From the NCBI GenBank assembly GCA_964637655.1, contig CAZWUZ010000005.1, positions 1 through 36,394 on the forward strand: 36,394 nucleotides of DNA. Reading direction: 5' to 3'. The stretch is from an uncultured bacterium. Its GTDB lineage: Bacteria > DAOPZR01. The notes under the pieces are model-generated. The model did not search any database. It was given only the letters and a program-made list of their open reading frames with translations, and was not told where the DNA came from. This document shows positions 1 through 36,394 of the stretch, piece after piece (positions within the stretch are counted from its first letter, which is position 1; the number at the start of each line of letters is the position of its first letter). A program made the position numbers and the translations under genes.

Positions 1-40
1 TATTGAGGCGCCTGATAAGCGTGAAAAGTGAGTGCTAAAT

Positions 41-105
41 GGCCAACTTCGCGCTCCTGCGCTTCGCCGCTGGCGCGGCTCAACGCAGAGCGCTAATCGT
101 TGGCC
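41..105 (+). repeat. attC site (65 bp)
   Basis: R'' GGCCAAC (41-47) and R' GTTGGCC (99-105). L'' GCGCTCCTGCG pairs with L' CGCAGAGCGC, leaving one extrahelical base. Confidence 0.9.
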
Positions 106-207
106 TGGATGAAGAGAATGATAGACTTATAAAGTCCAGTTCCGGCAAATATGTGTATAAGATATCACAGAGTTGTGTCGACCCAGTCGTATGGAAAGGT
201 GGATGTT

Positions 208-861
208 ATGAAAGCAATTCGGTTTATTGTTGTTGCCGTTATAGTGACGGTAATTCAGTGCGGAGTAATATGGGCTGATACCACGGGGATGGTGTATTAT
301 TCGCATATCACCGAAACGGAGGATTTCTACTATCGTCCAATAGTATTGTCTGACACCATCAGAGTGGTAGTTCCATCATATGATGATGAACGTGATACTT
401 GGAGCTTTATGTATTTAGATAAATATGCTGATGTTTATGTGCTTGAAGGTTATATTGTGAGTGATATCGGTGACACTGTTTATAAAGTTTGGGAATATCG
501 TACTGAGAAGTTGCAGGGGCAATTTCCTTGTCTCAATTATGGGGAGGACATTTATTTTTACGATGCTATTAAATGGAAAGAGCATATGTTGGTATTATAC
601 TATGTTAAAGGACGACTAGAATATCGTGTTTCTGACACGACTAATGGGGGCGAAATACTGGATTTGCAGGTGCTTCTTAATGAGCGGTGGTATGATGATG
701 TATTACTTAAAAGCTGTCAGTTCGAAGTAAACCAAGATGGCTCTCCTTATGTAGTTGTCGCGAAGTTGTTAAATGGACGTGAAATGCGCTGGATATTCAA
801 AGAAGGGACGGATACGGTAGCGTATTTGGATAACAATGTTCGGGAAAATATTATGCGATAG
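208..861 (+). CDS. Hypothetical secreted protein (cassette ORF, 217 aa)
   Basis: ATG 208 follows AAAGGTGG; signal-peptide-like N-terminus MKAIRFIVVAVIVTVIQCGVIWA; AT-rich; lies between two attC sites. Confidence 0.75.
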   Translation: MKAIRFIVVAVIVTVIQCGVIWADTTGMVYYSHITETEDFYYRPIVLSDTIRVVVPSYDDERDTWSFMYLDKYADVYVLEGYIVSDIGDTVYKVWEYRTEKLQGQFPCLNYGEDIYFYDAIKWKEHMLVLYYVKGRLEYRVSDTTNGGEILDLQVLLNERWYDDVLLKSCQFEVNQDGSPYVVVAKLLNGREMRWIFKEGTDTVAYLDNNVRENIMR

Positions 862-946
862 ATGGCCTCTCCACGAAAACCGGTCCGAGTGCATCTGGAA
901 GAGCATGTTGACCGGCTACCCGGGACGCGGTAGAATAGACGGCAGG

Positions 947-997
947 GGCTAACTTGTCGCAGAACGCGCCAGGGCGCGTGAGCGCCAATCGTTGGCC
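947..997 (+). repeat. Shortened/degenerate attC site (51 bp)
   Basis: GGCTAAC (947-953) to GTTGGCC (991-997). The right arm GAGCGCCAATCGTTGGCC matches the family; there is an internal ACGCGCC/GGCGCGT stem; the L'' arm is degenerate. Confidence 0.7.
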
Positions 998-1128
998 ATA
1001 AAGGAAATGATGATGATAATAACGATGCGCCTGTAACCTTGTCCAGTGGCGGCCGTCTAAATATAGTGCCTTACCGAATAGGAGCATGAAATGAGCGAAT
1101 TACCAGAACGACCAATCGTGAAAATAAT

Positions 1129-2202
1129 ATGATGATGCGGCCGTATTTTGCCATTGTTTCAATATTGGGCCTCTTGGTACTCGGGTGCGGTACGCCTCCA
1201 TCGGTGCCGGTGGCCAATACCATGCCTGCCAGCTGTATGCCTGGACCGCCCGGGCCATATTATCCGTTCCCTGCTCCGACCCAAATCAGCGACCCGGGTA
1301 ACCGCTCACACCATATCGCCGTCATCGAACAGCGTGACCCGGGCGCTCATCTGTTTCGGAATCATCCTGGCCTGAAAATTGAGAGTTTCTTCGCCTTCGT
1401 TGCTGGCAAACCGCTCAGCGGCGAATGCCACACGGTCAGTTATCGGTTTAATATCCCCGTTGAAAACGGGCGTAAGATAATTCGGGGCACCTGGTATGTT
1501 GCTGATGATACCAGCGCCACCGACGATAGTGTCGCCGTCCGCTGGGCGGATGCCTCGGTTATTGACTTGACCACTGCCGACACCATAGCCAATGCTATGG
1601 ATAGCCATGGTCGTACGCTTATGGAAAGAGTTAAATACCGAGCATGGAAACTGACACACGACGAGATGTTTGCCATTCTGTCCATGCCTGAACCGGTCTT
1701 CATTCCCACCCCAAGTATGCCTGTGTTTGAGGCAAGACAAATTGCCCAAGACAATACCTTCGAACTCATCTTAAATCCCAACCGCGGGCTGGATACATCA
1801 GATACTGAACTTATCGTCAATGGCATTCTGCCTGATACACTCTCCCAAACATTAGCCGCAACCCTCGCCGTTGCCGCCCTTGCCGCCCCCGAAGTCAGTG
1901 GACTTGACGCAACAGAAGTATACGCGAAATATCGCGTCCCCCGCCAGCTCCGGATTGTCCCGCCCGCGTTGAAGATGCTCGACCGCCGGTACAATCCCAT
2001 CATCTATCTTTATCCCTACGCACCAGACCGCATCCTCGCCAAAGTTGGACGAGCTTTCTTCCCGCAAAAAGATGACCCGACCATTATTACCGAGCGTTTC
2101 GCTGGCTGGAGCACCGAAGTCGTTGATGTTATTCTAGTATGGGATGGAAGTTGCTGGCGAGGGCATCGTCTCGCAGTGATTAGTGGATATTTGGTTAATT
2201 GA
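1129..2202 (+). CDS. Hypothetical lipoprotein (cassette ORF)
   Basis: 357-aa ORF with hydrophobic N-terminus and lipobox LVLGC, followed by a Pro-rich linker; attC 43 bp downstream. Confidence 0.75.
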   Translation: MMMRPYFAIVSILGLLVLGCGTPPSVPVANTMPASCMPGPPGPYYPFPAPTQISDPGNRSHHIAVIEQRDPGAHLFRNHPGLKIESFFAFVAGKPLSGECHTVSYRFNIPVENGRKIIRGTWYVADDTSATDDSVAVRWADASVIDLTTADTIANAMDSHGRTLMERVKYRAWKLTHDEMFAILSMPEPVFIPTPSMPVFEARQIAQDNTFELILNPNRGLDTSDTELIVNGILPDTLSQTLAATLAVAALAAPEVSGLDATEVYAKYRVPRQLRIVPPALKMLDRRYNPIIYLYPYAPDRILAKVGRAFFPQKDDPTIITERFAGWSTEVVDVILVWDGSCWRGHRLAVISGYLVN

Positions 2203-2245
2203 GTATCACAGTATGGAGATACATCATGGAATCAGAAGACAATGC

Positions 2246-2306
2246 GGCCAACTTCGCGCCGCTGCGGGCGCAAAGAACAGCGCCCGCAGAGCGCTAATCG
2301 TTGGCC
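2246..2306 (+). repeat. attC site (61 bp)
   Basis: GGCCAAC (2246-2252) to GTTGGCC (2300-2306); CTGCGGGCG/CGCCCGCAG stem around an A-rich loop; conserved GCAGAGCGCTAATCGTT right arm. Confidence 0.9.
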
Positions 2307-2333
2307 TTACGGCTGATTATAGAAAGGAAATCA

Positions 2334-3224
2334 ATGAGCAGTGAACGGTTGAATATTCTTATTAAGATGAAACAATTATCGAGAATTATTGGAATTATCG
2401 GATTGTTACTATTGGTGTCTGATGCCACGCCATCTTTTGGCAATGATACTGATGTTCATTATCCGTTCTCGTCAATGGCCGAAAGGATGTCGTGGTTTAT
2501 TAGGCAGTCAATATGCCAAACCGAAATACGGCCATCTGGTTTTATTCAACTATTTGGTGACAGCGCTATACCATGTATTGAGAGCACATTAAATTCTATC
2601 GAAAATGATATAGAGAGACGGCGTGCTGAGGGTGATTATAACGACAGCGTTCGGGCAATTGCCTTTAAGAATTGGGCACGTCGCGATGTCGCGTATTTAT
2701 TAGGGGAAATCGCTTCTGAAAAAGGAATCCCTTTGTTGATGGAAATCAAGAATCGTACTAATGACGACAGCGTGCTCGAAGCGGTGGATTGGGCAGAAAA
2801 TAATATACGGCTTGGCGATACTCGAACAATTCAATCTGATATCGAGATAATTCTTAGCTCGGATACGAAAACGTATATATCAGGAGAGGATATTATCTTG
2901 TCTCTGTCTCTGAAAAACTTGGCGGCTATTGATAAACAAGTAATTAACTTTGACTCGGTTCCTGTTTGTATCGCAATGAGTATTTCTATTATGGCTCAAG
3001 ACGGACGAATTGTTCGTAACACAATCCCAAGAGATTTACGCCAACATCAACCTAGCGACGACATCATTTTGAATCCTTCGCAAGTATATACATATACGTT
3101 CAATGTTTCTGAGTATTTTGACTTGACTCATCCGGGAACTTACAAAATATTACAGACATTCCCGTGGATTCAAGGCTGTGGGTACAGTAACGTTGTAACA
3201 ATTAGCATTGCACAGTTGCAATAA
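2334..3224 (+). CDS. Hypothetical secreted protein, helical (HEAT-like) region plus C-terminal Ig-like beta domain
   Basis: ATG 2334 follows AGAAAGGAAA; signal-like segment IIGIIGLLLLVSDA; RDVAYLLGEI helical motif; YISGEDIILSLSLKN beta-sandwich-like motif. Confidence 0.7.
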   Translation: MSSERLNILIKMKQLSRIIGIIGLLLLVSDATPSFGNDTDVHYPFSSMAERMSWFIRQSICQTEIRPSGFIQLFGDSAIPCIESTLNSIENDIERRRAEGDYNDSVRAIAFKNWARRDVAYLLGEIASEKGIPLLMEIKNRTNDDSVLEAVDWAENNIRLGDTRTIQSDIEIILSSDTKTYISGEDIILSLSLKNLAAIDKQVINFDSVPVCIAMSISIMAQDGRIVRNTIPRDLRQHQPSDDIILNPSQVYTYTFNVSEYFDLTHPGTYKILQTFPWIQGCGYSNVVTISIAQLQ

Positions 3225-3261
3225 TGAATTGCGAACCGCGTCGACGAAGTCAATATATGTC

Positions 3262-3326
3262 GGCCAACTTCGCGCTTCTGCGCTTCGCCGCTGACGCGGC
3301 TCAACGCATGGTGCTGATTGTTGGCC
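3262..3326 (+). repeat. attC site (65 bp)
   Basis: GGCCAAC (3262-3268) to GTTGGCC (3320-3326); nearly identical to the site at 41-105, with substitutions in L'. Confidence 0.9.
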
Positions 3327-3407
3327 GTACAGCAACGAAGTAGGACAGGCCGTCGATTGAATATTCTCCCCCCCCGCCGTAGCATTGGCGGCAGCAGGAA
3401 AGGCGGC

Positions 3408-5366
3408 ATGATGGCCCATCGCCTCGTCGAACGTCGGAACATGCGATTGAATCGCCTATGGGCTGCTCTTGTCGCCCTGGCAGCCGCGTTGTCGCTGGGC
3501 GGCTGCGTGTCGTCGCATACGACCTACGCAGTGGCGCGCGACGGCAGCGGGACCTACGACTGCCAGGTGACGGTGGCACCTGCCGCGGTGGCATACAGCC
3601 GCGCGAAGAATCTGGCCGACGACCCGGACACCCCGTTCGCCACCGTCAGGACGGCCGTGCTGGATGCCCTGCGCCGGCAGGGCTTTTCAGCCGCACGCCT
3701 CGACGCGGCCAGCGACAGCAGCGGGCTGCAGCTGCGCCTGCGCGTGTCGGTGCGCGACGTCCGCCATTTCGCGCTGGTCGACGCCATCCTCGCGAAGGAA
3801 TTCGGGCCACTGGCTCCTAGACAGGAATTCGCCCTGCGGCGGCTGCCGGACGGCTGGCAGGCATCCTGCCGGTTCTCGCAGCCCGTCTCGGGAGGGGAGG
3901 GCGCGATAGGGATACTCATGACCCTCGACGCCATCGCCCGGGCCGACGGCTTCAGCCATCCGGAAACCGATTCCTACGGTCTTGCCATGCTGGATTACGT
4001 TTGCGCCGGGAACGCCTGCGCCGTCGACCTGAAGGTCCCTGCCGCCGGAGGCGACACCATCGTCCACTGGCAGCTGCCCGTGCGCGCACTGCTGCTTGCG
4101 GACACCGACCTGCTGCATACCTTGGAGGCGCCCCCGGTCCGCCTCGACCTGCCCGATGCCGTCCCTGAGCTCCCTCCGGCCATCGCGGCAGCGCCGGCGG
4201 ACAGCAATGCTGCCGCGGCGGGACAATCCCTGCGTCGCGACCGGTATGACGAGGCCGTCGCTGCGGCGCTCCTGGTGCGCAGCAGCGACCGACGTGACGC
4301 GCTGCTGGAGAACATCGCAGGCCGGATTCTGGGCGTCAGACGGCGCGACTACGCCCTGGTTGAGCGCATCGAGGGGCTGCTGCGGTCGCCGGGCAGGCGC
4401 GCGCGCCTGGGCGCGGCGTTCGCCCGAAGGCGTGCGCTCGATGCGGACATGGACGCAAGGGATGCCGCCATGCGGCAGGCGCACGACGCCTTGCTGCCGA
4501 GCGACACCCAAAACGTCGCGAACGCCGTGGCCTGCCTCGATTCCGGCTGGCTTTCCGACGCCGCGGGCATTGCGGGCCGAATTCGCGACACGTCCACACG
4601 TGAGGCGCTGCTGCTGCGCGTGGTGGAGAAGCTGGCGTCGGCCGGCGAATTCGCCGAAGCGGAACGCCTCACAGCGCGCCTGGGCGCGGCAACGCGCGCA
4701 ACCGCGGCCGGGCTGCTCAATCGTGCCCGTGCCGCTGCCGCGGCGCGCGAGGCCATGCAGCGGCAGGTATACGCCCTCGACCAGCGCATCGCCCGCGCCG
4801 AGGCGACCGAATTCAAAACACTCTGGCAAGAAGCGGAAGCCGTGCCCGATGCCGAGCGCCGCGCCTACCTGCAGGCGACAATCGCGTGCCGCACCGCGGA
4901 AGGCAATCCGGCGCAGGGACTGGCCCTGGCGCGGTCAATCGCAGACACGGCGAGCATGCATCGCGCCAACAGTATTGCAGCCGTTGCCACCATGTACCTC
5001 GATGCGCAGCGCGACACCGAGGGCAGGGAAGCCCTGGATGAGGCGGCGGCGGCGGCCGCATACATCGGCAACGCGCTCGAGCGCTGCGGCGTGCTCGGGT
5101 ACATTGCGCAGGAATACGCGCGCACCGGGCAGGACGCCAAGGCGCGGGACATTATCCGGCAGGTGCAGCCGCAGCTTGCCGGCCATGCCGCCACACGCGA
5201 CCATGGCGGGATGGACCAGCTTCGGACCGCCGCGGAGTGGCTGGCAATGGCTGGGGCCTGGCTGCACGACTCCGCAGTCGTCGAATCGGCAATCTCGCTC
5301 GTCAACGATGCGGCCTGGCGCAGCGTACTGCGCCGGCACTTGACCCGCATAGCGGAGATGCGCTGA
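3408..5366 (+). CDS. GC-rich lipoprotein with C-terminal helical (TPR/solenoid-like) repeats
   Basis: ATG 3408 follows AGGAAAGG (alternative ATG 3441); lipobox LSLGGC; Ala-rich amphipathic repeats in the C-terminal half. Confidence 0.7.
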   Translation: MMAHRLVERRNMRLNRLWAALVALAAALSLGGCVSSHTTYAVARDGSGTYDCQVTVAPAAVAYSRAKNLADDPDTPFATVRTAVLDALRRQGFSAARLDAASDSSGLQLRLRVSVRDVRHFALVDAILAKEFGPLAPRQEFALRRLPDGWQASCRFSQPVSGGEGAIGILMTLDAIARADGFSHPETDSYGLAMLDYVCAGNACAVDLKVPAAGGDTIVHWQLPVRALLLADTDLLHTLEAPPVRLDLPDAVPELPPAIAAAPADSNAAAAGQSLRRDRYDEAVAAALLVRSSDRRDALLENIAGRILGVRRRDYALVERIEGLLRSPGRRARLGAAFARRRALDADMDARDAAMRQAHDALLPSDTQNVANAVACLDSGWLSDAAGIAGRIRDTSTREALLLRVVEKLASAGEFAEAERLTARLGAATRATAAGLLNRARAAAAAREAMQRQVYALDQRIARAEATEFKTLWQEAEAVPDAERRAYLQATIACRTAEGNPAQGLALARSIADTASMHRANSIAAVATMYLDAQRDTEGREALDEAAAAAAYIGNALERCGVLGYIAQEYARTGQDAKARDIIRQVQPQLAGHAATRDHGGMDQLRTAAEWLAMAGAWLHDSAVVESAISLVNDAAWRSVLRRHLTRIAEMR

Positions 5367-5571
5367 AGAGGAACAAGGGGATGAAACCGCATGCGTCGCG
5401 TACAGCGGAAATGATTGGTTGATAAATGTTCTTGATGACCTCGCAATGGTCGTATGCTGAGTTCATCCCGCAGCAATGGAGCGCATCGACAACCTGCGGT
5501 GAGCCATTGAAGCGAAGATGGTGGAGGCGAACTGACACGAGTGATTAAGACGTCCCTGTCAGACCGGGATG

Positions 5572-5580
5572 TGGTATAAT
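5572..5580 (+). promoter_or_regulatory. Extended -10 promoter element (TGnTATAAT)
   Basis: TGGTATAAT in the intergenic region about 200 bp upstream of the 5777 operon; no consensus -35. Confidence 0.5.
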
Positions 5581-5776
5581 GTGGTTGATTGGCAAATATA
5601 CCCGGTAGGATTTTAGATGGAACCAAGGCAAACTGTCCTTAATCGCGTCAAGAAAGCTACTGTAGCCATTGTGTCCTGACAATAAACTATTTGTGCTGTA
5701 GACCTGTCTTATTTGATAGGTAGCAGCAACACTAGCTACAAAATATCAGGCAAGATGGTGGTAAAGGAGGCACTGT

Positions 5777-6928
5777 TTGAAAATATTGCCAGTCAAACGT
5801 TATATGCCTCCGTCGTACCCAACGCGAGCAATGCTACGAACCCATCCAGACCTCTTTCGTAGAAGTCCGAAACGTTGGCATAACAGCGCCCTAATAGCTG
5901 CCTTGCTTGCTACCACAGCCAGTGCAACATGGGCTGACAGCGGCCAGATAGCATCTCAAGCAACACGAGCTGTTTTGCCTACTGGTGTCCCCCCGCCACC
6001 TGTTGTATATTTCGTTGCGCTTTCGGAAGCCGATGCCTGCCAAGTTATTAACGAACAACTGGAAGAGGCGGGACTTCACACCACCACGGAGCAACTGATT
6101 ACCCGAAACTTGGCGCTTGAAACAGCAAGCCCAAATCAGTTGCCCGCTCAGTCAGGGTCAATTACTGAAACCATTTCGATAACATTTGATGGTGCCAATA
6201 TCGAGCACGGTATCTCCTACGAGTTTCTTTCCTGGGACGACCGCGCAGCAATTGGCGGAAATGGCATCGACAGGATTGAAGCATTCCGCTCTGCACTGGA
6301 AAAATCAAACCCGCGTGGAACCGATGCCGTGTTTTATGATACCCCGGTTTTACTGAGTGTTCTTCCAAATCTAGACGTAAAATGCTTCCCAGGGCTGGTC
6401 GTGAGCAACCGATTTACAGATAAGACGCTCATGCCGTTAAATGTTTTCCGATTTCCTCTCGGCTGTGGCATTGAGGCGTCTGATACTTCAACCATTACTT
6501 TGATGAATGGTGTTAAGAAAGTTATTGTCAACATCGGCAACGACATAGCGACAATCAACGATACTGTTATAACATTGCCGAGGCCTGTTACCACTATCGA
6601 CGGCATAGTATATGTTCCGGTTAGAGCAGTTGCGGAAGGATTGGGGTTTACCGTGATTCAGATGGAAGAAACGGGGATAATTGCCATCGAAAGTAACCCG
6701 CATTGCGCTAATCATCAACTTGATGGCACAAATTCGCAAGCAGTATATAGAGGCTCTTTTAGCCCGGTGTTGGTCCCTGCCGTTGATTCAGGAACGTCAG
6801 ATGGTTATGCTTTCATCAATTATGATATTGGAGCGCGGAATGCAATGGTGTTAAGGGAATCAAAACGCCTGTTGCGCTTGCAGGTAGAAGATTTCATTGC
6901 TTGGCTGAAAGCCGAGGGTGTCTTATGA
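5777..6928 (+). CDS. Exported protein with an inserted copper amine oxidase N-terminal (stalk)-like domain; paralog 1
   Basis: TTG start after AAGGAGG; basic leader, then hydrophobic ALIAALLATTASATWA; the segment INDTVITLPRPVTTIDGIVYVPVRAVAEGLGF is typical of the Cu-amine-oxidase N-terminal domain. Confidence 0.8.
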   Translation: MKILPVKRYMPPSYPTRAMLRTHPDLFRRSPKRWHNSALIAALLATTASATWADSGQIASQATRAVLPTGVPPPPVVYFVALSEADACQVINEQLEEAGLHTTTEQLITRNLALETASPNQLPAQSGSITETISITFDGANIEHGISYEFLSWDDRAAIGGNGIDRIEAFRSALEKSNPRGTDAVFYDTPVLLSVLPNLDVKCFPGLVVSNRFTDKTLMPLNVFRFPLGCGIEASDTSTITLMNGVKKVIVNIGNDIATINDTVITLPRPVTTIDGIVYVPVRAVAEGLGFTVIQMEETGIIAIESNPHCANHQLDGTNSQAVYRGSFSPVLVPAVDSGTSDGYAFINYDIGARNAMVLRESKRLLRLQVEDFIAWLKAEGVL

Positions 6929-8133
6929 ATTCCAGGAAGCGCTTGGCACAAGTGAGGCCAATCCCCTGCTATATCCCCCCCGAATATCCGACACGTGATA
7001 CTCTTCGGCTACATCCGGAAATGCTCCGCAAAACCCCGCATCGCTGGCAGAACAGCGTATTACTGGCTGCTTTGCTTGCTGCGACGTCCGGCACTGTGTG
7101 GGCCGACGATACCGTACAGCAGTTCCGCGTGCCACGCGTTGCCCCATTGTTTAAGCATGGCGACGGCAATATCGAATTTGATTATAGCCGGGCCGCAGTG
7201 AGCACTTCACCCATGCCTGTCCCTCCACAATACGCCGTTGCGCTTAACGAACATGATGCCTGTCAGATTATCAATGAACAATTGGAGCGGGCAGGATTGC
7301 CTATCAGTACTGAACAATTGATAGCATGCAATTTGAAACTCGACGTTGCCCGCCCATATCCGGCCTATTCCGCCCCACGCGGAACAAGCGCTGAAACAGT
7401 TCCAGTCGTCTTGGATGGTTTCAACCAAGAACACGGTATTTCCTACGAATATATTTCGCAGGATGACCGCGCATTGATTGGCGTCGGGGGAATTGTTGGA
7501 ATTGAAAATTTCCGCAATTCTTTACTGCAAGCAACACCTGACGGTGTCGATGCCGTGTTTTATGACCCCTCAACACAATTAAGCAGCGGGTTTTATTCGG
7601 CAATAGTCAGCGTTCCAGGCCTTGTTGCGACAAAGCGCTTCACTGACAAAACACTTATGCCGCTAAATGCCCTCCTCGGACTTATGCAGAACCAAGAACC
7701 ATGTACAGCCGCAACACAAACCATCATTTTGTTGAATGACACTTCAACCGTAATACTAAACAACGGGAGTAATGTCGCTGAAATAAACGGCGACACTGTG
7801 ACGTTGCCGGAACCGGTGACTGTAATCGAAGGCGTAGTGTATGCGCCGGTTAGAGCAGTAGTTGAAGGACTGGGCTTTGCGGTGAACTGGCAAGCTGACA
7901 GTGGGATAGTAGCTTTCACCGGTACGGTTACATGGCATGGTCGCAAGTTAGAATGGTGTCACAGTAGTCAAGTATTGGTACCTGCCGGGGATACAGAAGC
8001 GTTGGATGGTTATGCCTTCCTTGGTTATGCCCCCGAAGCAATGCGGGCATTTGCTCTGGTAGAATCAAAGCGCTTGTTACGCTTACAAGTGAGTGACTTC
8101 ATCGCGTGGCTGAAAGCCGAGGGAATACAATAG
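6925..8133 (+). CDS. Exported protein with an inserted copper amine oxidase N-terminal-like domain; paralog 2 (402 aa)
   Basis: ATGA overlap with paralog 1; colinear similarity over the whole length, including the C-terminal ESKRLLRLQVxDFIAWLKAEG. Confidence 0.8.
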   Translation: MNSRKRLAQVRPIPCYIPPEYPTRDTLRLHPEMLRKTPHRWQNSVLLAALLAATSGTVWADDTVQQFRVPRVAPLFKHGDGNIEFDYSRAAVSTSPMPVPPQYAVALNEHDACQIINEQLERAGLPISTEQLIACNLKLDVARPYPAYSAPRGTSAETVPVVLDGFNQEHGISYEYISQDDRALIGVGGIVGIENFRNSLLQATPDGVDAVFYDPSTQLSSGFYSAIVSVPGLVATKRFTDKTLMPLNALLGLMQNQEPCTAATQTIILLNDTSTVILNNGSNVAEINGDTVTLPEPVTVIEGVVYAPVRAVVEGLGFAVNWQADSGIVAFTGTVTWHGRKLEWCHSSQVLVPAGDTEALDGYAFLGYAPEAMRAFALVESKRLLRLQVSDFIAWLKAEGIQ

Positions 8134-8141
8134 GCTACACC

Positions 8142-9311
8142 ATGCACTTAACCCTGCATCTGACCGGACGCTGCAACTTACGTTGTCGCTACTGTTACGA
8201 CCAAATGAAAAGCGGCGGCGATATGACCCTTGATACGGCAAAAACTGCAATAGAATTCGCACTGCAGCAGTTTCGAAAGGAACAACGCAGTGGCAGCATG
8301 GGAATCAGCTTTTTCGGTGGCGAACCTTTATTGATGCGCGAACTTGTTAAGCAGACTGTACGACACTGCCGAGTGCTTTCGTCTGAAACCAAACAACTAT
8401 TCCACTTCCGACTGACCACCAACGGGACGTTGCTGGACGAGGAATTTCTCACTGGGACGGATACGGGGGAAATATTCGTGGCGTTAAGCCATGATGGTAT
8501 CGCTTCGGCGCACGACACCCATCGCGTTAATGCCACGGGCCACGGCAGTTTCGCCACGATTAACAGCGTCATTTACCTGCTACTGAGGCATAAACCTTAT
8601 TCGCCGGTCATGCTCACTGTGACTCCGGAGACAGCGGGTTCGTATGCGGAATCGGTAAAGTATCTGTATGGGCGTGGTTTTCGCTACCTCATTTGCACGT
8701 TAAACTTTGCAGGCGCGTGGAATGATGCTGCAATGAAGACATTGACCCGGCAATATCAACTCCTTGCTGAATGGTATGAACTGGAAATGAAAAAGGAGGA
8801 AAAGTTCTATTTCAGCCCATTTGAGAGTAAAATTGCCTCCCATGTTGTTCCAGGGAGCTGTCGGAAGGGGCGTTGTGATTTTGGCCGCCGTCAAATATCC
8901 GTGGCACCTAATGGACGGCTATATCCCTGCGTGCAATTTGTCGGTGATGGCAGCAACGACACTTACTGTATCGGTGATGTCTATTCGGGATTAGATACTG
9001 CCAAACACGCCGTGCTTTATGCCGAAAACGATGCTGATAAATCGGAATGTGGTCGATGTGCGGTACGCGAGCGATGCAACCATTTCTGCGGATGCTTGAA
9101 CTGGCAAGCGACCGGTCGCCTGACAAATGTTGCACCAGCGGTCTGTGCACACGAACGCATAATTATTCCAATTGTCGATAAAATGGCGACAAGCCTGTTT
9201 AAGAGCCGCAACGCTCTGTTTATACAGAAACACTATAATGACATTTATCCATTTCTCTCCCTAATCGAGGATATGCAGATGAAGGCAACGACAGATGGGA
9301 AATCCAATTGA
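8142..9311 (+). CDS. Radical SAM enzyme with SPASM domain (389 aa)
   Basis: CNLRCRYC (CxxxCxxC); FFGGEP; SPASM signature C...ISVAPNGRLYPC...IGDV followed by CGRCAVRERCNHFC (Cx2Cx5Cx3C). Confidence 0.95.
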   Translation: MHLTLHLTGRCNLRCRYCYDQMKSGGDMTLDTAKTAIEFALQQFRKEQRSGSMGISFFGGEPLLMRELVKQTVRHCRVLSSETKQLFHFRLTTNGTLLDEEFLTGTDTGEIFVALSHDGIASAHDTHRVNATGHGSFATINSVIYLLLRHKPYSPVMLTVTPETAGSYAESVKYLYGRGFRYLICTLNFAGAWNDAAMKTLTRQYQLLAEWYELEMKKEEKFYFSPFESKIASHVVPGSCRKGRCDFGRRQISVAPNGRLYPCVQFVGDGSNDTYCIGDVYSGLDTAKHAVLYAENDADKSECGRCAVRERCNHFCGCLNWQATGRLTNVAPAVCAHERIIIPIVDKMATSLFKSRNALFIQKHYNDIYPFLSLIEDMQMKATTDGKSN

Positions 9312-10774
9312 TGATTATCGCTAAAAGCAGACAAGCCCGAACATGGGCGAACCATATAGCGCTGATGATTGCTTTGTTATTGTGCCTGACCCTCCCGGCT
9401 GCATCAGACCCATATTGGGATGCGCCGCTGACGGTGATTAATACAACAGACCAACACAATCTCAGTTGGGGCGACACGCTGACAATTTCAGTTCAGCTCA
9501 AGAACGATTCGACCGGGCCGGTAACGTTCGAACCCTTGCGATTGAGCGTTCGGTACGTGATTTTGCCCGACTGTGATACAGGATATCTGTATTACATACC
9601 ACAAGCGATGGGACGTCGATATGAAAACCGCAGGTCATTGGGAGATACCGGTTTCGTCACCGTGAGACCAGGTGAAGTATATGAATGCGACAATATCGTA
9701 ACTGCGCAACTGGAGTTGTACGATTATTCGGGCACTGTTTCAGTGTGTGTCGTGGTAGACGGGTTTGACAGCACGTTTGCGACATGGGTGCACCACGGGA
9801 GACCGCTTTATTCAAGCGGACACATATCAGGCAATTATCTGCAGGTGCAATACGGACCTGTCCACCCGTTTACGATTGAAGAATATTTGGCTAGACAACA
9901 GACGTACTGGAGTGACGCGGATTCGACGACGGGCGAGCTCCATTCGCTTGTCGAATATCTGACATTTCCGACCCTTCGTGAGAGTTCCTTGCTTGCAATA
10001 GAGAATAGGCTAAAGGAATACCCTGATACAGAGGCCCTTCGCTGCCTCTATCTGCCGTATTGCAACGCGTCTTTATACGGTTGGCATTCCGGAATAGGGC
10101 CGCCGAACATGGACGATACGACGGTGCGATACGAATGGAAGCGGCCATGGCTCTATGGTGCTGGAATGGCGAGGATATGGTTCGGCTGCTTGCAACGCAT
10201 TCCTGTGGATGACCGATTGGCAGAATTGACGGCCATATATAATTCTTTGGAACGGGCAACGCTGAAGACCCAATTTGCTTCATGGGGGGCGCAGGACAAT
10301 CGTAGCATGTTGTCGGAAATCATCAAAGGAAACTGTAGTCCGCCTGCTCAAGAGCAGTTCTTGCTTGGAGTACTTGAGGATACCGGTGAATTCTGGGAAG
10401 TGCGCAATAGGGCGGCGTATAATCTGGTGCAATCAACTGGTCTGAAATACCGGCAGCAACTTGTTGCCCATGTTAGGCAGCATCCGCAACGATTGTGGGG
10501 AAGAAATTTCCCCGAGGAGGTCTTGCGCCGAATGTTCGCTGCGACGGCGCAGGAGAACGGTTGTGATACGGAATTAGTGCGGCTGGGATTTGAGCTGATT
10601 GAAGAAGCTGTGCAATACGACACTCGCTTCGCGCCAGCCATGGGACATATCATTGACATGCTCGAACAGTACCTGCATCAGAAGGTGACGCTTGAGGACT
10701 CGGAAGGTCCTGAAACAAAATTGCGGCAGGCGCATCAATGGTGGCTGATGAATCGTCAGAGATTCTGCGATTGA
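9311..10774 (+). CDS. Hypothetical secreted protein, N-terminal Ig-like domain plus C-terminal helical (HEAT-like) region
   Basis: TGATG overlap with the rSAM stop; hydrophobic IALMIALLLCLTLPAA; WGDTLTISVQLKN; WEVRNRAAYNL. Confidence 0.7.
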   Translation: MIIAKSRQARTWANHIALMIALLLCLTLPAASDPYWDAPLTVINTTDQHNLSWGDTLTISVQLKNDSTGPVTFEPLRLSVRYVILPDCDTGYLYYIPQAMGRRYENRRSLGDTGFVTVRPGEVYECDNIVTAQLELYDYSGTVSVCVVVDGFDSTFATWVHHGRPLYSSGHISGNYLQVQYGPVHPFTIEEYLARQQTYWSDADSTTGELHSLVEYLTFPTLRESSLLAIENRLKEYPDTEALRCLYLPYCNASLYGWHSGIGPPNMDDTTVRYEWKRPWLYGAGMARIWFGCLQRIPVDDRLAELTAIYNSLERATLKTQFASWGAQDNRSMLSEIIKGNCSPPAQEQFLLGVLEDTGEFWEVRNRAAYNLVQSTGLKYRQQLVAHVRQHPQRLWGRNFPEEVLRRMFAATAQENGCDTELVRLGFELIEEAVQYDTRFAPAMGHIIDMLEQYLHQKVTLEDSEGPETKLRQAHQWWLMNRQRFCD

Positions 10775-10842
10775 TAGTACTAGAAAACGGGACGAGGTTC
10801 ATATCAGGCTATGGCCACATTCGCGATGGAAGCTAGACGGTC

Positions 10843-11571
10843 ATGACCGTGCCGGCATTCTTCCGGTTCCCATCGCGAAGGCGTCTGCTGATATACGCCG
10901 TGGTCATTGCCGCGCTCGCCACCTATGGTCTTGCCTTTCACACCTATCACTACCGCGCCACTGAATATCTCGACTATAACCATGATGGGATTGCCAACCT
11001 TAACGACACCGACATCGATGGCGACGGCCTGGCGAATCTGTCCGATACCGACGCCGATGGCGACGGAGTTGAGAACCACGCTGACATAGTATCCGCCGCC
11101 AGGGGCATGGGCGGCACAATCTACGACTATTCCTCCGGCGGCTACAACAACTTCTTCGGGCGCTGCGGCCTGCTCGTGTGCATAGACGTGCCGCGCCTGG
11201 CCTATGCCGACGCCGGCATTTACCTTGAACAGCTGCTGCGGGATGACTTCCTGAAGCATCCCGAGCATTACGATACCCGGGCCGGAACCAACACGCCGGC
11301 CACCCCGTTTTTCTTCCGTAGGGTTACCAACCTGCTGGCATACTGTGAGACAAATGGCTACTACATGGTTGCGCAGAAGCCGGCGCCTGGCGACCTGCTG
11401 TTCTACGGCAGCATGCACATCACGATGGTCACTGCGGCATATCCGGACGGCACCTACGACGAAATCGAGTCGGCGCCGTGGACCGGCATGGTGGTCGAGC
11501 ACCGGCGTCTGCGCTGGACCCCCAGGGAAGTCGGGCGCATTATCCCGAATGAGGTGCAAAGTCCATCATGA
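10843..11571 (+). CDS. Membrane-anchored protein with DxDxDG Ca-binding repeats and a DUF1287/NlpC-P60-like domain
   Basis: N-terminal TM; DYNHDG, DIDGDG and DADGDG repeats; CIDVPRLAY...RRVTNL...PGDLLFY...HI pattern resembles DUF1287 proteins. Confidence 0.65.
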   Translation: MTVPAFFRFPSRRRLLIYAVVIAALATYGLAFHTYHYRATEYLDYNHDGIANLNDTDIDGDGLANLSDTDADGDGVENHADIVSAARGMGGTIYDYSSGGYNNFFGRCGLLVCIDVPRLAYADAGIYLEQLLRDDFLKHPEHYDTRAGTNTPATPFFFRRVTNLLAYCETNGYYMVAQKPAPGDLLFYGSMHITMVTAAYPDGTYDEIESAPWTGMVVEHRRLRWTPREVGRIIPNEVQSPS

Positions 11572-12515
11572 ATTCTGTCGTGCGCGTGCTGATGTTCGGC
11601 TGTGCTGTCATGCTGTTTGCCGGGTGCGCGACTGCACAGTATGCCCGTCCGGACCAGACCGTCAGCCTGGATGACATGAAGGCCACGGTGAACTACCTGA
11701 CGGCCATGCAGCCGCCGCGCAGCTTCGCGTTCCCAGAATCGCTGAACAATGCGGCGGACTATATCGCACGGAAATTGACCGCGTACGGCCTGAACCCAGA
11801 ACGGCAGTACTTCGATGTGCTCGGCGACACGTTCGTGAATATCGTGGCGAGCGTCGGCCCGCGACAGGGCAAGCGGCTGATTGTCGGCGCGCACTACGAC
11901 GTCTGCGGCAACCAGCCGGGGGCCGACGACAATGCCAGCGCCATCGCCGGCCTGCTGGAAATCGCTCGCTTTGCGAAGCAGCACGAGGCAGACTTGCGTT
12001 ACGGCATCGACTTCGTGGCCTATTCCCTTGAGGAACCCCCGTATTTCGGCACTCCGCACATGGGGAGTTTCGCTCACGCGCAAAGCCTCAAGCGGAACAA
12101 TGTTCCGGTCTACGGGATGATTTGTCTGGAGTCGATTGGCTACTTCACGGACGCGGAGAACTCGCAGCGATACCCGTCGGCGCTGCTGGAGGCATGCTAC
12201 CCGAGCACCGGCAACTTCATTGCCGTGGTCAGCGACATGGGCAGCATATCCCTGGCGAAACAGGTGGCGGAGCAGCTTGCGGCCACCGAAGTTGACGTGC
12301 AGACGCTGCATGCGCCGTCGTCCCTGGCCATGATTGACTTCTCCGACCACCGGAACTACTGGATGTTCGGCTTCGACGCCATCATGATTACCGACACCGC
12401 GCTGCTGCGCAATCCGAACTACCATAGGGGCAGCGATACGCCCACGACCCTTTCCTATGATAAGATGGGGGAAGTCGTCAGGGGGATTTGCTGGGCCATA
12501 CTGAATTTGAAGTAA
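11568..12515 (+). CDS. M28-family metallopeptidase lipoprotein
   Basis: Lipobox FAGC; VGAHYD, PGADDNASA, EEPP, LESIG and SDH zinc-ligand motifs; ATGA overlap with the upstream gene. Confidence 0.9.
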   Translation: MNSVVRVLMFGCAVMLFAGCATAQYARPDQTVSLDDMKATVNYLTAMQPPRSFAFPESLNNAADYIARKLTAYGLNPERQYFDVLGDTFVNIVASVGPRQGKRLIVGAHYDVCGNQPGADDNASAIAGLLEIARFAKQHEADLRYGIDFVAYSLEEPPYFGTPHMGSFAHAQSLKRNNVPVYGMICLESIGYFTDAENSQRYPSALLEACYPSTGNFIAVVSDMGSISLAKQVAEQLAATEVDVQTLHAPSSLAMIDFSDHRNYWMFGFDAIMITDTALLRNPNYHRGSDTPTTLSYDKMGEVVRGICWAILNLK

Positions 12516-12526
12516 AGGAGCAGAGT

Positions 12527-12583
12527 GGTCAACTATGCGCTCCTGCGCTCCTGCGCTTCGCCGCAGAGCGCTAATCGTTGGCT
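12527..12583 (+). repeat. attC site (57 bp)
   Basis: GGTCAAC (12527-12533) to GTTGGCT (12577-12583); L'' GCGCTCCTGCG and L' CGCAGAGCGC as at 41-105; 11 bp after the peptidase stop. Confidence 0.9.
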
Positions 12584-12608
12584 ACCGCAAAACACTTAGG
12601 GAGTGATT

Positions 12609-13028
12609 ATGGAAGATAAACGCGCACATCTTGAAATGATACAAGGGGTCATCAACAGATTGTCGCAGCACTCATTCCTCATCAAAGGATGGAGTGTTAC
12701 GTTAGTGTCTGCCTTGTTCGCTCTTGCGGCAAGCAGCGCTAATCAGTGCTTTCTCTATCTTGCATATTTTCCAGCAATCGCTTTTTGGATTCTTGATGGG
12801 TACTTCCTCTGGCAGGAGCGGCTATTCAGGGCACTCTACAATAAGGTGAGGGTTTTGGACGAGACTGGCATCGACTTTTCAATGGACACAGAAGAACTTA
12901 AGGCCAAAGAGAAATCGTGGTCTGATGCGATGTTATCCAAGACATTTCGCATATTTCACGGGACCATTATTGGTTCCATCGTAGTCGTGATGGGTATTGC
13001 CATTGTTCTAAACAAAGGAGGTTCGTGA
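12609..13028 (+). CDS. Small multi-pass membrane protein coupled to the TIR gene (139 aa)
   Basis: ATG 12609 after AGGGAG; about 3 hydrophobic segments; HLEMIQGVINRL..SFLIKGW motif, which I recall from proteins neighbouring DUF1863 TIR genes. Confidence 0.8.
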   Translation: MEDKRAHLEMIQGVINRLSQHSFLIKGWSVTLVSALFALAASSANQCFLYLAYFPAIAFWILDGYFLWQERLFRALYNKVRVLDETGIDFSMDTEELKAKEKSWSDAMLSKTFRIFHGTIIGSIVVVMGIAIVLNKGGS

Positions 13029-13474
13029 TGGCTCGCAGAGTATTTTTCAGTTTTCACTATCAGAGGGATATCTGGAGGGTAAACCAAATCAGAAACATTC
13101 CCAATGTTACCGGCTGCTCTGCAGCGGGATTTCAGGATGGGTCCATATGGGAGGAAGCAAAAAAGAAGGGTGATGCAGCCATCAAGAAGCTAATTGATGA
13201 TGGATTGAATAACACTTCAGTGACCGTGGTCTGCATCGGTTCAAAAACAGCAGGCCGAAAATACATAAACTACGAGATTCAACAATCAATAGCACGAGGC
13301 AATGGCATAGTCGGGATTCAGATTCATCATCTAAAAGACAAAGATGGGAACACCGACCCAGTTGGAAGCAGCCCTTCTGGAATCGAAAGTAACGGCTACA
13401 AGACCTACAAATACGTTGACCACGAGAAACTGGCAAACCGTATTGAAGAGGCGGCCCAGGCAGCTGGCAAGTAG
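13028..13474 (+). CDS. TIR-domain protein, ThsB/DUF1863 (MTH538)-like (148 aa)
   Basis: MARRVFFSFHY..DIWRVNQIRN; TSVTVVCIG; YINYEI keeps the catalytic Glu; TGATG overlap with the upstream gene. Confidence 0.9.
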   Translation: MARRVFFSFHYQRDIWRVNQIRNIPNVTGCSAAGFQDGSIWEEAKKKGDAAIKKLIDDGLNNTSVTVVCIGSKTAGRKYINYEIQQSIARGNGIVGIQIHHLKDKDGNTDPVGSSPSGIESNGYKTYKYVDHEKLANRIEEAAQAAGK

Positions 13475-13482
13475 AGAATAAC

Positions 13483-13549
13483 AGTTAACAACTGACTGGA
13501 GCATTACCGATGTCCCTGTGGCACCTGAAGTTCAGCCGAAGTGTCACCC
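13483..13549 (+). repeat. Degenerate attC-like site of a different sequence type
   Basis: AGTTAAC, 5 nt, ACTGGAGC ... GTTCAGC, 6 nt, GTCACCC. Spacing fits attC, but R' reads GTC rather than GTT; 8 bp after the TIR stop. Confidence 0.45.
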
Positions 13550-13616
13550 TCAAGGAGATTGAATACTGAACGATTGAGGATTGTTATGCGCAACGGCTGG
13601 TTGTATCTTCGCATTG

Positions 13617-13671
13617 TCGCTGCTGACGGGCGCGAAAAACAATAGCGCCCGCAGAGCGCTAATCGTTAACT
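13617..13671 (+). repeat. Partial attC site (left end lost)
   Basis: GGGCGC, A-rich loop, GCGCCCGCAGAGCGCTAATCGTTAACT matches the 2246 site; no recognisable R'' box. Confidence 0.75.
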
Positions 13672-13732
13672 GATGCGATAACGATATTATAGCAGTCAGA
13701 CTAACGGCATTTCCGAATAAGCTCAAACTGGA

Positions 13733-16357
13733 CTATCGTGGCAGGGTTTCGCGGGTCTCGAACCGGGTCCGTTGCTTTGCGATGGCATAATCCTCCAACT
13801 CGTCTGTTGAAAGGGCCAACACTTCCTCCATCGGGAACTCATCCCCCATAAATGGGTTTGGCAGTGGCTCGCAGCGGAATTGGCGATAGAGTTCCGTGGC
13901 TGTTGCGGGGGCATGACCGGTTCTGCGCTCATAGAGAAGAGCGTACTGACGCAGCAGGACTGTGCGCAGGATGCTTTGTACCTGAGGAGTAAGGGAAGTC
14001 ATGCGCCATTGCCTGGGAGACTGTCCGGCCAGTGAAATGGCCACCGCATTCATCGGTCGCAGTATCAGCTCGCGGGCCATGAGCGCCTGCCATCTTTCTT
14101 CCTGTTCCGACCGCTTCATGATGCCGGCATAATCCTGCTGCTCCATGAGGTCGGCAATATCGGCGTATTCGTTGACGATGACCTGGCGGACTCTGTCGGG
14201 ATTGGCGAGGGGATAGGTGAACCACCTGCTACCCGTGGTTAAGTCGATGGTGTATTCGGCCTTGACGAGTCCCTGGAGGCGCAGGGCGTCGGCGATGAGT
14301 TTCGGGATGCGCTGCGTGCAGCGACGTTCCAGCTGCGCATAGGATTCCAGCAGCTTTGGGTCAAGCAAATCGGGGTCGCGTTCGAACAGGGCGTCGGCGG
14401 TAATCAGCGATTCAATCAGGCAGGCCTGCCCGACCGTGTGCGGCAGCACGCCCGGCAGTTCGAGCAGATGTTCGCCGAGTTTGGTCATTCTCGCCAGTCG
14501 TGTCAATGCCGCGCTGGTGTCACCGTAATCGTATTTATCCAGAACTGCCAGTTGCTCCTGCTTGAAGATGCTGATGAGAAAGAGGCATCTTAGTTCAGGA
14601 CTGGTCTGCTCCGTGTAGACATCAGGCATGACGACTTTCAGATTGTGCTGGCTGTAGTAGGAGAATATGTCCTCACGTAATCGGCTGGTGCGCTCGAGTA
14701 TGCGCCTGACGTCATCATCTATGGGCTGGGACAGGTTTTCCTGCGCGGCATCAATTGTTTCGTATGTATCGCCAGCTTCGCTTATCGGGCTGAATGCTTC
14801 GTGGAACCGTTGTGTAGTGGCGATAAGGTCGGCGGAACTGGCGCTATATGCGGGGTCGCGCCAAGCTTCAGTGGGGTATGGCGGGTTGAACTTCGTCAGG
14901 AACGGCAGATTGCCGACAAGCAGCAGCATAATCCAGAGCAATGGCAGCAGAATGAGCGCATACCCGGCGACTCGCACGGCATAGCGCCAAGCGTTGCGGG
15001 CGCGGAAGACTGTATGGAAATACTGCAAGGACAGCATCGCGGCGCTGGCGGCAATGATGATGAGCAAGGAAGGCATAGCAGAAAAAAGCAGAGAGACGAC
15101 ATTGCTCCCCATATACCTTTCGTGGACTAGATATGCGATTACCTGCGAGTCTGGTGAGTCCATGCCGGTTGCCAGCAGCGGCAGCATCAGCAGGCCTACG
15201 ACCAGGAGCGGGAATAGCAGCGAGAGAAAGACGCCGACCATCGGTCCCGGGGCGAAACACGAAGCGAGAAAGGCGAGGGCATAGACATAGAGCAGAGAGC
15301 TGAATTGTGCGTCGACAATTGCCTGAATGCCGTTGCCCAGAAAATTCTGCTCGACACTGCTGCCAATAGTCATGGAACTCACCCGGCCAAATGCCTGTCC
15401 AGGGTTATCGCCGACCGGCGCGGGGAGGATGACAGACAGAACGCTGCTAAACAGCAGGACGAGCGCCAGACCGAGCAGAAACTTGACGCTGCCGATGACA
15501 GCAGGACGCAGCGGCAGGGCCAGAACGCTGCCGAGCGTGCGCTCCGCCCGTTCGCCGGCGACGAGGCGATTGGCGACTACGATGGCGAAAAATAGCGTCA
15601 GCAGGCGGCCGACGACAAGGTAGCCGACTATGCCATCAGCGTCCGCGCCGCCAAGGTAATGGAGCCGCATGAGCAGCAGCGCGGCGAGCATCATGAACGC
15701 GACGATTGTGGGCAACAGCAAACGCAGATTATTGAAGATTAGTGTTCGGATAATGCGCGTCTGCCGCGCGGCAGCACCCGGGGCAGCAATAGTGCGCATG
15801 AATAGCGGCAATGAGATGAGCAATATCGGGACAACGGCCAGGTAAGCGACATTCTCGGTATATCCTTCATCGGAGAACAGCATGCAGGTGTTCAGCACGA
15901 TGCTGCCGCCAATCGATACAATCACGGCGAGCAGCAGCGACAGCCACAGGCGCCGAGCCAGGGATGCGCCAATGACGGCGAAAGCCACGCAGTACCCCAA
16001 GACCGCATAGTCGATAAGGAAACCGGAAGTGTTCGGGTCGGTCGGGGAATGCAAGGCGTTGACGATAGCGAAAATAGCAATGGCGAAAAGCAAAGTGACT
16101 GCATAGCCAAGGGCGATAACCAGCAGCCAACAGAGAAAAGGACGAACGACCCCATTGCCAATAATCGGGCGGCAACCTCGGACAAGCAGGGTGATGTACA
16201 GCGGAACCGTCAGCAGCGAAGCAAACAGCAATAATCCGAATCCCTCATCGCCGGCGTCCAGGCCGCGCAGCAGGCAGGCGAGTACGGCAATAATGAGCAG
16301 CGCCGGACCAAAGACGAGCAACATCCGCTTCAGTTCGCCGCGCACGATATAAATCAT
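13733..16357 (-). CDS. ABC-2-type permease with two membrane modules and a C-terminal soluble domain (874 aa)
   Basis: Start reassigned to ATG 16357 (TAATG overlap); many TM segments; ERAERTLGSVLALPL permease motif; hydrophilic C-terminal region of about 330 aa. Confidence 0.85.
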   Translation of the reverse strand: MIYIVRGELKRMLLVFGPALLIIAVLACLLRGLDAGDEGFGLLLFASLLTVPLYITLLVRGCRPIIGNGVVRPFLCWLLVIALGYAVTLLFAIAIFAIVNALHSPTDPNTSGFLIDYAVLGYCVAFAVIGASLARRLWLSLLLAVIVSIGGSIVLNTCMLFSDEGYTENVAYLAVVPILLISLPLFMRTIAAPGAAARQTRIIRTLIFNNLRLLLPTIVAFMMLAALLLMRLHYLGGADADGIVGYLVVGRLLTLFFAIVVANRLVAGERAERTLGSVLALPLRPAVIGSVKFLLGLALVLLFSSVLSVILPAPVGDNPGQAFGRVSSMTIGSSVEQNFLGNGIQAIVDAQFSSLLYVYALAFLASCFAPGPMVGVFLSLLFPLLVVGLLMLPLLATGMDSPDSQVIAYLVHERYMGSNVVSLLFSAMPSLLIIIAASAAMLSLQYFHTVFRARNAWRYAVRVAGYALILLPLLWIMLLLVGNLPFLTKFNPPYPTEAWRDPAYSASSADLIATTQRFHEAFSPISEAGDTYETIDAAQENLSQPIDDDVRRILERTSRLREDIFSYYSQHNLKVVMPDVYTEQTSPELRCLFLISIFKQEQLAVLDKYDYGDTSAALTRLARMTKLGEHLLELPGVLPHTVGQACLIESLITADALFERDPDLLDPKLLESYAQLERRCTQRIPKLIADALRLQGLVKAEYTIDLTTGSRWFTYPLANPDRVRQVIVNEYADIADLMEQQDYAGIMKRSEQEERWQALMARELILRPMNAVAISLAGQSPRQWRMTSLTPQVQSILRTVLLRQYALLYERRTGHAPATATELYRQFRCEPLPNPFMGDEFPMEEVLALSTDELEDYAIAKQRTRFETRETLPR

Positions 16358-17001
16358 TAGCGGACCTCGCCGTTCAGCATATCGCATATTCTCACCCACA
16401 GCGGCTTGCGATGTACATGCAGGAAAAAGCGGAGTGAAAGAAGGAAGACGACGGCAGCGAACAGCACGGCTGCGGCGCTGGTCATGACTTCTGCGCGGGT
16501 ATCGATGTAGACGCCCGCGCCAGCGCCATACATGGAACCGGCGATGAAACTGACGAGGACTGCGACTATGGTGTTGGTGCTGAAGCATGAAACGGTGAAG
16601 GAAATGCTGTAGAACGCGAGCAGATATGCGTAAGCCAAGGCGCGGGTCTGGTCTGGCATGCCGGCCTGCACGATGATGACGGTGGCGCCAAGGGCAGATA
16701 TGAGCGAAACCACCAGGCCGAACAGGTACTTGACCAGCCACAGGCGGTACGGTGTCACCGGGAGCGCGGTAAGGGGCACGAAAGTGCCGCTCTGCCGCTC
16801 ATCGGCCACCAGTTGCGCCGCAATTAGCATAGCCAGCAGCGAGGCGATGCCGTACGCAGCGGCAACAAAGTTGCGGGGGTCGAGCGTGAGCAGGTCGGGC
16901 CGACGCTGGGAGTAGGAATAGTAGGCGATGAGCGCCAGCAGTGCGAACAGTATGACCGGTCTCGCCGCGCGCAGTTCCTTGCGGATGAGGACGATATACA
17001 T
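16357..17001 (-). CDS. ABC-2-type permease (214 aa)
   Basis: ATG 17001 (TAATG overlap); IRKELR start; ERQSGTFVPLTALPV...WLVKY motif; about 6 TM segments. Confidence 0.85.
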   Translation of the reverse strand: MYIVLIRKELRAARPVILFALLALIAYYSYSQRRPDLLTLDPRNFVAAAYGIASLLAMLIAAQLVADERQSGTFVPLTALPVTPYRLWLVKYLFGLVVSLISALGATVIIVQAGMPDQTRALAYAYLLAFYSISFTVSCFSTNTIVAVLVSFIAGSMYGAGAGVYIDTRAEVMTSAAAVLFAAVVFLLSLRFFLHVHRKPLWVRICDMLNGEVR

Positions 17002-18989
17002 TATCGGCTCTCGCGATTCCATGCGCGCTGCTGAATGCGCTTTGCTGTTGTCTGCGGATATTCGAAATCGATACGGCCGTCGGCGGTGATTACCGCATCC
17101 GGGAACGGCTGGCCGGTAAAATCATCGAGGAAAGGCGTTAGGTTATAGTGCCGGTAGACGGTATCGGGTGTCATTGCCCGCCTGCCGGTTTCACGGCGAT
17201 AGCGGGCGAGCAGCAGGTGCAGGCGGGCTAGGCGCAGCATGTCAATGACCGACGCCGAGTTGTTTAAGACGCTGTTGAGCTTCGGCGTGGCAACTTCTAT
17301 GAGCGTGACGGCAGCGGGATAGAGCAGATATTCCGTCCTGCTGTAGGTCAGCTGCGGCAGTCGGCCGGCAACCGTGTAATACGGCCGGGTGCTCGCCGCA
17401 ATCAGCTGGCGTACCAGTTCGGTGTGGTACTCGGCGAATATGCGCTTGTTGCCGAAGGGATAGCCGATGCCGAGGTTGGTCAGGACGGAGGTCGCGCCGT
17501 CGAAATAGGCGCTTTCCACGATGAACGCGCTGACGAACGCATGGCGCGCCTTATTCTCGAGCGTGGCGAACTCCCGGTCGAGTGCGGCAATGAAGCGCGG
17601 GTCGGCGCTTCCGTCGAGTGGGACAATGGCGCAGGCGGCTTCCGCAGCTATGCCCGTATTGGCGATGCCGACAAGCTGCAGGAACAGGGTTGAACTGTCC
17701 AGGCAATGGTCGGTGGCCGCCATGAGGCGCAGCGCTTGTTGCTGTGCTTGTCCAAGATTGCCACGCCTAGCCTCGCGCCTGATGTCGAAGCTTTCGAGTT
17801 TCCATAGCGATATGAGCGTTCCCCCGTCCGGTGCATAGCCGCTGTCGGTATTATAGAGCGCATAAGGTGATTGGCAATACGGGGTGAGCGGGTGGGCTGC
17901 GGCATAGTCGAAGAACTCGTTGCGCAGTGCCGCAGTGCTGTCGAGTATCGCGCTCATCGCCGGAGTGGGTATCGTGTCCCAGTCCGTGGTGAGATTGGCC
18001 TGGAAATCACGGTCGTAGCTCGTACCGAAATCGGTCTTGAACTTGGCGGTGAGCCGCTGGAATTCCTGCGCGGATGCGAGATTGTCGGGATTGCGCAGGA
18101 AGTCGGCGTCGAACCCCGGCGAAGGCGGATTCAGAACGGGCAGGTTGACGACTGAAAGCAGCAGCAGATAGGCGAGCGCGACGGCGACCGGCAGGAAGGC
18201 GGGCGTGACAGCCAGGGCATAGGCGCGCAGGCGGACGGCCTGGCGGCGATGATGATGCTTGAACGCCGCGAAGGAGAGCGCCAAGGCCGATATCAGGCCG
18301 CAGAGGACCACGACACAGCATCCGCCAACAAACAGGCTATCGAATGCACTTGAGGAAACGGCGCAGAAAGGCAAATTCAGAAAGAACGCTGCCATCATCA
18401 CCATGACGAATAGGACTTGGGTCAAGCCCAACAGCAGGAAACCGGAGAGGCTGGCGACGATAGCGTTCGGGGAGAAGGTGGCGGCAACGAAGCTGATGGC
18501 ATAGGCGGCGACGGCCAGGTACAGAACCACTCCGATGACTTGCGCCTCCGTCCATTCGATGCCGGCAAGCAGTTGCTGCACCATGGGTTCCGCCGGCGAA
18601 ACTCGTTCAACTCCGAGGATATCGTATCGGTCTGGCGCAAAGGGGGTTAGAGAATAGGCTTCGCAGTAGCAGGCATAGGCGATGTAGGCAAACAGCGCGA
18701 AGAGCAGGGTGAGCGCGAGCCCGCTGAAGAACTTGATGAGCCATAGCCGCTGCGGGACGATGGGCAGCGACATGAGCGCGGCCAGATGCTGCTTTTCCTT
18801 CTCACTTGCAACCACCTGATTGGCGATTAGAATGGCGGCTAAGATTGGTAGAGAGCCGCATGACATCAGGAAAAGGCCGGGTGTGGTCGGCAAGTTGTCA
18901 AGTCCGAGAATGGCAAGGAACGCGGCGAGCAGACCGAATACGACCACGCGCAGGGAACGGAAATCCTTGCGGATGATAGTCCTAAGCAT
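17001..18989 (-). CDS. ABC-2-type permease fused to a C-terminal soluble domain (662 aa)
   Basis: ATG 18989 overlaps the ATPase stop; EKEKQHLAALMSLPI...LWLIKF motif; C-terminal domain resembles that of 13733-16357. Confidence 0.85.
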   Translation of the reverse strand: MLRTIIRKDFRSLRVVVFGLLAAFLAILGLDNLPTTPGLFLMSCGSLPILAAILIANQVVASEKEKQHLAALMSLPIVPQRLWLIKFFSGLALTLLFALFAYIAYACYCEAYSLTPFAPDRYDILGVERVSPAEPMVQQLLAGIEWTEAQVIGVVLYLAVAAYAISFVAATFSPNAIVASLSGFLLLGLTQVLFVMVMMAAFFLNLPFCAVSSSAFDSLFVGGCCVVVLCGLISALALSFAAFKHHHRRQAVRLRAYALAVTPAFLPVAVALAYLLLLSVVNLPVLNPPSPGFDADFLRNPDNLASAQEFQRLTAKFKTDFGTSYDRDFQANLTTDWDTIPTPAMSAILDSTAALRNEFFDYAAAHPLTPYCQSPYALYNTDSGYAPDGGTLISLWKLESFDIRREARRGNLGQAQQQALRLMAATDHCLDSSTLFLQLVGIANTGIAAEAACAIVPLDGSADPRFIAALDREFATLENKARHAFVSAFIVESAYFDGATSVLTNLGIGYPFGNKRIFAEYHTELVRQLIAASTRPYYTVAGRLPQLTYSRTEYLLYPAAVTLIEVATPKLNSVLNNSASVIDMLRLARLHLLLARYRRETGRRAMTPDTVYRHYNLTPFLDDFTGQPFPDAVITADGRIDFEYPQTTAKRIQQRAWNRESR

Positions 18990-19860
18990 TGGCGACTTCA
19001 CGGCGGAAGATGGTTTCAAGGTCGAGTGGTGCCGTTTCTACCGTCGCGCCAGCCTTGGTCAGGGTTGCGGCCAGCGCTTCGCCGCCGTCGCGGTAGTAGA
19101 GCGTCAGGACATTGCCTTCGCGGCTGACTTCCTGCGCTCCATGCAGGTTGAGGTTCGCGGGTATACCGGAGGAGAACATAGCGGTCAATTCACCTCGAAC
19201 TGCTCGGATGGCGTCGATGCTGTCGTCCAGCTGGATATGCTGCCGGTGCAGCAGCATGACGCGGTCGCAGAAGCGCTCGATGTCGCTGAATTGGTGGCTG
19301 GAAATCAGCACGGTGCGCTCGCCTCCAGCGACATACTCGGAGAGAAGCTGCAGGATATCCGTGCGCACGACCGGGTCGAGCCCGGAGAAGGGCTCGTCGA
19401 GCAGCAGCAGCTCGGGATGATGGGCGAGGGCCAGCACCAGCAGCAGGCGGGTCTTCATGCCCTTGGAATAGGTCTTCACCTTGCCCTTGCCCGTCAGCGA
19501 AAGCCGTTCCAGCAGGCCCGTGGCATAGGTCGCGTCCCAGGTCGGATAGAAGGCGCCGACGAAGGCGCAGAGCTGTTCGGCTGTCATCCAGTCGTACCAC
19601 TGGAAGGCGTCAGGCACGTACCCTGTGCGGGCGCGGATGGCCACGCCCTGCGCCAGTGCGGGCAGGCCGAGCACCTTCAACTCGCCCGCGTCCGCCTCTA
19701 GCAGGCCGAGCAGCAGGCGGATGAGCGTGGTCTTGCCGACCCCGTTCTCGCCCACCAGCCCGGTCACCGAACCCTGTGGCAGGGCAAAAGAGATGCCGTC
19801 AAGCACCTGGTTGCGCCGGAAGCGCTTGCTGACGCGTTCAACCGTAACGGGGGTGGTCAT
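18982..19860 (-). CDS. ABC transporter ATP-binding protein (YtrB-like, 292 aa)
   Basis: Walker A GENGVGKTT; signature YSKGM; Walker B LLLLDEP; H-loop SSH; ATGA overlap with the GntR gene. Confidence 0.95.
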   Translation of the reverse strand: MTTPVTVERVSKRFRRNQVLDGISFALPQGSVTGLVGENGVGKTTLIRLLLGLLEADAGELKVLGLPALAQGVAIRARTGYVPDAFQWYDWMTAEQLCAFVGAFYPTWDATYATGLLERLSLTGKGKVKTYSKGMKTRLLLVLALAHHPELLLLDEPFSGLDPVVRTDILQLLSEYVAGGERTVLISSHQFSDIERFCDRVMLLHRQHIQLDDSIDAIRAVRGELTAMFSSGIPANLNLHGAQEVSREGNVLTLYYRDGGEALAATLTKAGATVETAPLDLETIFRREVANA

Positions 19861-20243
19861 ATGGCCTGCTCCATAGTGTGGCGCTGCAGCGCCTGCTGGA
19901 CCCTGTTCAGGACGGTCGCGGGCGGGACCTGCTGCGCCAGCAGCCGGGCGACGAGCTCGTCGAGGCGATGCAGGTCGGCGGTTCCGAATTCGCGCCGGCA
20001 CAGGGCGGGCGCCTTTTCCGTCAGGTAGACGCCCTTGCCGCGTCGCGTGCTGATTATGCCGGCGAACTCCAGCATCTGGTAGGCGCGCATCACCGTGTTG
20101 GGGTTGATGGCAAGCGTGCCAGCGAGGGCGCGCACCGAGGGCAGCATTTCGCCCGGGGAATAGTGCCCCTGCAACACCTGACGTTTGATGCCGTCGACGA
20201 CCTGGGCGTTGATGGGGACGGGACTCTTAGGGTCTATGCGCAT
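19857..20243 (-). CDS. GntR-family transcriptional regulator, YtrA subfamily (128 aa)
   Basis: PGEMLPSVRALAGTLAINPNTVMRAYQMLE...RRGKGVY; short C-terminus; heads an ABC operon. Confidence 0.95.
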   Translation of the reverse strand: MRIDPKSPVPINAQVVDGIKRQVLQGHYSPGEMLPSVRALAGTLAINPNTVMRAYQMLEFAGIISTRRGKGVYLTEKAPALCRREFGTADLHRLDELVARLLAQQVPPATVLNRVQQALQRHTMEQAI

Positions 20244-20269
20244 GGCGATTACACCGCCTTTCAGTATGA

Positions 20270-20308
20270 CTGTATTAAGATGATAGTACAGATACAAGAG
20301 GTTGTCAA
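20270..20308 (-). promoter_or_regulatory. Sigma-70 promoter with overlapping palindromic GntR operator
   Basis: Minus strand TTGACA (20308-20303), 17 nt, TATCAT (20285-20280). The palindrome CTGTATTA-N6-TAGTACAG (20270-20291) overlaps the -10. Confidence 0.85.
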
Positions 20309-20372
20309 GTTCAAGGAAGGGTTCTGATATTTTCCCTGAAAAGTGGTATGGGTGTTTGTGGGGTAAGGAATT

Positions 20373-20681
20373 TCACATCCCGAGTTCCTCCCGCAATGCC
20401 GCTGCCCGCCTCGCCAGCCCGGCCTCGACCGGCTCGCTGCTCGGCTCCCTGTACTCTGCCGTCCCGTCCTCGAGCTTGACGACACAGCGGAGCAGCGTCT
20501 CGACCAATTCGTCGTAGGTGCCGATGTCTTCTAGCGACAGCAGAACCTCAACATTGAGTGGGTCGTTCTTGAGGAAGCCCCGATAGCCGACAAGTCCATT
20601 GCTCAAGTGGACCGTCACCGGCATCTCTAATCGTGCCTCAATCTTTTCCACTAGCTCACGAAACTCGGTATATTCTCCCAT
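20373..20681 (-). CDS. Hypothetical protein (102 aa)
   Basis: ATG preceded by GGGAGGAA; co-oriented downstream of clpP. Confidence 0.65.
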   Translation of the reverse strand: MGEYTEFRELVEKIEARLEMPVTVHLSNGLVGYRGFLKNDPLNVEVLLSLEDIGTYDELVETLLRCVVKLEDGTAEYREPSSEPVEAGLARRAAALREELGM

Positions 20682-20702
20682 GATATTCCTCCCTGTGATT
20701 TA

Positions 20703-21311
20703 TTATGCCCGAGCCAATGGCTCGACAGCCGGCGCCAACACCTTGTCAATCAGTCCGTACTCCAATGCTTCTGTCGCGGAGAACCACTTGTCTCGGTCGA
20801 AATCTGCCGCGACCTTTTCCGCGGTCTGCCCGCACGCCGCCGCAATCATCGCGTTCAGCCTCGCCCTGGTCTTGAGCACGTGTTCCGCAGCGATAACGAC
20901 ATCGCTCGCCTGACCCTGCACCCCGGTAAGCGGCTGATGCAGCATCACTTCACAGTTCGGCATCACCGACCTATGCCCCCTCTGGCCCGCGCAGGCGAGC
21001 AGCACGGCGCCCATGCTGGCGCAGCACCCCCAGCCAATAGTGCTGATGGGATTGCTGATGGACTTGCACACGTCAACCATCGCGAGCCCGTCGGACACGC
21101 TGCCTCCGGGCGAGTTGATGTAGATGGTGATGCGCCGATGCGGGTCTCGGGAGCTTATGTACATGAGCTGCGCACCAAACGCATGACTCATCTCCGTGGT
21201 TATGGCACCGGAGACGAGGACGACACCGTCATCCAGCAACTCTTCTGATATGCCACCCCGGCGCTCGGCCTCGCTGCGCCTCAGAACGCGAATCCCATGT
21301 GGTGCTGTCAT
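20703..21311 (-). CDS. clpP: ClpP-family serine protease subunit
   Basis: IYINSPGGSV; CASMG (Ser); MLHQP (His); DRDKWFSATEALEYGLID (Asp region). Confidence 0.92.
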   Translation of the reverse strand: MTAPHGIRVLRRSEAERRGGISEELLDDGVVLVSGAITTEMSHAFGAQLMYISSRDPHRRITIYINSPGGSVSDGLAMVDVCKSISNPISTIGWGCCASMGAVLLACAGQRGHRSVMPNCEVMLHQPLTGVQGQASDVVIAAEHVLKTRARLNAMIAAACGQTAEKVAADFDRDKWFSATEALEYGLIDKVLAPAVEPLARA

Positions 21312-21622
21312 TGGTCTCTCCTTTCTTCACCACCGAAGAGGCGCGTATATATCAACGCTTCTGCCCGAATGGCCTCCATTTCCACCGGGTCAGGCTGGGT
21401 GGGCCGACGCTCCGCATCCGGCTTCGGAAATACTGGTTGGATGGCGAAGTCCGTTCGCAACTCGTCCCGCATGTCGCTCGGCGCATCCGTCTGCTTAGGC
21501 GTGGCCTTCTCATTGTGTTGCTCCTTTGATTTGATATTCTGCGGCGTGGGCATGCGGATAAGCACGCGCGGCTGTGCCTGCTGCGTTTGCCGCAATATCC
21601 ACAAATCATTCCGAGTTTTCAT
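21308..21622 (-). CDS. Hypothetical protein (104 aa)
   Basis: ATGA overlaps at both ends: with the ATPase stop and with the clpP start. Confidence 0.6.
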   Translation of the reverse strand: MKTRNDLWILRQTQQAQPRVLIRMPTPQNIKSKEQHNEKATPKQTDAPSDMRDELRTDFAIQPVFPKPDAERRPTQPDPVEMEAIRAEALIYTRLFGGEERRDQ

Positions 21623-23556
21623 GACTTCGCCCTTTCCGGCTCCACAGACCTGCTGAGCGAAGCGATATCGACGACTCTGATTCCATCGGCGAACCGCCCC
21701 GGGAGAACAACGCAAAGCGTAGCCTCTTCGCGGTCATGCAGATTACCCCGATGCATGGTCGTCGCGGTCATTACGACCGTCACCTTGCTTAGGTCAGCGA
21801 TATCGTGATATTTGCCGTACTGCACCCGCCTTCCGGAGATAATGGGGAGGAGGCCCTCATACAGGCGGCTCGTGGGCGATATTGGGTCATCCGACAAGGC
21901 GTCCGCGTCGTCAACGAATACAACGCTGTGCTCGATGCGTGAGCGGTCAAAGGAGCAGACCTGCGCGACCCTTTCTACGACGCTGTCGGGTCGGTCGTAC
22001 TTACCGGCATATATGAGGCAGGGAATATCCTTCATCAAGCATTCTGCGTGCAGGTCCTCGAGCATGCGGCTTTTCGAGCTCTTGGCATCGCCGGCTATGA
22101 CAAGGCGATTACCTTTGCCGTCCGGGAGCAGGTGTCCGAGTACGCTCTGTATCTTATTGACAAGTTCGGAAACATCGCGGGCGGCCATGGCCGCGGCATA
22201 ATCCCAACTGGCGAACACGGGGCCGAGTTCGATGAGCGCTGGGGCAGGTTTCCTGTCCGTATATAGCACTGCCTCAAACGCGCGCAGTTTAGGAATGCAG
22301 TCGAGGTCTCGCATGCCTTTGCCGTTCAGGAGCGCGACCATTCTGGGCGTGAGCGTTTGTTGCAATAGCACCATGTTTTGAAAGTTTTGCAGCAAGTTCG
22401 ATACAGTCTCGACACTGTTCGCGCCAGCAACACTATATAGTGCACCGATTTCTTGAGTTGCGCACATCATGCCCGCGCTCGCCTGCCGACAGAGGGCGGC
22501 AAACTGGTCATCCGCGCCGACCTTGCCGCCGAGGGTCGCAAAGTTCTGGTATTCGTCGGCGACGAGAAAAACGGGACGAGGCGCATTTTGTACGTCAGTC
22601 CCGAGGCGGCGCATGACCGAGTCGTAGAATTGCGACTTGAGGACGAGCCCGATGAAGCGGGATACCTCGCCAAATTCACAAGTAGGCATATTTAGAACGA
22701 CGATATGGCCCTCGTTAACGATATCGGCGATGCTTGTCGCGTGCTTGTCGTCCGGTGTTGGGCAGAAGACCCGCTTGAAATGATACCCGGAGAAATCCTT
22801 CAGGAATCTGGCGACTTCGGCCTCGATGGAGGTGCGGACGCGGCAGTCCATGTTGCTATAGCGAGAACTTGCCTTAAGCAGATAGTCGTGGTTGTGCTGC
22901 TCTTCCGGAGTGGCATGTTGGTTGCTCTCATGACGTATCTCAATCTTGTTGACCATCATCGAGATGTCATCCATCTGCCCGATTAGCTCGAAAATGTCGG
23001 TCGGGCTGACGACCGCATCCAAGTCCCCGAGATACATCCGCACCAGGGTGATGAGGAACTTGATGAGCTCTTGACCGCTGTCCTCCCAGAAGCTGTCTCG
23101 CGTGTTACGGCCGCCAACTATGGTATGGACGGCGGTAACGATGCCACTTGCCATAGTCTCCGCGGCAAGGCCGCGCGGGAACAGATGGATGGCGCGGTTG
23201 CCACGCGGACTGATTTCGATGACGTCGGCTTCGCGACCGACAAGCGAGGCCCAACCCCGGAGATAGGGCAGCAAGTCGCCCTTTGCGTCCAGAACGAGCG
23301 CGCCGCAGCGTCGAGGATGCGTGACGATGAACCGCAAAAACGGTTTGATGGCGCCTGCGGTCTTGCCGGAACCTTTACCGCCGCTGACGAGCGTGTTGAG
23401 GAATAGCTCCTCGCCCTCAAGGAAATGAAACACGTCGGACTGGCCAACGCTGCGCCCGACCGGAAAGCGCAGCGCTTCCTCAGTGTGTACTTCCCGTCCA
23501 CGGCTCATTGGTGTCTTGCCCGCATCGGTTGCATTGATAGTCGTTCGCGTAGCCAT
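21619..23556 (-). CDS. VirD4/TraD(TraG)-like P-loop ATPase (FtsK-HerA superfamily), no N-terminal membrane anchor
   Basis: NTLVSGGKGSGKT (Walker A); LVLDAKGDL; FLVADEYQNF (Walker B); RQ...ATQ. A second, degenerate P-loop-like segment follows (LVIAGDAKSSKS ... VVFVDDAD). Confidence 0.85.
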   Translation of the reverse strand: MATRTTINATDAGKTPMSRGREVHTEEALRFPVGRSVGQSDVFHFLEGEELFLNTLVSGGKGSGKTAGAIKPFLRFIVTHPRRCGALVLDAKGDLLPYLRGWASLVGREADVIEISPRGNRAIHLFPRGLAAETMASGIVTAVHTIVGGRNTRDSFWEDSGQELIKFLITLVRMYLGDLDAVVSPTDIFELIGQMDDISMMVNKIEIRHESNQHATPEEQHNHDYLLKASSRYSNMDCRVRTSIEAEVARFLKDFSGYHFKRVFCPTPDDKHATSIADIVNEGHIVVLNMPTCEFGEVSRFIGLVLKSQFYDSVMRRLGTDVQNAPRPVFLVADEYQNFATLGGKVGADDQFAALCRQASAGMMCATQEIGALYSVAGANSVETVSNLLQNFQNMVLLQQTLTPRMVALLNGKGMRDLDCIPKLRAFEAVLYTDRKPAPALIELGPVFASWDYAAAMAARDVSELVNKIQSVLGHLLPDGKGNRLVIAGDAKSSKSRMLEDLHAECLMKDIPCLIYAGKYDRPDSVVERVAQVCSFDRSRIEHSVVFVDDADALSDDPISPTSRLYEGLLPIISGRRVQYGKYHDIADLSKVTVVMTATTMHRGNLHDREEATLCVVLPGRFADGIRVVDIASLSRSVEPERAKS

Positions 23557-23658
23557 TTTGTCGTCCCCCTATCTATAGGGAGACACGGATGGTATCGCGG
23601 GAAAACAAAAGTGGCCTTGGCGCTGAGGAATTACGTACAACCCCGATATTACCGCGAG

Positions 23659-24612
23659 TTACCGCATCGGCACCTGGGGCTCGTTGTTGTTGTCCTGCAC
23701 CCCACGCGAGACGAAATCGCGCAGTAGCGCCACGACCTGCCGGACGCGCAGGAGGAGAAGCAGCCCGCCCATGCGCGTGGGATGCTCGCGCATGCCCTGC
23801 GCCGCGGCAACCCAGTCGACTTGGCTATCGCTCACGAGGATTTTGTCGCACGTGCCCCACGCGTCGGAGTCCAGCTTGATGTTGGAGATGGCCGCCGCGG
23901 TCTGGATGAGCGGCGTGCGGGCCTGCCTGCGGTGATGCGCCAGGAGCAGGTCCACGAGCAGCAATCTTTTCAGCCCCGGTTCCGCGAGGTCGCCGGCACC
24001 TATCTGCAGCATCTCCGGAACGGTCACATGCTTGCGATGCCGCCCATCGTCGTCCGGCAAGGGAAGCGGGGGCAGCGTCAAGCCGGGGAGCCTGACCGCA
24101 AGCGCGCGTTCCATGACGGCGTAGACCTCGGCTTGCAACTGGCCGATTCTACGGGGTGTCACGTTGAGCACGCCGGCGATTTCGTCGCGCGACTTGCCGT
24201 CGAGCGTGAGATTATAGACCTCCCGCTGGCGGTCGGTCAGGTTGGCCACGGCTCTTTCTACATCGATGAAGAGGAGAATGCTGTCCTCCGGGGATGGCGT
24301 TATTGCCGCGCGTTCGGCGGTTTCGGTATCGAAAATCACGACTTTCCTGCGCGGCTGCTTCTTCGTTTTCGCCTGCTCGGGTGCAGAGGTGGCCTCGTCG
24401 TAATGTTCCTCGGCTACCTGTTTCGCAATTTCGACCGGGTTGAGGTCCTTGGCAGCCAATCCCGCGCGTTTGGCGAACGAAGATACTGCATGCCTCAGGA
24501 TGGTCAACATGAGACCAGAGTCCAAACCTATGGTCTCGGCCAATTGCCCTGCTATGTGCCCTGCTATGCCCGGCTTCGCGGAGCTGATACACCAGTTCTT
24601 GTTGGTAATCAT
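23659..24612 (-). CDS. Sigma-70 region-4-type HTH protein with extra C-terminal domain
   Basis: SPEDSILL...AVANLTDRQREVYNLTLDGKSRDEIAGVLNVTPRRIGQL. Confidence 0.75.
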   Translation of the reverse strand: MITNKNWCISSAKPGIAGHIAGQLAETIGLDSGLMLTILRHAVSSFAKRAGLAAKDLNPVEIAKQVAEEHYDEATSAPEQAKTKKQPRRKVVIFDTETAERAAITPSPEDSILLFIDVERAVANLTDRQREVYNLTLDGKSRDEIAGVLNVTPRRIGQLQAEVYAVMERALAVRLPGLTLPPLPLPDDDGRHRKHVTVPEMLQIGAGDLAEPGLKRLLLVDLLLAHHRRQARTPLIQTAAAISNIKLDSDAWGTCDKILVSDSQVDWVAAAQGMREHPTRMGGLLLLLRVRQVVALLRDFVSRGVQDNNNEPQVPMR

Positions 24613-24613
24613 G

Positions 24614-25096
24614 CTATCCCTCCTGTGTGGTATTCATGTCTTCCTCGGCGCGCCGGAGCACGCGCGCGATGCCCGTCTCGTCGCCCGCGCTGACGACGCG
24701 CATGGCCATACGCAGGGCCTCGCCCAAGTCGGCGAACTTGAACTGCGTCTTGGCCTTGACGCGCAGAAGCGACTGGTATTCGCCGCGGCCGGCTTTGTCG
24801 GTGATGCGCAGCAGGTTAACCACATATCCCGTTCCCCTGAGGAAGACATATACTTCGATAGTGCGGACACCCCCGGCGGCCCGGGAGAACTCGCGGAATA
24901 CGCGAAGGCCTTCGGCCTCGACGAACGGGGTGTCTTCCATCGCCATTTGGGCTGACAACTTGCCAATGGCGACCATGACCGGGTGGCCGGATACGAGCGC
25001 AATCCACCTATTGTCGGGCGGCTGCTTGCCCAGCCAGCGACATTTGATGCCCCCACTCTCGAGTAGGTCCTGCAGGTCCGCCTGCAACTTGAACAT
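24614..25096 (-). CDS. Hypothetical protein (160 aa)
   Basis: AGGAGG RBS; 1-2 nt gaps to both neighbours. Confidence 0.7.
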   Translation of the reverse strand: MFKLQADLQDLLESGGIKCRWLGKQPPDNRWIALVSGHPVMVAIGKLSAQMAMEDTPFVEAEGLRVFREFSRAAGGVRTIEVYVFLRGTGYVVNLLRITDKAGRGEYQSLLRVKAKTQFKFADLGEALRMAMRVVSAGDETGIARVLRRAEEDMNTTQEG

Positions 25097-25098
25097 GG

Positions 25099-25626
25099 TT
25101 ACTGCCTCCTAGTCCTGAAGAATCGTTCCTCGTGCGCCAGGGCACGGAGCTGCGCCAGCAGCCTCGCCGGCACCGGTTGCCTTGTTTCCTCGGCAACAGC
25201 CAATATTAGGCGACCACGGAACCAGATTATCGAGTTGAGAAGCCGCTTTTGCCAGATAGCGTTGACGCTCCACCGCGACCGTTCGCGACCGAAACGCTTG
25301 AAGAAGCACGCCAAACTGATGCGGATATTCACGTCCGAATCCGCAAGGATTCGCGCCATTTTCTTTCGGCTCGCCCGGTATCCCGGGTCGTCTGTAAGGC
25401 ACGGAACAAGGTCCTTCCGGGAGGCCAATGAGATGCCATGCTCCACCATCGCGGTCATGTTAGGGTACGAGGGCAATGCGGGCACGACGACCTCGACGCC
25501 GCCCTCGCCCTCGTACACTTGGCCCTTGGTGTGCTGGCCGAGCAGGGCGCGCGTGTGGGAACTGAGCCGCAAATTGAGTCGGCCCCCGCCTTTCGCGGGC
25601 CGCCCTGACTTGCCCTTGCCGTTCAT
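25099..25626 (-). CDS. Hypothetical protein with an N-terminal ribbon-helix-helix-like motif (175 aa)
   Basis: ATG 25626 after AAAGGTG; RLNLRLSSHTRALL alternating strand followed by a helix. Confidence 0.6.
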   Translation of the reverse strand: MNGKGKSGRPAKGGGRLNLRLSSHTRALLGQHTKGQVYEGEGGVEVVVPALPSYPNMTAMVEHGISLASRKDLVPCLTDDPGYRASRKKMARILADSDVNIRISLACFFKRFGRERSRWSVNAIWQKRLLNSIIWFRGRLILAVAEETRQPVPARLLAQLRALAHEERFFRTRRQ

Positions 25627-25838
25627 ATCCGACACCTTTCTGTATGTATGGTAATGGCTTTATATATCCAGCAGGATAGTCCCCACGCGGCATTCGTGAA
25701 AACGTCATATTTCGCACATATTTTCCAGGCGGCACTGGCCGCGCCTGCCCGGACGTCACGGCGGTTCCAGACAGCGGTCATCCGGCCGGCATTCGCCGGG
25801 TCGGCATCATCCCGTCCGGGTACGCGCGCGTCGGTCAT
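25623..25838 (-). CDS. Possible small protein (71 aa)
   Basis: ATGA overlaps at both ends fill the gap in the operon exactly; no recognisable motif. Confidence 0.4.
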   Translation of the reverse strand: MTDARVPGRDDADPANAGRMTAVWNRRDVRAGAASAAWKICAKYDVFTNAAWGLSCWIYKAITIHTERCRI

Positions 25839-26431
25839 GCCGAGTACCTGTCCGCTGCCATGTGCTTGAGGAGCGCTATGACCTCAAAACAAGCGCCATA
25901 CGCGCCACGGCAGGAGTCGAGGGGACTGTGCGTCTCGAAACGGCGGCACAAGTCCCCGGTACCGCGAAATGGGGCGTACGCCAACATGGCGCATCCCACC
26001 TGGAAGATTCCCTGCGGGTACTGGCCGTGGCGAAAGCACTGGGACCAGCAGTACTCGAGGGTATCGCGGTGGTAGGCGGCGTCGTACGCGACGACGGGCC
26101 GGCCGCAGACCAACCGGGCAAGACGCGGAGCGACTTGCCTGAACGTCGGCGCTTTCGCGACCATTTCGTTCGTGATGCCGTGCACTTCGGTCGCGTCCTC
26201 CGAAATGGGAAACTCGGGCCGGACGAGCGTGTCGAGCAGGGGCCTGCCGTCAATGGCCATGACCGCTATCTTCACGGCCTCGTTGTAGATATCCCGGCCG
26301 TTTCCATCGATGTTGATGACGACCGTCGGCTCGGCGAGCATCCATCGCGCCCACGCGGCCGCGCGCTCGCGCTCATCGAAGCGGTCCAGAGCGGCCTTGA
26401 TGTACATGTTAATTTCCCTGTCGGTTTTCAT
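25835..26431 (-). CDS. DnaQ/DEDDh 3'-5' exonuclease-fold protein with degenerate active site (198 aa)
   Basis: LLDTLVRPEFPISEDATEVHGITNEMVAKAPTF is typical of DnaQ-like proteins; the Exo I, II and III acidic residues are altered. Confidence 0.85.
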   Translation of the reverse strand: MKTDREINMYIKAALDRFDERERAAAWARWMLAEPTVVINIDGNGRDIYNEAVKIAVMAIDGRPLLDTLVRPEFPISEDATEVHGITNEMVAKAPTFRQVAPRLARLVCGRPVVAYDAAYHRDTLEYCWSQCFRHGQYPQGIFQVGCAMLAYAPFRGTGDLCRRFETHSPLDSCRGAYGACFEVIALLKHMAADRYSA

Positions 26432-26988
26432 GGCATGACCTCCTCGTTGATATTGGCGAAGCCGTCCTCCGGCTCCGGCATTTCGGTAGGCGGAAAGTCC
26501 GCCAAAATGGTAGGCGGATTGCGCTCTGCGAGGGCATCGACGACCAGGCCCCCGGTGGCCTGATGGAGCATCCTGGCGCCCGCGGCCAGCGCCGCGCTCA
26601 GGGAGGTCGTCCAGACGTCGTGACGACCGTTGTTGCATGCGCGCAGGGGGATGCGCCTGACCTCGTGCCCGGGGACCTCCTGACGCAGGGTCAGGCCAAG
26701 CAGCTCATAGGCGACCGCGGCGAGGCAGGATATGCGCACCTCCACGGCGACCACGCCTTCCTCCGGCGCAAGGATGCCGTCGTCCGGATATTGCTTATCG
26801 AGCACGAGCACGGGGCTGGAATCGGCGAAGCGGGGCCATGCCACGCCCAGCAGCACGGTCGTATCATGCAACTTGACCGTGACCAGCTCGCCACGCACGA
26901 GCCGCTCGCACTCGTCCGCGGTGAACTGGCCCTGTTCCGCAATTAGCCACAGTTCGTCCTCAAGTACGCTTATCGCTGTATCCCTCAC
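26428..26988 (-). CDS. Hypothetical protein (186 aa)
   Basis: GTG start after GGAGG; GTGA and ATGA overlaps with both neighbours. Confidence 0.65.
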   Translation of the reverse strand: MRDTAISVLEDELWLIAEQGQFTADECERLVRGELVTVKLHDTTVLLGVAWPRFADSSPVLVLDKQYPDDGILAPEEGVVAVEVRISCLAAVAYELLGLTLRQEVPGHEVRRIPLRACNNGRHDVWTTSLSAALAAGARMLHQATGGLVVDALAERNPPTILADFPPTEMPEPEDGFANINEEVMP

Positions 26989-27740
26989 AGTTGCACCTCC
27001 TGATTGACCTGGGACTTGACCCAGGCATGTTCGGCGGGCGCGTTGGCCTGCGCGCCGACCCCGGGAGCGGACATGCCCCGGAGCATATGCTGAGCAACGT
27101 CGGCGTAGGAATCCGCTGATATGCCCGCTGGCATACCCGCATTGGCTTCAACGGGGCCATCCCTTGGGCTTACCGTGGACGTACCGCTTACGATATCGCC
27201 GGGCGCTTCGTGCAGCCCCAGCCGGCGCATATAGCCCGCCAGCCTCACCTCATGGTCGCCCTTGACCGGGGCAAAGGCACGTTCCGCGAGCGAGCCGACC
27301 TGCGCGACGGTCTGCGCGTCACGTCCGGACGCACACCAGGCGTGAGAACGCGCCGGGGCGGGGGAGGACGCCGGGGGAACGGTGCTGTCGGGAGAGGTAT
27401 ACTCGCCGCGGGATGTACCACGGAATGCGGCATCGGGCGCTTCCGGACGAGGGGTCAAGGCTGCGCCCGTGGGGGATGGGGCATGATGGATGTTGACCAC
27501 GGATACGCTAAGGCCATCACCCGCAGGCCAGACGCGCCGGAGACCCTGCGGTGCTGCCTGGCGAAGGGATAGGGGCTCTATGGAGGGATGACCCCCACTG
27601 AGCGCCGAGACGACAGGGGATGACACCTCAGGAACGGGCTCCGACAGCGCCTGCAGCAGCACACCAGCAACGCCGGCATGCGCAGGAACGGGCACGGGGG
27701 AACGGCCGACAGGCACACGGCTCACGGACGTGCTGGCCAT
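26985..27740 (-). CDS. Pro/Ala/Ser-rich, probably disordered protein (251 aa)
   Basis: ATG 27740 is 1 nt after the HUH gene stop; low-complexity sequence. Confidence 0.5.
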   Translation of the reverse strand: MASTSVSRVPVGRSPVPVPAHAGVAGVLLQALSEPVPEVSSPVVSALSGGHPSIEPLSLRQAAPQGLRRVWPAGDGLSVSVVNIHHAPSPTGAALTPRPEAPDAAFRGTSRGEYTSPDSTVPPASSPAPARSHAWCASGRDAQTVAQVGSLAERAFAPVKGDHEVRLAGYMRRLGLHEAPGDIVSGTSTVSPRDGPVEANAGMPAGISADSYADVAQHMLRGMSAPGVGAQANAPAEHAWVKSQVNQEVQL

Positions 27741-27741
27741 T

Positions 27742-28272
27742 TCAGTGCGCCGGGGGCTCATCGTCGTTCGGGGGCGGTTCATCGCCGCCCACCGGCTCGC
27801 TCCGGCGCCACCGGGCGGGCATGTCGTCGTCGTTCGGCGGGGGAGCGTCCGGGTCGTCCGCATCCCTGCGCGACCGCCAGTCGTGGGTCACACCCGGAGG
27901 GAGAATCTGGTCGTCCAGGTACTCGCTGATGCGCTGGATGTCAGCCTCACCGTGGAGGGGCTCGATATGCAGGAACCCTCCGGACACCTCGTGCCAATGC
28001 CTACGCATGACGGAGTTGCTGACCAGCTCGCGGAACTCGGCCAGCGTGTGGAGGTGCAGCTTCTCTCCCTTCGTGCCTTTCTTGCGGTTGCCCACGCTCG
28101 GAACGGTGTGGAAGCTGACGATACCACCCGCACGGTCCAAGCGCTGACGGAACAGTTTCAGCTTGTACGCCGCCTTTTCAATCGGCACGTACCTGTCCGG
28201 GAAACCGAATACCAGGTGATTGGTACGCGACGGACCAGGTGGCTCGGGCCACTTCCATGTTCGTTTCACCAT
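27742..28272 (-). CDS. Small HUH endonuclease, rolling-circle Rep-like (176 aa)
   Basis: Strong RBS GAGGGAGG; motif I-like HLVFGF; motif II KLHLHTL; conserved W..G; motif III-like ISEYL; acidic Pro-rich tail. Confidence 0.65.
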   Translation of the reverse strand: MVKRTWKWPEPPGPSRTNHLVFGFPDRYVPIEKAAYKLKLFRQRLDRAGGIVSFHTVPSVGNRKKGTKGEKLHLHTLAEFRELVSNSVMRRHWHEVSGGFLHIEPLHGEADIQRISEYLDDQILPPGVTHDWRSRRDADDPDAPPPNDDDMPARWRRSEPVGGDEPPPNDDEPPAH

Positions 28273-28275
28273 GAC

Positions 28276-28461
28276 CTATACCTCCCTCTCGTTGGATGTC
28301 TGCACTGGGATGCCAACCCCTACAGAGACACCTACACCTTCTATCAAGAATGCCTTTCCCTGTTGAGATAGACAGAACAACCGCCTGTGGCAATTGCAGG
28401 TTGTGCCGTTGGCTTCGCCACACCCGCGTGCTTCGGCGTGCTTCATCTTCCTATAATCCAT
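28276..28461 (-). CDS. Small Cys-containing protein (61 aa)
   Basis: GGAGGG RBS; CGEANGTTCNCH...C; ends 3 nt before the HUH gene start. Confidence 0.45.
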   Translation of the reverse strand: MDYRKMKHAEARGCGEANGTTCNCHRRLFCLSQQGKAFLIEGVGVSVGVGIPVQTSNEREV

Positions 28462-28675
28462 ACCAACCATCCCTCCATCCGGCGCACGCAAATGCGCGCG
28501 CGTAATTCGCCACGGCATAGCCGGGCGAGCACTACTACGTCACCATCAACAAACTGCTATTCAGTTGTAAGGGTTGACTGACCCACGGGGTCGCCGAAAG
28601 CGCCGACGAGGAAAAACGTGCCGTGCAGTTAAGCCTGCAGGTCGCCTCGCCGGCAATAACCATTACTGTTAGTGT

Positions 28676-28686
28676 ATTATACCACA
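28676..28686 (-). promoter_or_regulatory. Extended -10 promoter for the leftward operon
   Basis: TGTGGTATAAT on the minus strand, the same 11-mer as at 5570-5580 on the plus strand. Confidence 0.55.
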
Positions 28687-28807
28687 AATCAAAGATTATT
28701 TCCTGCCCTATACTCATGACAACTCCCGATTCTGCACGTACATTATCATCGTTGTTCCCATCGCTGAAGTACCTTCTTCGTGCCGCCCGTCCCGCAAGGC
28801 AATCCCC

Positions 28808-28900
28808 GCCCGCAGCAACCTGCCCGACGCGGTCAGGAGCGGCGATATGGATTGACGGAGGTTCGGCCATATCGGGCTTGTGCGGGAGTTGCTGACGGGC
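28808..28900. repeat. Nested imperfect inverted repeat (long stem-loop)
   Basis: GCCCGCAGCAAC (28808-28819) pairs with GTTGCTGACGGGC (28888-28900); inner CGATATGG (28843-28850) pairs with CCATATCG (28867-28874). Confidence 0.6.
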
Positions 28901-29111
28901 GTGGGCGGGTCGTGGTTCTGGTCGCTCGTTGGGGGACTGGCACGCCTGGCGGGCGTGGGCGGCGGCACGGGGCGCGCTGCTGGATGGCGTGGTGGCCGTC
29001 CCGTACGATGCGAGAAATATTTTCGGTAAATCGGCAGATATCTGCAACGCGGAAGCAGAATGACGTGTATAAGGTGGGTAGGACGAGCAGTATAAGGGCG
29101 CGTGTGCAGCG

Positions 29112-29140
29112 TTGAACTTTGTTCCGTGGGATAGTATGAT
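29112..29140 (+). promoter_or_regulatory. Sigma-70 promoter of the defence cluster
   Basis: TTGAAC (29112-29117), 17 nt, TATGAT (29135-29140); 15 nt upstream of ATG 29156. Confidence 0.7.
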
Positions 29141-29155
29141 GCACTCGGGAAAAGG

Positions 29156-30718
29156 ATGACTATGGCATTGCCGATAAGCTGGGAACATCTCGTCGCCGGC
29201 AAGACGGTGGAATGGGAGCACATCGAGTTCAAGACGGGCTGGAATCCCCTGGCCGTCATGCATACGGTGTGTGCGTTCGCCAACGACCTGAACAACTGGG
29301 GCGGGGGCTACATCGTCATCGGGGTCGCGGAGAAGAAGGGACGTCCCGTGCTGCCTCCGGCTGGTGTGCCCGCGGGGGACATCGACCGCATCCAGAAGGA
29401 ACTGCTTAATCTGTGCCATCAGCTGCGCCCGCAGTACTTCCCCGTGGTCATGCCCGTGACGGTCAAGCGGAAGCACATAATCGTTGTCTGGGCGCCAGGC
29501 GGCCAGAACCGCCCGTACAAGGCGCCCGACGGCTTGGGCAAGAACCCGACGTACCATTACTACGTCCGGCGGCTGTCCAGTACGGTCCGCGCGCGGAATG
29601 GCACGGAGCGCGAGCTGCTGTCGCTCGCGGCGACCGTTCCCTTCGACGACCGGGTCAACCATCACGCGAAGCTGACGGACCTCCAGGTAGGCCTGATACG
29701 CGAGTACCTCCAGCAGACGGGAAGCGACCTGTTCGAGCCCGCGGCGAGGATGTCCTTGGCCAGGCTGGCGCGCCAGATGCGCATCGCCGACGGTCCGGAC
29801 GAGGACCTGCATCCGCTCAACGTTGGGCTGATGTTCTTCAATGACAAGCCCGAGCGGTTCTTCCCGGATTCGCGGGTCGAGGTGGTGCGTTTCCGCGGTA
29901 CGCCCGGGGACGACGAGATGAGCGAGGCGGTGTTCGCGGGTCCCGTGCATAGGCAGATACGCGACACGATGCAATTCATCCGGAGCACCGTACTGACCGA
30001 GCGGGTGCGCAAGGTCGCGGACCGGGGCGAGTCCGAGCGGTTCTGGAACTACCCGTTCGTCGCCGTCGAGGAGGCCCTGGTCAACGCGCTGTACCATCGG
30101 GGATACGACACGCGCGAGCCGGTCGAGGTCCGCATCCATCCCGACCGCATCGAGATAGTGAGCTATCCGGGTCCCGACCGGTCGGTGACCATGCGGGATA
30201 TCGCCAAGGGGCATATCGTCTCGCGTCGGTACCGGAACCGGCGCATCGGCGAGTTCCTCAAGGAGCTCGACCTGACCGAAGGCCGGGCCACGGGCATTCC
30301 GAAGATACAGAAGGCGCTCAGGGCCAACGGCTCGCCGGCGCCGAAGTTCAGCACCGACAGCGGACGTTCGGCCTTCGTCGCCACGATACGCATACACCCG
30401 GACTTCGTTGCCCGACCTGAGCCGGTGGCAGTCGCCCCCGACAAGACGGCTATCGACCGCGTGGTTGCGGTCATCAGGGGACAAGTTAGGAAACAAGTTA
30501 GGGAACAAGTTAGGGAACAAGTTGTTTCGGTATTGGAGTACTGCCGGGAACCGCGTGGGCGGAACGATATTCTGAAGCATATCGGGGTAACCCCGCTCTA
30601 CAAGAACTTCCGGAAACGCCTGCAGCCGCTCATCGACGCCGGGCTGTTGCGCCTGACGGTGCCGGACAAGCCGCGGAGTAGGAATCAGCGGTATGTGACT
30701 GTACAAACAAAAAAGTGA
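29156..30718 (+). CDS. Schlafen/AlbA_2 domain + HATPase-like (RecG C-terminal-like) + C-terminal wHTH protein
   Basis: EWEHIEFK...VCAFANDLNNWGGGYIVIGV; EEALVNALYHRGY; YRNRRIGEFL...EGRATGIPKI; PLIDAGLLRLTVPDKPRSRNQRY. Confidence 0.9.
   Translation: MTMALPISWEHLVAGKTVEWEHIEFKTGWNPLAVMHTVCAFANDLNNWGGGYIVIGVAEKKGRPVLPPAGVPAGDIDRIQKELLNLCHQLRPQYFPVVMPVTVKRKHIIVVWAPGGQNRPYKAPDGLGKNPTYHYYVRRLSSTVRARNGTERELLSLAATVPFDDRVNHHAKLTDLQVGLIREYLQQTGSDLFEPAARMSLARLARQMRIADGPDEDLHPLNVGLMFFNDKPERFFPDSRVEVVRFRGTPGDDEMSEAVFAGPVHRQIRDTMQFIRSTVLTERVRKVADRGESERFWNYPFVAVEEALVNALYHRGYDTREPVEVRIHPDRIEIVSYPGPDRSVTMRDIAKGHIVSRRYRNRRIGEFLKELDLTEGRATGIPKIQKALRANGSPAPKFSTDSGRSAFVATIRIHPDFVARPEPVAVAPDKTAIDRVVAVIRGQVRKQVREQVREQVVSVLEYCREPRGRNDILKHIGVTPLYKNFRKRLQPLIDAGLLRLTVPDKPRSRNQRYVTVQTKK
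30481..30523 (+). repeat. In-frame 12-bp tandem repeat (about 3.6 copies)
   Basis: ACAAGTTAGGAA ACAAGTTAGGGA ACAAGTTAGGGA ACAAGTT, encoding QVRKQVREQVREQV. Confidence 0.9.
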
Positions 30719-30760
30719 GCGTGGAGTAGAATCTGCGATGCATTCAACGGGAGGAAGGTT

Positions 30761-31504
30761 ATGTTCTATGAAAAGTTAAATGAACAACAAACGGTTGACC
30801 GTAATAAAATACAAAGCGATATTCAGAAAATGTTCGCAAAGAATCTGAAACCAATTCGCTTCGGTAGAAATAGAAGGTTTAATCTGAACAAAAATACAAG
30901 GGCGTTGGAAGCACATGCGGTCCATCGATTGTTAAACGAATGGTATGAAATTATTCGGGACCAATTCTACGCAATTGTTCAAGAACACATGGATGCGCTA
31001 TGTTATTACGAATGGCATAAAAAACATTATGGTGCTGGAACCGAGATAACATATTTGGTTGTCAGCCAGAATGCCTTACAGAATGCAATCGTTCGCCTGT
31101 GCTCGCTCATTGATGTGGTTGCCCAATTAATCAATACGAGGTATCACTATTATCAAAATGAAAATGAGGTCGATAGGGCTAAGATAAAAGAAGCGTTGAG
31201 ATTAACAAATAGACGCGCTCTATTGTCGATTTTGAATGACTTGGATAGCGAAATTGGTAAAATTAGGAAATGGAGAAATACGGCGATTCATCAGGGAAAA
31301 TTCACATTGTATCCGACTCCAAAAATGGATGTAAGAAGGCGGAATGGCCGAATTGTCGGCGCTGGGTTTGGGATGCAAAAGGGGATTGAACCCCACAGAG
31401 TTTTCCAACAGGTATTTCAAACGATTAAAAAGGTAAATGCCATTTTGCCCAAACTTGTAAAATACATGAATAGCTCAATAACAAATATCAGGAAATCAAT
31501 ATAG
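30761..31504 (+). CDS. HEPN-domain protein (Cthe_2314-like putative RNase)
   Basis: NAIVRLCSLIDVVAQLIN helix; RxxxxH motif WRNTAIH; AT-rich gene. Confidence 0.75.
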   Translation: MFYEKLNEQQTVDRNKIQSDIQKMFAKNLKPIRFGRNRRFNLNKNTRALEAHAVHRLLNEWYEIIRDQFYAIVQEHMDALCYYEWHKKHYGAGTEITYLVVSQNALQNAIVRLCSLIDVVAQLINTRYHYYQNENEVDRAKIKEALRLTNRRALLSILNDLDSEIGKIRKWRNTAIHQGKFTLYPTPKMDVRRRNGRIVGAGFGMQKGIEPHRVFQQVFQTIKKVNAILPKLVKYMNSSITNIRKSI

Positions 31505-31517
31505 CGGAGACGAGTGA

Positions 31518-34226
31518 GTGAATCATACGTCGAATGAACCCGAGTGGCTGACCCGAAAGAAACGCATCGATGGCCGCCTCAAGGCGCTCGGATGGACCCT
31601 CGTCTGTTATACTGAGGGCATGGATTTCTTACGGCTGACCGCGCATGCCGTTTCGGAACTCCAGACTTCGAACGGGCCGGCCGACTACGCCCTGTTCGTG
31701 CACGGTCGCCTGCTCAGCATCATCGAGGCCAAGAAAGTCACGGTCAGCCCGGAGAACGTCCTCGAGCAGGCCAAACGCTACGCCAGGGCCAACCAGTTCG
31801 CCGAAGGCAAGGTTCCGGCACCCGGACGGTGGCAGGACCTCAAGGTTCCGTTCCTATACGCGACGAACGGCGAAATCATCTGGTACCTCAACGCCAAGTT
31901 TGACAAACACATCTCTCGGAAGCTGGCCGACTATCATACCCCGCAGGCGCTGGAGAACATGTTCGCGCATGACCACGATGAGGCCTACAGGTGGCTGGCT
32001 ACGAATTCCACCGACAGCATCGAGCGGCTGCGCCACTACCAGAAAGACGCCATCCGTAGGATAGAAGAATCCATCATCGACGGGAAGCGCCAGTTCCTCG
32101 TGGCGATGGCGACCGGCACGGGCAAGACCTACATGACCGTGGCCCAAGTCTACCGCCTGCTCGAGTCCAAGGCGGCGCGCCGGGTGCTGTTCCTCGTTGA
32201 CCGCAAGGCGCTTGCCGCCCAGGCGGTGCGCGAGTTCGCGTCCTTCAACACGCCAACGGGAAACAAGTTCAACCAGGAATACGAGGTCTATTCCCAGCGC
32301 TTCCGCAAGGAGGACTTCGGCGACGACAAGCCGTTCGACCCCAAGGTCCTCCCGAACGACTACCTGGCCAGCCCGTCGAACACGCACACGTTCGTGTACG
32401 TCTCGACGATTCAGCGCATGGCCATCAACCTGTTCGGCCGGCAGGGGTCGTTCGCGCAGTCGCCCAGCGACCCGGACTATGACGAAGACGCCGACCGCAT
32501 CGACATCCCCATCCATGCCTTCGACATCATCATCGCGGACGAGTGCCACCGGGGCTACACGACGCAGGAATTGAGCATTTGGCGTGAGGTCATCACCCAC
32601 TTCGACGCCGTGAAGATAGGCCTGACTGCGACCCCGGCAGTCCATACGGTCGCGCTGTTCGGCGAGCCCGTATTCCGCTACAGCGTAGAGCAGGGCATCA
32701 AGGACGGCTACCTGGTCGACTACGACACGGTCATTGTACGTTCCAACATCCGGGTCGAAGGGGTGTTCCTGAAGGAAGGCGAAAAGGTCGGGCGCATCGA
32801 CACCGAGACTGGCGAGGAGACCTACGACCAGCTCGAGGACGAACGGGCATTCCCGTCTGGTGAGGTCGAGCGCCGGGTAACGGCGCCGGACAGCAACATG
32901 AAAATCATCAAGGAAATCGCCTCTTACGCCTATGCCCACGAGCAGAAGACCGGACATTTCCCGAAGATACTCATCTTCGCGGTCAACGACCTGGCGCACA
33001 CGTCGCACGCCGACCAGTTGGTGCGCATCTGCCGCGAAGTGTTCGGCAAGGGCGACGAGTTCGTCCAGAAGATAACCGGCAACCCGAACGTCGACCGGCC
33101 ACTCCAGAGGATACGCGAGTTCCGCAACCGGCCGAACCCGAAGGTTGTCGTCACGGTCGACATGCTTTCGACCGGTGTGGACATCCCGGTTCTCGAGTAC
33201 ATCGTGTTTCTGCGGCCGGTGCAGTCGCGCATCCTGTGGGAACAGATGCTCGGGCGCGGCACGCGGCTCGCACCGGAAATCAACAAGAGCCATTTCACGG
33301 TGTTCGATTGTTTCGACGGTACCCTCATCGAGCGCTTCAAGAACGCCTCTGCCTTCAAGCTCGAAGCGCCTGTGGGCGACCCAGTGCCGGTTTCGCGGGT
33401 TATCGAAAACATCTACGAGAACATCGAGCGTGAGTACAACACCAAGGTGCTGGTGAAGCGGCTGCGACGCATCGAGAAGGAAATGAGCGGCGAGGCGCGT
33501 CAGGAATTCGCCAGTTTCGTCACCGATGGCGACATCGGTGCGCTGGCCGGCCAACTGCCGGAGCTGCTCAAGAAGGACTTCGCCACCACCATGAAGCTCC
33601 TGCGCAACCAGAAGTTCCAGGAACTGCTGGTCGGCTACAAGCGCGCGAAACGCCAGTTCATAGTCGCCATGGAAGCGGTGGACGACGTCACTTCCGAACA
33701 TCGTTCGCGGTTCGGTGACTATGACCGCCCCGAGGACTATCTTGAGGCGTTCTCGTCCTTTGTCAAGAGCCATGCCGATGGTATCGAGGCACTGAAAATC
33801 CTGCTCGAACGGCCGAAAAGCTGGAATCCGGCGGTCTTGGACGAGCTCCGACGCATCCTGCGCGAGCAAAATTACGCAGAGCAGAGGCTGCAGGAGGCGC
33901 ACCGCCTGGTGCATCACAAGGCGCTGGCGGACATCGTTTCGATGGTGAAGCACGCGGCCAAGGAAGAAGAGCCTATCCTGACTGCGGAAGAACGGGTTGG
34001 CCGGGCCATGGACCGTATAACACTCGGGAGCAAGTTCACGGACGAGCAGCAGGAATGGCTGGGGTATATTCGTCAGCACCTTATCACCAACCTGACAATC
34101 GAGGAAGAGGATTTCGACATCTGCCCAATATTCGAGCAGCGCGGGGGACGGAACAAGGCGGCCAAGGTGTTCGGGCCGCGCCTGGGTACGCTCATCGAAG
34201 AACTGAACGTGGCGATTGCCGCGTAG
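31518..34226 (+). CDS. hsdR: Type I restriction endonuclease subunit R
   Basis: ADYALF...IIEAKK (PD-ExK nuclease); MATGTGKT; IIADECHR; VDMLSTGVD; QMLGRGTR; EcoEI-type C-terminal region. Confidence 0.95.
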   Translation: MNHTSNEPEWLTRKKRIDGRLKALGWTLVCYTEGMDFLRLTAHAVSELQTSNGPADYALFVHGRLLSIIEAKKVTVSPENVLEQAKRYARANQFAEGKVPAPGRWQDLKVPFLYATNGEIIWYLNAKFDKHISRKLADYHTPQALENMFAHDHDEAYRWLATNSTDSIERLRHYQKDAIRRIEESIIDGKRQFLVAMATGTGKTYMTVAQVYRLLESKAARRVLFLVDRKALAAQAVREFASFNTPTGNKFNQEYEVYSQRFRKEDFGDDKPFDPKVLPNDYLASPSNTHTFVYVSTIQRMAINLFGRQGSFAQSPSDPDYDEDADRIDIPIHAFDIIIADECHRGYTTQELSIWREVITHFDAVKIGLTATPAVHTVALFGEPVFRYSVEQGIKDGYLVDYDTVIVRSNIRVEGVFLKEGEKVGRIDTETGEETYDQLEDERAFPSGEVERRVTAPDSNMKIIKEIASYAYAHEQKTGHFPKILIFAVNDLAHTSHADQLVRICREVFGKGDEFVQKITGNPNVDRPLQRIREFRNRPNPKVVVTVDMLSTGVDIPVLEYIVFLRPVQSRILWEQMLGRGTRLAPEINKSHFTVFDCFDGTLIERFKNASAFKLEAPVGDPVPVSRVIENIYENIEREYNTKVLVKRLRRIEKEMSGEARQEFASFVTDGDIGALAGQLPELLKKDFATTMKLLRNQKFQELLVGYKRAKRQFIVAMEAVDDVTSEHRSRFGDYDRPEDYLEAFSSFVKSHADGIEALKILLERPKSWNPAVLDELRRILREQNYAEQRLQEAHRLVHHKALADIVSMVKHAAKEEEPILTAEERVGRAMDRITLGSKFTDEQQEWLGYIRQHLITNLTIEEEDFDICPIFEQRGGRNKAAKVFGPRLGTLIEELNVAIAA

Positions 34227-34235
34227 GAGCTGAGT

Positions 34236-35633
34236 ATGTCCGACGTTGTCAACAAACTATGGGGCTTCTGCCACACGCTGCGGCACGATGGCGTAGACTA
34301 CGGCGACTACATCGAGCAGTTGACCTACCTGCTGTTCCTCAAGATGGCTGACGAGAAGGAAGTTGCCATTCCCAGGAATTGCGACTGGTCCAGTCTGAAG
34401 AGCCGCTCGGGGAACGACCTGCTTGACCACTACACCGACATCCTGCGCAAGCTGCGCGAGGAGAAGGGCATCCTAGGCGACATCTTCGCGCAGTCCGCGC
34501 CGCGGTTCAACAATCCGGTTAACCTCAAGCGCGTCATCACCATGATTGACGATGAAGACTGGTCGTCCATGGACGTTGACGTGAAGGGGGCCGCTTTCGA
34601 GGGGCTTCTCGAAAAGGCCGCGAGCGAGGGAAAGAAGGGGGCAGGGCAATACTTTACACCCCGGGTGCTTATCCAGTCCATCGTGCGGGTGATGAAGCCG
34701 GACCCGCGCGGCAAGCGGGAATTCAAGGTTTGCGACCCTGCCTGCGGCACAGGCGGTTTCCTCGTCTGTGCCTACGAGTGGCTGATGACGCAGTCCAAGG
34801 GCGGCGCGCTCGACCGGGGCGAGGTCAAGCGCATTAAGAAGCAGACTTATTACGGGCAGGACTTGGTTCCCAGGCCGCGCCGCTTGGCGCTCATGAACCT
34901 CTACCTGCACGGGGTCGAGCCGCACATCTACCTCGGTGACACCATTTACGAGAAGGACCGGGGCGAAAAGTACGAGGTGGTGCTGACCAATCCGCCGTTC
35001 GGGACTAAGGGTGCAAACCAGGCCCCGGAACGCGATGATTTTACGGTTGAAACCTCGTCGAAGCAGCTAAACATTGTCCAGCACGTCATGACCATACTGA
35101 AACCCGGTGGCCGGGCTGCCATCGTTTTGCCAGACAACTGCCTGTTCGAGGGCAAAGCGGGGGAAGTCTTCAAGATATTGATGCAGGACTGCAACCTGCA
35201 TACCGTACTGCGCTTGCCGCGGGGGACCTTCACGCCGTATAGCCAGGGTGTGAAGGCCAACGTCATCTTCCTGCAAAAGGGGCTGCCGACCGAGCTTGTG
35301 TGGATATTCGATGCCCGGTCGAACGTGCCGGGCATCACAAAGAAGGACCGGCCGCTTTCAGCCGAGCACTTCGCCGAGTTCGAAAAGTGCTACGGGAACG
35401 ACCCGAATGGCTTGAGCAAACGGAAGGACCTGGGCGAAGAGGGGCGCTTCCGGCGCTTCCATATCGAGGATATCAAGGCGCGGGACTTCAAGCTCGATGT
35501 CACCTGGCTCAAGGACGATTCGCTTGAGGATGCTGACGACCTGCCCGAGCCGGGTGAACTGGCGGGCGAAGCCATCACGGAACTGGAAGCTATTGTTGTT
35601 GATTTGAAGGCGATAATCAGGTTAGTGAAATAA
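34236..35633 (+). CDS. hsdM: Type I R-M N6-adenine methyltransferase subunit M
   Basis: LWGFCHTLRHDG; GAGQYFTPR; DPACGTGGFL; TNPPF; VLRLPRGTF. Confidence 0.97.
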   Translation: MSDVVNKLWGFCHTLRHDGVDYGDYIEQLTYLLFLKMADEKEVAIPRNCDWSSLKSRSGNDLLDHYTDILRKLREEKGILGDIFAQSAPRFNNPVNLKRVITMIDDEDWSSMDVDVKGAAFEGLLEKAASEGKKGAGQYFTPRVLIQSIVRVMKPDPRGKREFKVCDPACGTGGFLVCAYEWLMTQSKGGALDRGEVKRIKKQTYYGQDLVPRPRRLALMNLYLHGVEPHIYLGDTIYEKDRGEKYEVVLTNPPFGTKGANQAPERDDFTVETSSKQLNIVQHVMTILKPGGRAAIVLPDNCLFEGKAGEVFKILMQDCNLHTVLRLPRGTFTPYSQGVKANVIFLQKGLPTELVWIFDARSNVPGITKKDRPLSAEHFAEFEKCYGNDPNGLSKRKDLGEEGRFRRFHIEDIKARDFKLDVTWLKDDSLEDADDLPEPGELAGEAITELEAIVVDLKAIIRLVK

Positions 35634-36313
35634 TGATTGTCAAATCGAGTGAAACTGTTGCCGCACATATTTCCAATGGGGCGTGGTTGGTTTATGTGGA
35701 TGCGTGTGTCCTGAAAGATGGTATTCAGAGCGTAACCAGAGCAGTGCCTGTGCCGAATGCCGGCATATATAGAATTGCAGATATCCATACGCGTGATAGG
35801 ATAAAGGAAAAACCCGGGCAAGAAGCCAAGCTACGCGAGTTGGATTCATTGCCGAAAATTGCCGAGCTGGCGAAAATGGGAAAAATCGTGCTCATCTGTC
35901 AGTTTGAAATGATTCAAGAATTACTTGGCACTGTAACCATTGGCCCAAGAAAAAGCTGTTTTGATGACGTGGAAATTGTAGAAGTTGAAGCACCGATACA
36001 GTATTCTCGTTTTTTAACTGGTCCAAACCAAAACGCGGCGGAAATTCAGTATAACTTCATGTGCCAGATTAAGAATAAGCGCTTTCAGGAATTGCAGAAA
36101 GCGACAGGCGCCTTTCAAGGGAATAATGCCTTGAATAGAAATCAGCTTGCAGACGCATTCCATATCTGGTGCGCTGAATTTAACCAAGCCGAGTATTTCC
36201 TGACGATGGATTTCAAATTGATTAACATCACTAACAGTCAGAAAACCAATAAGCCAAAAGTAAAGGTGGTCCGCCCCACGACTTTGATAGAAGAGATTGC
36301 TAATGCAGCATAG
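35633..36313 (+). CDS. PIN-domain-like protein
   Basis: VYVDACV (first Asp); LADAFHIWCAE; YFLTMDFKL; TAATG overlap with hsdM; AT-rich. Confidence 0.65.
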   Translation: MIVKSSETVAAHISNGAWLVYVDACVLKDGIQSVTRAVPVPNAGIYRIADIHTRDRIKEKPGQEAKLRELDSLPKIAELAKMGKIVLICQFEMIQELLGTVTIGPRKSCFDDVEIVEVEAPIQYSRFLTGPNQNAAEIQYNFMCQIKNKRFQELQKATGAFQGNNALNRNQLADAFHIWCAEFNQAEYFLTMDFKLINITNSQKTNKPKVKVVRPTTLIEEIANAA

Positions 36314-36344
36314 CGTTTCTACTGCTCGCCTACCGAAAGTGCGT

Positions 36345-36394
36345 ATTCTGACAAACCTCGCCGCCCCATTCTGATAAACTTCGCCGGGTGATTC
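36345..36394 (+). repeat. Direct repeats with 23-bp period, cut by the window edge
   Basis: ATTCTGACAAACCTCGCCG (36345), ATTCTGATAAACTTCGCCG (36368) and ATTC (36391). Confidence 0.75.

Follow-up and report, generated by a model that had tools for sequence, protein, structure and literature searches.

The operon at positions 5777–9311 of the window (the whole 36,394-nt stretch of DNA that was analyzed) is probably, as judged from gene context and homology, a two-component module that consists of an RRE-less radical SAM (rSAM)/SPASM maturase and the protein substrates encoded upstream of it. The rSAM and its partner family are obligate neighbors in both search directions, and the module, which was previously undescribed, recurs in many bacterial phyla and suggests that whole proteins are modified before export. 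To our knowledge, nearly all known SPASM enzymes act on short peptides; anSME and QhpD are among the few with protein substrates.

Layout of the locus and the two paralogues

Three ORFs on the + strand (5777–6928, 6925–8133 and 8142–9311) encode parA, parB and the rSAM/SPASM enzyme. parA is read from a TTG start. The candidate starts are 6901 and 6925 for parB and 8106 and 8142 for the rSAM gene, of which the ATG codons at 6925 and 8142 are the most likely. The parA stop and the parB ATG overlap (ATGA), and the parB TAG, which ends at 8133, is followed by the rSAM ATG at 8142 after the 8-nt gap that a sequence-only reading of the same DNA had reported. The features are as follows.

5764–5770, + strand: Shine-Dalgarno-like AAGGAGG, 6 nt 5´ of the parA TTG (sequence)
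5777–6928, + strand: parA, exported paralogue 1, 383 aa (leader HMM, 89 bits)
5777–5887, + strand: parA basic N-terminal extension, aa 1–37, MKILPVKRYMPPSYPTRAMLRTHPDLFRRSPKRWHNS, candidate leader (conserved across all loci)
5888–5935, + strand: parA hydrophobic signal segment, aa 38–53, ending T-W-A (sequence)
6419–6685, + strand: parA Cu_amine_oxidN1 insert, aa 215–303 (Pfam PF07833, 52.5 bits)
6854–6925, + strand: parA conserved C-terminal helix, RESKRLLRLQVEDFIAWLKAEGVL (alignment; Q369 and F373 invariant)
6925–8133, + strand: parB, exported paralogue 2, 402 aa (leader HMM, 92 bits)
6925–7056, + strand: parB basic N-terminal extension, aa 1–44, candidate leader (leader HMM, alignment)
7057–7104, + strand: parB hydrophobic signal segment, aa 45–60, ending V-W-A (sequence; AF2 helix 45–54)
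7138–7167, + strand: parB family-motif remnant VAPLFKHGDG, aa 72–81 (alignment A3)
7642–7911, + strand: parB Cu_amine_oxidN1 insert, aa 240–329 (Pfam, 50.4 bits; Foldseek)
8059–8130, + strand: parB conserved C-terminal helix (alignment; AF2 helix 370–398, pLDDT 91–93)
8142–9311, + strand: rSAM/SPASM enzyme, 389 aa, without an N-terminal RRE (Pfam Radical_SAM, Fer4_12 and SPASM)
8172–8195, + strand: CX3CX2C rSAM cluster motif, C11, C15 and C18 (invariant in alignment A1)
8859–9146, + strand: SPASM region with nine invariant Cys (alignment A1; alignment to CteB)
9311–10774, + strand: 487-aa exported ORF, its ATG overlapping the rSAM stop (sequence)

The 487-aa ORF is probably co-transcribed with the rSAM gene. 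It belongs to no Pfam or NCBIfam family and has a homologue in none of the 84 other loci, which makes it a lineage-specific gene outside the conserved module.

parA and parB share 48% amino acid identity over their full length (BLASTP E = 1e-111). Their basic extensions (37 residues with a net charge of about +8 in parA, 44 residues with about +6 in parB) both contain P-x-Y-P-T-R...H-P...P-x-R-W-x-N-S followed by a hydrophobic segment, and both proteins end in ESKRLLRLQVxDFIAWLKAEG, so that the long leader and near-identical C-terminus described from the sequence are borne out by the alignment. The signal segment of parA ends at a signal peptidase I-type site (T-W-A) and has no lipobox. As also described, the paralogues diverge most directly after the signal segment, where RVAPLFKHGDG of parB is absent from parA. 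The Cu-amine-oxidase stalk domain that had been assigned to both is confirmed by Pfam (Cu_amine_oxidN1; 52.5 bits for parA and 50.4 bits for parB versus a gathering threshold of 24.2 bits), and the parB model matches the N-domain of E. coli amine oxidase (chains 1spu and 1oac; Foldseek probability 0.96–0.99).

The enzyme and its partner family across genomes

Genome loci seeded with the rSAM carry an adjoining partner-family gene in 80 of 82 cases, the remaining two being cut by the contig end, and the partner lies on the strand of the rSAM in all but one. In the reverse direction, 78 metagenome loci were seeded with the C-terminal motif of the partner: 64 contain the rSAM, 12 have no contig room and two (L107 and L136) have partner genes with no rSAM nearby, which corresponds to 64 of the 66 assessable loci. 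The sequence-only reading had staked its interpretation on the co-occurrence of the rSAM with PxYPT...FIxWLKxxG proteins, and these counts uphold that co-occurrence. The partner is located 5´ of the rSAM in 123 of 129 loci, in one to six tandem same-strand copies, and the median gap from the partner stop to the rSAM ATG is 1 nt (123 loci); the two genes are often translationally coupled. By analogy, maturase genes and their precursor genes are laid out in this way. Across the 129 loci, there is no conserved third gene, including a transporter or another biosynthetic gene. Cultured hosts of the module include Hungatella hathewayi DSM 13479 and Hungatella effluvii DSM 24995.

The enzyme belongs to the Radical SAM superfamily (PF04055; 45.5 versus 29.5 bits), with C11, C15 and C18 invariant. 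A SPASM domain (PF13186/TIGR04085), defined by a C-terminal CX9-15GX4C...CX2CX5CX3C...C pattern with two auxiliary clusters, is assigned by its Cys motif, which aligns to the SPASM domain of CteB; the Pfam score of 18.3 bits is slightly below the gathering threshold of 21.5 bits. The seven-Cys pattern is complete and invariant in alignment A1 (C245-x12-G-x4-C263, C303-x2-C306-x5-C312-x3-C316 and C335), and two extra invariant Cys give a set of nine (C240, C245, C263, C303, C306, C312, C316, C318 and C335). The top HMM matches are all peptide or protein maturases, namely PapB (the best NCBIfam match, NF047865, 222.5 bits), SCIFF (144.6 bits), QhpD (129.9 bits) and anSME (82.5 bits), and the nearest solved structures are CteB (5wgg, E = 1.6e-48) and anSME (4k37, E = 3.5e-23). 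These matches place the rSAM, at the level of sequence, within the peptide/protein-maturase branch of the SPASM enzymes. The RRE is absent: the alignment to CteB begins at CteB residue 99, and the SCIFF model matches from position 98. Neither the HMM search nor the CteB alignment identified another domain for leader binding.

None of the characterized families accommodates the enzyme. It scores below the cut-off of the PapB family ranthipeptide maturases (340 bits), and a PapB-type short precursor with repeated CX3D is rejected by its neighbors, which are proteins of 250–400 aa with no conserved small ORF among them. The SCIFF maturases (TIGR03974, CteB) are rejected by a cut-off of 425 bits and by the missing N-terminal RRE; the anaerobic sulfatase maturases (TIGR03942) by a cut-off of 349 bits and by partners that have neither a sulfatase match nor C/S-x-P-x-R; and QhpD (TIGR03906) by a cut-off of 453 bits and by a neighborhood in which only the partner family is conserved and no qhp operon is found. 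The match to prokaryotic viperin (pVip) is confined to residues 4–126, the generic rSAM core, and its NCBIfam score of 62.6 bits falls short of the 180-bit cut-off.

At 50% identity, the partner family falls into about 2,000 clusters, in at least 10 phyla, and neither it nor the rSAM family has a Pfam or NCBIfam model. Its members consist of a basic extension of about 35 residues, a signal peptide, H-x8-C-x10-E-x-E, an α/β domain with no confident PDB match, and an invariant C-terminal helix. A lipobox is found in about 65% of the members; the partners are predicted to be full-length exported proteins, and lipoproteins in most lineages. Their typical length is 250–300 aa, so the earlier estimate of about 40 kDa fits the members with the Cu_amine_oxidN1 insert and is too large for the others. 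This insert is lineage-specific (the window, L001, L002a, L095, L096, L107, L136 and L163) and is located after the FYDP strand and ahead of the C-terminal helix, outside the conserved module.

Both parA and parB carry the defining N-terminal P-x-[YF]-P...P-x-R-W before the signal segment and the defining L-R-x-Q-V-x-D-F-x-x-W-L-K-x-x-G at the protein end. They lack the third family element, H-G-x-G-R-G-x-F-G-C with its Cys 11 residues before L-S-E-x-E-A, and are atypical in having no conserved Cys (GRGxFGC). parB keeps VAPLFKHGDG, in which A73, P74, F76, H78, G79 and G81 are conserved (alignment A3), and parA has none of the HGxG...GC motif.

Members from Bacillota to Verrucomicrobiota share the extension (consensus M-x-V-x-P-V-x-x-Y-x-x-P-x-Y-P-T-R...P-E-L-L...P-x-R-W-x-x-N), whose conservation across phyla (2.1 bits per column) exceeds that of the domain body (1.55). 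The extension is also the sole recognizable family element of the minimal 132-aa partner of L004, apart from a weak PPxxL-T-E-x-E-A echo. Because of this conservation and retention, the extension is the best candidate for the recognition element and is probably the leader for the rSAM. The C-terminal helix, which had been offered as an alternative recruiting tag, is predicted with a pLDDT of 91–97 and therefore seems to belong to the fold and not to be a free docking tag. In the mature part, only E84, Q369 and F373 are invariant, and W376 and L377 are near-invariant.

The segment after the signal peptide had been proposed as a variable, Pro-rich modified core. In the family, this position is not a hypervariable core; it holds one of the most conserved elements, VAPxFxHGxGRGxFGC-x4-PPxFLSExEA, of fixed length. 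Counted from the Glu, the Cys stands at exactly -11 in 276 of 323 sequences and the His at exactly -20 in 264 of 323, which gives the fixed spacing H(-20), C(-11), E(0) and E(+2). About 85% of the family members carry the motif, and about 95% of the loci have at least one Cys-bearing substrate. About 15% of the substrates lack the Cys, as do about 5% of the loci in their entirety, this window among them; the rSAM remains intact there, and a Cys-dependent reaction is hence not universal. In L001 and L163, which are most closely related to the window, Gly-Thr replaces Gly-Cys exactly 11 residues before the Glu, and in most Cys-less members the Cys is replaced by Gly, not by Ser or Thr. The sequence statements of the earlier reading thus all hold, and its interpretation is partly supported.

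Proposed mechanism and alternatives

We propose that the cytoplasmic rSAM would bind the N-terminal extension, as a leader, on a preprotein that has yet to fold and be exported, and would modify this preprotein by radical chemistry in the stretch that directly follows the signal peptide (F-x-H-G-x-G-R-G-x-F-G-C-x4-P-P-x-F-L-S-E-x-E-A in the family). The protein would then be exported, and signal peptidase I or II would cut off the leader and the signal peptide together. We give an even chance to the full proposal, that a dedicated RRE-less rSAM/SPASM enzyme reads a signal-peptide extension and modifies the family of about 2,000 clusters prior to export, with the general signal peptidase doubling as the leader peptidase.

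For most of the family, a thioether crosslink from the Cys to the Glu or a nearby residue is the likeliest chemistry by analogy, because the closest characterized enzymes make such links; QhpD forms Cys-Asp/Glu thioethers within the QhpC protein (PMC10114670). For parA and parB a thioether is doubtful, since both substrates lack the Cys and their closest relatives have Thr in its place. In the window, the reaction may involve an oxygen analogue, another acceptor, the Cys at +4 that both substrates share, or some other chemistry; the Cys(+4) idea is disfavored because PapB does not act on the transposed Asp...Cys order (PMC9413430). The H/C/E/E motif with its fixed spacing may just as well bind a metal or have a purely structural role, and L-S-E-x-E-A resembles a helix N-cap.

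Among the alternatives, it is possible, though we regard it as tentative, that the rSAM acts on its neighbor by a chemistry other than a thioether. This could be an anSME-like carbonyl formed at position -11 by oxidation of the Cys or Thr, or a C-C or C-O crosslink at aromatic residues or His, via F-x-H-G or W-L-K of the C-terminal helix. The intact enzyme at whole loci without Cys(-11), the Gly-Thr of L001 and L163, and the (near-)invariance of W376, L377, F373 and Q369 are consistent with such a reaction, and the RRE is likewise absent from anSME, DynA and cyclophane-forming enzymes. However, the best HMM and structure matches are thioether-forming enzymes, the anSME motif is absent from the partners, the C-terminal helix is missing from the minimal L004 partner, and Gly is the prevailing replacement of the Cys.

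It is unlikely that the extension is itself the target or product, modified to gate export or to act as a cleaved peptide. It is more universal than any other element, parA and L004, which both lack the motif of the mature part, keep it intact, and it is cytoplasmic, as is the rSAM; but its conserved Pro, Tyr/Phe/Ile, Leu, Arg and Trp resemble a binding motif, its Tyr is swapped for Ile, Leu or Phe in some members, and the co-occurrence of the mature domain and C-terminal helix with the rSAM (about 97% of loci) would be left unexplained. We consider equally improbable a functional link with no enzyme-substrate relation, in which, for example, the exported protein binds or depends on a small molecule or cofactor produced by the rSAM. 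The lack of an RRE, the few invariant residues of the mature part and its prediction as a folded domain rather than a peptide would fit this link, whereas the position of the rSAM in the maturase branch, the tandem upstream partners with 1-nt gaps, which are typical of precursor-maturase pairs, and the absence of a conserved transporter or biosynthetic gene argue against it, and it gives the long cytoplasmic extension no role. A short unannotated precursor with the large proteins as bystanders is very improbable: most SPASM maturases modify peptides of less than 100 aa and small ORFs are present in the 410-nt gap 5´ of parA, but these have no counterpart at other loci, no short precursor is conserved across the 129 loci, where the large protein is the sole conserved neighbor, and the 1-nt median gap leaves no room for one, in agreement with the sequence-only reading.

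Comparison with known systems

If the full proposal above is true, the module would install radical crosslinks or cofactor-like modifications in whole secreted proteins by a new route, on a domain whose fold lacks a solved relative. A strictly paired, phylum-spanning module with exported substrates of 250–400 aa implies that peptide-centered RiPP mining misses an entire class of radical protein modification, because it caps the precursor length. Cytoplasmic modification could be coupled to export in a general way by attaching a leader-like segment to a signal peptide of the Sec or lipoprotein type, an arrangement that is perhaps reusable in engineering.

parA and parB share the copper amine oxidase N-terminal (stalk) domain with the PF07833 proteins, but in the module this domain is an insert of only a subset of the family. 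PapB and CteB (SCIFF) are closest by HMM (222.5 and 144.6 bits) and by solved structure, and their SPASM Cys pattern is identical. In contrast to these enzymes, the rSAM scores under the cut-offs (340 and 425 bits) and has no RRE; their substrates are short and Cys-rich, whereas those of the module are exported proteins of 250–400 aa with at most one conserved Cys, and PapB requires a Cys upstream of the Asp/Glu (PMC9413430). The leader/core logic of RiPPs would be matched by a conserved N-terminal recognition segment, by the peptidase removal after modification that is proposed here, and by several tandem precursor genes before one maturase. Unlike in RiPPs, a folded domain of about 200 residues takes the place of the 'core' and the n-region of a signal peptide that of the 'leader', so that the general signal peptidase would be the leader peptidase, and there is no RRE, dedicated protease or exporter.

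In its mode of action, the rSAM appears to resemble anSME and QhpD. The substrates of anSME are whole sulfatases. Like anSME, the rSAM is an RRE-less rSAM/SPASM enzyme of about 370–390 aa that would act in the cytoplasm on a whole protein exported afterwards, and it matches TIGR03942 (82.5 bits) and PDB 4k37 (E = 3.5e-23). Unlike anSME, it is far under the 349-bit cut-off, its partner has neither C/S-x-P-x-R nor a sulfatase fold, and enzyme and substrate are strictly adjacent, with a dedicated N-terminal extension on the substrate. Compared with QhpD, the rSAM is below the 453-bit cut-off and lacks the N-terminal domain of about 95 residues (the model matches from position 96), its neighborhood contains no QhpE protease, QhpF exporter or dehydrogenase subunits, and the leader, unlike that of QhpC, is fused to an ordinary Sec/lipoprotein signal peptide. 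The likeness lies in the HMM match (129.9 bits), in the Cys followed by invariant Glu residues in most partners, and in the QhpD/QhpC precedent of intra-protein Cys-to-Asp/Glu thioethers in a leader-bearing subunit that ends up outside the cytoplasm (PMC10114670).

Gene layout and enzyme class

The two exported paralogues, parA and parB, and the gene of the radical SAM/SPASM enzyme (rSAM) that directly follows them are three genes on one strand, as read from the ORF listing and translation:

5777–6928: parA, 383 aa, TTG start with AAGGAGG 6 nt upstream
6925–8133: parB, 402 aa, most likely start ATG 6925, in an ATGA overlap with the parA stop codon
8142–9311: rSAM, 389 aa, most likely start ATG 8142, 8 nt past the parB stop codon

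parA and parB share 48% identity over their full length (E = 1e-111), and both contain a Pfam Cu_amine_oxidN1 domain. Their N-termini carry a long basic segment (PxYPTR...HP...PxRWxNS), which is followed by a hydrophobic stretch ending in TWA or VWA, and both proteins terminate in ESKRLLRLQVxDFIAWLKAEG. Every element that the sequence-only reading had described for the three genes was recovered by ORF listing, translation, alignment and Pfam. The final partner codons (GCC GAG GGx, for ...KAEG; 6908–6916 and 8116–8124) provide the next gene with a GAGG Shine-Dalgarno-like sequence, and the ‘MAESRG’ starts of mechanical ORFs at 6901 and 8106 are other-frame readings of the same DNA.

The rSAM contains a CX3CX2C motif and the complete SPASM cysteine pattern, which are invariant across 18 diverse homologues. 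The curated models that it matches best all describe peptide or protein maturases, and each score is far under its cut-off: PapB (222.5 bits, cut-off 340), SCIFF/CteB (144.6 bits, cut-off 425), QhpD (129.9 bits, cut-off 453) and anSME (82.5 bits, cut-off 349). The enzyme lacks a RiPP recognition element (RRE), because the matches to RRE-containing families begin only at about model position 80–100, and the alignment with the CteB structure (5wgg; E = 1.6e-48) only at CteB residue 99. A possible contrast between anSME and CteB in how the first auxiliary Fe-S cluster is liganded was uninformative, with CteB Cys at the same aligned positions, and a defence role was rejected since the PADLOC match to viperins covers only the generic rSAM core. 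The family is tight (the best 120 of more than 1,800 homologues are 54–68% identical to the rSAM of the window) and occurs in Armatimonadota, Lentisphaerota, Verrucomicrobiota, Planctomycetota, Acidobacteriota, Bacillota, Bacteroidota and others.

Pairing of the rSAM with the partner family

The sequence-only reading had staked its proposal on co-occurrence of the rSAM with homologues of parA and parB (the partner family), and the pairing was followed from both sides. A profile scan at one genome per species gave 80 enzyme-side loci, where partners were detected with a leader HMM from six sequences and then by BLAST clustering of all neighbouring ORFs. Of 82 loci, 80 have a partner adjoining the rSAM, with a single case on opposite strands; the rSAM of the remaining two loci lies at a contig end. 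From the partner side, a metagenome scan with the motif QVxDF[IVL]xWL[KE] gave 78 loci, of which 64 hold the rSAM, 12 end too early for it to appear, and two (L107 and L136) have none within the flank. The partners of these two loci have a complete N-terminal basic segment and a Cu_amine_oxidN1-sized insert, with no rSAM within 2.6–4 kb downstream, and may be additional partners that an rSAM serves in trans.

Both genes are present in 129 loci. The partner lies upstream in 123 of them, and the median gap between its stop codon and the rSAM ATG is 1 nt. One partner copy is present in 86 loci, two in 24, three in 13 and four to six in 6. Several tandem partners ahead of one tightly coupled maturase are the layout known for precursors and their modifying enzymes. 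Clustering of every ORF ≥90 aa long lying up to 5 kb from the rSAM at the 82 loci yielded the rSAM, the partner family, artefacts from other reading frames of the rSAM gene and nothing more, with no third conserved component such as a protease or exporter.

The genes around the module (parA, parB and rSAM) in the window are as follows:

3318–5366 (+): 682-aa Ala/Arg-rich ORF, ~70% GC, lipobox-like LSLGGC near the N-terminus; no Pfam family, only a faint NCBIfam match
9311–10774 (+): 487-aa ORF, signal-like N-terminus, ATG overlapping the rSAM stop codon; no Pfam or NCBIfam family
10843–12515 (+): DUF1287 protein with a D-x-D-G-D repeat segment, then M28 peptidase with lipoprotein-like signal
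13733–20001 (−): ABC ATPase (18982–20001), then two very large multi-pass membrane proteins (672 and 1002 aa) without Pfam family
20703–36313: island-like right half with ClpP, a weak T4SS coupling-protein-like ATPase, a sigma-70 region 4 protein, an RNase_T exonuclease, a Schlafen/AlbA_2-HATPase_c_4 protein, a HEPN protein and type I restriction-modification HsdR and HsdM

No Rfam RNA element was detected in the window. The flanking genes have no homologues at other rSAM loci; for the 487-aa ORF, none adjoins the rSAM in 84 other loci, and this exported ORF is a lineage-specific gene coupled to the module. The GC content, which ranges from 43% to 71% across the window, is 47–51% over the module and the 487-aa ORF (5777–10774), whereas the flanks (3001–5000 and 11001–12000) reach 60–71%, which suggests that this region is mosaic or horizontally acquired. 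The GC contrast, the island-like genes and the spread across phyla together suggest horizontal transfer of the module.

Architecture of the partner proteins

In an exhaustive HMMER comparison with 1.84 billion representative proteins, the partner family comprises 2,021 clusters at E ≤ 1e-3, or 986 at the stricter E ≤ 1e-30; the best 150 of the 2,021 nearly all align end to end. Few members bear a name, and it is then ‘hypothetical protein’ or, for the insert-bearing P0123, copper amine oxidase N-terminal domain protein. Typical members have 250–300 aa and share the following plan:

N-terminal extension (basic, ~35 residues): MkvkPVk.Yk.P.YPTk......PELL..vP.RW..N
hydrophobic segment, with a lipobox at its end in ~65% of members
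variable linker
motif VAPxFxHGxGRGxFGCxxVxPPxFLSExEA
alpha/beta domain of ~110 residues: LDGxD...IxxEFVS..D...W...GVFYDP
second variable linker
LRxQVxDFxxWLKxQGVI at the very C-terminus

The C-terminal helix carries the most information per column (2.86 bits), followed by the HG...GC...PP motif (2.55) and the LSExEA helix (2.52); the extension (2.1) exceeds the domain body (1.55). Cu_amine_oxidN1 is inserted between FYDP and the C-terminal helix in a subset only (the window, L001, L002a, L095, L096, L107, L136 and L163). It gave the only match when parA, parB and seven typical members were scanned against Pfam and NCBIfam, and the family itself has no model in either database. The AF2 models of parB (pLDDT 74) and the 245-aa P0128 (pLDDT 81.6) predict a compact alpha/beta domain and a long, confident C-terminal helix. 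Foldseek searches of the PDB with the two models matched the amine-oxidase N-domain for the insert only and returned nothing credible for the core domain (nothing under E = 0.05; best E = 0.2, probability <0.15); PD-(D/E)xK nuclease and sulfatase fragments were such weak matches (probability <0.15) and were rejected as the fold.

Tat export was rejected as a family rule, since P-x-R-W, the common form, does not constitute a Tat motif and a twin-arginine-like YPTRRxFL occurs in P0143 and P0144 only. In these metagenome proteins, YPTRR(E/G)(V/F)L immediately ahead of the hydrophobic segment replaces the second half of the extension, so that they may be Tat substrates; the contig of P0143 ends too soon for an rSAM to be seen. 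The shortest plan is that of a 132-aa partner in a complete Chthoniobacteraceae genome (CP170506; L004, 5591–5989), whose stop codon lies 11 nt before an intact rSAM and which retains only the extension, the lipobox and a Pro-rich tail with a PPRLNTEAEA remnant.

Proposed modification and its alternatives

The data establish the strict pairing and the enzyme class, and likewise the conservation of the extension and the fixed spacing within the motif. The cytoplasmic rSAM would read the extension as a leader and modify the unfolded preprotein just past the signal peptide; after export, signal peptidase would take off leader and signal peptide together.

Counting from the first Glu of L-S-E-x-E-A, a Cys lies exactly 11 residues before it in 276 of 323 non-redundant partners, and the His of HGxG exactly 20 residues before it in 264 of 323. 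About 95% of loci include one or more partners with this Cys. The closest characterised relatives of the rSAM, PapB, CteB and QhpD, form thioethers from Cys to Asp, Glu or Thr (PMC10114670; PMC9413430). Taken together, the fixed spacing and these relatives make a thioether from Cys(−11) to Glu, or to a nearby residue, our leading guess for the family. However, it cannot be the whole story, because the Cys is absent in ~15% of partners and ~5% of loci where the enzyme is intact, no rSAM position stood out as tracking its loss, and the minimal L004 partner lacks most of the plan. Other chemistry on the same partner substrate is a rival to the thioether.

The window itself departs from the family norm. 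parB retains VAPLFKHGDG with an unrelated Pro-rich stretch where the family has GRGxFGC, and parA lacks the entire motif; what had been read as a variable Pro-rich core is better seen as a degenerate form of the motif conserved throughout the family, partial in parB and missing in parA. Both have signal peptidase I-type sites and no lipobox. They share a Cys four residues past the Glu (E-x-D-A-C), which is found in no other Cys-less member; PapB does not accept the transposed order (PMC9413430). In the closest relatives of the window copies, L001 (4787–5983, Lentisphaeria) and L163 (1253–2425), Gly-Thr replaces the family Gly-Cys at −12/−11, which is only a hint of an oxygen analogue.

A less likely rival is the extension itself as the rSAM target, being conserved and kept even in the minimal partner, in which a remnant of the LSExEA segment also persists. 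A non-covalent functional link between rSAM and partner is likewise a less likely rival; the enzyme's nearest curated models are maturases. A hidden short precursor is very unlikely: the small ORFs listed at 5300–5900 lack conservation, and the gap from partner to rSAM is typically 1 nt.

The proposed mechanism of the rSAM and its partner resembles the working mode of anSME with sulfatases and of QhpD with QhpC, and anSME is likewise built without an RRE. By the cut-offs, motifs and contexts tested, however, the rSAM belongs to neither family. Full-text literature searches yielded no description of the pairing, which falls within a known kind, the SPASM maturases that act on proteins.

Follow-up and report, generated by a model that had tools for sequence, protein, structure and literature searches.

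A predicted type V Thoeris gene pair (thsF-thsB) in the last cassette of an integron-type array

Overview

Two adjoining genes of the window (the whole 36,394-nt stretch of DNA analysed here), thsF and thsB, very probably form a type V Thoeris antiphage system that is carried on a cassette of 1,088 bp and acts by the mechanism proposed below. Judged by sequence similarity, the pair is a member of a system type that has already been named, type V Thoeris (ThsB plus ThsF), and that is listed in PADLOC as PDC-M50; the system type is not new. The preliminary description had put forward a candidate minimal Thoeris-like antiphage system, and could not tell whether the pair had been named. The proposal is supported, and the pair does have a name, which by the criterion of that description takes away novelty only. 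With the system type named and validated, and its signal molecule known, the pair carries little weight as a discovery, and its value lies in annotation and in a number of modest additions; what is notable about it is chiefly its place in an integron cassette array.

Structure and composition of the gene pair

Gene A, thsF (PADLOC PDC-M50A; nt 12609–13028, + strand), encodes a protein of 139 aa, the predicted type V Thoeris effector. Its ATG start codon has the motif GGGAG 6 nt upstream, and an alternative GTG start is found at nt 12603. Gene B, thsB (nt 13028–13474, + strand), encodes a stand-alone TIR protein of the ThsB/DUF1863 type, 148 aa in length, and its ATG is preceded by GGAGG, also 6 nt upstream. 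The two genes meet in the sequence TGATG, where the TGA stop codon of thsF (nt 13026–13028) has its last base in common with the ATG of thsB. This one-base overlap is compatible with translational coupling, as had been claimed for the pair. Both ORFs are full length, have good Shine-Dalgarno sequences, and retain every family-invariant residue. The pair had also been described as AT-rich, and its G+C content is indeed 45.7%, compared to 60% in the upstream genes and 57.6% in the downstream gene. The identical protein occurs on two JGI contigs, which at 1.5–1.7 kb are too short to give any wider context; the identical gene is present in JGI 3300076265 and 3300076266.

Assignment to type V Thoeris

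The PADLOC models PDC-M50A and PDC-M50B are both present, and adjacent, in the window, and each matches its protein over the full length (1.8e-52 for ThsF, 1.4e-49 for ThsB), so that the pair is already catalogued there. PDC systems are untested candidates whose collection from RM, BREX or DISARM loci relied on 'guilt by embedding' (Payne et al., bioRxiv 10.1101/2024.01.29.577857; PADLOC-DB v2). No mechanism is assigned to PDC-M50, and a text search of the literature for 'PDC-M50' found no paper in which the name is used.

Type V Thoeris, consisting of ThsB and ThsF, was described by Yirmiya et al. (bioRxiv 10.64898/2025.12.03.692087, Dec 2025; hereafter the preprint). There, ThsF is given as 'annotated DUF2270' with three membrane-spanning helices, and its AF3 model is a channel-like, homo-heptameric ring whose inter-protomer pockets are positively charged. 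B. subtilis was protected by two type V systems, those of B. thuringiensis DAR 81934 and of Bacillus sp. 1NLA3E, and homologous type V TIRs made 3'cADPR upon infection, including in cells that carried only the TIR. Exogenous 3'cADPR was toxic to cells with the B. thuringiensis system, and the Tad1 sponge lowered type V defence. Phage protection, infection-dependent 3'cADPR and toxicity set off by 3'cADPR are shown together for the DAR 81934 homologue only. The Bacillus sp. 1NLA3E variant, though validated, showed no intoxication by 3'cADPR, and the preprint suspects a different signal for one type V variant. A representative from Vibrio cholerae gave no defence in E. coli. The earlier reading of the window pair, a Thoeris-like system with the membrane protein as a non-canonical effector, accords with this behaviour of the homologous system.

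Membership of the window pair was examined by way of the type V ThsB from B. thuringiensis DAR 81934 (IMG 2624526259, Table S1 of the preprint). A protein 100% identical to this TIR (P0121) gave its locus (L088) and, directly downstream of the TIR gene, a neighbour encoding a product of 141 aa. Its identification as ThsF relies on IMG gene IDs that run consecutively and on the 100% identity of the TIR, and not on a sequence in print. The window ThsF is 47% identical to this neighbour over 130 aa (BLASTP E 1e-40), and the profile of the window ThsF family aligns with it at an hhalign probability of 100% (E 1.4e-42). Table S1 has B-like TIRs (RRVFFSFHYQRDIWRVN...) under the label 'DUF2270 - Type V', and the window ThsB is 51% identical (E 3e-47) to one of them.

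The B. thuringiensis locus is itself set in a defence island. A Gabija-like pair (UvrD helicase and OLD-TOPRIM ATPase) and a DAC-domain protein adjoin the type V genes (nt 1–1119 and 4454–6759 of L088).

The TIR protein, ThsB

The window TIR matches Pfam ThsB_TIR (PF08937) at 3e-25 and the PADLOC ThsB1 model at 2.5e-57. Its residues 1–118 align with B. cereus ThsB1 (PDB 6LHY/9B7D) at E 5e-33, the deposited title of those entries being 'putative cyclic ADP-D-ribose synthase'. Residue E83, in the motif YINYEI, is paired in this alignment with the WVRYEI Glu of B. cereus ThsB, counted there as E85, which according to Ofir et al. in 2021 reportedly has a catalytic role. The Pfam match and the aligned Glu bear out what had been said of this protein, namely that it is a stand-alone ThsB/DUF1863-like TIR with an intact Glu. 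On these similarities, it is a member of the signal-producing ThsB clade and close kin of B. cereus ThsB1.

The membrane protein, ThsF

Hydropathy places three hydrophobic segments in ThsF, at about residues 23–44, 46–63 and 112–139, a pattern that is the same as that of B. thuringiensis ThsF. The AF2 model is all-helical (helices 2–43, 47–82 and 111–136; pLDDT 85, pTM 0.74), and together these results agree with the 139-aa membrane protein of about three TM segments that had been reported. A Foldseek search of the model against the PDB gave no structural analogue, as nothing matched at E ≤ 0.001 and the weaker hits were helical bundles of a generic kind. The partner had further been said to carry neither SIR2/SLOG nor Macro domains, and scans of ThsF and of the window's large ORFs detected none of these; for the Macro domain, ThsF has no Pfam match at E ≤ 1. 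In NCBIfam, no match was found for either ThsF or ThsB.

Two family assignments were tried for ThsF and rejected. ThsF is not a recognisable SLATT protein (a class said to have been described by Burroughs et al. in 2015), as ThsF and 20 relatives match no SLATT family of Pfam at E ≤ 1. Nor can it be placed in Pfam DUF2270 (PF10028). This is the sole Pfam match of ThsF listed at E ≤ 1, and at 14.5 bits (E 0.026, residues 27–109) it lies below the gathering threshold of 25 bits; among 20 members of the family just 2 show a match, and the validated B. thuringiensis ThsF also fails in hmmscan. Since the TIR clusters of the preprint were annotated via hhsearch, the DUF2270 label given to ThsF is presumably a profile-profile annotation.

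Across the wide ThsF family, residues R17, S22, F23, K26, G27, W28, F59, D63, L67, R74 and Y77 are invariant, while Q69 and E70 are near-invariant. The conserved basic residues R17, K26 and R74 would be compatible with the positively charged pockets modelled between protomers. Of the residues that remain invariant in distant ThsFs, R17, K26, W28, D63, R74 and Y77 offer direct targets for probing the proposed ligand pocket.

Distribution of the family and its partners

The ThsF family comprises 3168 clusters (90% identity) at E ≤ 1e-3, nearly all with members of 130–147 aa, and a scan of 185,579 species genomes (one genome per species) gave at least 563 relatives. The best 80 of these at least 563 relatives, some of them from archaeal MAGs, span more than 15 phyla and are 53–77% identical to the window protein. 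Adjacency was counted in the 77 loci, drawn from the best 80 relatives, that have room downstream. A B-like TIR gene follows directly on the same strand in 59 of the 77, and a TIR of another type in a further 6 (three with a different ThsB_TIR, two with TIR_2, and one with a CAP12-type TIR), so that a TIR-type gene of some kind stands immediately downstream in 65. In one locus, a SLOG protein takes the place of the TIR. The pairing, on the conservation of which the preliminary description had made its reading depend, is conserved.

Genes like thsF were also found on 142 plasmid records, including 40 of Klebsiella and 36 of Escherichia, and among the plasmid matches listed with an annotated gene, every one is labelled 'hypothetical protein'. 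At all four of the plasmid loci inspected, a TIR gene adjoins the thsF-like gene, in either order. A C. botulinum plasmid has a TIR of the B. thuringiensis type together with a ThsF-like protein (hhalign probability 98%). The family is very large yet invisible to Pfam and NCBIfam, and standard pipelines report its members as 'hypothetical', those on the 142 plasmids included.

Members of the ThsF family are found with at least four different families of TIR and, in one case, with a SLOG protein. Such promiscuity suits an exchangeable effector that responds to a signal better than it would a dedicated sensor. Among 54 homologous pairs, a range-restricted sample, the identities of ThsF and ThsB to the respective window proteins are barely correlated (Spearman 0.18, p 0.19). 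One locus (L009) has a ThsF of 61% and a ThsB of 87% identity, another (L001) a ThsF of 73% and a ThsB of 50%. Given the restricted range of the sample, this is at most a hint of partner shuffling.

The partner data bear on whether the roles of the two proteins might be reversed, with the TIR as an NAD+-depleting killer, as are the TIR effectors of CBASS, Pycsar and pAgo systems, and the membrane protein as a sensor of infection or membrane stress. Many bacterial TIRs are NADase effectors, which had to be filtered out in the preprint (10.64898/2025.12.03.692087), and Pfam recognises no ligand-binding domain in the membrane protein. However, ThsB falls in the signal-producing clade (5e-33 to B. 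cereus ThsB1), cells with only the homologous TIR made 3'cADPR on infection, and added 3'cADPR was toxic to system-bearing cells, while the variety of partners is more in keeping with an exchangeable effector. A reversal of roles is considered highly improbable. The membrane protein had been called an effector or a sensor; by analogy with the homologous system, the effector role is retained for ThsF and that of sensor is not favoured.

In two Poriferisodalis MAG chromosomes (loci L037 and L046, nt 4405–5508), a gene for a 5-hmdU DNA kinase helical-domain protein follows the thsF homologue and overlaps its stop codon, with no TIR gene at that place. The copy in L037 matches PF18723 at 5e-107, and that in L046 is near-identical by eye. 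This type of DNA hypermodification gene is usually phage-borne.

The cassette array

Six co-oriented sites of one attC family lie on the + strand of the window (nt 41–105, 947–997, 2246–2306, 3262–3326, 12527–12583 and approximately 13600–13671). Each follows an ORF, and their centres are variable. The 18-mer CGCAGAGCGCTAATCGTT has 4–5 matches on the + strand, compared to an expected 0.04. The family has inverted core boxes, GGCCAAC...GTTGGCC, and the bottom strand folds into imperfect hairpins in which R'' and R' are paired, with the best three reaching z values of -5 to -6. The array is of the integron type, and the upstream boundary of the ThsF-ThsB cassette is sound.

That boundary lies in the attC of the preceding cassette (nt 12527–12583; R'' GGTCAAC, R' GTTGGCT), which begins 12 nt past the stop codon of an M28 peptidase gene. 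Its crossover point (G/TT, nt 12577/12578) opens the ThsF-ThsB cassette, and its hairpin is weaker than the best three (-15.3 kcal/mol, z -2.4, R boxes paired 5/7). At the other end, the stop codon of thsB is followed by a non-coding spacer within the cassette (nt 13475–13599, + strand) that contains only short ORFs and extends to the recognisable part of a terminal attC-like site (approximately nt 13600–13671, + strand; R' GTTAACT). The crossover point of the latter (G/TT) is at nt 13665/13666, and with these limits the cassette would occupy nt 12578–13665, 1,088 bp.

The terminal site has the same 18-mer as the other copies, and a 31-mer that is 94% identical to nt 2272–2302. Its R' and L' boxes and central stem are kept, its 5' half is degenerate, its R boxes are unpaired in the fold, and there is no convincing R'' at the usual distance. 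In a fold of 199 nt, the 3' half of this attC pairs with nt 13570–13578, and the spacer may hold, though this is uncertain, a weak R''/L'' (approximately nt 13566–13580) of an attC of roughly 106 nt. The pair had been described as flanked by attC-type sites. For the upstream side this applies fully, the site being good if weaker than the best; on the downstream side R', L' and the central stem are in place and a paired R'' box is missing.

No further copy of the attC family was found in the window downstream of nt 13671, making the ThsF-ThsB cassette the last of the array. No integrase domain was detected in any window ORF scanned, and the array starts at base 41; an intI gene may lie beyond the end of the contig, and a complete integron and a CALIN fit the data alike. 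Taken as it stands, the arrangement suggests that type V Thoeris may move as an integron cassette.

Cassettes are not where such pairs are usually found. A heuristic attC finder, of limited sensitivity in that it recovers 4 of the 6 window sites, gave no enrichment beside homologous pairs (4/57 downstream and 4/58 upstream, compared to 11/234 control windows), and clear attC sites are present beside only two of them (L003 and L011). Integron carriage is real in this window and in a few other genomes, and is not the usual context. The point is relevant to a reading in which the pair acts mainly as an addiction or stabilisation module, similar to a toxin-antitoxin system, that keeps the array from being lost, and not in antiphage immunity. 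Chromosomal integron arrays often carry TA cassettes, and the tight coupling of the two genes, together with the distal position of their cassette in the array, would suit such a role. Against this, most homologous pairs lie outside detectable cassettes (the counts just given), homologues protect from phage and are not constitutively toxic, and searches of Pfam, NCBIfam and PADLOC gave no resemblance to a known TA family for either of the two proteins. An addiction module is extremely improbable, and an antiphage function remains the preferred reading.

Whether the cassette is expressed is a separate matter. No sigma-70-like promoter was found in nt 12300–13900, where 2.0 would be expected, and as the last of the array, with a decayed attC, the cassette may be poorly expressed. 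The genes could then be intact and yet silent or decaying cargo, a promoterless last cassette with a damaged attC that is neither expressed nor mobile in its host and is no more than a store of genetic material. Besides the lack of a promoter-like site, the unpaired R'' box of the terminal attC and the 9.2-kb attC-free block that separates the cassette from the proximal ones speak for this. The full-length ORFs, their good Shine-Dalgarno sequences and the retention of all family-invariant residues speak against it, as does the upstream M28 peptidase gene, which shares the strand of the pair and stops 12 nt short of the attC, and so makes read-through possible. We regard silent cargo as unlikely; it is a question of expression, and the functional assignment of the pair to type V Thoeris would hold in either case.

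Other features of the window

The 9.2 kb between two of the attC sites (nt 3326–12527) contain no attC of the family and are far too long for a normal cassette. This region includes a block of 70% G+C (nt 3500–5500) that has long ORFs on both strands without a Pfam match. It is followed by tandem paralogues with a Cu_amine_oxidN1 domain (nt 5777–6928 and 6901–8133), the DNA repeats of which are 74–81% identical, and by a gene for a radical SAM protein (nt 8106–9311). A 488-aa ORF, a DUF1287 protein and the M28 peptidase are also encoded there. The region may have been inserted into the array, or may be a cassette of several genes, and perhaps serves in peptide modification as a cluster. Upstream of it (nt 105–3326) are three single-ORF cassettes (nt 151–861, 1129–2202 and 2334–3224), two of them at 41–43% G+C, none with a match in Pfam or PADLOC; these uncharacterised cassette genes are in the same array as the defence system.

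Beyond the array, nt 13733–23556 (- strand) encode a multi-pass membrane protein of 1002 aa that matches nothing in Pfam, then an ABC-2 permease, an ORF of 672 aa and an ABC ATPase with mad3/AriA-like matches in PADLOC. ClpP (nt 20703–21311, - strand) and an ATPase resembling T4SS coupling proteins, with a weak mad8 match (nt 21619–23556, - strand), are found in the same region. A transporter is one possible reading of it; another is that it belongs to a defence or mobile element.

The right end of the window (nt 29156–36313) looks like a defence island. It carries genes for a protein with Schlafen AlbA_2, HATPase_c_4 and Fic-like_C domains and weak PADLOC matches to pAgo-associated models (nt 29156–30718), for a low-G+C, Cthe_2314-like HEPN protein (nt 30761–31504), and for a type I restriction-modification system (hsdR, nt 31518–34226; hsdM, nt 34236–35633; and a probable hsdS from nt 35633). 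Just upstream of the HEPN gene, a 12-nt unit, AGGGAACAAGTT, is repeated four times in tandem (nt 30476–30523), and may be a regulatory or iteron-like element.

Proposed mode of action

ThsB, a stand-alone TIR enzyme and the predicted sensor of phage as well as synthase of the signal, would be silent until phage infection, upon which it would convert NAD+ into a cyclic ADP-ribose signal. Because ThsB is a ThsB1-clade TIR, 3'cADPR is favoured as the isomer, and on balance appears the likeliest, by a modest degree of confidence. The signal would bind ThsF, a three-helix inner-membrane protein predicted to form a ring-shaped homo-oligomer, on its cytoplasmic face. In the topology proposed here, a cytoplasmic N-terminal helix and residues 66–110 would make up the ligand site, and it is in these regions that R17, K26, R74, Y77, Q69 and E70 are found. 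Once activated, ThsF would breach the membrane, and the infected cell would cease to grow or die before the phage cycle ends (abortive infection).

That the window member acts like its validated homologues is inferred by analogy. Both its signal and its activity in a given host are uncertain, because the 1NLA3E system ignores 3'cADPR and the V. cholerae system is inactive in E. coli. A more far-reaching suggestion is that pairs of this kind, with thsF first and coupled to a short ThsB1-clade TIR, form a distinct subtype of type V that has been spread over phyla by integron cassettes, and in which ThsF perhaps senses a signal other than 3'cADPR. This is offered tentatively, and we hold it to be rather doubtful. 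If true, no type V Thoeris cassette would have been documented before that of the window in an integron array of the chromosomal type, and the 'biobanks' represented by integrons would be tied to TIR signalling immunity.

Comparison with known systems

The window pair shares with type V Thoeris a two-gene operon consisting of a TIR and a three-TM membrane protein of about 140 aa. It differs in gene order, which is thsF-thsB with a 1-nt overlap in the window and thsB-thsF in B. thuringiensis, and in its TIR, which is of the short ThsB1/DUF1863 clade (148 aa, compared to 252 aa in B. thuringiensis), a different clade from that of the TIRs of the two validated systems. In addition, the window pair lies in a predicted integron cassette.

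In type I Thoeris (B. cereus MSX-D12: ThsB with the SIR2-SLOG protein ThsA), the TIR is close to that of the window, which is likened to ThsB1 and keeps the catalytic Glu, and the two probably share the same class of signal, 3'cADPR. Unlike type I, the window pair has no SIR2/SLOG effector, and no ThsA (SIR2 or TM-Macro with SLOG) was found beside the window ThsB. With a small membrane protein as the partner, damage to the membrane is predicted in place of the NAD+ depletion of type I. Type II Thoeris (Macro-TM ThsC), type VII Thoeris (SLATT ThsH) and the membrane effectors of CBASS have in common with the present proposal a nucleotide signal that leads to an oligomerising membrane killer. The signal is His-ADPR in type II and canonical cADPR in type VII, and ThsF has neither a Macro nor a SLATT match in Pfam at E ≤ 1.

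The 'Tragantia' system, brc22/brc23 (Kieffer et al., bioRxiv 10.1101/2024.07.02.601719), is similar in that its genes are antiphage integron cassettes encoding a ThsB-like TIR and a membrane-associated partner. In Tragantia, however, the TIR comes first, and the partner has about 300 aa and a Deva-like fold. It is carried by mobile integrons of Enterobacteria, whereas the window array is of the chromosomal type, with homogeneous attC sites.

Follow-up and report, generated by a model that had tools for sequence, protein, structure and literature searches.

What kind of genetic unit is a long operon that joins a candidate replication initiator, an ATPase resembling conjugative coupling proteins and a ClpP paralogue, and that lies beside defence genes? 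We analyzed this question in a 36,394-nt stretch of an uncultured bacterium of the GTDB lineage DAOPZR01 (contig CAZWUZ010000005.1, GCA_964637655.1), hereafter called the window. A sequence-only reading had placed a rolling-circle integrative or virus-like element at 20373-28686. Our tentative answer, with a probability of roughly 0.4, is that this operon forms the conserved backbone of genomic islands, plasmid-like or mobilisable, that belong to a rare family not described before and carry a novel ATPase-ClpP module.

Operon layout and control region

The operon comprised 13 co-directional ORFs on the minus strand, running from 28518 to 20373, one or so more than the 12 first estimated. The 4-nt ATGA/GTGA overlaps reported earlier were present, although we counted six instead of five (g11/g10, g10/g09, g09/g08, g08/g07, g04/g03 and g03/g02). 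Most other junctions were indeed short, with gaps of 1-3 nt at g13/g12, g12/g11, g07/g06 and g06/g05, and only the g05-g04 and g02-g01 spacers were longer, at 102 and 21 nt. All ORFs were intact and tightly coupled, and they were conserved at 45-90% amino acid identity across contigs from different samples. Transmembrane segments were found in none of the operon proteins. On the right, the limit at 28686 proved too narrow, as conserved DNA continued to about 29143 and a linked gene ended at 30718. The non-coding features were as follows.

23557..23658, minus strand: conserved 102-nt spacer between g05 and g04, aligned across six loci
28559..28673, minus strand: structured 5′ leader of about 95-115 nt, conserved in the window, L001, L168 and L167
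28686-28676, minus strand: operon promoter with extended −10 TGTGGTATAAT, kept in L001 and L168
28779..28962, no strand assigned: GC-rich non-coding block with repeats and a hairpin (CGATATGG...CCATATCG)
29043..29143, plus strand: divergent promoter block, TTGAAC-17-TATGAT at 29112-29140 (promoter scan)

The control region of ~470 bp thus contained two conserved divergent promoters. The promoter proposed ahead of the operon was borne out by sister loci, where the extended −10 followed the consensus (C/T)G(T/C)G(A/G)TATAAT across L001 and L168. The leader had been overlooked before. Its alignment contained 29 pairs with 95.7% of cells paired, and seven pairs showed compensatory changes; none of 500 shuffles reached these values, and slid controls were 30-51% paired. 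Conserved G-U pairs pointed to the sense strand, and the compensatory changes imply purifying selection on regulation. No Rfam family matched the leader, and no further copy was found in 178 kb of compared loci. Within the operon, the g05-g04 spacer carried the palindrome CCCTATAGATAGGG ahead of the ribosome-binding site.

The GC-rich block, a candidate operator or origin region, showed 75% identity to L001 996-1183 and an ssDNA fold z of −3.4. It contained 17-nt direct repeats at 28892-28908 and 28946-28962, which were not kept in L168. The upstream region did not covary with the swapped first gene described below, which argues against a Rep-specific origin. The divergent promoter block was 80% identical to L168 777-877, and it drives a defence set that differs among the window, L168 and L001.

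29156..30718, plus strand: Schlafen/AlbA_2 - HATPase_c_4 - Fic-like-C protein (Pfam), first gene of the divergent operon
30761..36313, plus strand: rest of the divergent operon, variable defence cargo (HEPN_Cthe2314, type I hsdR, hsdM and a 226-aa ORF)

As the sequence-only reading had stated, the cluster abuts defence genes (Pfam, PADLOC). That reading had missed that these genes share the conserved control region of the cluster. The first of them matched PADLOC pAgo-associated models (4e-19), and hsdR and hsdM gave REase_I at 1e-103 and MTase_I at 1e-168; intergenic gaps were 42, 13, 9 and −1 nt. The ribosome-binding site and first 14 codons of the Schlafen gene recurred at the left end of L168 (85% nucleotide identity, N-terminus MALPISW(E/Q)H), where a PD-T7-4-like gene was inserted between this gene and the promoter. 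In L001, an AbiJ-like gene occupied the divergent-operon position.

The exchangeable first gene and the middle genes

The promoter-proximal and middle part of the operon encodes the following proteins.

28276..28518, minus strand: g13, ORF up to 80 aa with Gly/Val-rich tail, start uncertain
27742..28272, minus strand: g12, candidate HUH initiator by motifs only, 176-aa orphan protein
26985..27739, minus strand: g11, about 251 aa, Pro/Ala/Ser-rich, probably disordered
26428..26988, minus strand: g10, 186 aa
25835..26431, minus strand: g09, degenerate DEDDh (DnaQ-like) exonuclease, 198 aa, optional insert
25623..25838, minus strand: g08, 71-aa ORF with ATGA overlaps on both sides
25099..25626, minus strand: g07, 175 aa, N-terminal GRPxKxGG-LxxRLS stretch read as RHH-like
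24614..25096, minus strand: g06, 160 aa
23659..24612, minus strand: g05, DNA-binding protein, 317 aa, central sigma-70 region-4/LuxR-type HTH

The HUH endonuclease assigned earlier to g12 retained its motif pattern but gained no family, homology or fold support. Its motifs NHLVFGFPD, KLHLHTLAEF and ISEYLD were kept in P0008 (63-67% identity), the single relative among 5.8e9 and 1.8e9 proteins, whereas searches of families, the PDB, a representative library and folds gave no match. In a low-confidence model, unusable as support, the first two motifs fell on strands and the Tyr lay in a helix. In L170, the ORF ahead of the g12 homologue had the same end, a 3-4-nt gap and a G/V/S-rich tail similar to that of g13.

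Sister loci carry another family at the first position. All four of their first genes matched PF23343 REP_ORF2-G2P below threshold (best E 0.015) and had invariant FxTxTF, H and Y motifs in common, and g12 was unrelated to this Rep-like family by BLASTP and hhalign. The downstream genes were retained: in the first ORF of L001, 861 aa long, the stretch after the Rep-like domain was 42% identical to g11 and the C-terminal part 41% identical to g10. The start of g11 at MAST, 2 nt past the g12 stop, coincided with an ORF start in L170. Thus, the first gene has been exchanged between unrelated families, while g11/g10 were kept. Beyond the motifs of an orphan protein, the term rolling-circle had no backing except a sub-threshold G2P-Rep match of the non-homologous first gene in sister loci, and we do not retain it.

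The description of g09 as a degenerate DnaQ was confirmed by PF00929 RNase_T (32 bits), PHROG_192 (1.5e-16) and PADLOC DEDDh (1.8e-15), with ExoII substituted from HNAAFD to YDAAYH in the alignment and, by eye, ExoI reading NID where DxE was expected. Within the long ORF, translation actually starts at Met70, giving the ATGA overlap with g10. The gene was absent from L001/L002, in which g08 directly followed g10; g08 itself was 48% identical over 58 aa at the same position in L001. For g07, 57-63% identical in L001, L088 and L168, the RHH-like assignment found no Pfam or PDB support and was a motif reading. No family matched g06, which showed 59% identity in L001 and 26% in L088. By contrast, the sigma region-4 assignment of g05 held, since Sigma70_r4_2 (PF08281) scored 28.9 bits against a cut-off of 25.7; a PHROG sigma factor matched at 3.9e-5, and the PDB profile search returned FixJ and sigma factors at 0.04-0.09. 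All sister loci, even the minimal L167, had the g05 core (aa 83-195).

The two-domain ATPase and its ClpP

The promoter-distal end of the operon contains the ATPase, ClpP and two small genes.

21619..23556, minus strand: g04, two-domain ATPase of 645 aa with no membrane anchor
22309..23406, minus strand: g04 N-terminal domain (aa 51-416), VirD4/TraG-type coupling-protein nucleotide-binding domain
21637..22125, minus strand: g04 C-terminal domain (aa about 478-640), AAA+ large subdomain closest to ClpX
21308..21622, minus strand: g03, linker gene of 104 aa with ATGA overlaps with ATPase and ClpP
20703..21311, minus strand: g02, ClpP paralogue with intact catalytic triad
20373..20681, minus strand: g01, last operon gene, 102 aa

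In g04, we found a nucleotide-binding domain of the coupling-protein type joined to an AAA+ domain that resembles ClpX. The N-terminal part, with Walker A GGKGSGKT and Walker B VADEYQ, was the anchor-less VirD4-like ATPase recognized earlier: PF02534 scored 20.1 bits, exactly its Pfam cut-off, NCBIfam conju_CD1115 matched at 7e-8, far under the family cut-off, and the maximum 19-residue hydropathy was 1.34, with no hydrophobic segment. By tblastn, plasmid TraM-recognition/T4SS DNA-binding proteins were matched (best 2e-20), and a BFVD fold match was annotated 'conjugal transfer protein' (TMq 0.34). Identity to coupling proteins across 143 GTDB loci was 25-29%; the one neighborhood inspected, that of the best locus (L006), lay inside a T4SS cluster amid TrbL, VirB8, TrbI and SLT genes. 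Close relatives numbered only four among 5.8e9 proteins, plus three JGI contigs and one more Logan contig.

The ClpX-like domain had escaped the sequence-only reading. Against the PDB, phmmer returned only ClpX chains (E 0.09), and a five-sequence profile gave ClpX at 7e-4 with Lon next. The ClpX alignment spanned both Walker motifs, with VVFVDDADAL against IVYIDEIDKI of ClpX in Walker B, as well as the pore-1 position, with AGKY against AGYV. Foldseek against the PDB placed ClpX at the top four positions; among the 50 listed, about 45 were ClpX (E 1.4e-6 to 1.4e-4), Lon ranked fifth, and HslU and ClpA were present. The AlphaFold model of g04 was poor overall (mean pLDDT 51.8), and block pLDDT in the C-terminal region was mostly 65-85. 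PF00004 matched below threshold in four of five ATPase family members. The Walker A of the window copy was GDAKSSKS, not GxxxxGK[ST], whereas the L087 homologue had the canonical GKCKSGKT. In a comparison with ClpX by eye, the domain presumably has neither an IGF-type loop nor a small AAA+ domain.

As read earlier, g02 is a ClpP: PF00574 CLP_protease matched over the full length (2.8e-59, ~200 bits), with scores under the NCBIfam ClpP equivalog cut-offs, and g02 aligned end to end with B. subtilis ClpP (3KTI), keeping the Ser of ASMG, the His of HQP and the Asp of DRD. The ATPase, one small ORF and ClpP followed each other in all six contigs reaching that far, and both window junctions were 4-nt ATGA overlaps. 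The linker g03 was 46-66% identical in L001, L004, L166 and L169 and matched no family; g01 was 70-75% identical in L001, L004 and L169 and matched none in Pfam, PHROGs, NCBIfam or PADLOC. A coupling-type ATPase with a ClpX-like domain and its own ClpP had no match as a combination in the databases searched.

Distribution, island context and nature of the cluster

The cluster was known from about ten metagenome contigs only, and searches of GTDB representative genomes, IMG/VR and collections of phages or plasmids did not find it. Among 2.9 million IMG/VR contigs and 50,697 phage records, there was no relative of the ATPase, g07 or the Rep-like protein. The synteny search advised earlier showed a fixed order: exchangeable first gene, g11/g10, (DnaQ), g08, g07, (SNF2), g06, g05 HTH, ATPase, g03, ClpP and g01. 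It was kept in L001, L002, L004, L087, L088, L166, L168 and L169. Of the optional inserts, DnaQ occurred in the window only and SNF2 only in L001, L002 and L088, with a truncated ORF at the SNF2 position in L168. The minimal L167 had three genes and neither ATPase nor ClpP: the Rep-like gene, the g05-like gene and, at the position of g06, a 153-aa ORF lacking BLASTP similarity to g06. The impression of an unfamiliar gene combination was thus correct: it is conserved, syntenic, very rare, and matches no described ICE, prophage or plasmid module.

12379..12517, no strand assigned: left boundary of the variable island, at the stop codon of an M28 peptidase gene

L169 was 96% identical to the window over 8370-11571 and 89% over 12379-12517; past this boundary, it carried different genes and then the cluster at only 70% identity. 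The cluster therefore lies in an exchanged island starting at 12517. Together with its modular make-up and different neighbors, this supports the cluster behaving like exchangeable DNA. The window, L169 and L004 had it in related neighborhoods (DUF1287/RDD), so variability of the island at a single locus accounts for part of the difference between flanks. Against sister loci, DNA homology ended 0-7 nt from the g01 stop codon and included no non-coding terminus, a pattern equally compatible with an element end and with an operon inside an island. We found no integrase, transposase, att repeats or tRNA, the contig ending before the far side of the island, and the label integrative was not upheld. 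As stated before, VirB4, mating-pore, terminase, portal and capsid families had no match in Pfam, PHROGs or NCBIfam, and no T4SS lay beside any cluster relative.

The cluster, or at least its ATPase-g03-ClpP-g01 end, could be a multigene defence or conflict system in a defence island, the main rival reading, which we regard as possible, if rather unlikely. The coupling-protein/HerA-like ATPase would sense invading DNA and switch on a dedicated ClpP as proteolytic effector; the HTH proteins would regulate the system, and SNF2 or DnaQ would be its accessory modules. FtsK/HerA-type ATPases with effectors (Sir2-HerA, DUF4297-HerA) and the Lon-like AAA+ of BREX are precedents. Defence genes occurred on both sides where flanks were examinable (PDC-M50/ThsB, Schlafen, HEPN and type I R-M in the window; AbiJ in L001, PD-T7-4 in L168, PIN in L169 and a kinase in L004), conservation ended exactly at the operon end, and PADLOC gave weak matches to mad8 (6e-8) and DEDDh/PDC-S48. 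Moreover, amino acid identity between the window and L169 was 53% for the ATPase and 90% for ClpP, and such fast evolution of the ATPase is expected of an arms-race sensor. However, no complete PADLOC system matched, 13 co-translated genes headed by Rep-like genes would be unusual, and the nearest ATPase relatives are conjugative coupling proteins, the one context inspected being a T4SS. The minimal L167 keeps the Rep-like and g05-like HTH genes without ATPase and ClpP, indicating that the conserved core is not the putative effector pair.

Less probable still is a decayed or domesticated remnant: the operon would descend from an old plasmid or ICE but have lost its mobility and come under host regulation as an accessory operon. 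It could be, for example, a specialised ClpP protease system that has regulators of its own, sits in a recombination hotspot and is exchanged only when the flanks recombine homologously. The neighborhood shared by the window, L169 and L004, the lack of any recombinase or ends found, the degenerate DnaQ and the degenerate AAA+ Walker A of the window copy are consistent with it, and plasmid- and island-borne ClpP paralogues in non-transfer contexts exist in Bacillota. Nevertheless, 13 intact, tightly coupled and conserved ORFs, the compensatory changes in the leader, and an exchangeable first gene with optional inserts, which indicate ongoing modular evolution, argue against decay. We consider it highly improbable that the cluster is a small virus or a satellite, whether of the ssDNA inovirus/plectrovirus type or of the membrane-containing corticovirus type. 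Its Rep would then be viral, as would the ATPase, acting in packaging, and the ClpP-type protease, acting in maturation, and the hypotheticals would be unrecognised structural proteins; the G2P-type Rep signal of a phage-type initiator family, matches to ClpP-related head-maturation PHROGs (best 6.7e-34), the size (8-10 kb) and the single-strand gene orientation resemble such viruses. However, cellular ClpP matched far better, and the absence of transmembrane segments excludes inovirus-type coat and assembly proteins. A32/FtsK-type packaging ATPases have roughly 200-250 aa, and the 645-aa coupling-protein-type ATPase is unlike these or the Zot type. The virus-like label found no support, as the searches yielded no relatives in IMG/VR, no PHROG structural match and no circular contig among those found.

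We return to a plasmid-like or mobilisable island family, in which optional inserts and an exchangeable first gene are the modularity typical of mobile elements. The rarity and synteny of the cluster, the Rep-like signal of the sister first genes, the coupling-protein ancestry of the ATPase, the exchanged island, the changing defence genes behind a conserved divergent promoter and the ATPase-ClpP link also speak for this reading. The failure to find an integrase, transposase, att repeats, tRNA, circular contig or T4SS beside a relative speaks against it, as do the homology limit at g01, the neighborhood shared by three loci, the motif-only status of g12, the upstream region that does not follow the first gene and, in the ClpX-like domain, the noncanonical Walker A and the presumed lack of the loop and small domain. 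The first gene, g12 here and the G2P-like Rep in sister loci, would be the replication or nicking initiator, and g07 and g05 may bind DNA as regulators of this initiator or as factors accessory to it. Having no membrane anchor, the coupling-protein domain would engage the element DNA or an initiator-DNA complex, either for replication or for hand-over to the mating pore of a helper element, in the manner of mobilisable elements equipped with a coupling protein of their own; elements of this kind, encoding both VirD4 and Rep-type relaxases, have been documented (PMC5704250). The ClpX-like domain with g03, g01 and ClpP may form an element-specific ATP-dependent protease that removes DNA-bound proteins such as the used initiator, a repressor, or restriction subunits of the host or cargo. 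The hosts of this element family are probably uncultivated anaerobes of the Bacillota.

Conserved operon and its control region

The 13-gene cluster, for which a sequence-only reading had proposed a new rolling-circle integrative or virus-like element, was largely real as reported, and that interpretation was supported in part. The window is a complete contig of 36,394 bp. ORF calling gave 13 co-directional ORFs on the minus strand, running from 28518 to 20373, with g13 first and g01 last. When junctions were counted from ORF starts supported by relatives, six 4-nt ATGA/GTGA overlaps joined g11/g10, g10/g09, g09/g08, g08/g07, g04/g03, and g03/g02; the remaining operon junctions were four gaps of 1–3 nt, a 21-nt gap, and a 102-nt spacer that is conserved. 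Long forms of the g09, g11, g07, and g03 ORFs were dropped, since internal starts create the overlaps and agree with the relatives. The features to which we refer are listed below.

Features of the operon and of its upstream region
28686–28676, minus strand, operon promoter TGTGGTATAAT, read from the sequence
28559–28673, minus strand, structured leader of ~100 nt, found in four loci
23557–23658, minus strand, 102-nt spacer before the ATPase gene, conserved in six loci
28779–28962, no strand assigned, GC-rich block with 17-nt direct repeats and a hairpin; repeats not conserved in the sister contig L168
29043–29143, plus strand, second, divergent promoter block, from a promoter scan

Several gene calls were confirmed. 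The g02 product matched the ClpP family PF00574 at 2.8e-59, and its catalytic Ser, His, and Asp align with those of B. subtilis ClpP (3KTI). The sigma region-4 HTH call for g05 also held (28.9 bits against a cut-off of 25.7), and a PDB profile search with g05 gave weak sigma/FixJ HTH matches only. The g09 product was borne out as a degenerate DnaQ-like exonuclease, in which the ExoII residue is substituted, as is that of ExoI when read by eye. The RHH reading of g07, whose RHH identity is unproven, derives solely from an N-terminal motif, and a PDB profile search with g07 returned no match.

Conserved synteny was then found across metagenomes, where the gene order is kept, the content is modular, and the family is rare. 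Close relatives of the ATPase g04 numbered four in a 5.8-billion-protein collection (55–76% identity), with three more in JGI metagenomes and one in a Logan contig (L169); none was present in 185,579 GTDB representative genomes, IMG/VR, INPHARED phage records, or PLSDB plasmids. Distant ATPase relatives were examined at 160 loci, and no other cluster gene accompanied any of them. Source samples of the relatives include ERZ28564009, ERZ909592, SRR22388008, and SRR22388314. The fixed order is first gene, g11/g10, (DnaQ), g08, g07, (SNF2), g06, g05, ATPase, g03, ClpP, g01, in which the DnaQ insert occurs in the window only and the SNF2 helicase insert in three sister contigs (L001, L002, and L088). 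L168 has a truncated ORF of no assigned family in the SNF2 position. The contig L087, truncated on both sides, retains HTH, ATPase, small ORF, and ClpP, and L167 consists of just three genes: one Rep-like, one g05-like, and, where g06 would stand, a 153-aa ORF that BLASTP does not relate to g06. Within the 102-nt spacer (23557–23658, minus strand), a T-run follows a short GC stem, and a palindrome, CCCTATAGATAGGG, adjoins the ribosome-binding site. This spacer may be an internal attenuator or operator that divides the regulator half of the operon from its ATPase–ClpP half.

The leader contains 29 base pairs with 95.7% of cells paired, and seven of these pairs show compensatory changes. None of 500 shuffles attained the observed values, and slid controls were 30–51% paired. 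Conserved G-U pairs indicate that it is most simply an RNA of the sense strand. It matched no known family in Rfam, and a covariance model found no further copies in the 178 kb of loci searched. The covarying 5′ leader is a candidate for a new cis-regulatory RNA.

DNA homology to L001 and L168 runs on upstream of the operon promoter. The 17-nt repeats were considered as iterons and rejected as an inconsistent feature, being present in the window and L001 and missing from L168. The divergent promoter drives a tight operon of Schlafen/AlbA_2, HEPN, hsdR, hsdM, and a 226-aa ORF. At the edge of L168, the ribosome-binding site and first 14 codons of the Schlafen gene reappear, with a PD-T7-4-like gene between promoter and gene; in L001, an AbiJ-like gene occupies the Schlafen-gene position. 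These gene swaps indicate that the defence cluster fills a slot for changing cargo, controlled by a conserved promoter of the element itself. Thus, the earlier claim that the element abuts a defence cluster was right in that defence genes adjoin it, but these are not separate, being driven from the element's conserved divergent promoter. This defence hotspot, the structured leader, and the ClpX-like domain of the ATPase wired to ClpP had all been missed in the sequence-only reading. Within the Schlafen/AlbA_2 gene, at its 3′ end (30476–30523, plus strand, 48 nt), we also observed three overlapping copies of 24 nt, repeated with a period of 12 nt (AGGGRACAAGTT), which encode a short peptide repeat just ahead of the end of a Fic-like C-terminal domain.

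A coupling-protein ATPase with a ClpX-like domain, encoded next to ClpP

The 645-aa g04 product had been described as a coupling-protein-like ATPase, and this call was confirmed: residues 51–416 are homologous to VirD4/TraG, without a membrane anchor. The PF02534 score of 20.1 bits equals the family cut-off exactly, and scores across families lie at or below their thresholds. The best tblastn match (2e-20) was to plasmid TraM-recognition proteins; identity to coupling proteins is 25–29%, and both Walker A and Walker B are there. Matches were to VirD4-type families, not to FtsK/SpoIIIE. The nearest GTDB relative (L006, 29% identity) lies in a T4SS cluster among TrbL, VirB8, TrbI, and SLT genes in the one neighbourhood inspected, which points to a conjugative ancestry of g04. 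No N-terminal transmembrane anchor was detected in g04, whose maximum 19-residue Kyte-Doolittle mean is 1.34 and whose N-terminus is polar. No T4SS genes were found in the window or in the contig of any close g04 relative, and no VirB4-, VirB6-, VirB8-, or VirB10-type genes were matched in the window. Compared with VirD4/TraG/TrwB coupling proteins, g04 shares the homologous nucleotide-binding domain and a helical insertion at the all-alpha domain site, whereas it differs in having no N-terminal transmembrane domain, no T4SS nearby, and a C-terminal AAA+ fusion. The best plasmid relative of its N-terminal domain is a 649-aa "TraM recognition domain" protein of Agarilytica rhodophyticola plasmid pSU3 (NZ_CP021747.1, 18972–20921). 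The gene and the end of a site-specific integrase gene overlap, the plasmid is typed as non-mobilisable, and the protein is a further coupling-protein homologue away from a T4SS.

Residues ~478–640 of g04 form an AAA+ domain, for which ClpX is the best match in both sequence and fold. A single-sequence phmmer search of the C-terminal domain against PDB returned ClpX chains only, weakly (E 0.09), and a five-sequence profile placed ClpX first (7e-4) and Lon next. The ClpX alignment spans Walker A, the pore-1 position (AGKY versus AGYV; GKYD in g04 against GYVG), and Walker B (VVFVDDADAL versus IVYIDEIDKI). The AlphaFold model of whole g04 was poor (pLDDT 51.8), and only its C-terminal domain, with block pLDDT mostly 65–85, was usable. 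A Foldseek search of this domain against PDB gave ClpX as the top four matches (E from 1.4e-6) and about 45 of the best 50 matches listed, with Lon at rank 5 and HslU and ClpA also present. PF00004 was matched below threshold by four of the five ATPase family members. The AAA+ Walker A reads GDAKSSKS, a non-canonical form, in the window and GKCKSGKT, the canonical form, in L087, the most divergent homologue. By eye, ~18 residues separate a sensor-1-like TATT from an LPGRF motif, and the protein ends ~25 residues further on. Read by eye against what we take to be the ClpX architecture, g04 is without the IGF-type ClpP-docking loop, the small AAA+ domain, and the zinc-binding N-domain; no zinc-finger motif is present.

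The ATPase is linked to ClpP through the 104-aa g03 by ATGA overlaps, and the order of ATPase, one small ORF, and ClpP was kept in each of the six contigs long enough to show it. The window ClpP has a complete Ser-His-Asp triad and shares ~45–50% identity with Bacillota ClpP. The cluster resembles ClpXP in its intact-triad ClpP and in a ClpX-matching AAA+ domain encoded next to it. It differs in that only the large AAA+ subdomain is present, at the end of a coupling-protein ATPase, with g03 interposed, in the ClpX elements that g04 lacks by eye, and in the non-canonical Walker A of the window. Literature searches turned up no coupling protein that is fused to, or paired with, Clp components, and we know of no such case for a Clp unfoldase. 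Protein identity between the window and L169 was uneven (ClpP, 90%; g01, 74%; g03, 64%; ATPase, 53%). Such differences suggest that the operon is mosaic through recombination or else that the ATPase evolves much faster. ClpP paralogues are commonly carried on plasmids of Bacillota (166 PLSDB records, 59 from Bacillus). Two such loci, on a B. cereus plasmid (NZ_AP022888.1) and a Paenibacillus plasmid (NZ_CP013207.1), were inspected for a similar partner ATPase and set aside, their contexts being unrelated; ClpP there lies beside spoVA/ger genes or a sigma factor, without a partner ATPase.

The first gene and the island setting

Motifs of g12 (NHLVFGFPD, KLHLHTLAEF, and ISEYLD) fit the HUH pattern, although HUH identity is unproven. 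Its HLH (residues 73–75) and Y118 are kept in its single relative, and the predicted order of secondary structure is compatible with HUH. A structure-based check of the HUH claim was abandoned: AlphaFold2 on g12 and this sole relative gave an unusable model (pLDDT 39.5), for which Foldseek found no match. That relative was the only one among 5.8e9 proteins in a word-index search; a full HMMER search of 1.84e9 representatives found no homologue, and neither a family match nor a PDB phmmer match was obtained. The first genes of the sister loci belong to a family unrelated to g12, so the first gene is exchangeable. All four sister first genes gave sub-threshold matches (best E 0.015) to PF23343, a family of G2P/ORF2 replication proteins, and they have invariant FxTxTF, single-His, and Tyr motifs in common. 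A kinship of g12 with this Rep-like family was sought with BLASTP and hhalign and gave no signal. In L001, the Rep-like domain is fused to a g11-like stretch, indicating that g12 stands where the Rep domain stands elsewhere. A role for g12 as initiator is thus suggested by position, not directly. No oriT, nick site, or origin was identified.

The comparison with L169 defined one side of the island. This contig is 96% identical to window positions 8370–11571, and identity is 89% over the M28 peptidase gene's terminal 139 bp, but past the M28 stop codon (12517) it has different genes, and the cluster DNA is only 70% identical. These results indicate that the cluster lies inside a variable island exchanged between close relatives. 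Window 11572–12378 corresponds to L169 7694–7702, the near-identical L169 strain being without 807 bp of the M28 gene, of which only the final 139 bp is left, beside the island boundary. The RDD gene further out is common to L169 and L004. Since several contigs represent one chromosomal neighbourhood, to speak of different flanks overstates the number of independent insertions. Homology to the sister loci breaks off only a few bases from the g01 stop codon. Downstream of g01, L004 (5653–6944) encodes a Ser/Thr kinase, next to which lies a NucS-C-like gene by a weak match (E 0.08), and L169 (2913–4659) gave a faint PIN-domain match; such conflict-type genes indicate that the downstream side of the cluster is also a variable slot.

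No integrase, transposase, or other recombinase domain was found in the window ORFs scanned, on a contig that ends at 36394, before the far side of the island. Neither att direct repeats flanking the cluster nor tRNA genes were found in the window up to that end, and a search for a circular form gave no circular contig. The parallel drawn with an AICE-type core was not borne out: there is no integrase and no RepSA match, and the ATPase is VirD4-type, not FtsK/SpoIIIE.

Other parts of the contig were also surveyed. Directly inside the island boundary, a gene pair (12603–13474, plus strand) matches the PADLOC candidate PDC-M50 (PDC-M50A, 2e-52; ThsB-like TIR/PDC-M50B, 2.5e-57), with no ThsA-like partner seen. 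The operon at 13733–20297 (minus strand) begins 75 nt after g01 with its own TTGACA-17-TATCAT promoter and is absent from L169; a GntR regulator and an ABC ATPase stand at its head, an ABC-2 permease also belongs to it, and two of its ORFs, of 672 and 1002 aa, are very large and match neither Pfam nor PADLOC. At 5777–10774 (plus strand), a radical-SAM/SPASM enzyme and a 488-aa protein with no reliably assigned domain come after two proteins that have a Cu_amine_oxidN1 domain; this segment, conserved at 96% in L169, may be a peptide-modification locus. A 682-aa ORF without Pfam match (3318–5366, plus strand) spans a segment of 71% G+C, especially at 4001–5000; the contig mean is 57%, the adjoining kilobases have 43–47%, and the left third is compositionally very patchy.

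Competing readings and their meaning

The reading that we prefer, at a probability of about 0.42, is that the cluster forms the backbone of a plasmid-like or mobilisable island of a kind not yet described. Bacillota IMEs and mobilisable elements with their own VirD4 and Rep-type (non-canonical) relaxases are documented (PMC5704250), and the initiator-first operon, the DNA-binding accessories, the coupling-protein homologue of its own, and the missing mating pore of the cluster parallel them. Small size and a variable island with cargo are further likenesses. The cluster differs from those IMEs in that no integrase or att site is visible and no helper element is known, the ATPase is anchor-less with an extra ClpX-like AAA+ domain, ClpP is translationally coupled, and the initiator is an orphan (G2P-like in the sister loci) rather than MobT, Rep_2, or a canonical Mob. 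Modular inserts and a cargo hotspot are typical of mobile elements. In such an island, the initiator would nick the element DNA, the ATPase would pass it to the pore of a helper element, and the ClpX-like domain with ClpP would degrade a DNA-bound protein. The cluster varies known kinds (a mobilisable island and a Clp protease) and is not demonstrably a new category.

A multigene defence system is possible but doubtful. Ring ATPases of the broad FtsK/HerA superfamily are paired with effectors in the defence systems Sir2-HerA and DUF4297-HerA, and BrxL of BREX is a Lon-like AAA+ protein; a ring ATPase with a separate effector enzyme in a defence island would be the likeness here. A defence system is favoured by the surrounding defence genes, by the sharp boundary of the operon, and by the fast evolution of the ATPase. 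However, those systems differ from a 13-gene operon headed by Rep-like genes, the minimal version of the cluster is without the ATPase, and ClpP is, to our knowledge, the effector of no catalogued defence system. No complete PADLOC 2.0 system was found in the cluster, which gave isolated weak matches only (mad8, 6e-8; DEDDh/PDC-S48). The MADS lead from mad8 was set aside, the match being weak and the preprint text without domain information on mad8. A domesticated remnant is rather unlikely, and a virus or satellite highly improbable. With the replication modules of rolling-circle plasmids and inoviruses/plectroviruses, in which a G2P-type Rep goes with small RHH/HTH copy-control proteins, the cluster shares a candidate initiator in first place, a strong promoter, a structured leader, upstream repeats, and small DNA-binding proteins downstream, and the sister loci consistently match PF23343, although below threshold; yet the first gene of the window is unrelated, there is no nick site or circular form, and many extra genes are present. 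The virus-like element of the sequence-only reading is contradicted by every viral search: we found no PHROG structural match, no IMG/VR or phage relatives, and no transmembrane or recognisable structural proteins in the cluster. Neither coat or capsid genes nor a Zot- or A32-type assembly/packaging ATPase, as an inovirus/plectrovirus or corticovirus-like provirus would carry, were recognised.

The ATPase also invites a reading of its own, although an unlikely one. As a chimeric motor, g04 would combine a coupling-protein DNA-dependent ATPase with a ClpX-derived unfoldase and, with g03, g01, and a dedicated ClpP, would form a DNA-guided protease that strips and degrades DNA-bound or translocating proteins. 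It would serve either restriction alleviation or establishment, on a mobile island beside type I R-M and other defence cargo of its own, or act as a proteolytic effector against incoming DNA. The restriction-alleviation version has a precedent in host ClpXP, which degrades HsdR during translocation and is required for the acquisition of type IA/IB systems (PMC12707154).

If the island-backbone reading holds, the cluster would represent a new family of small island-forming elements whose built-in hotspot shuffles type I R-M, Schlafen/HEPN, AbiJ, and PD-T7-4 genes under one conserved promoter, and this hotspot would be useful for understanding how defence islands assemble in uncultivated anaerobes. 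The ATPase–ClpP module is of wider relevance. Both coupling proteins and Clp unfoldases are ring motors that have been studied in depth, and a DNA-guided protease of this kind, if true, would be the first built on a conjugative coupling protein. A DNA-guided ClpP would tie DNA transfer or sensing to targeted proteolysis, and would open to testing a suggestion from the R-M literature, by which mobile elements come with ClpXP-like activities of their own for the management of restriction.
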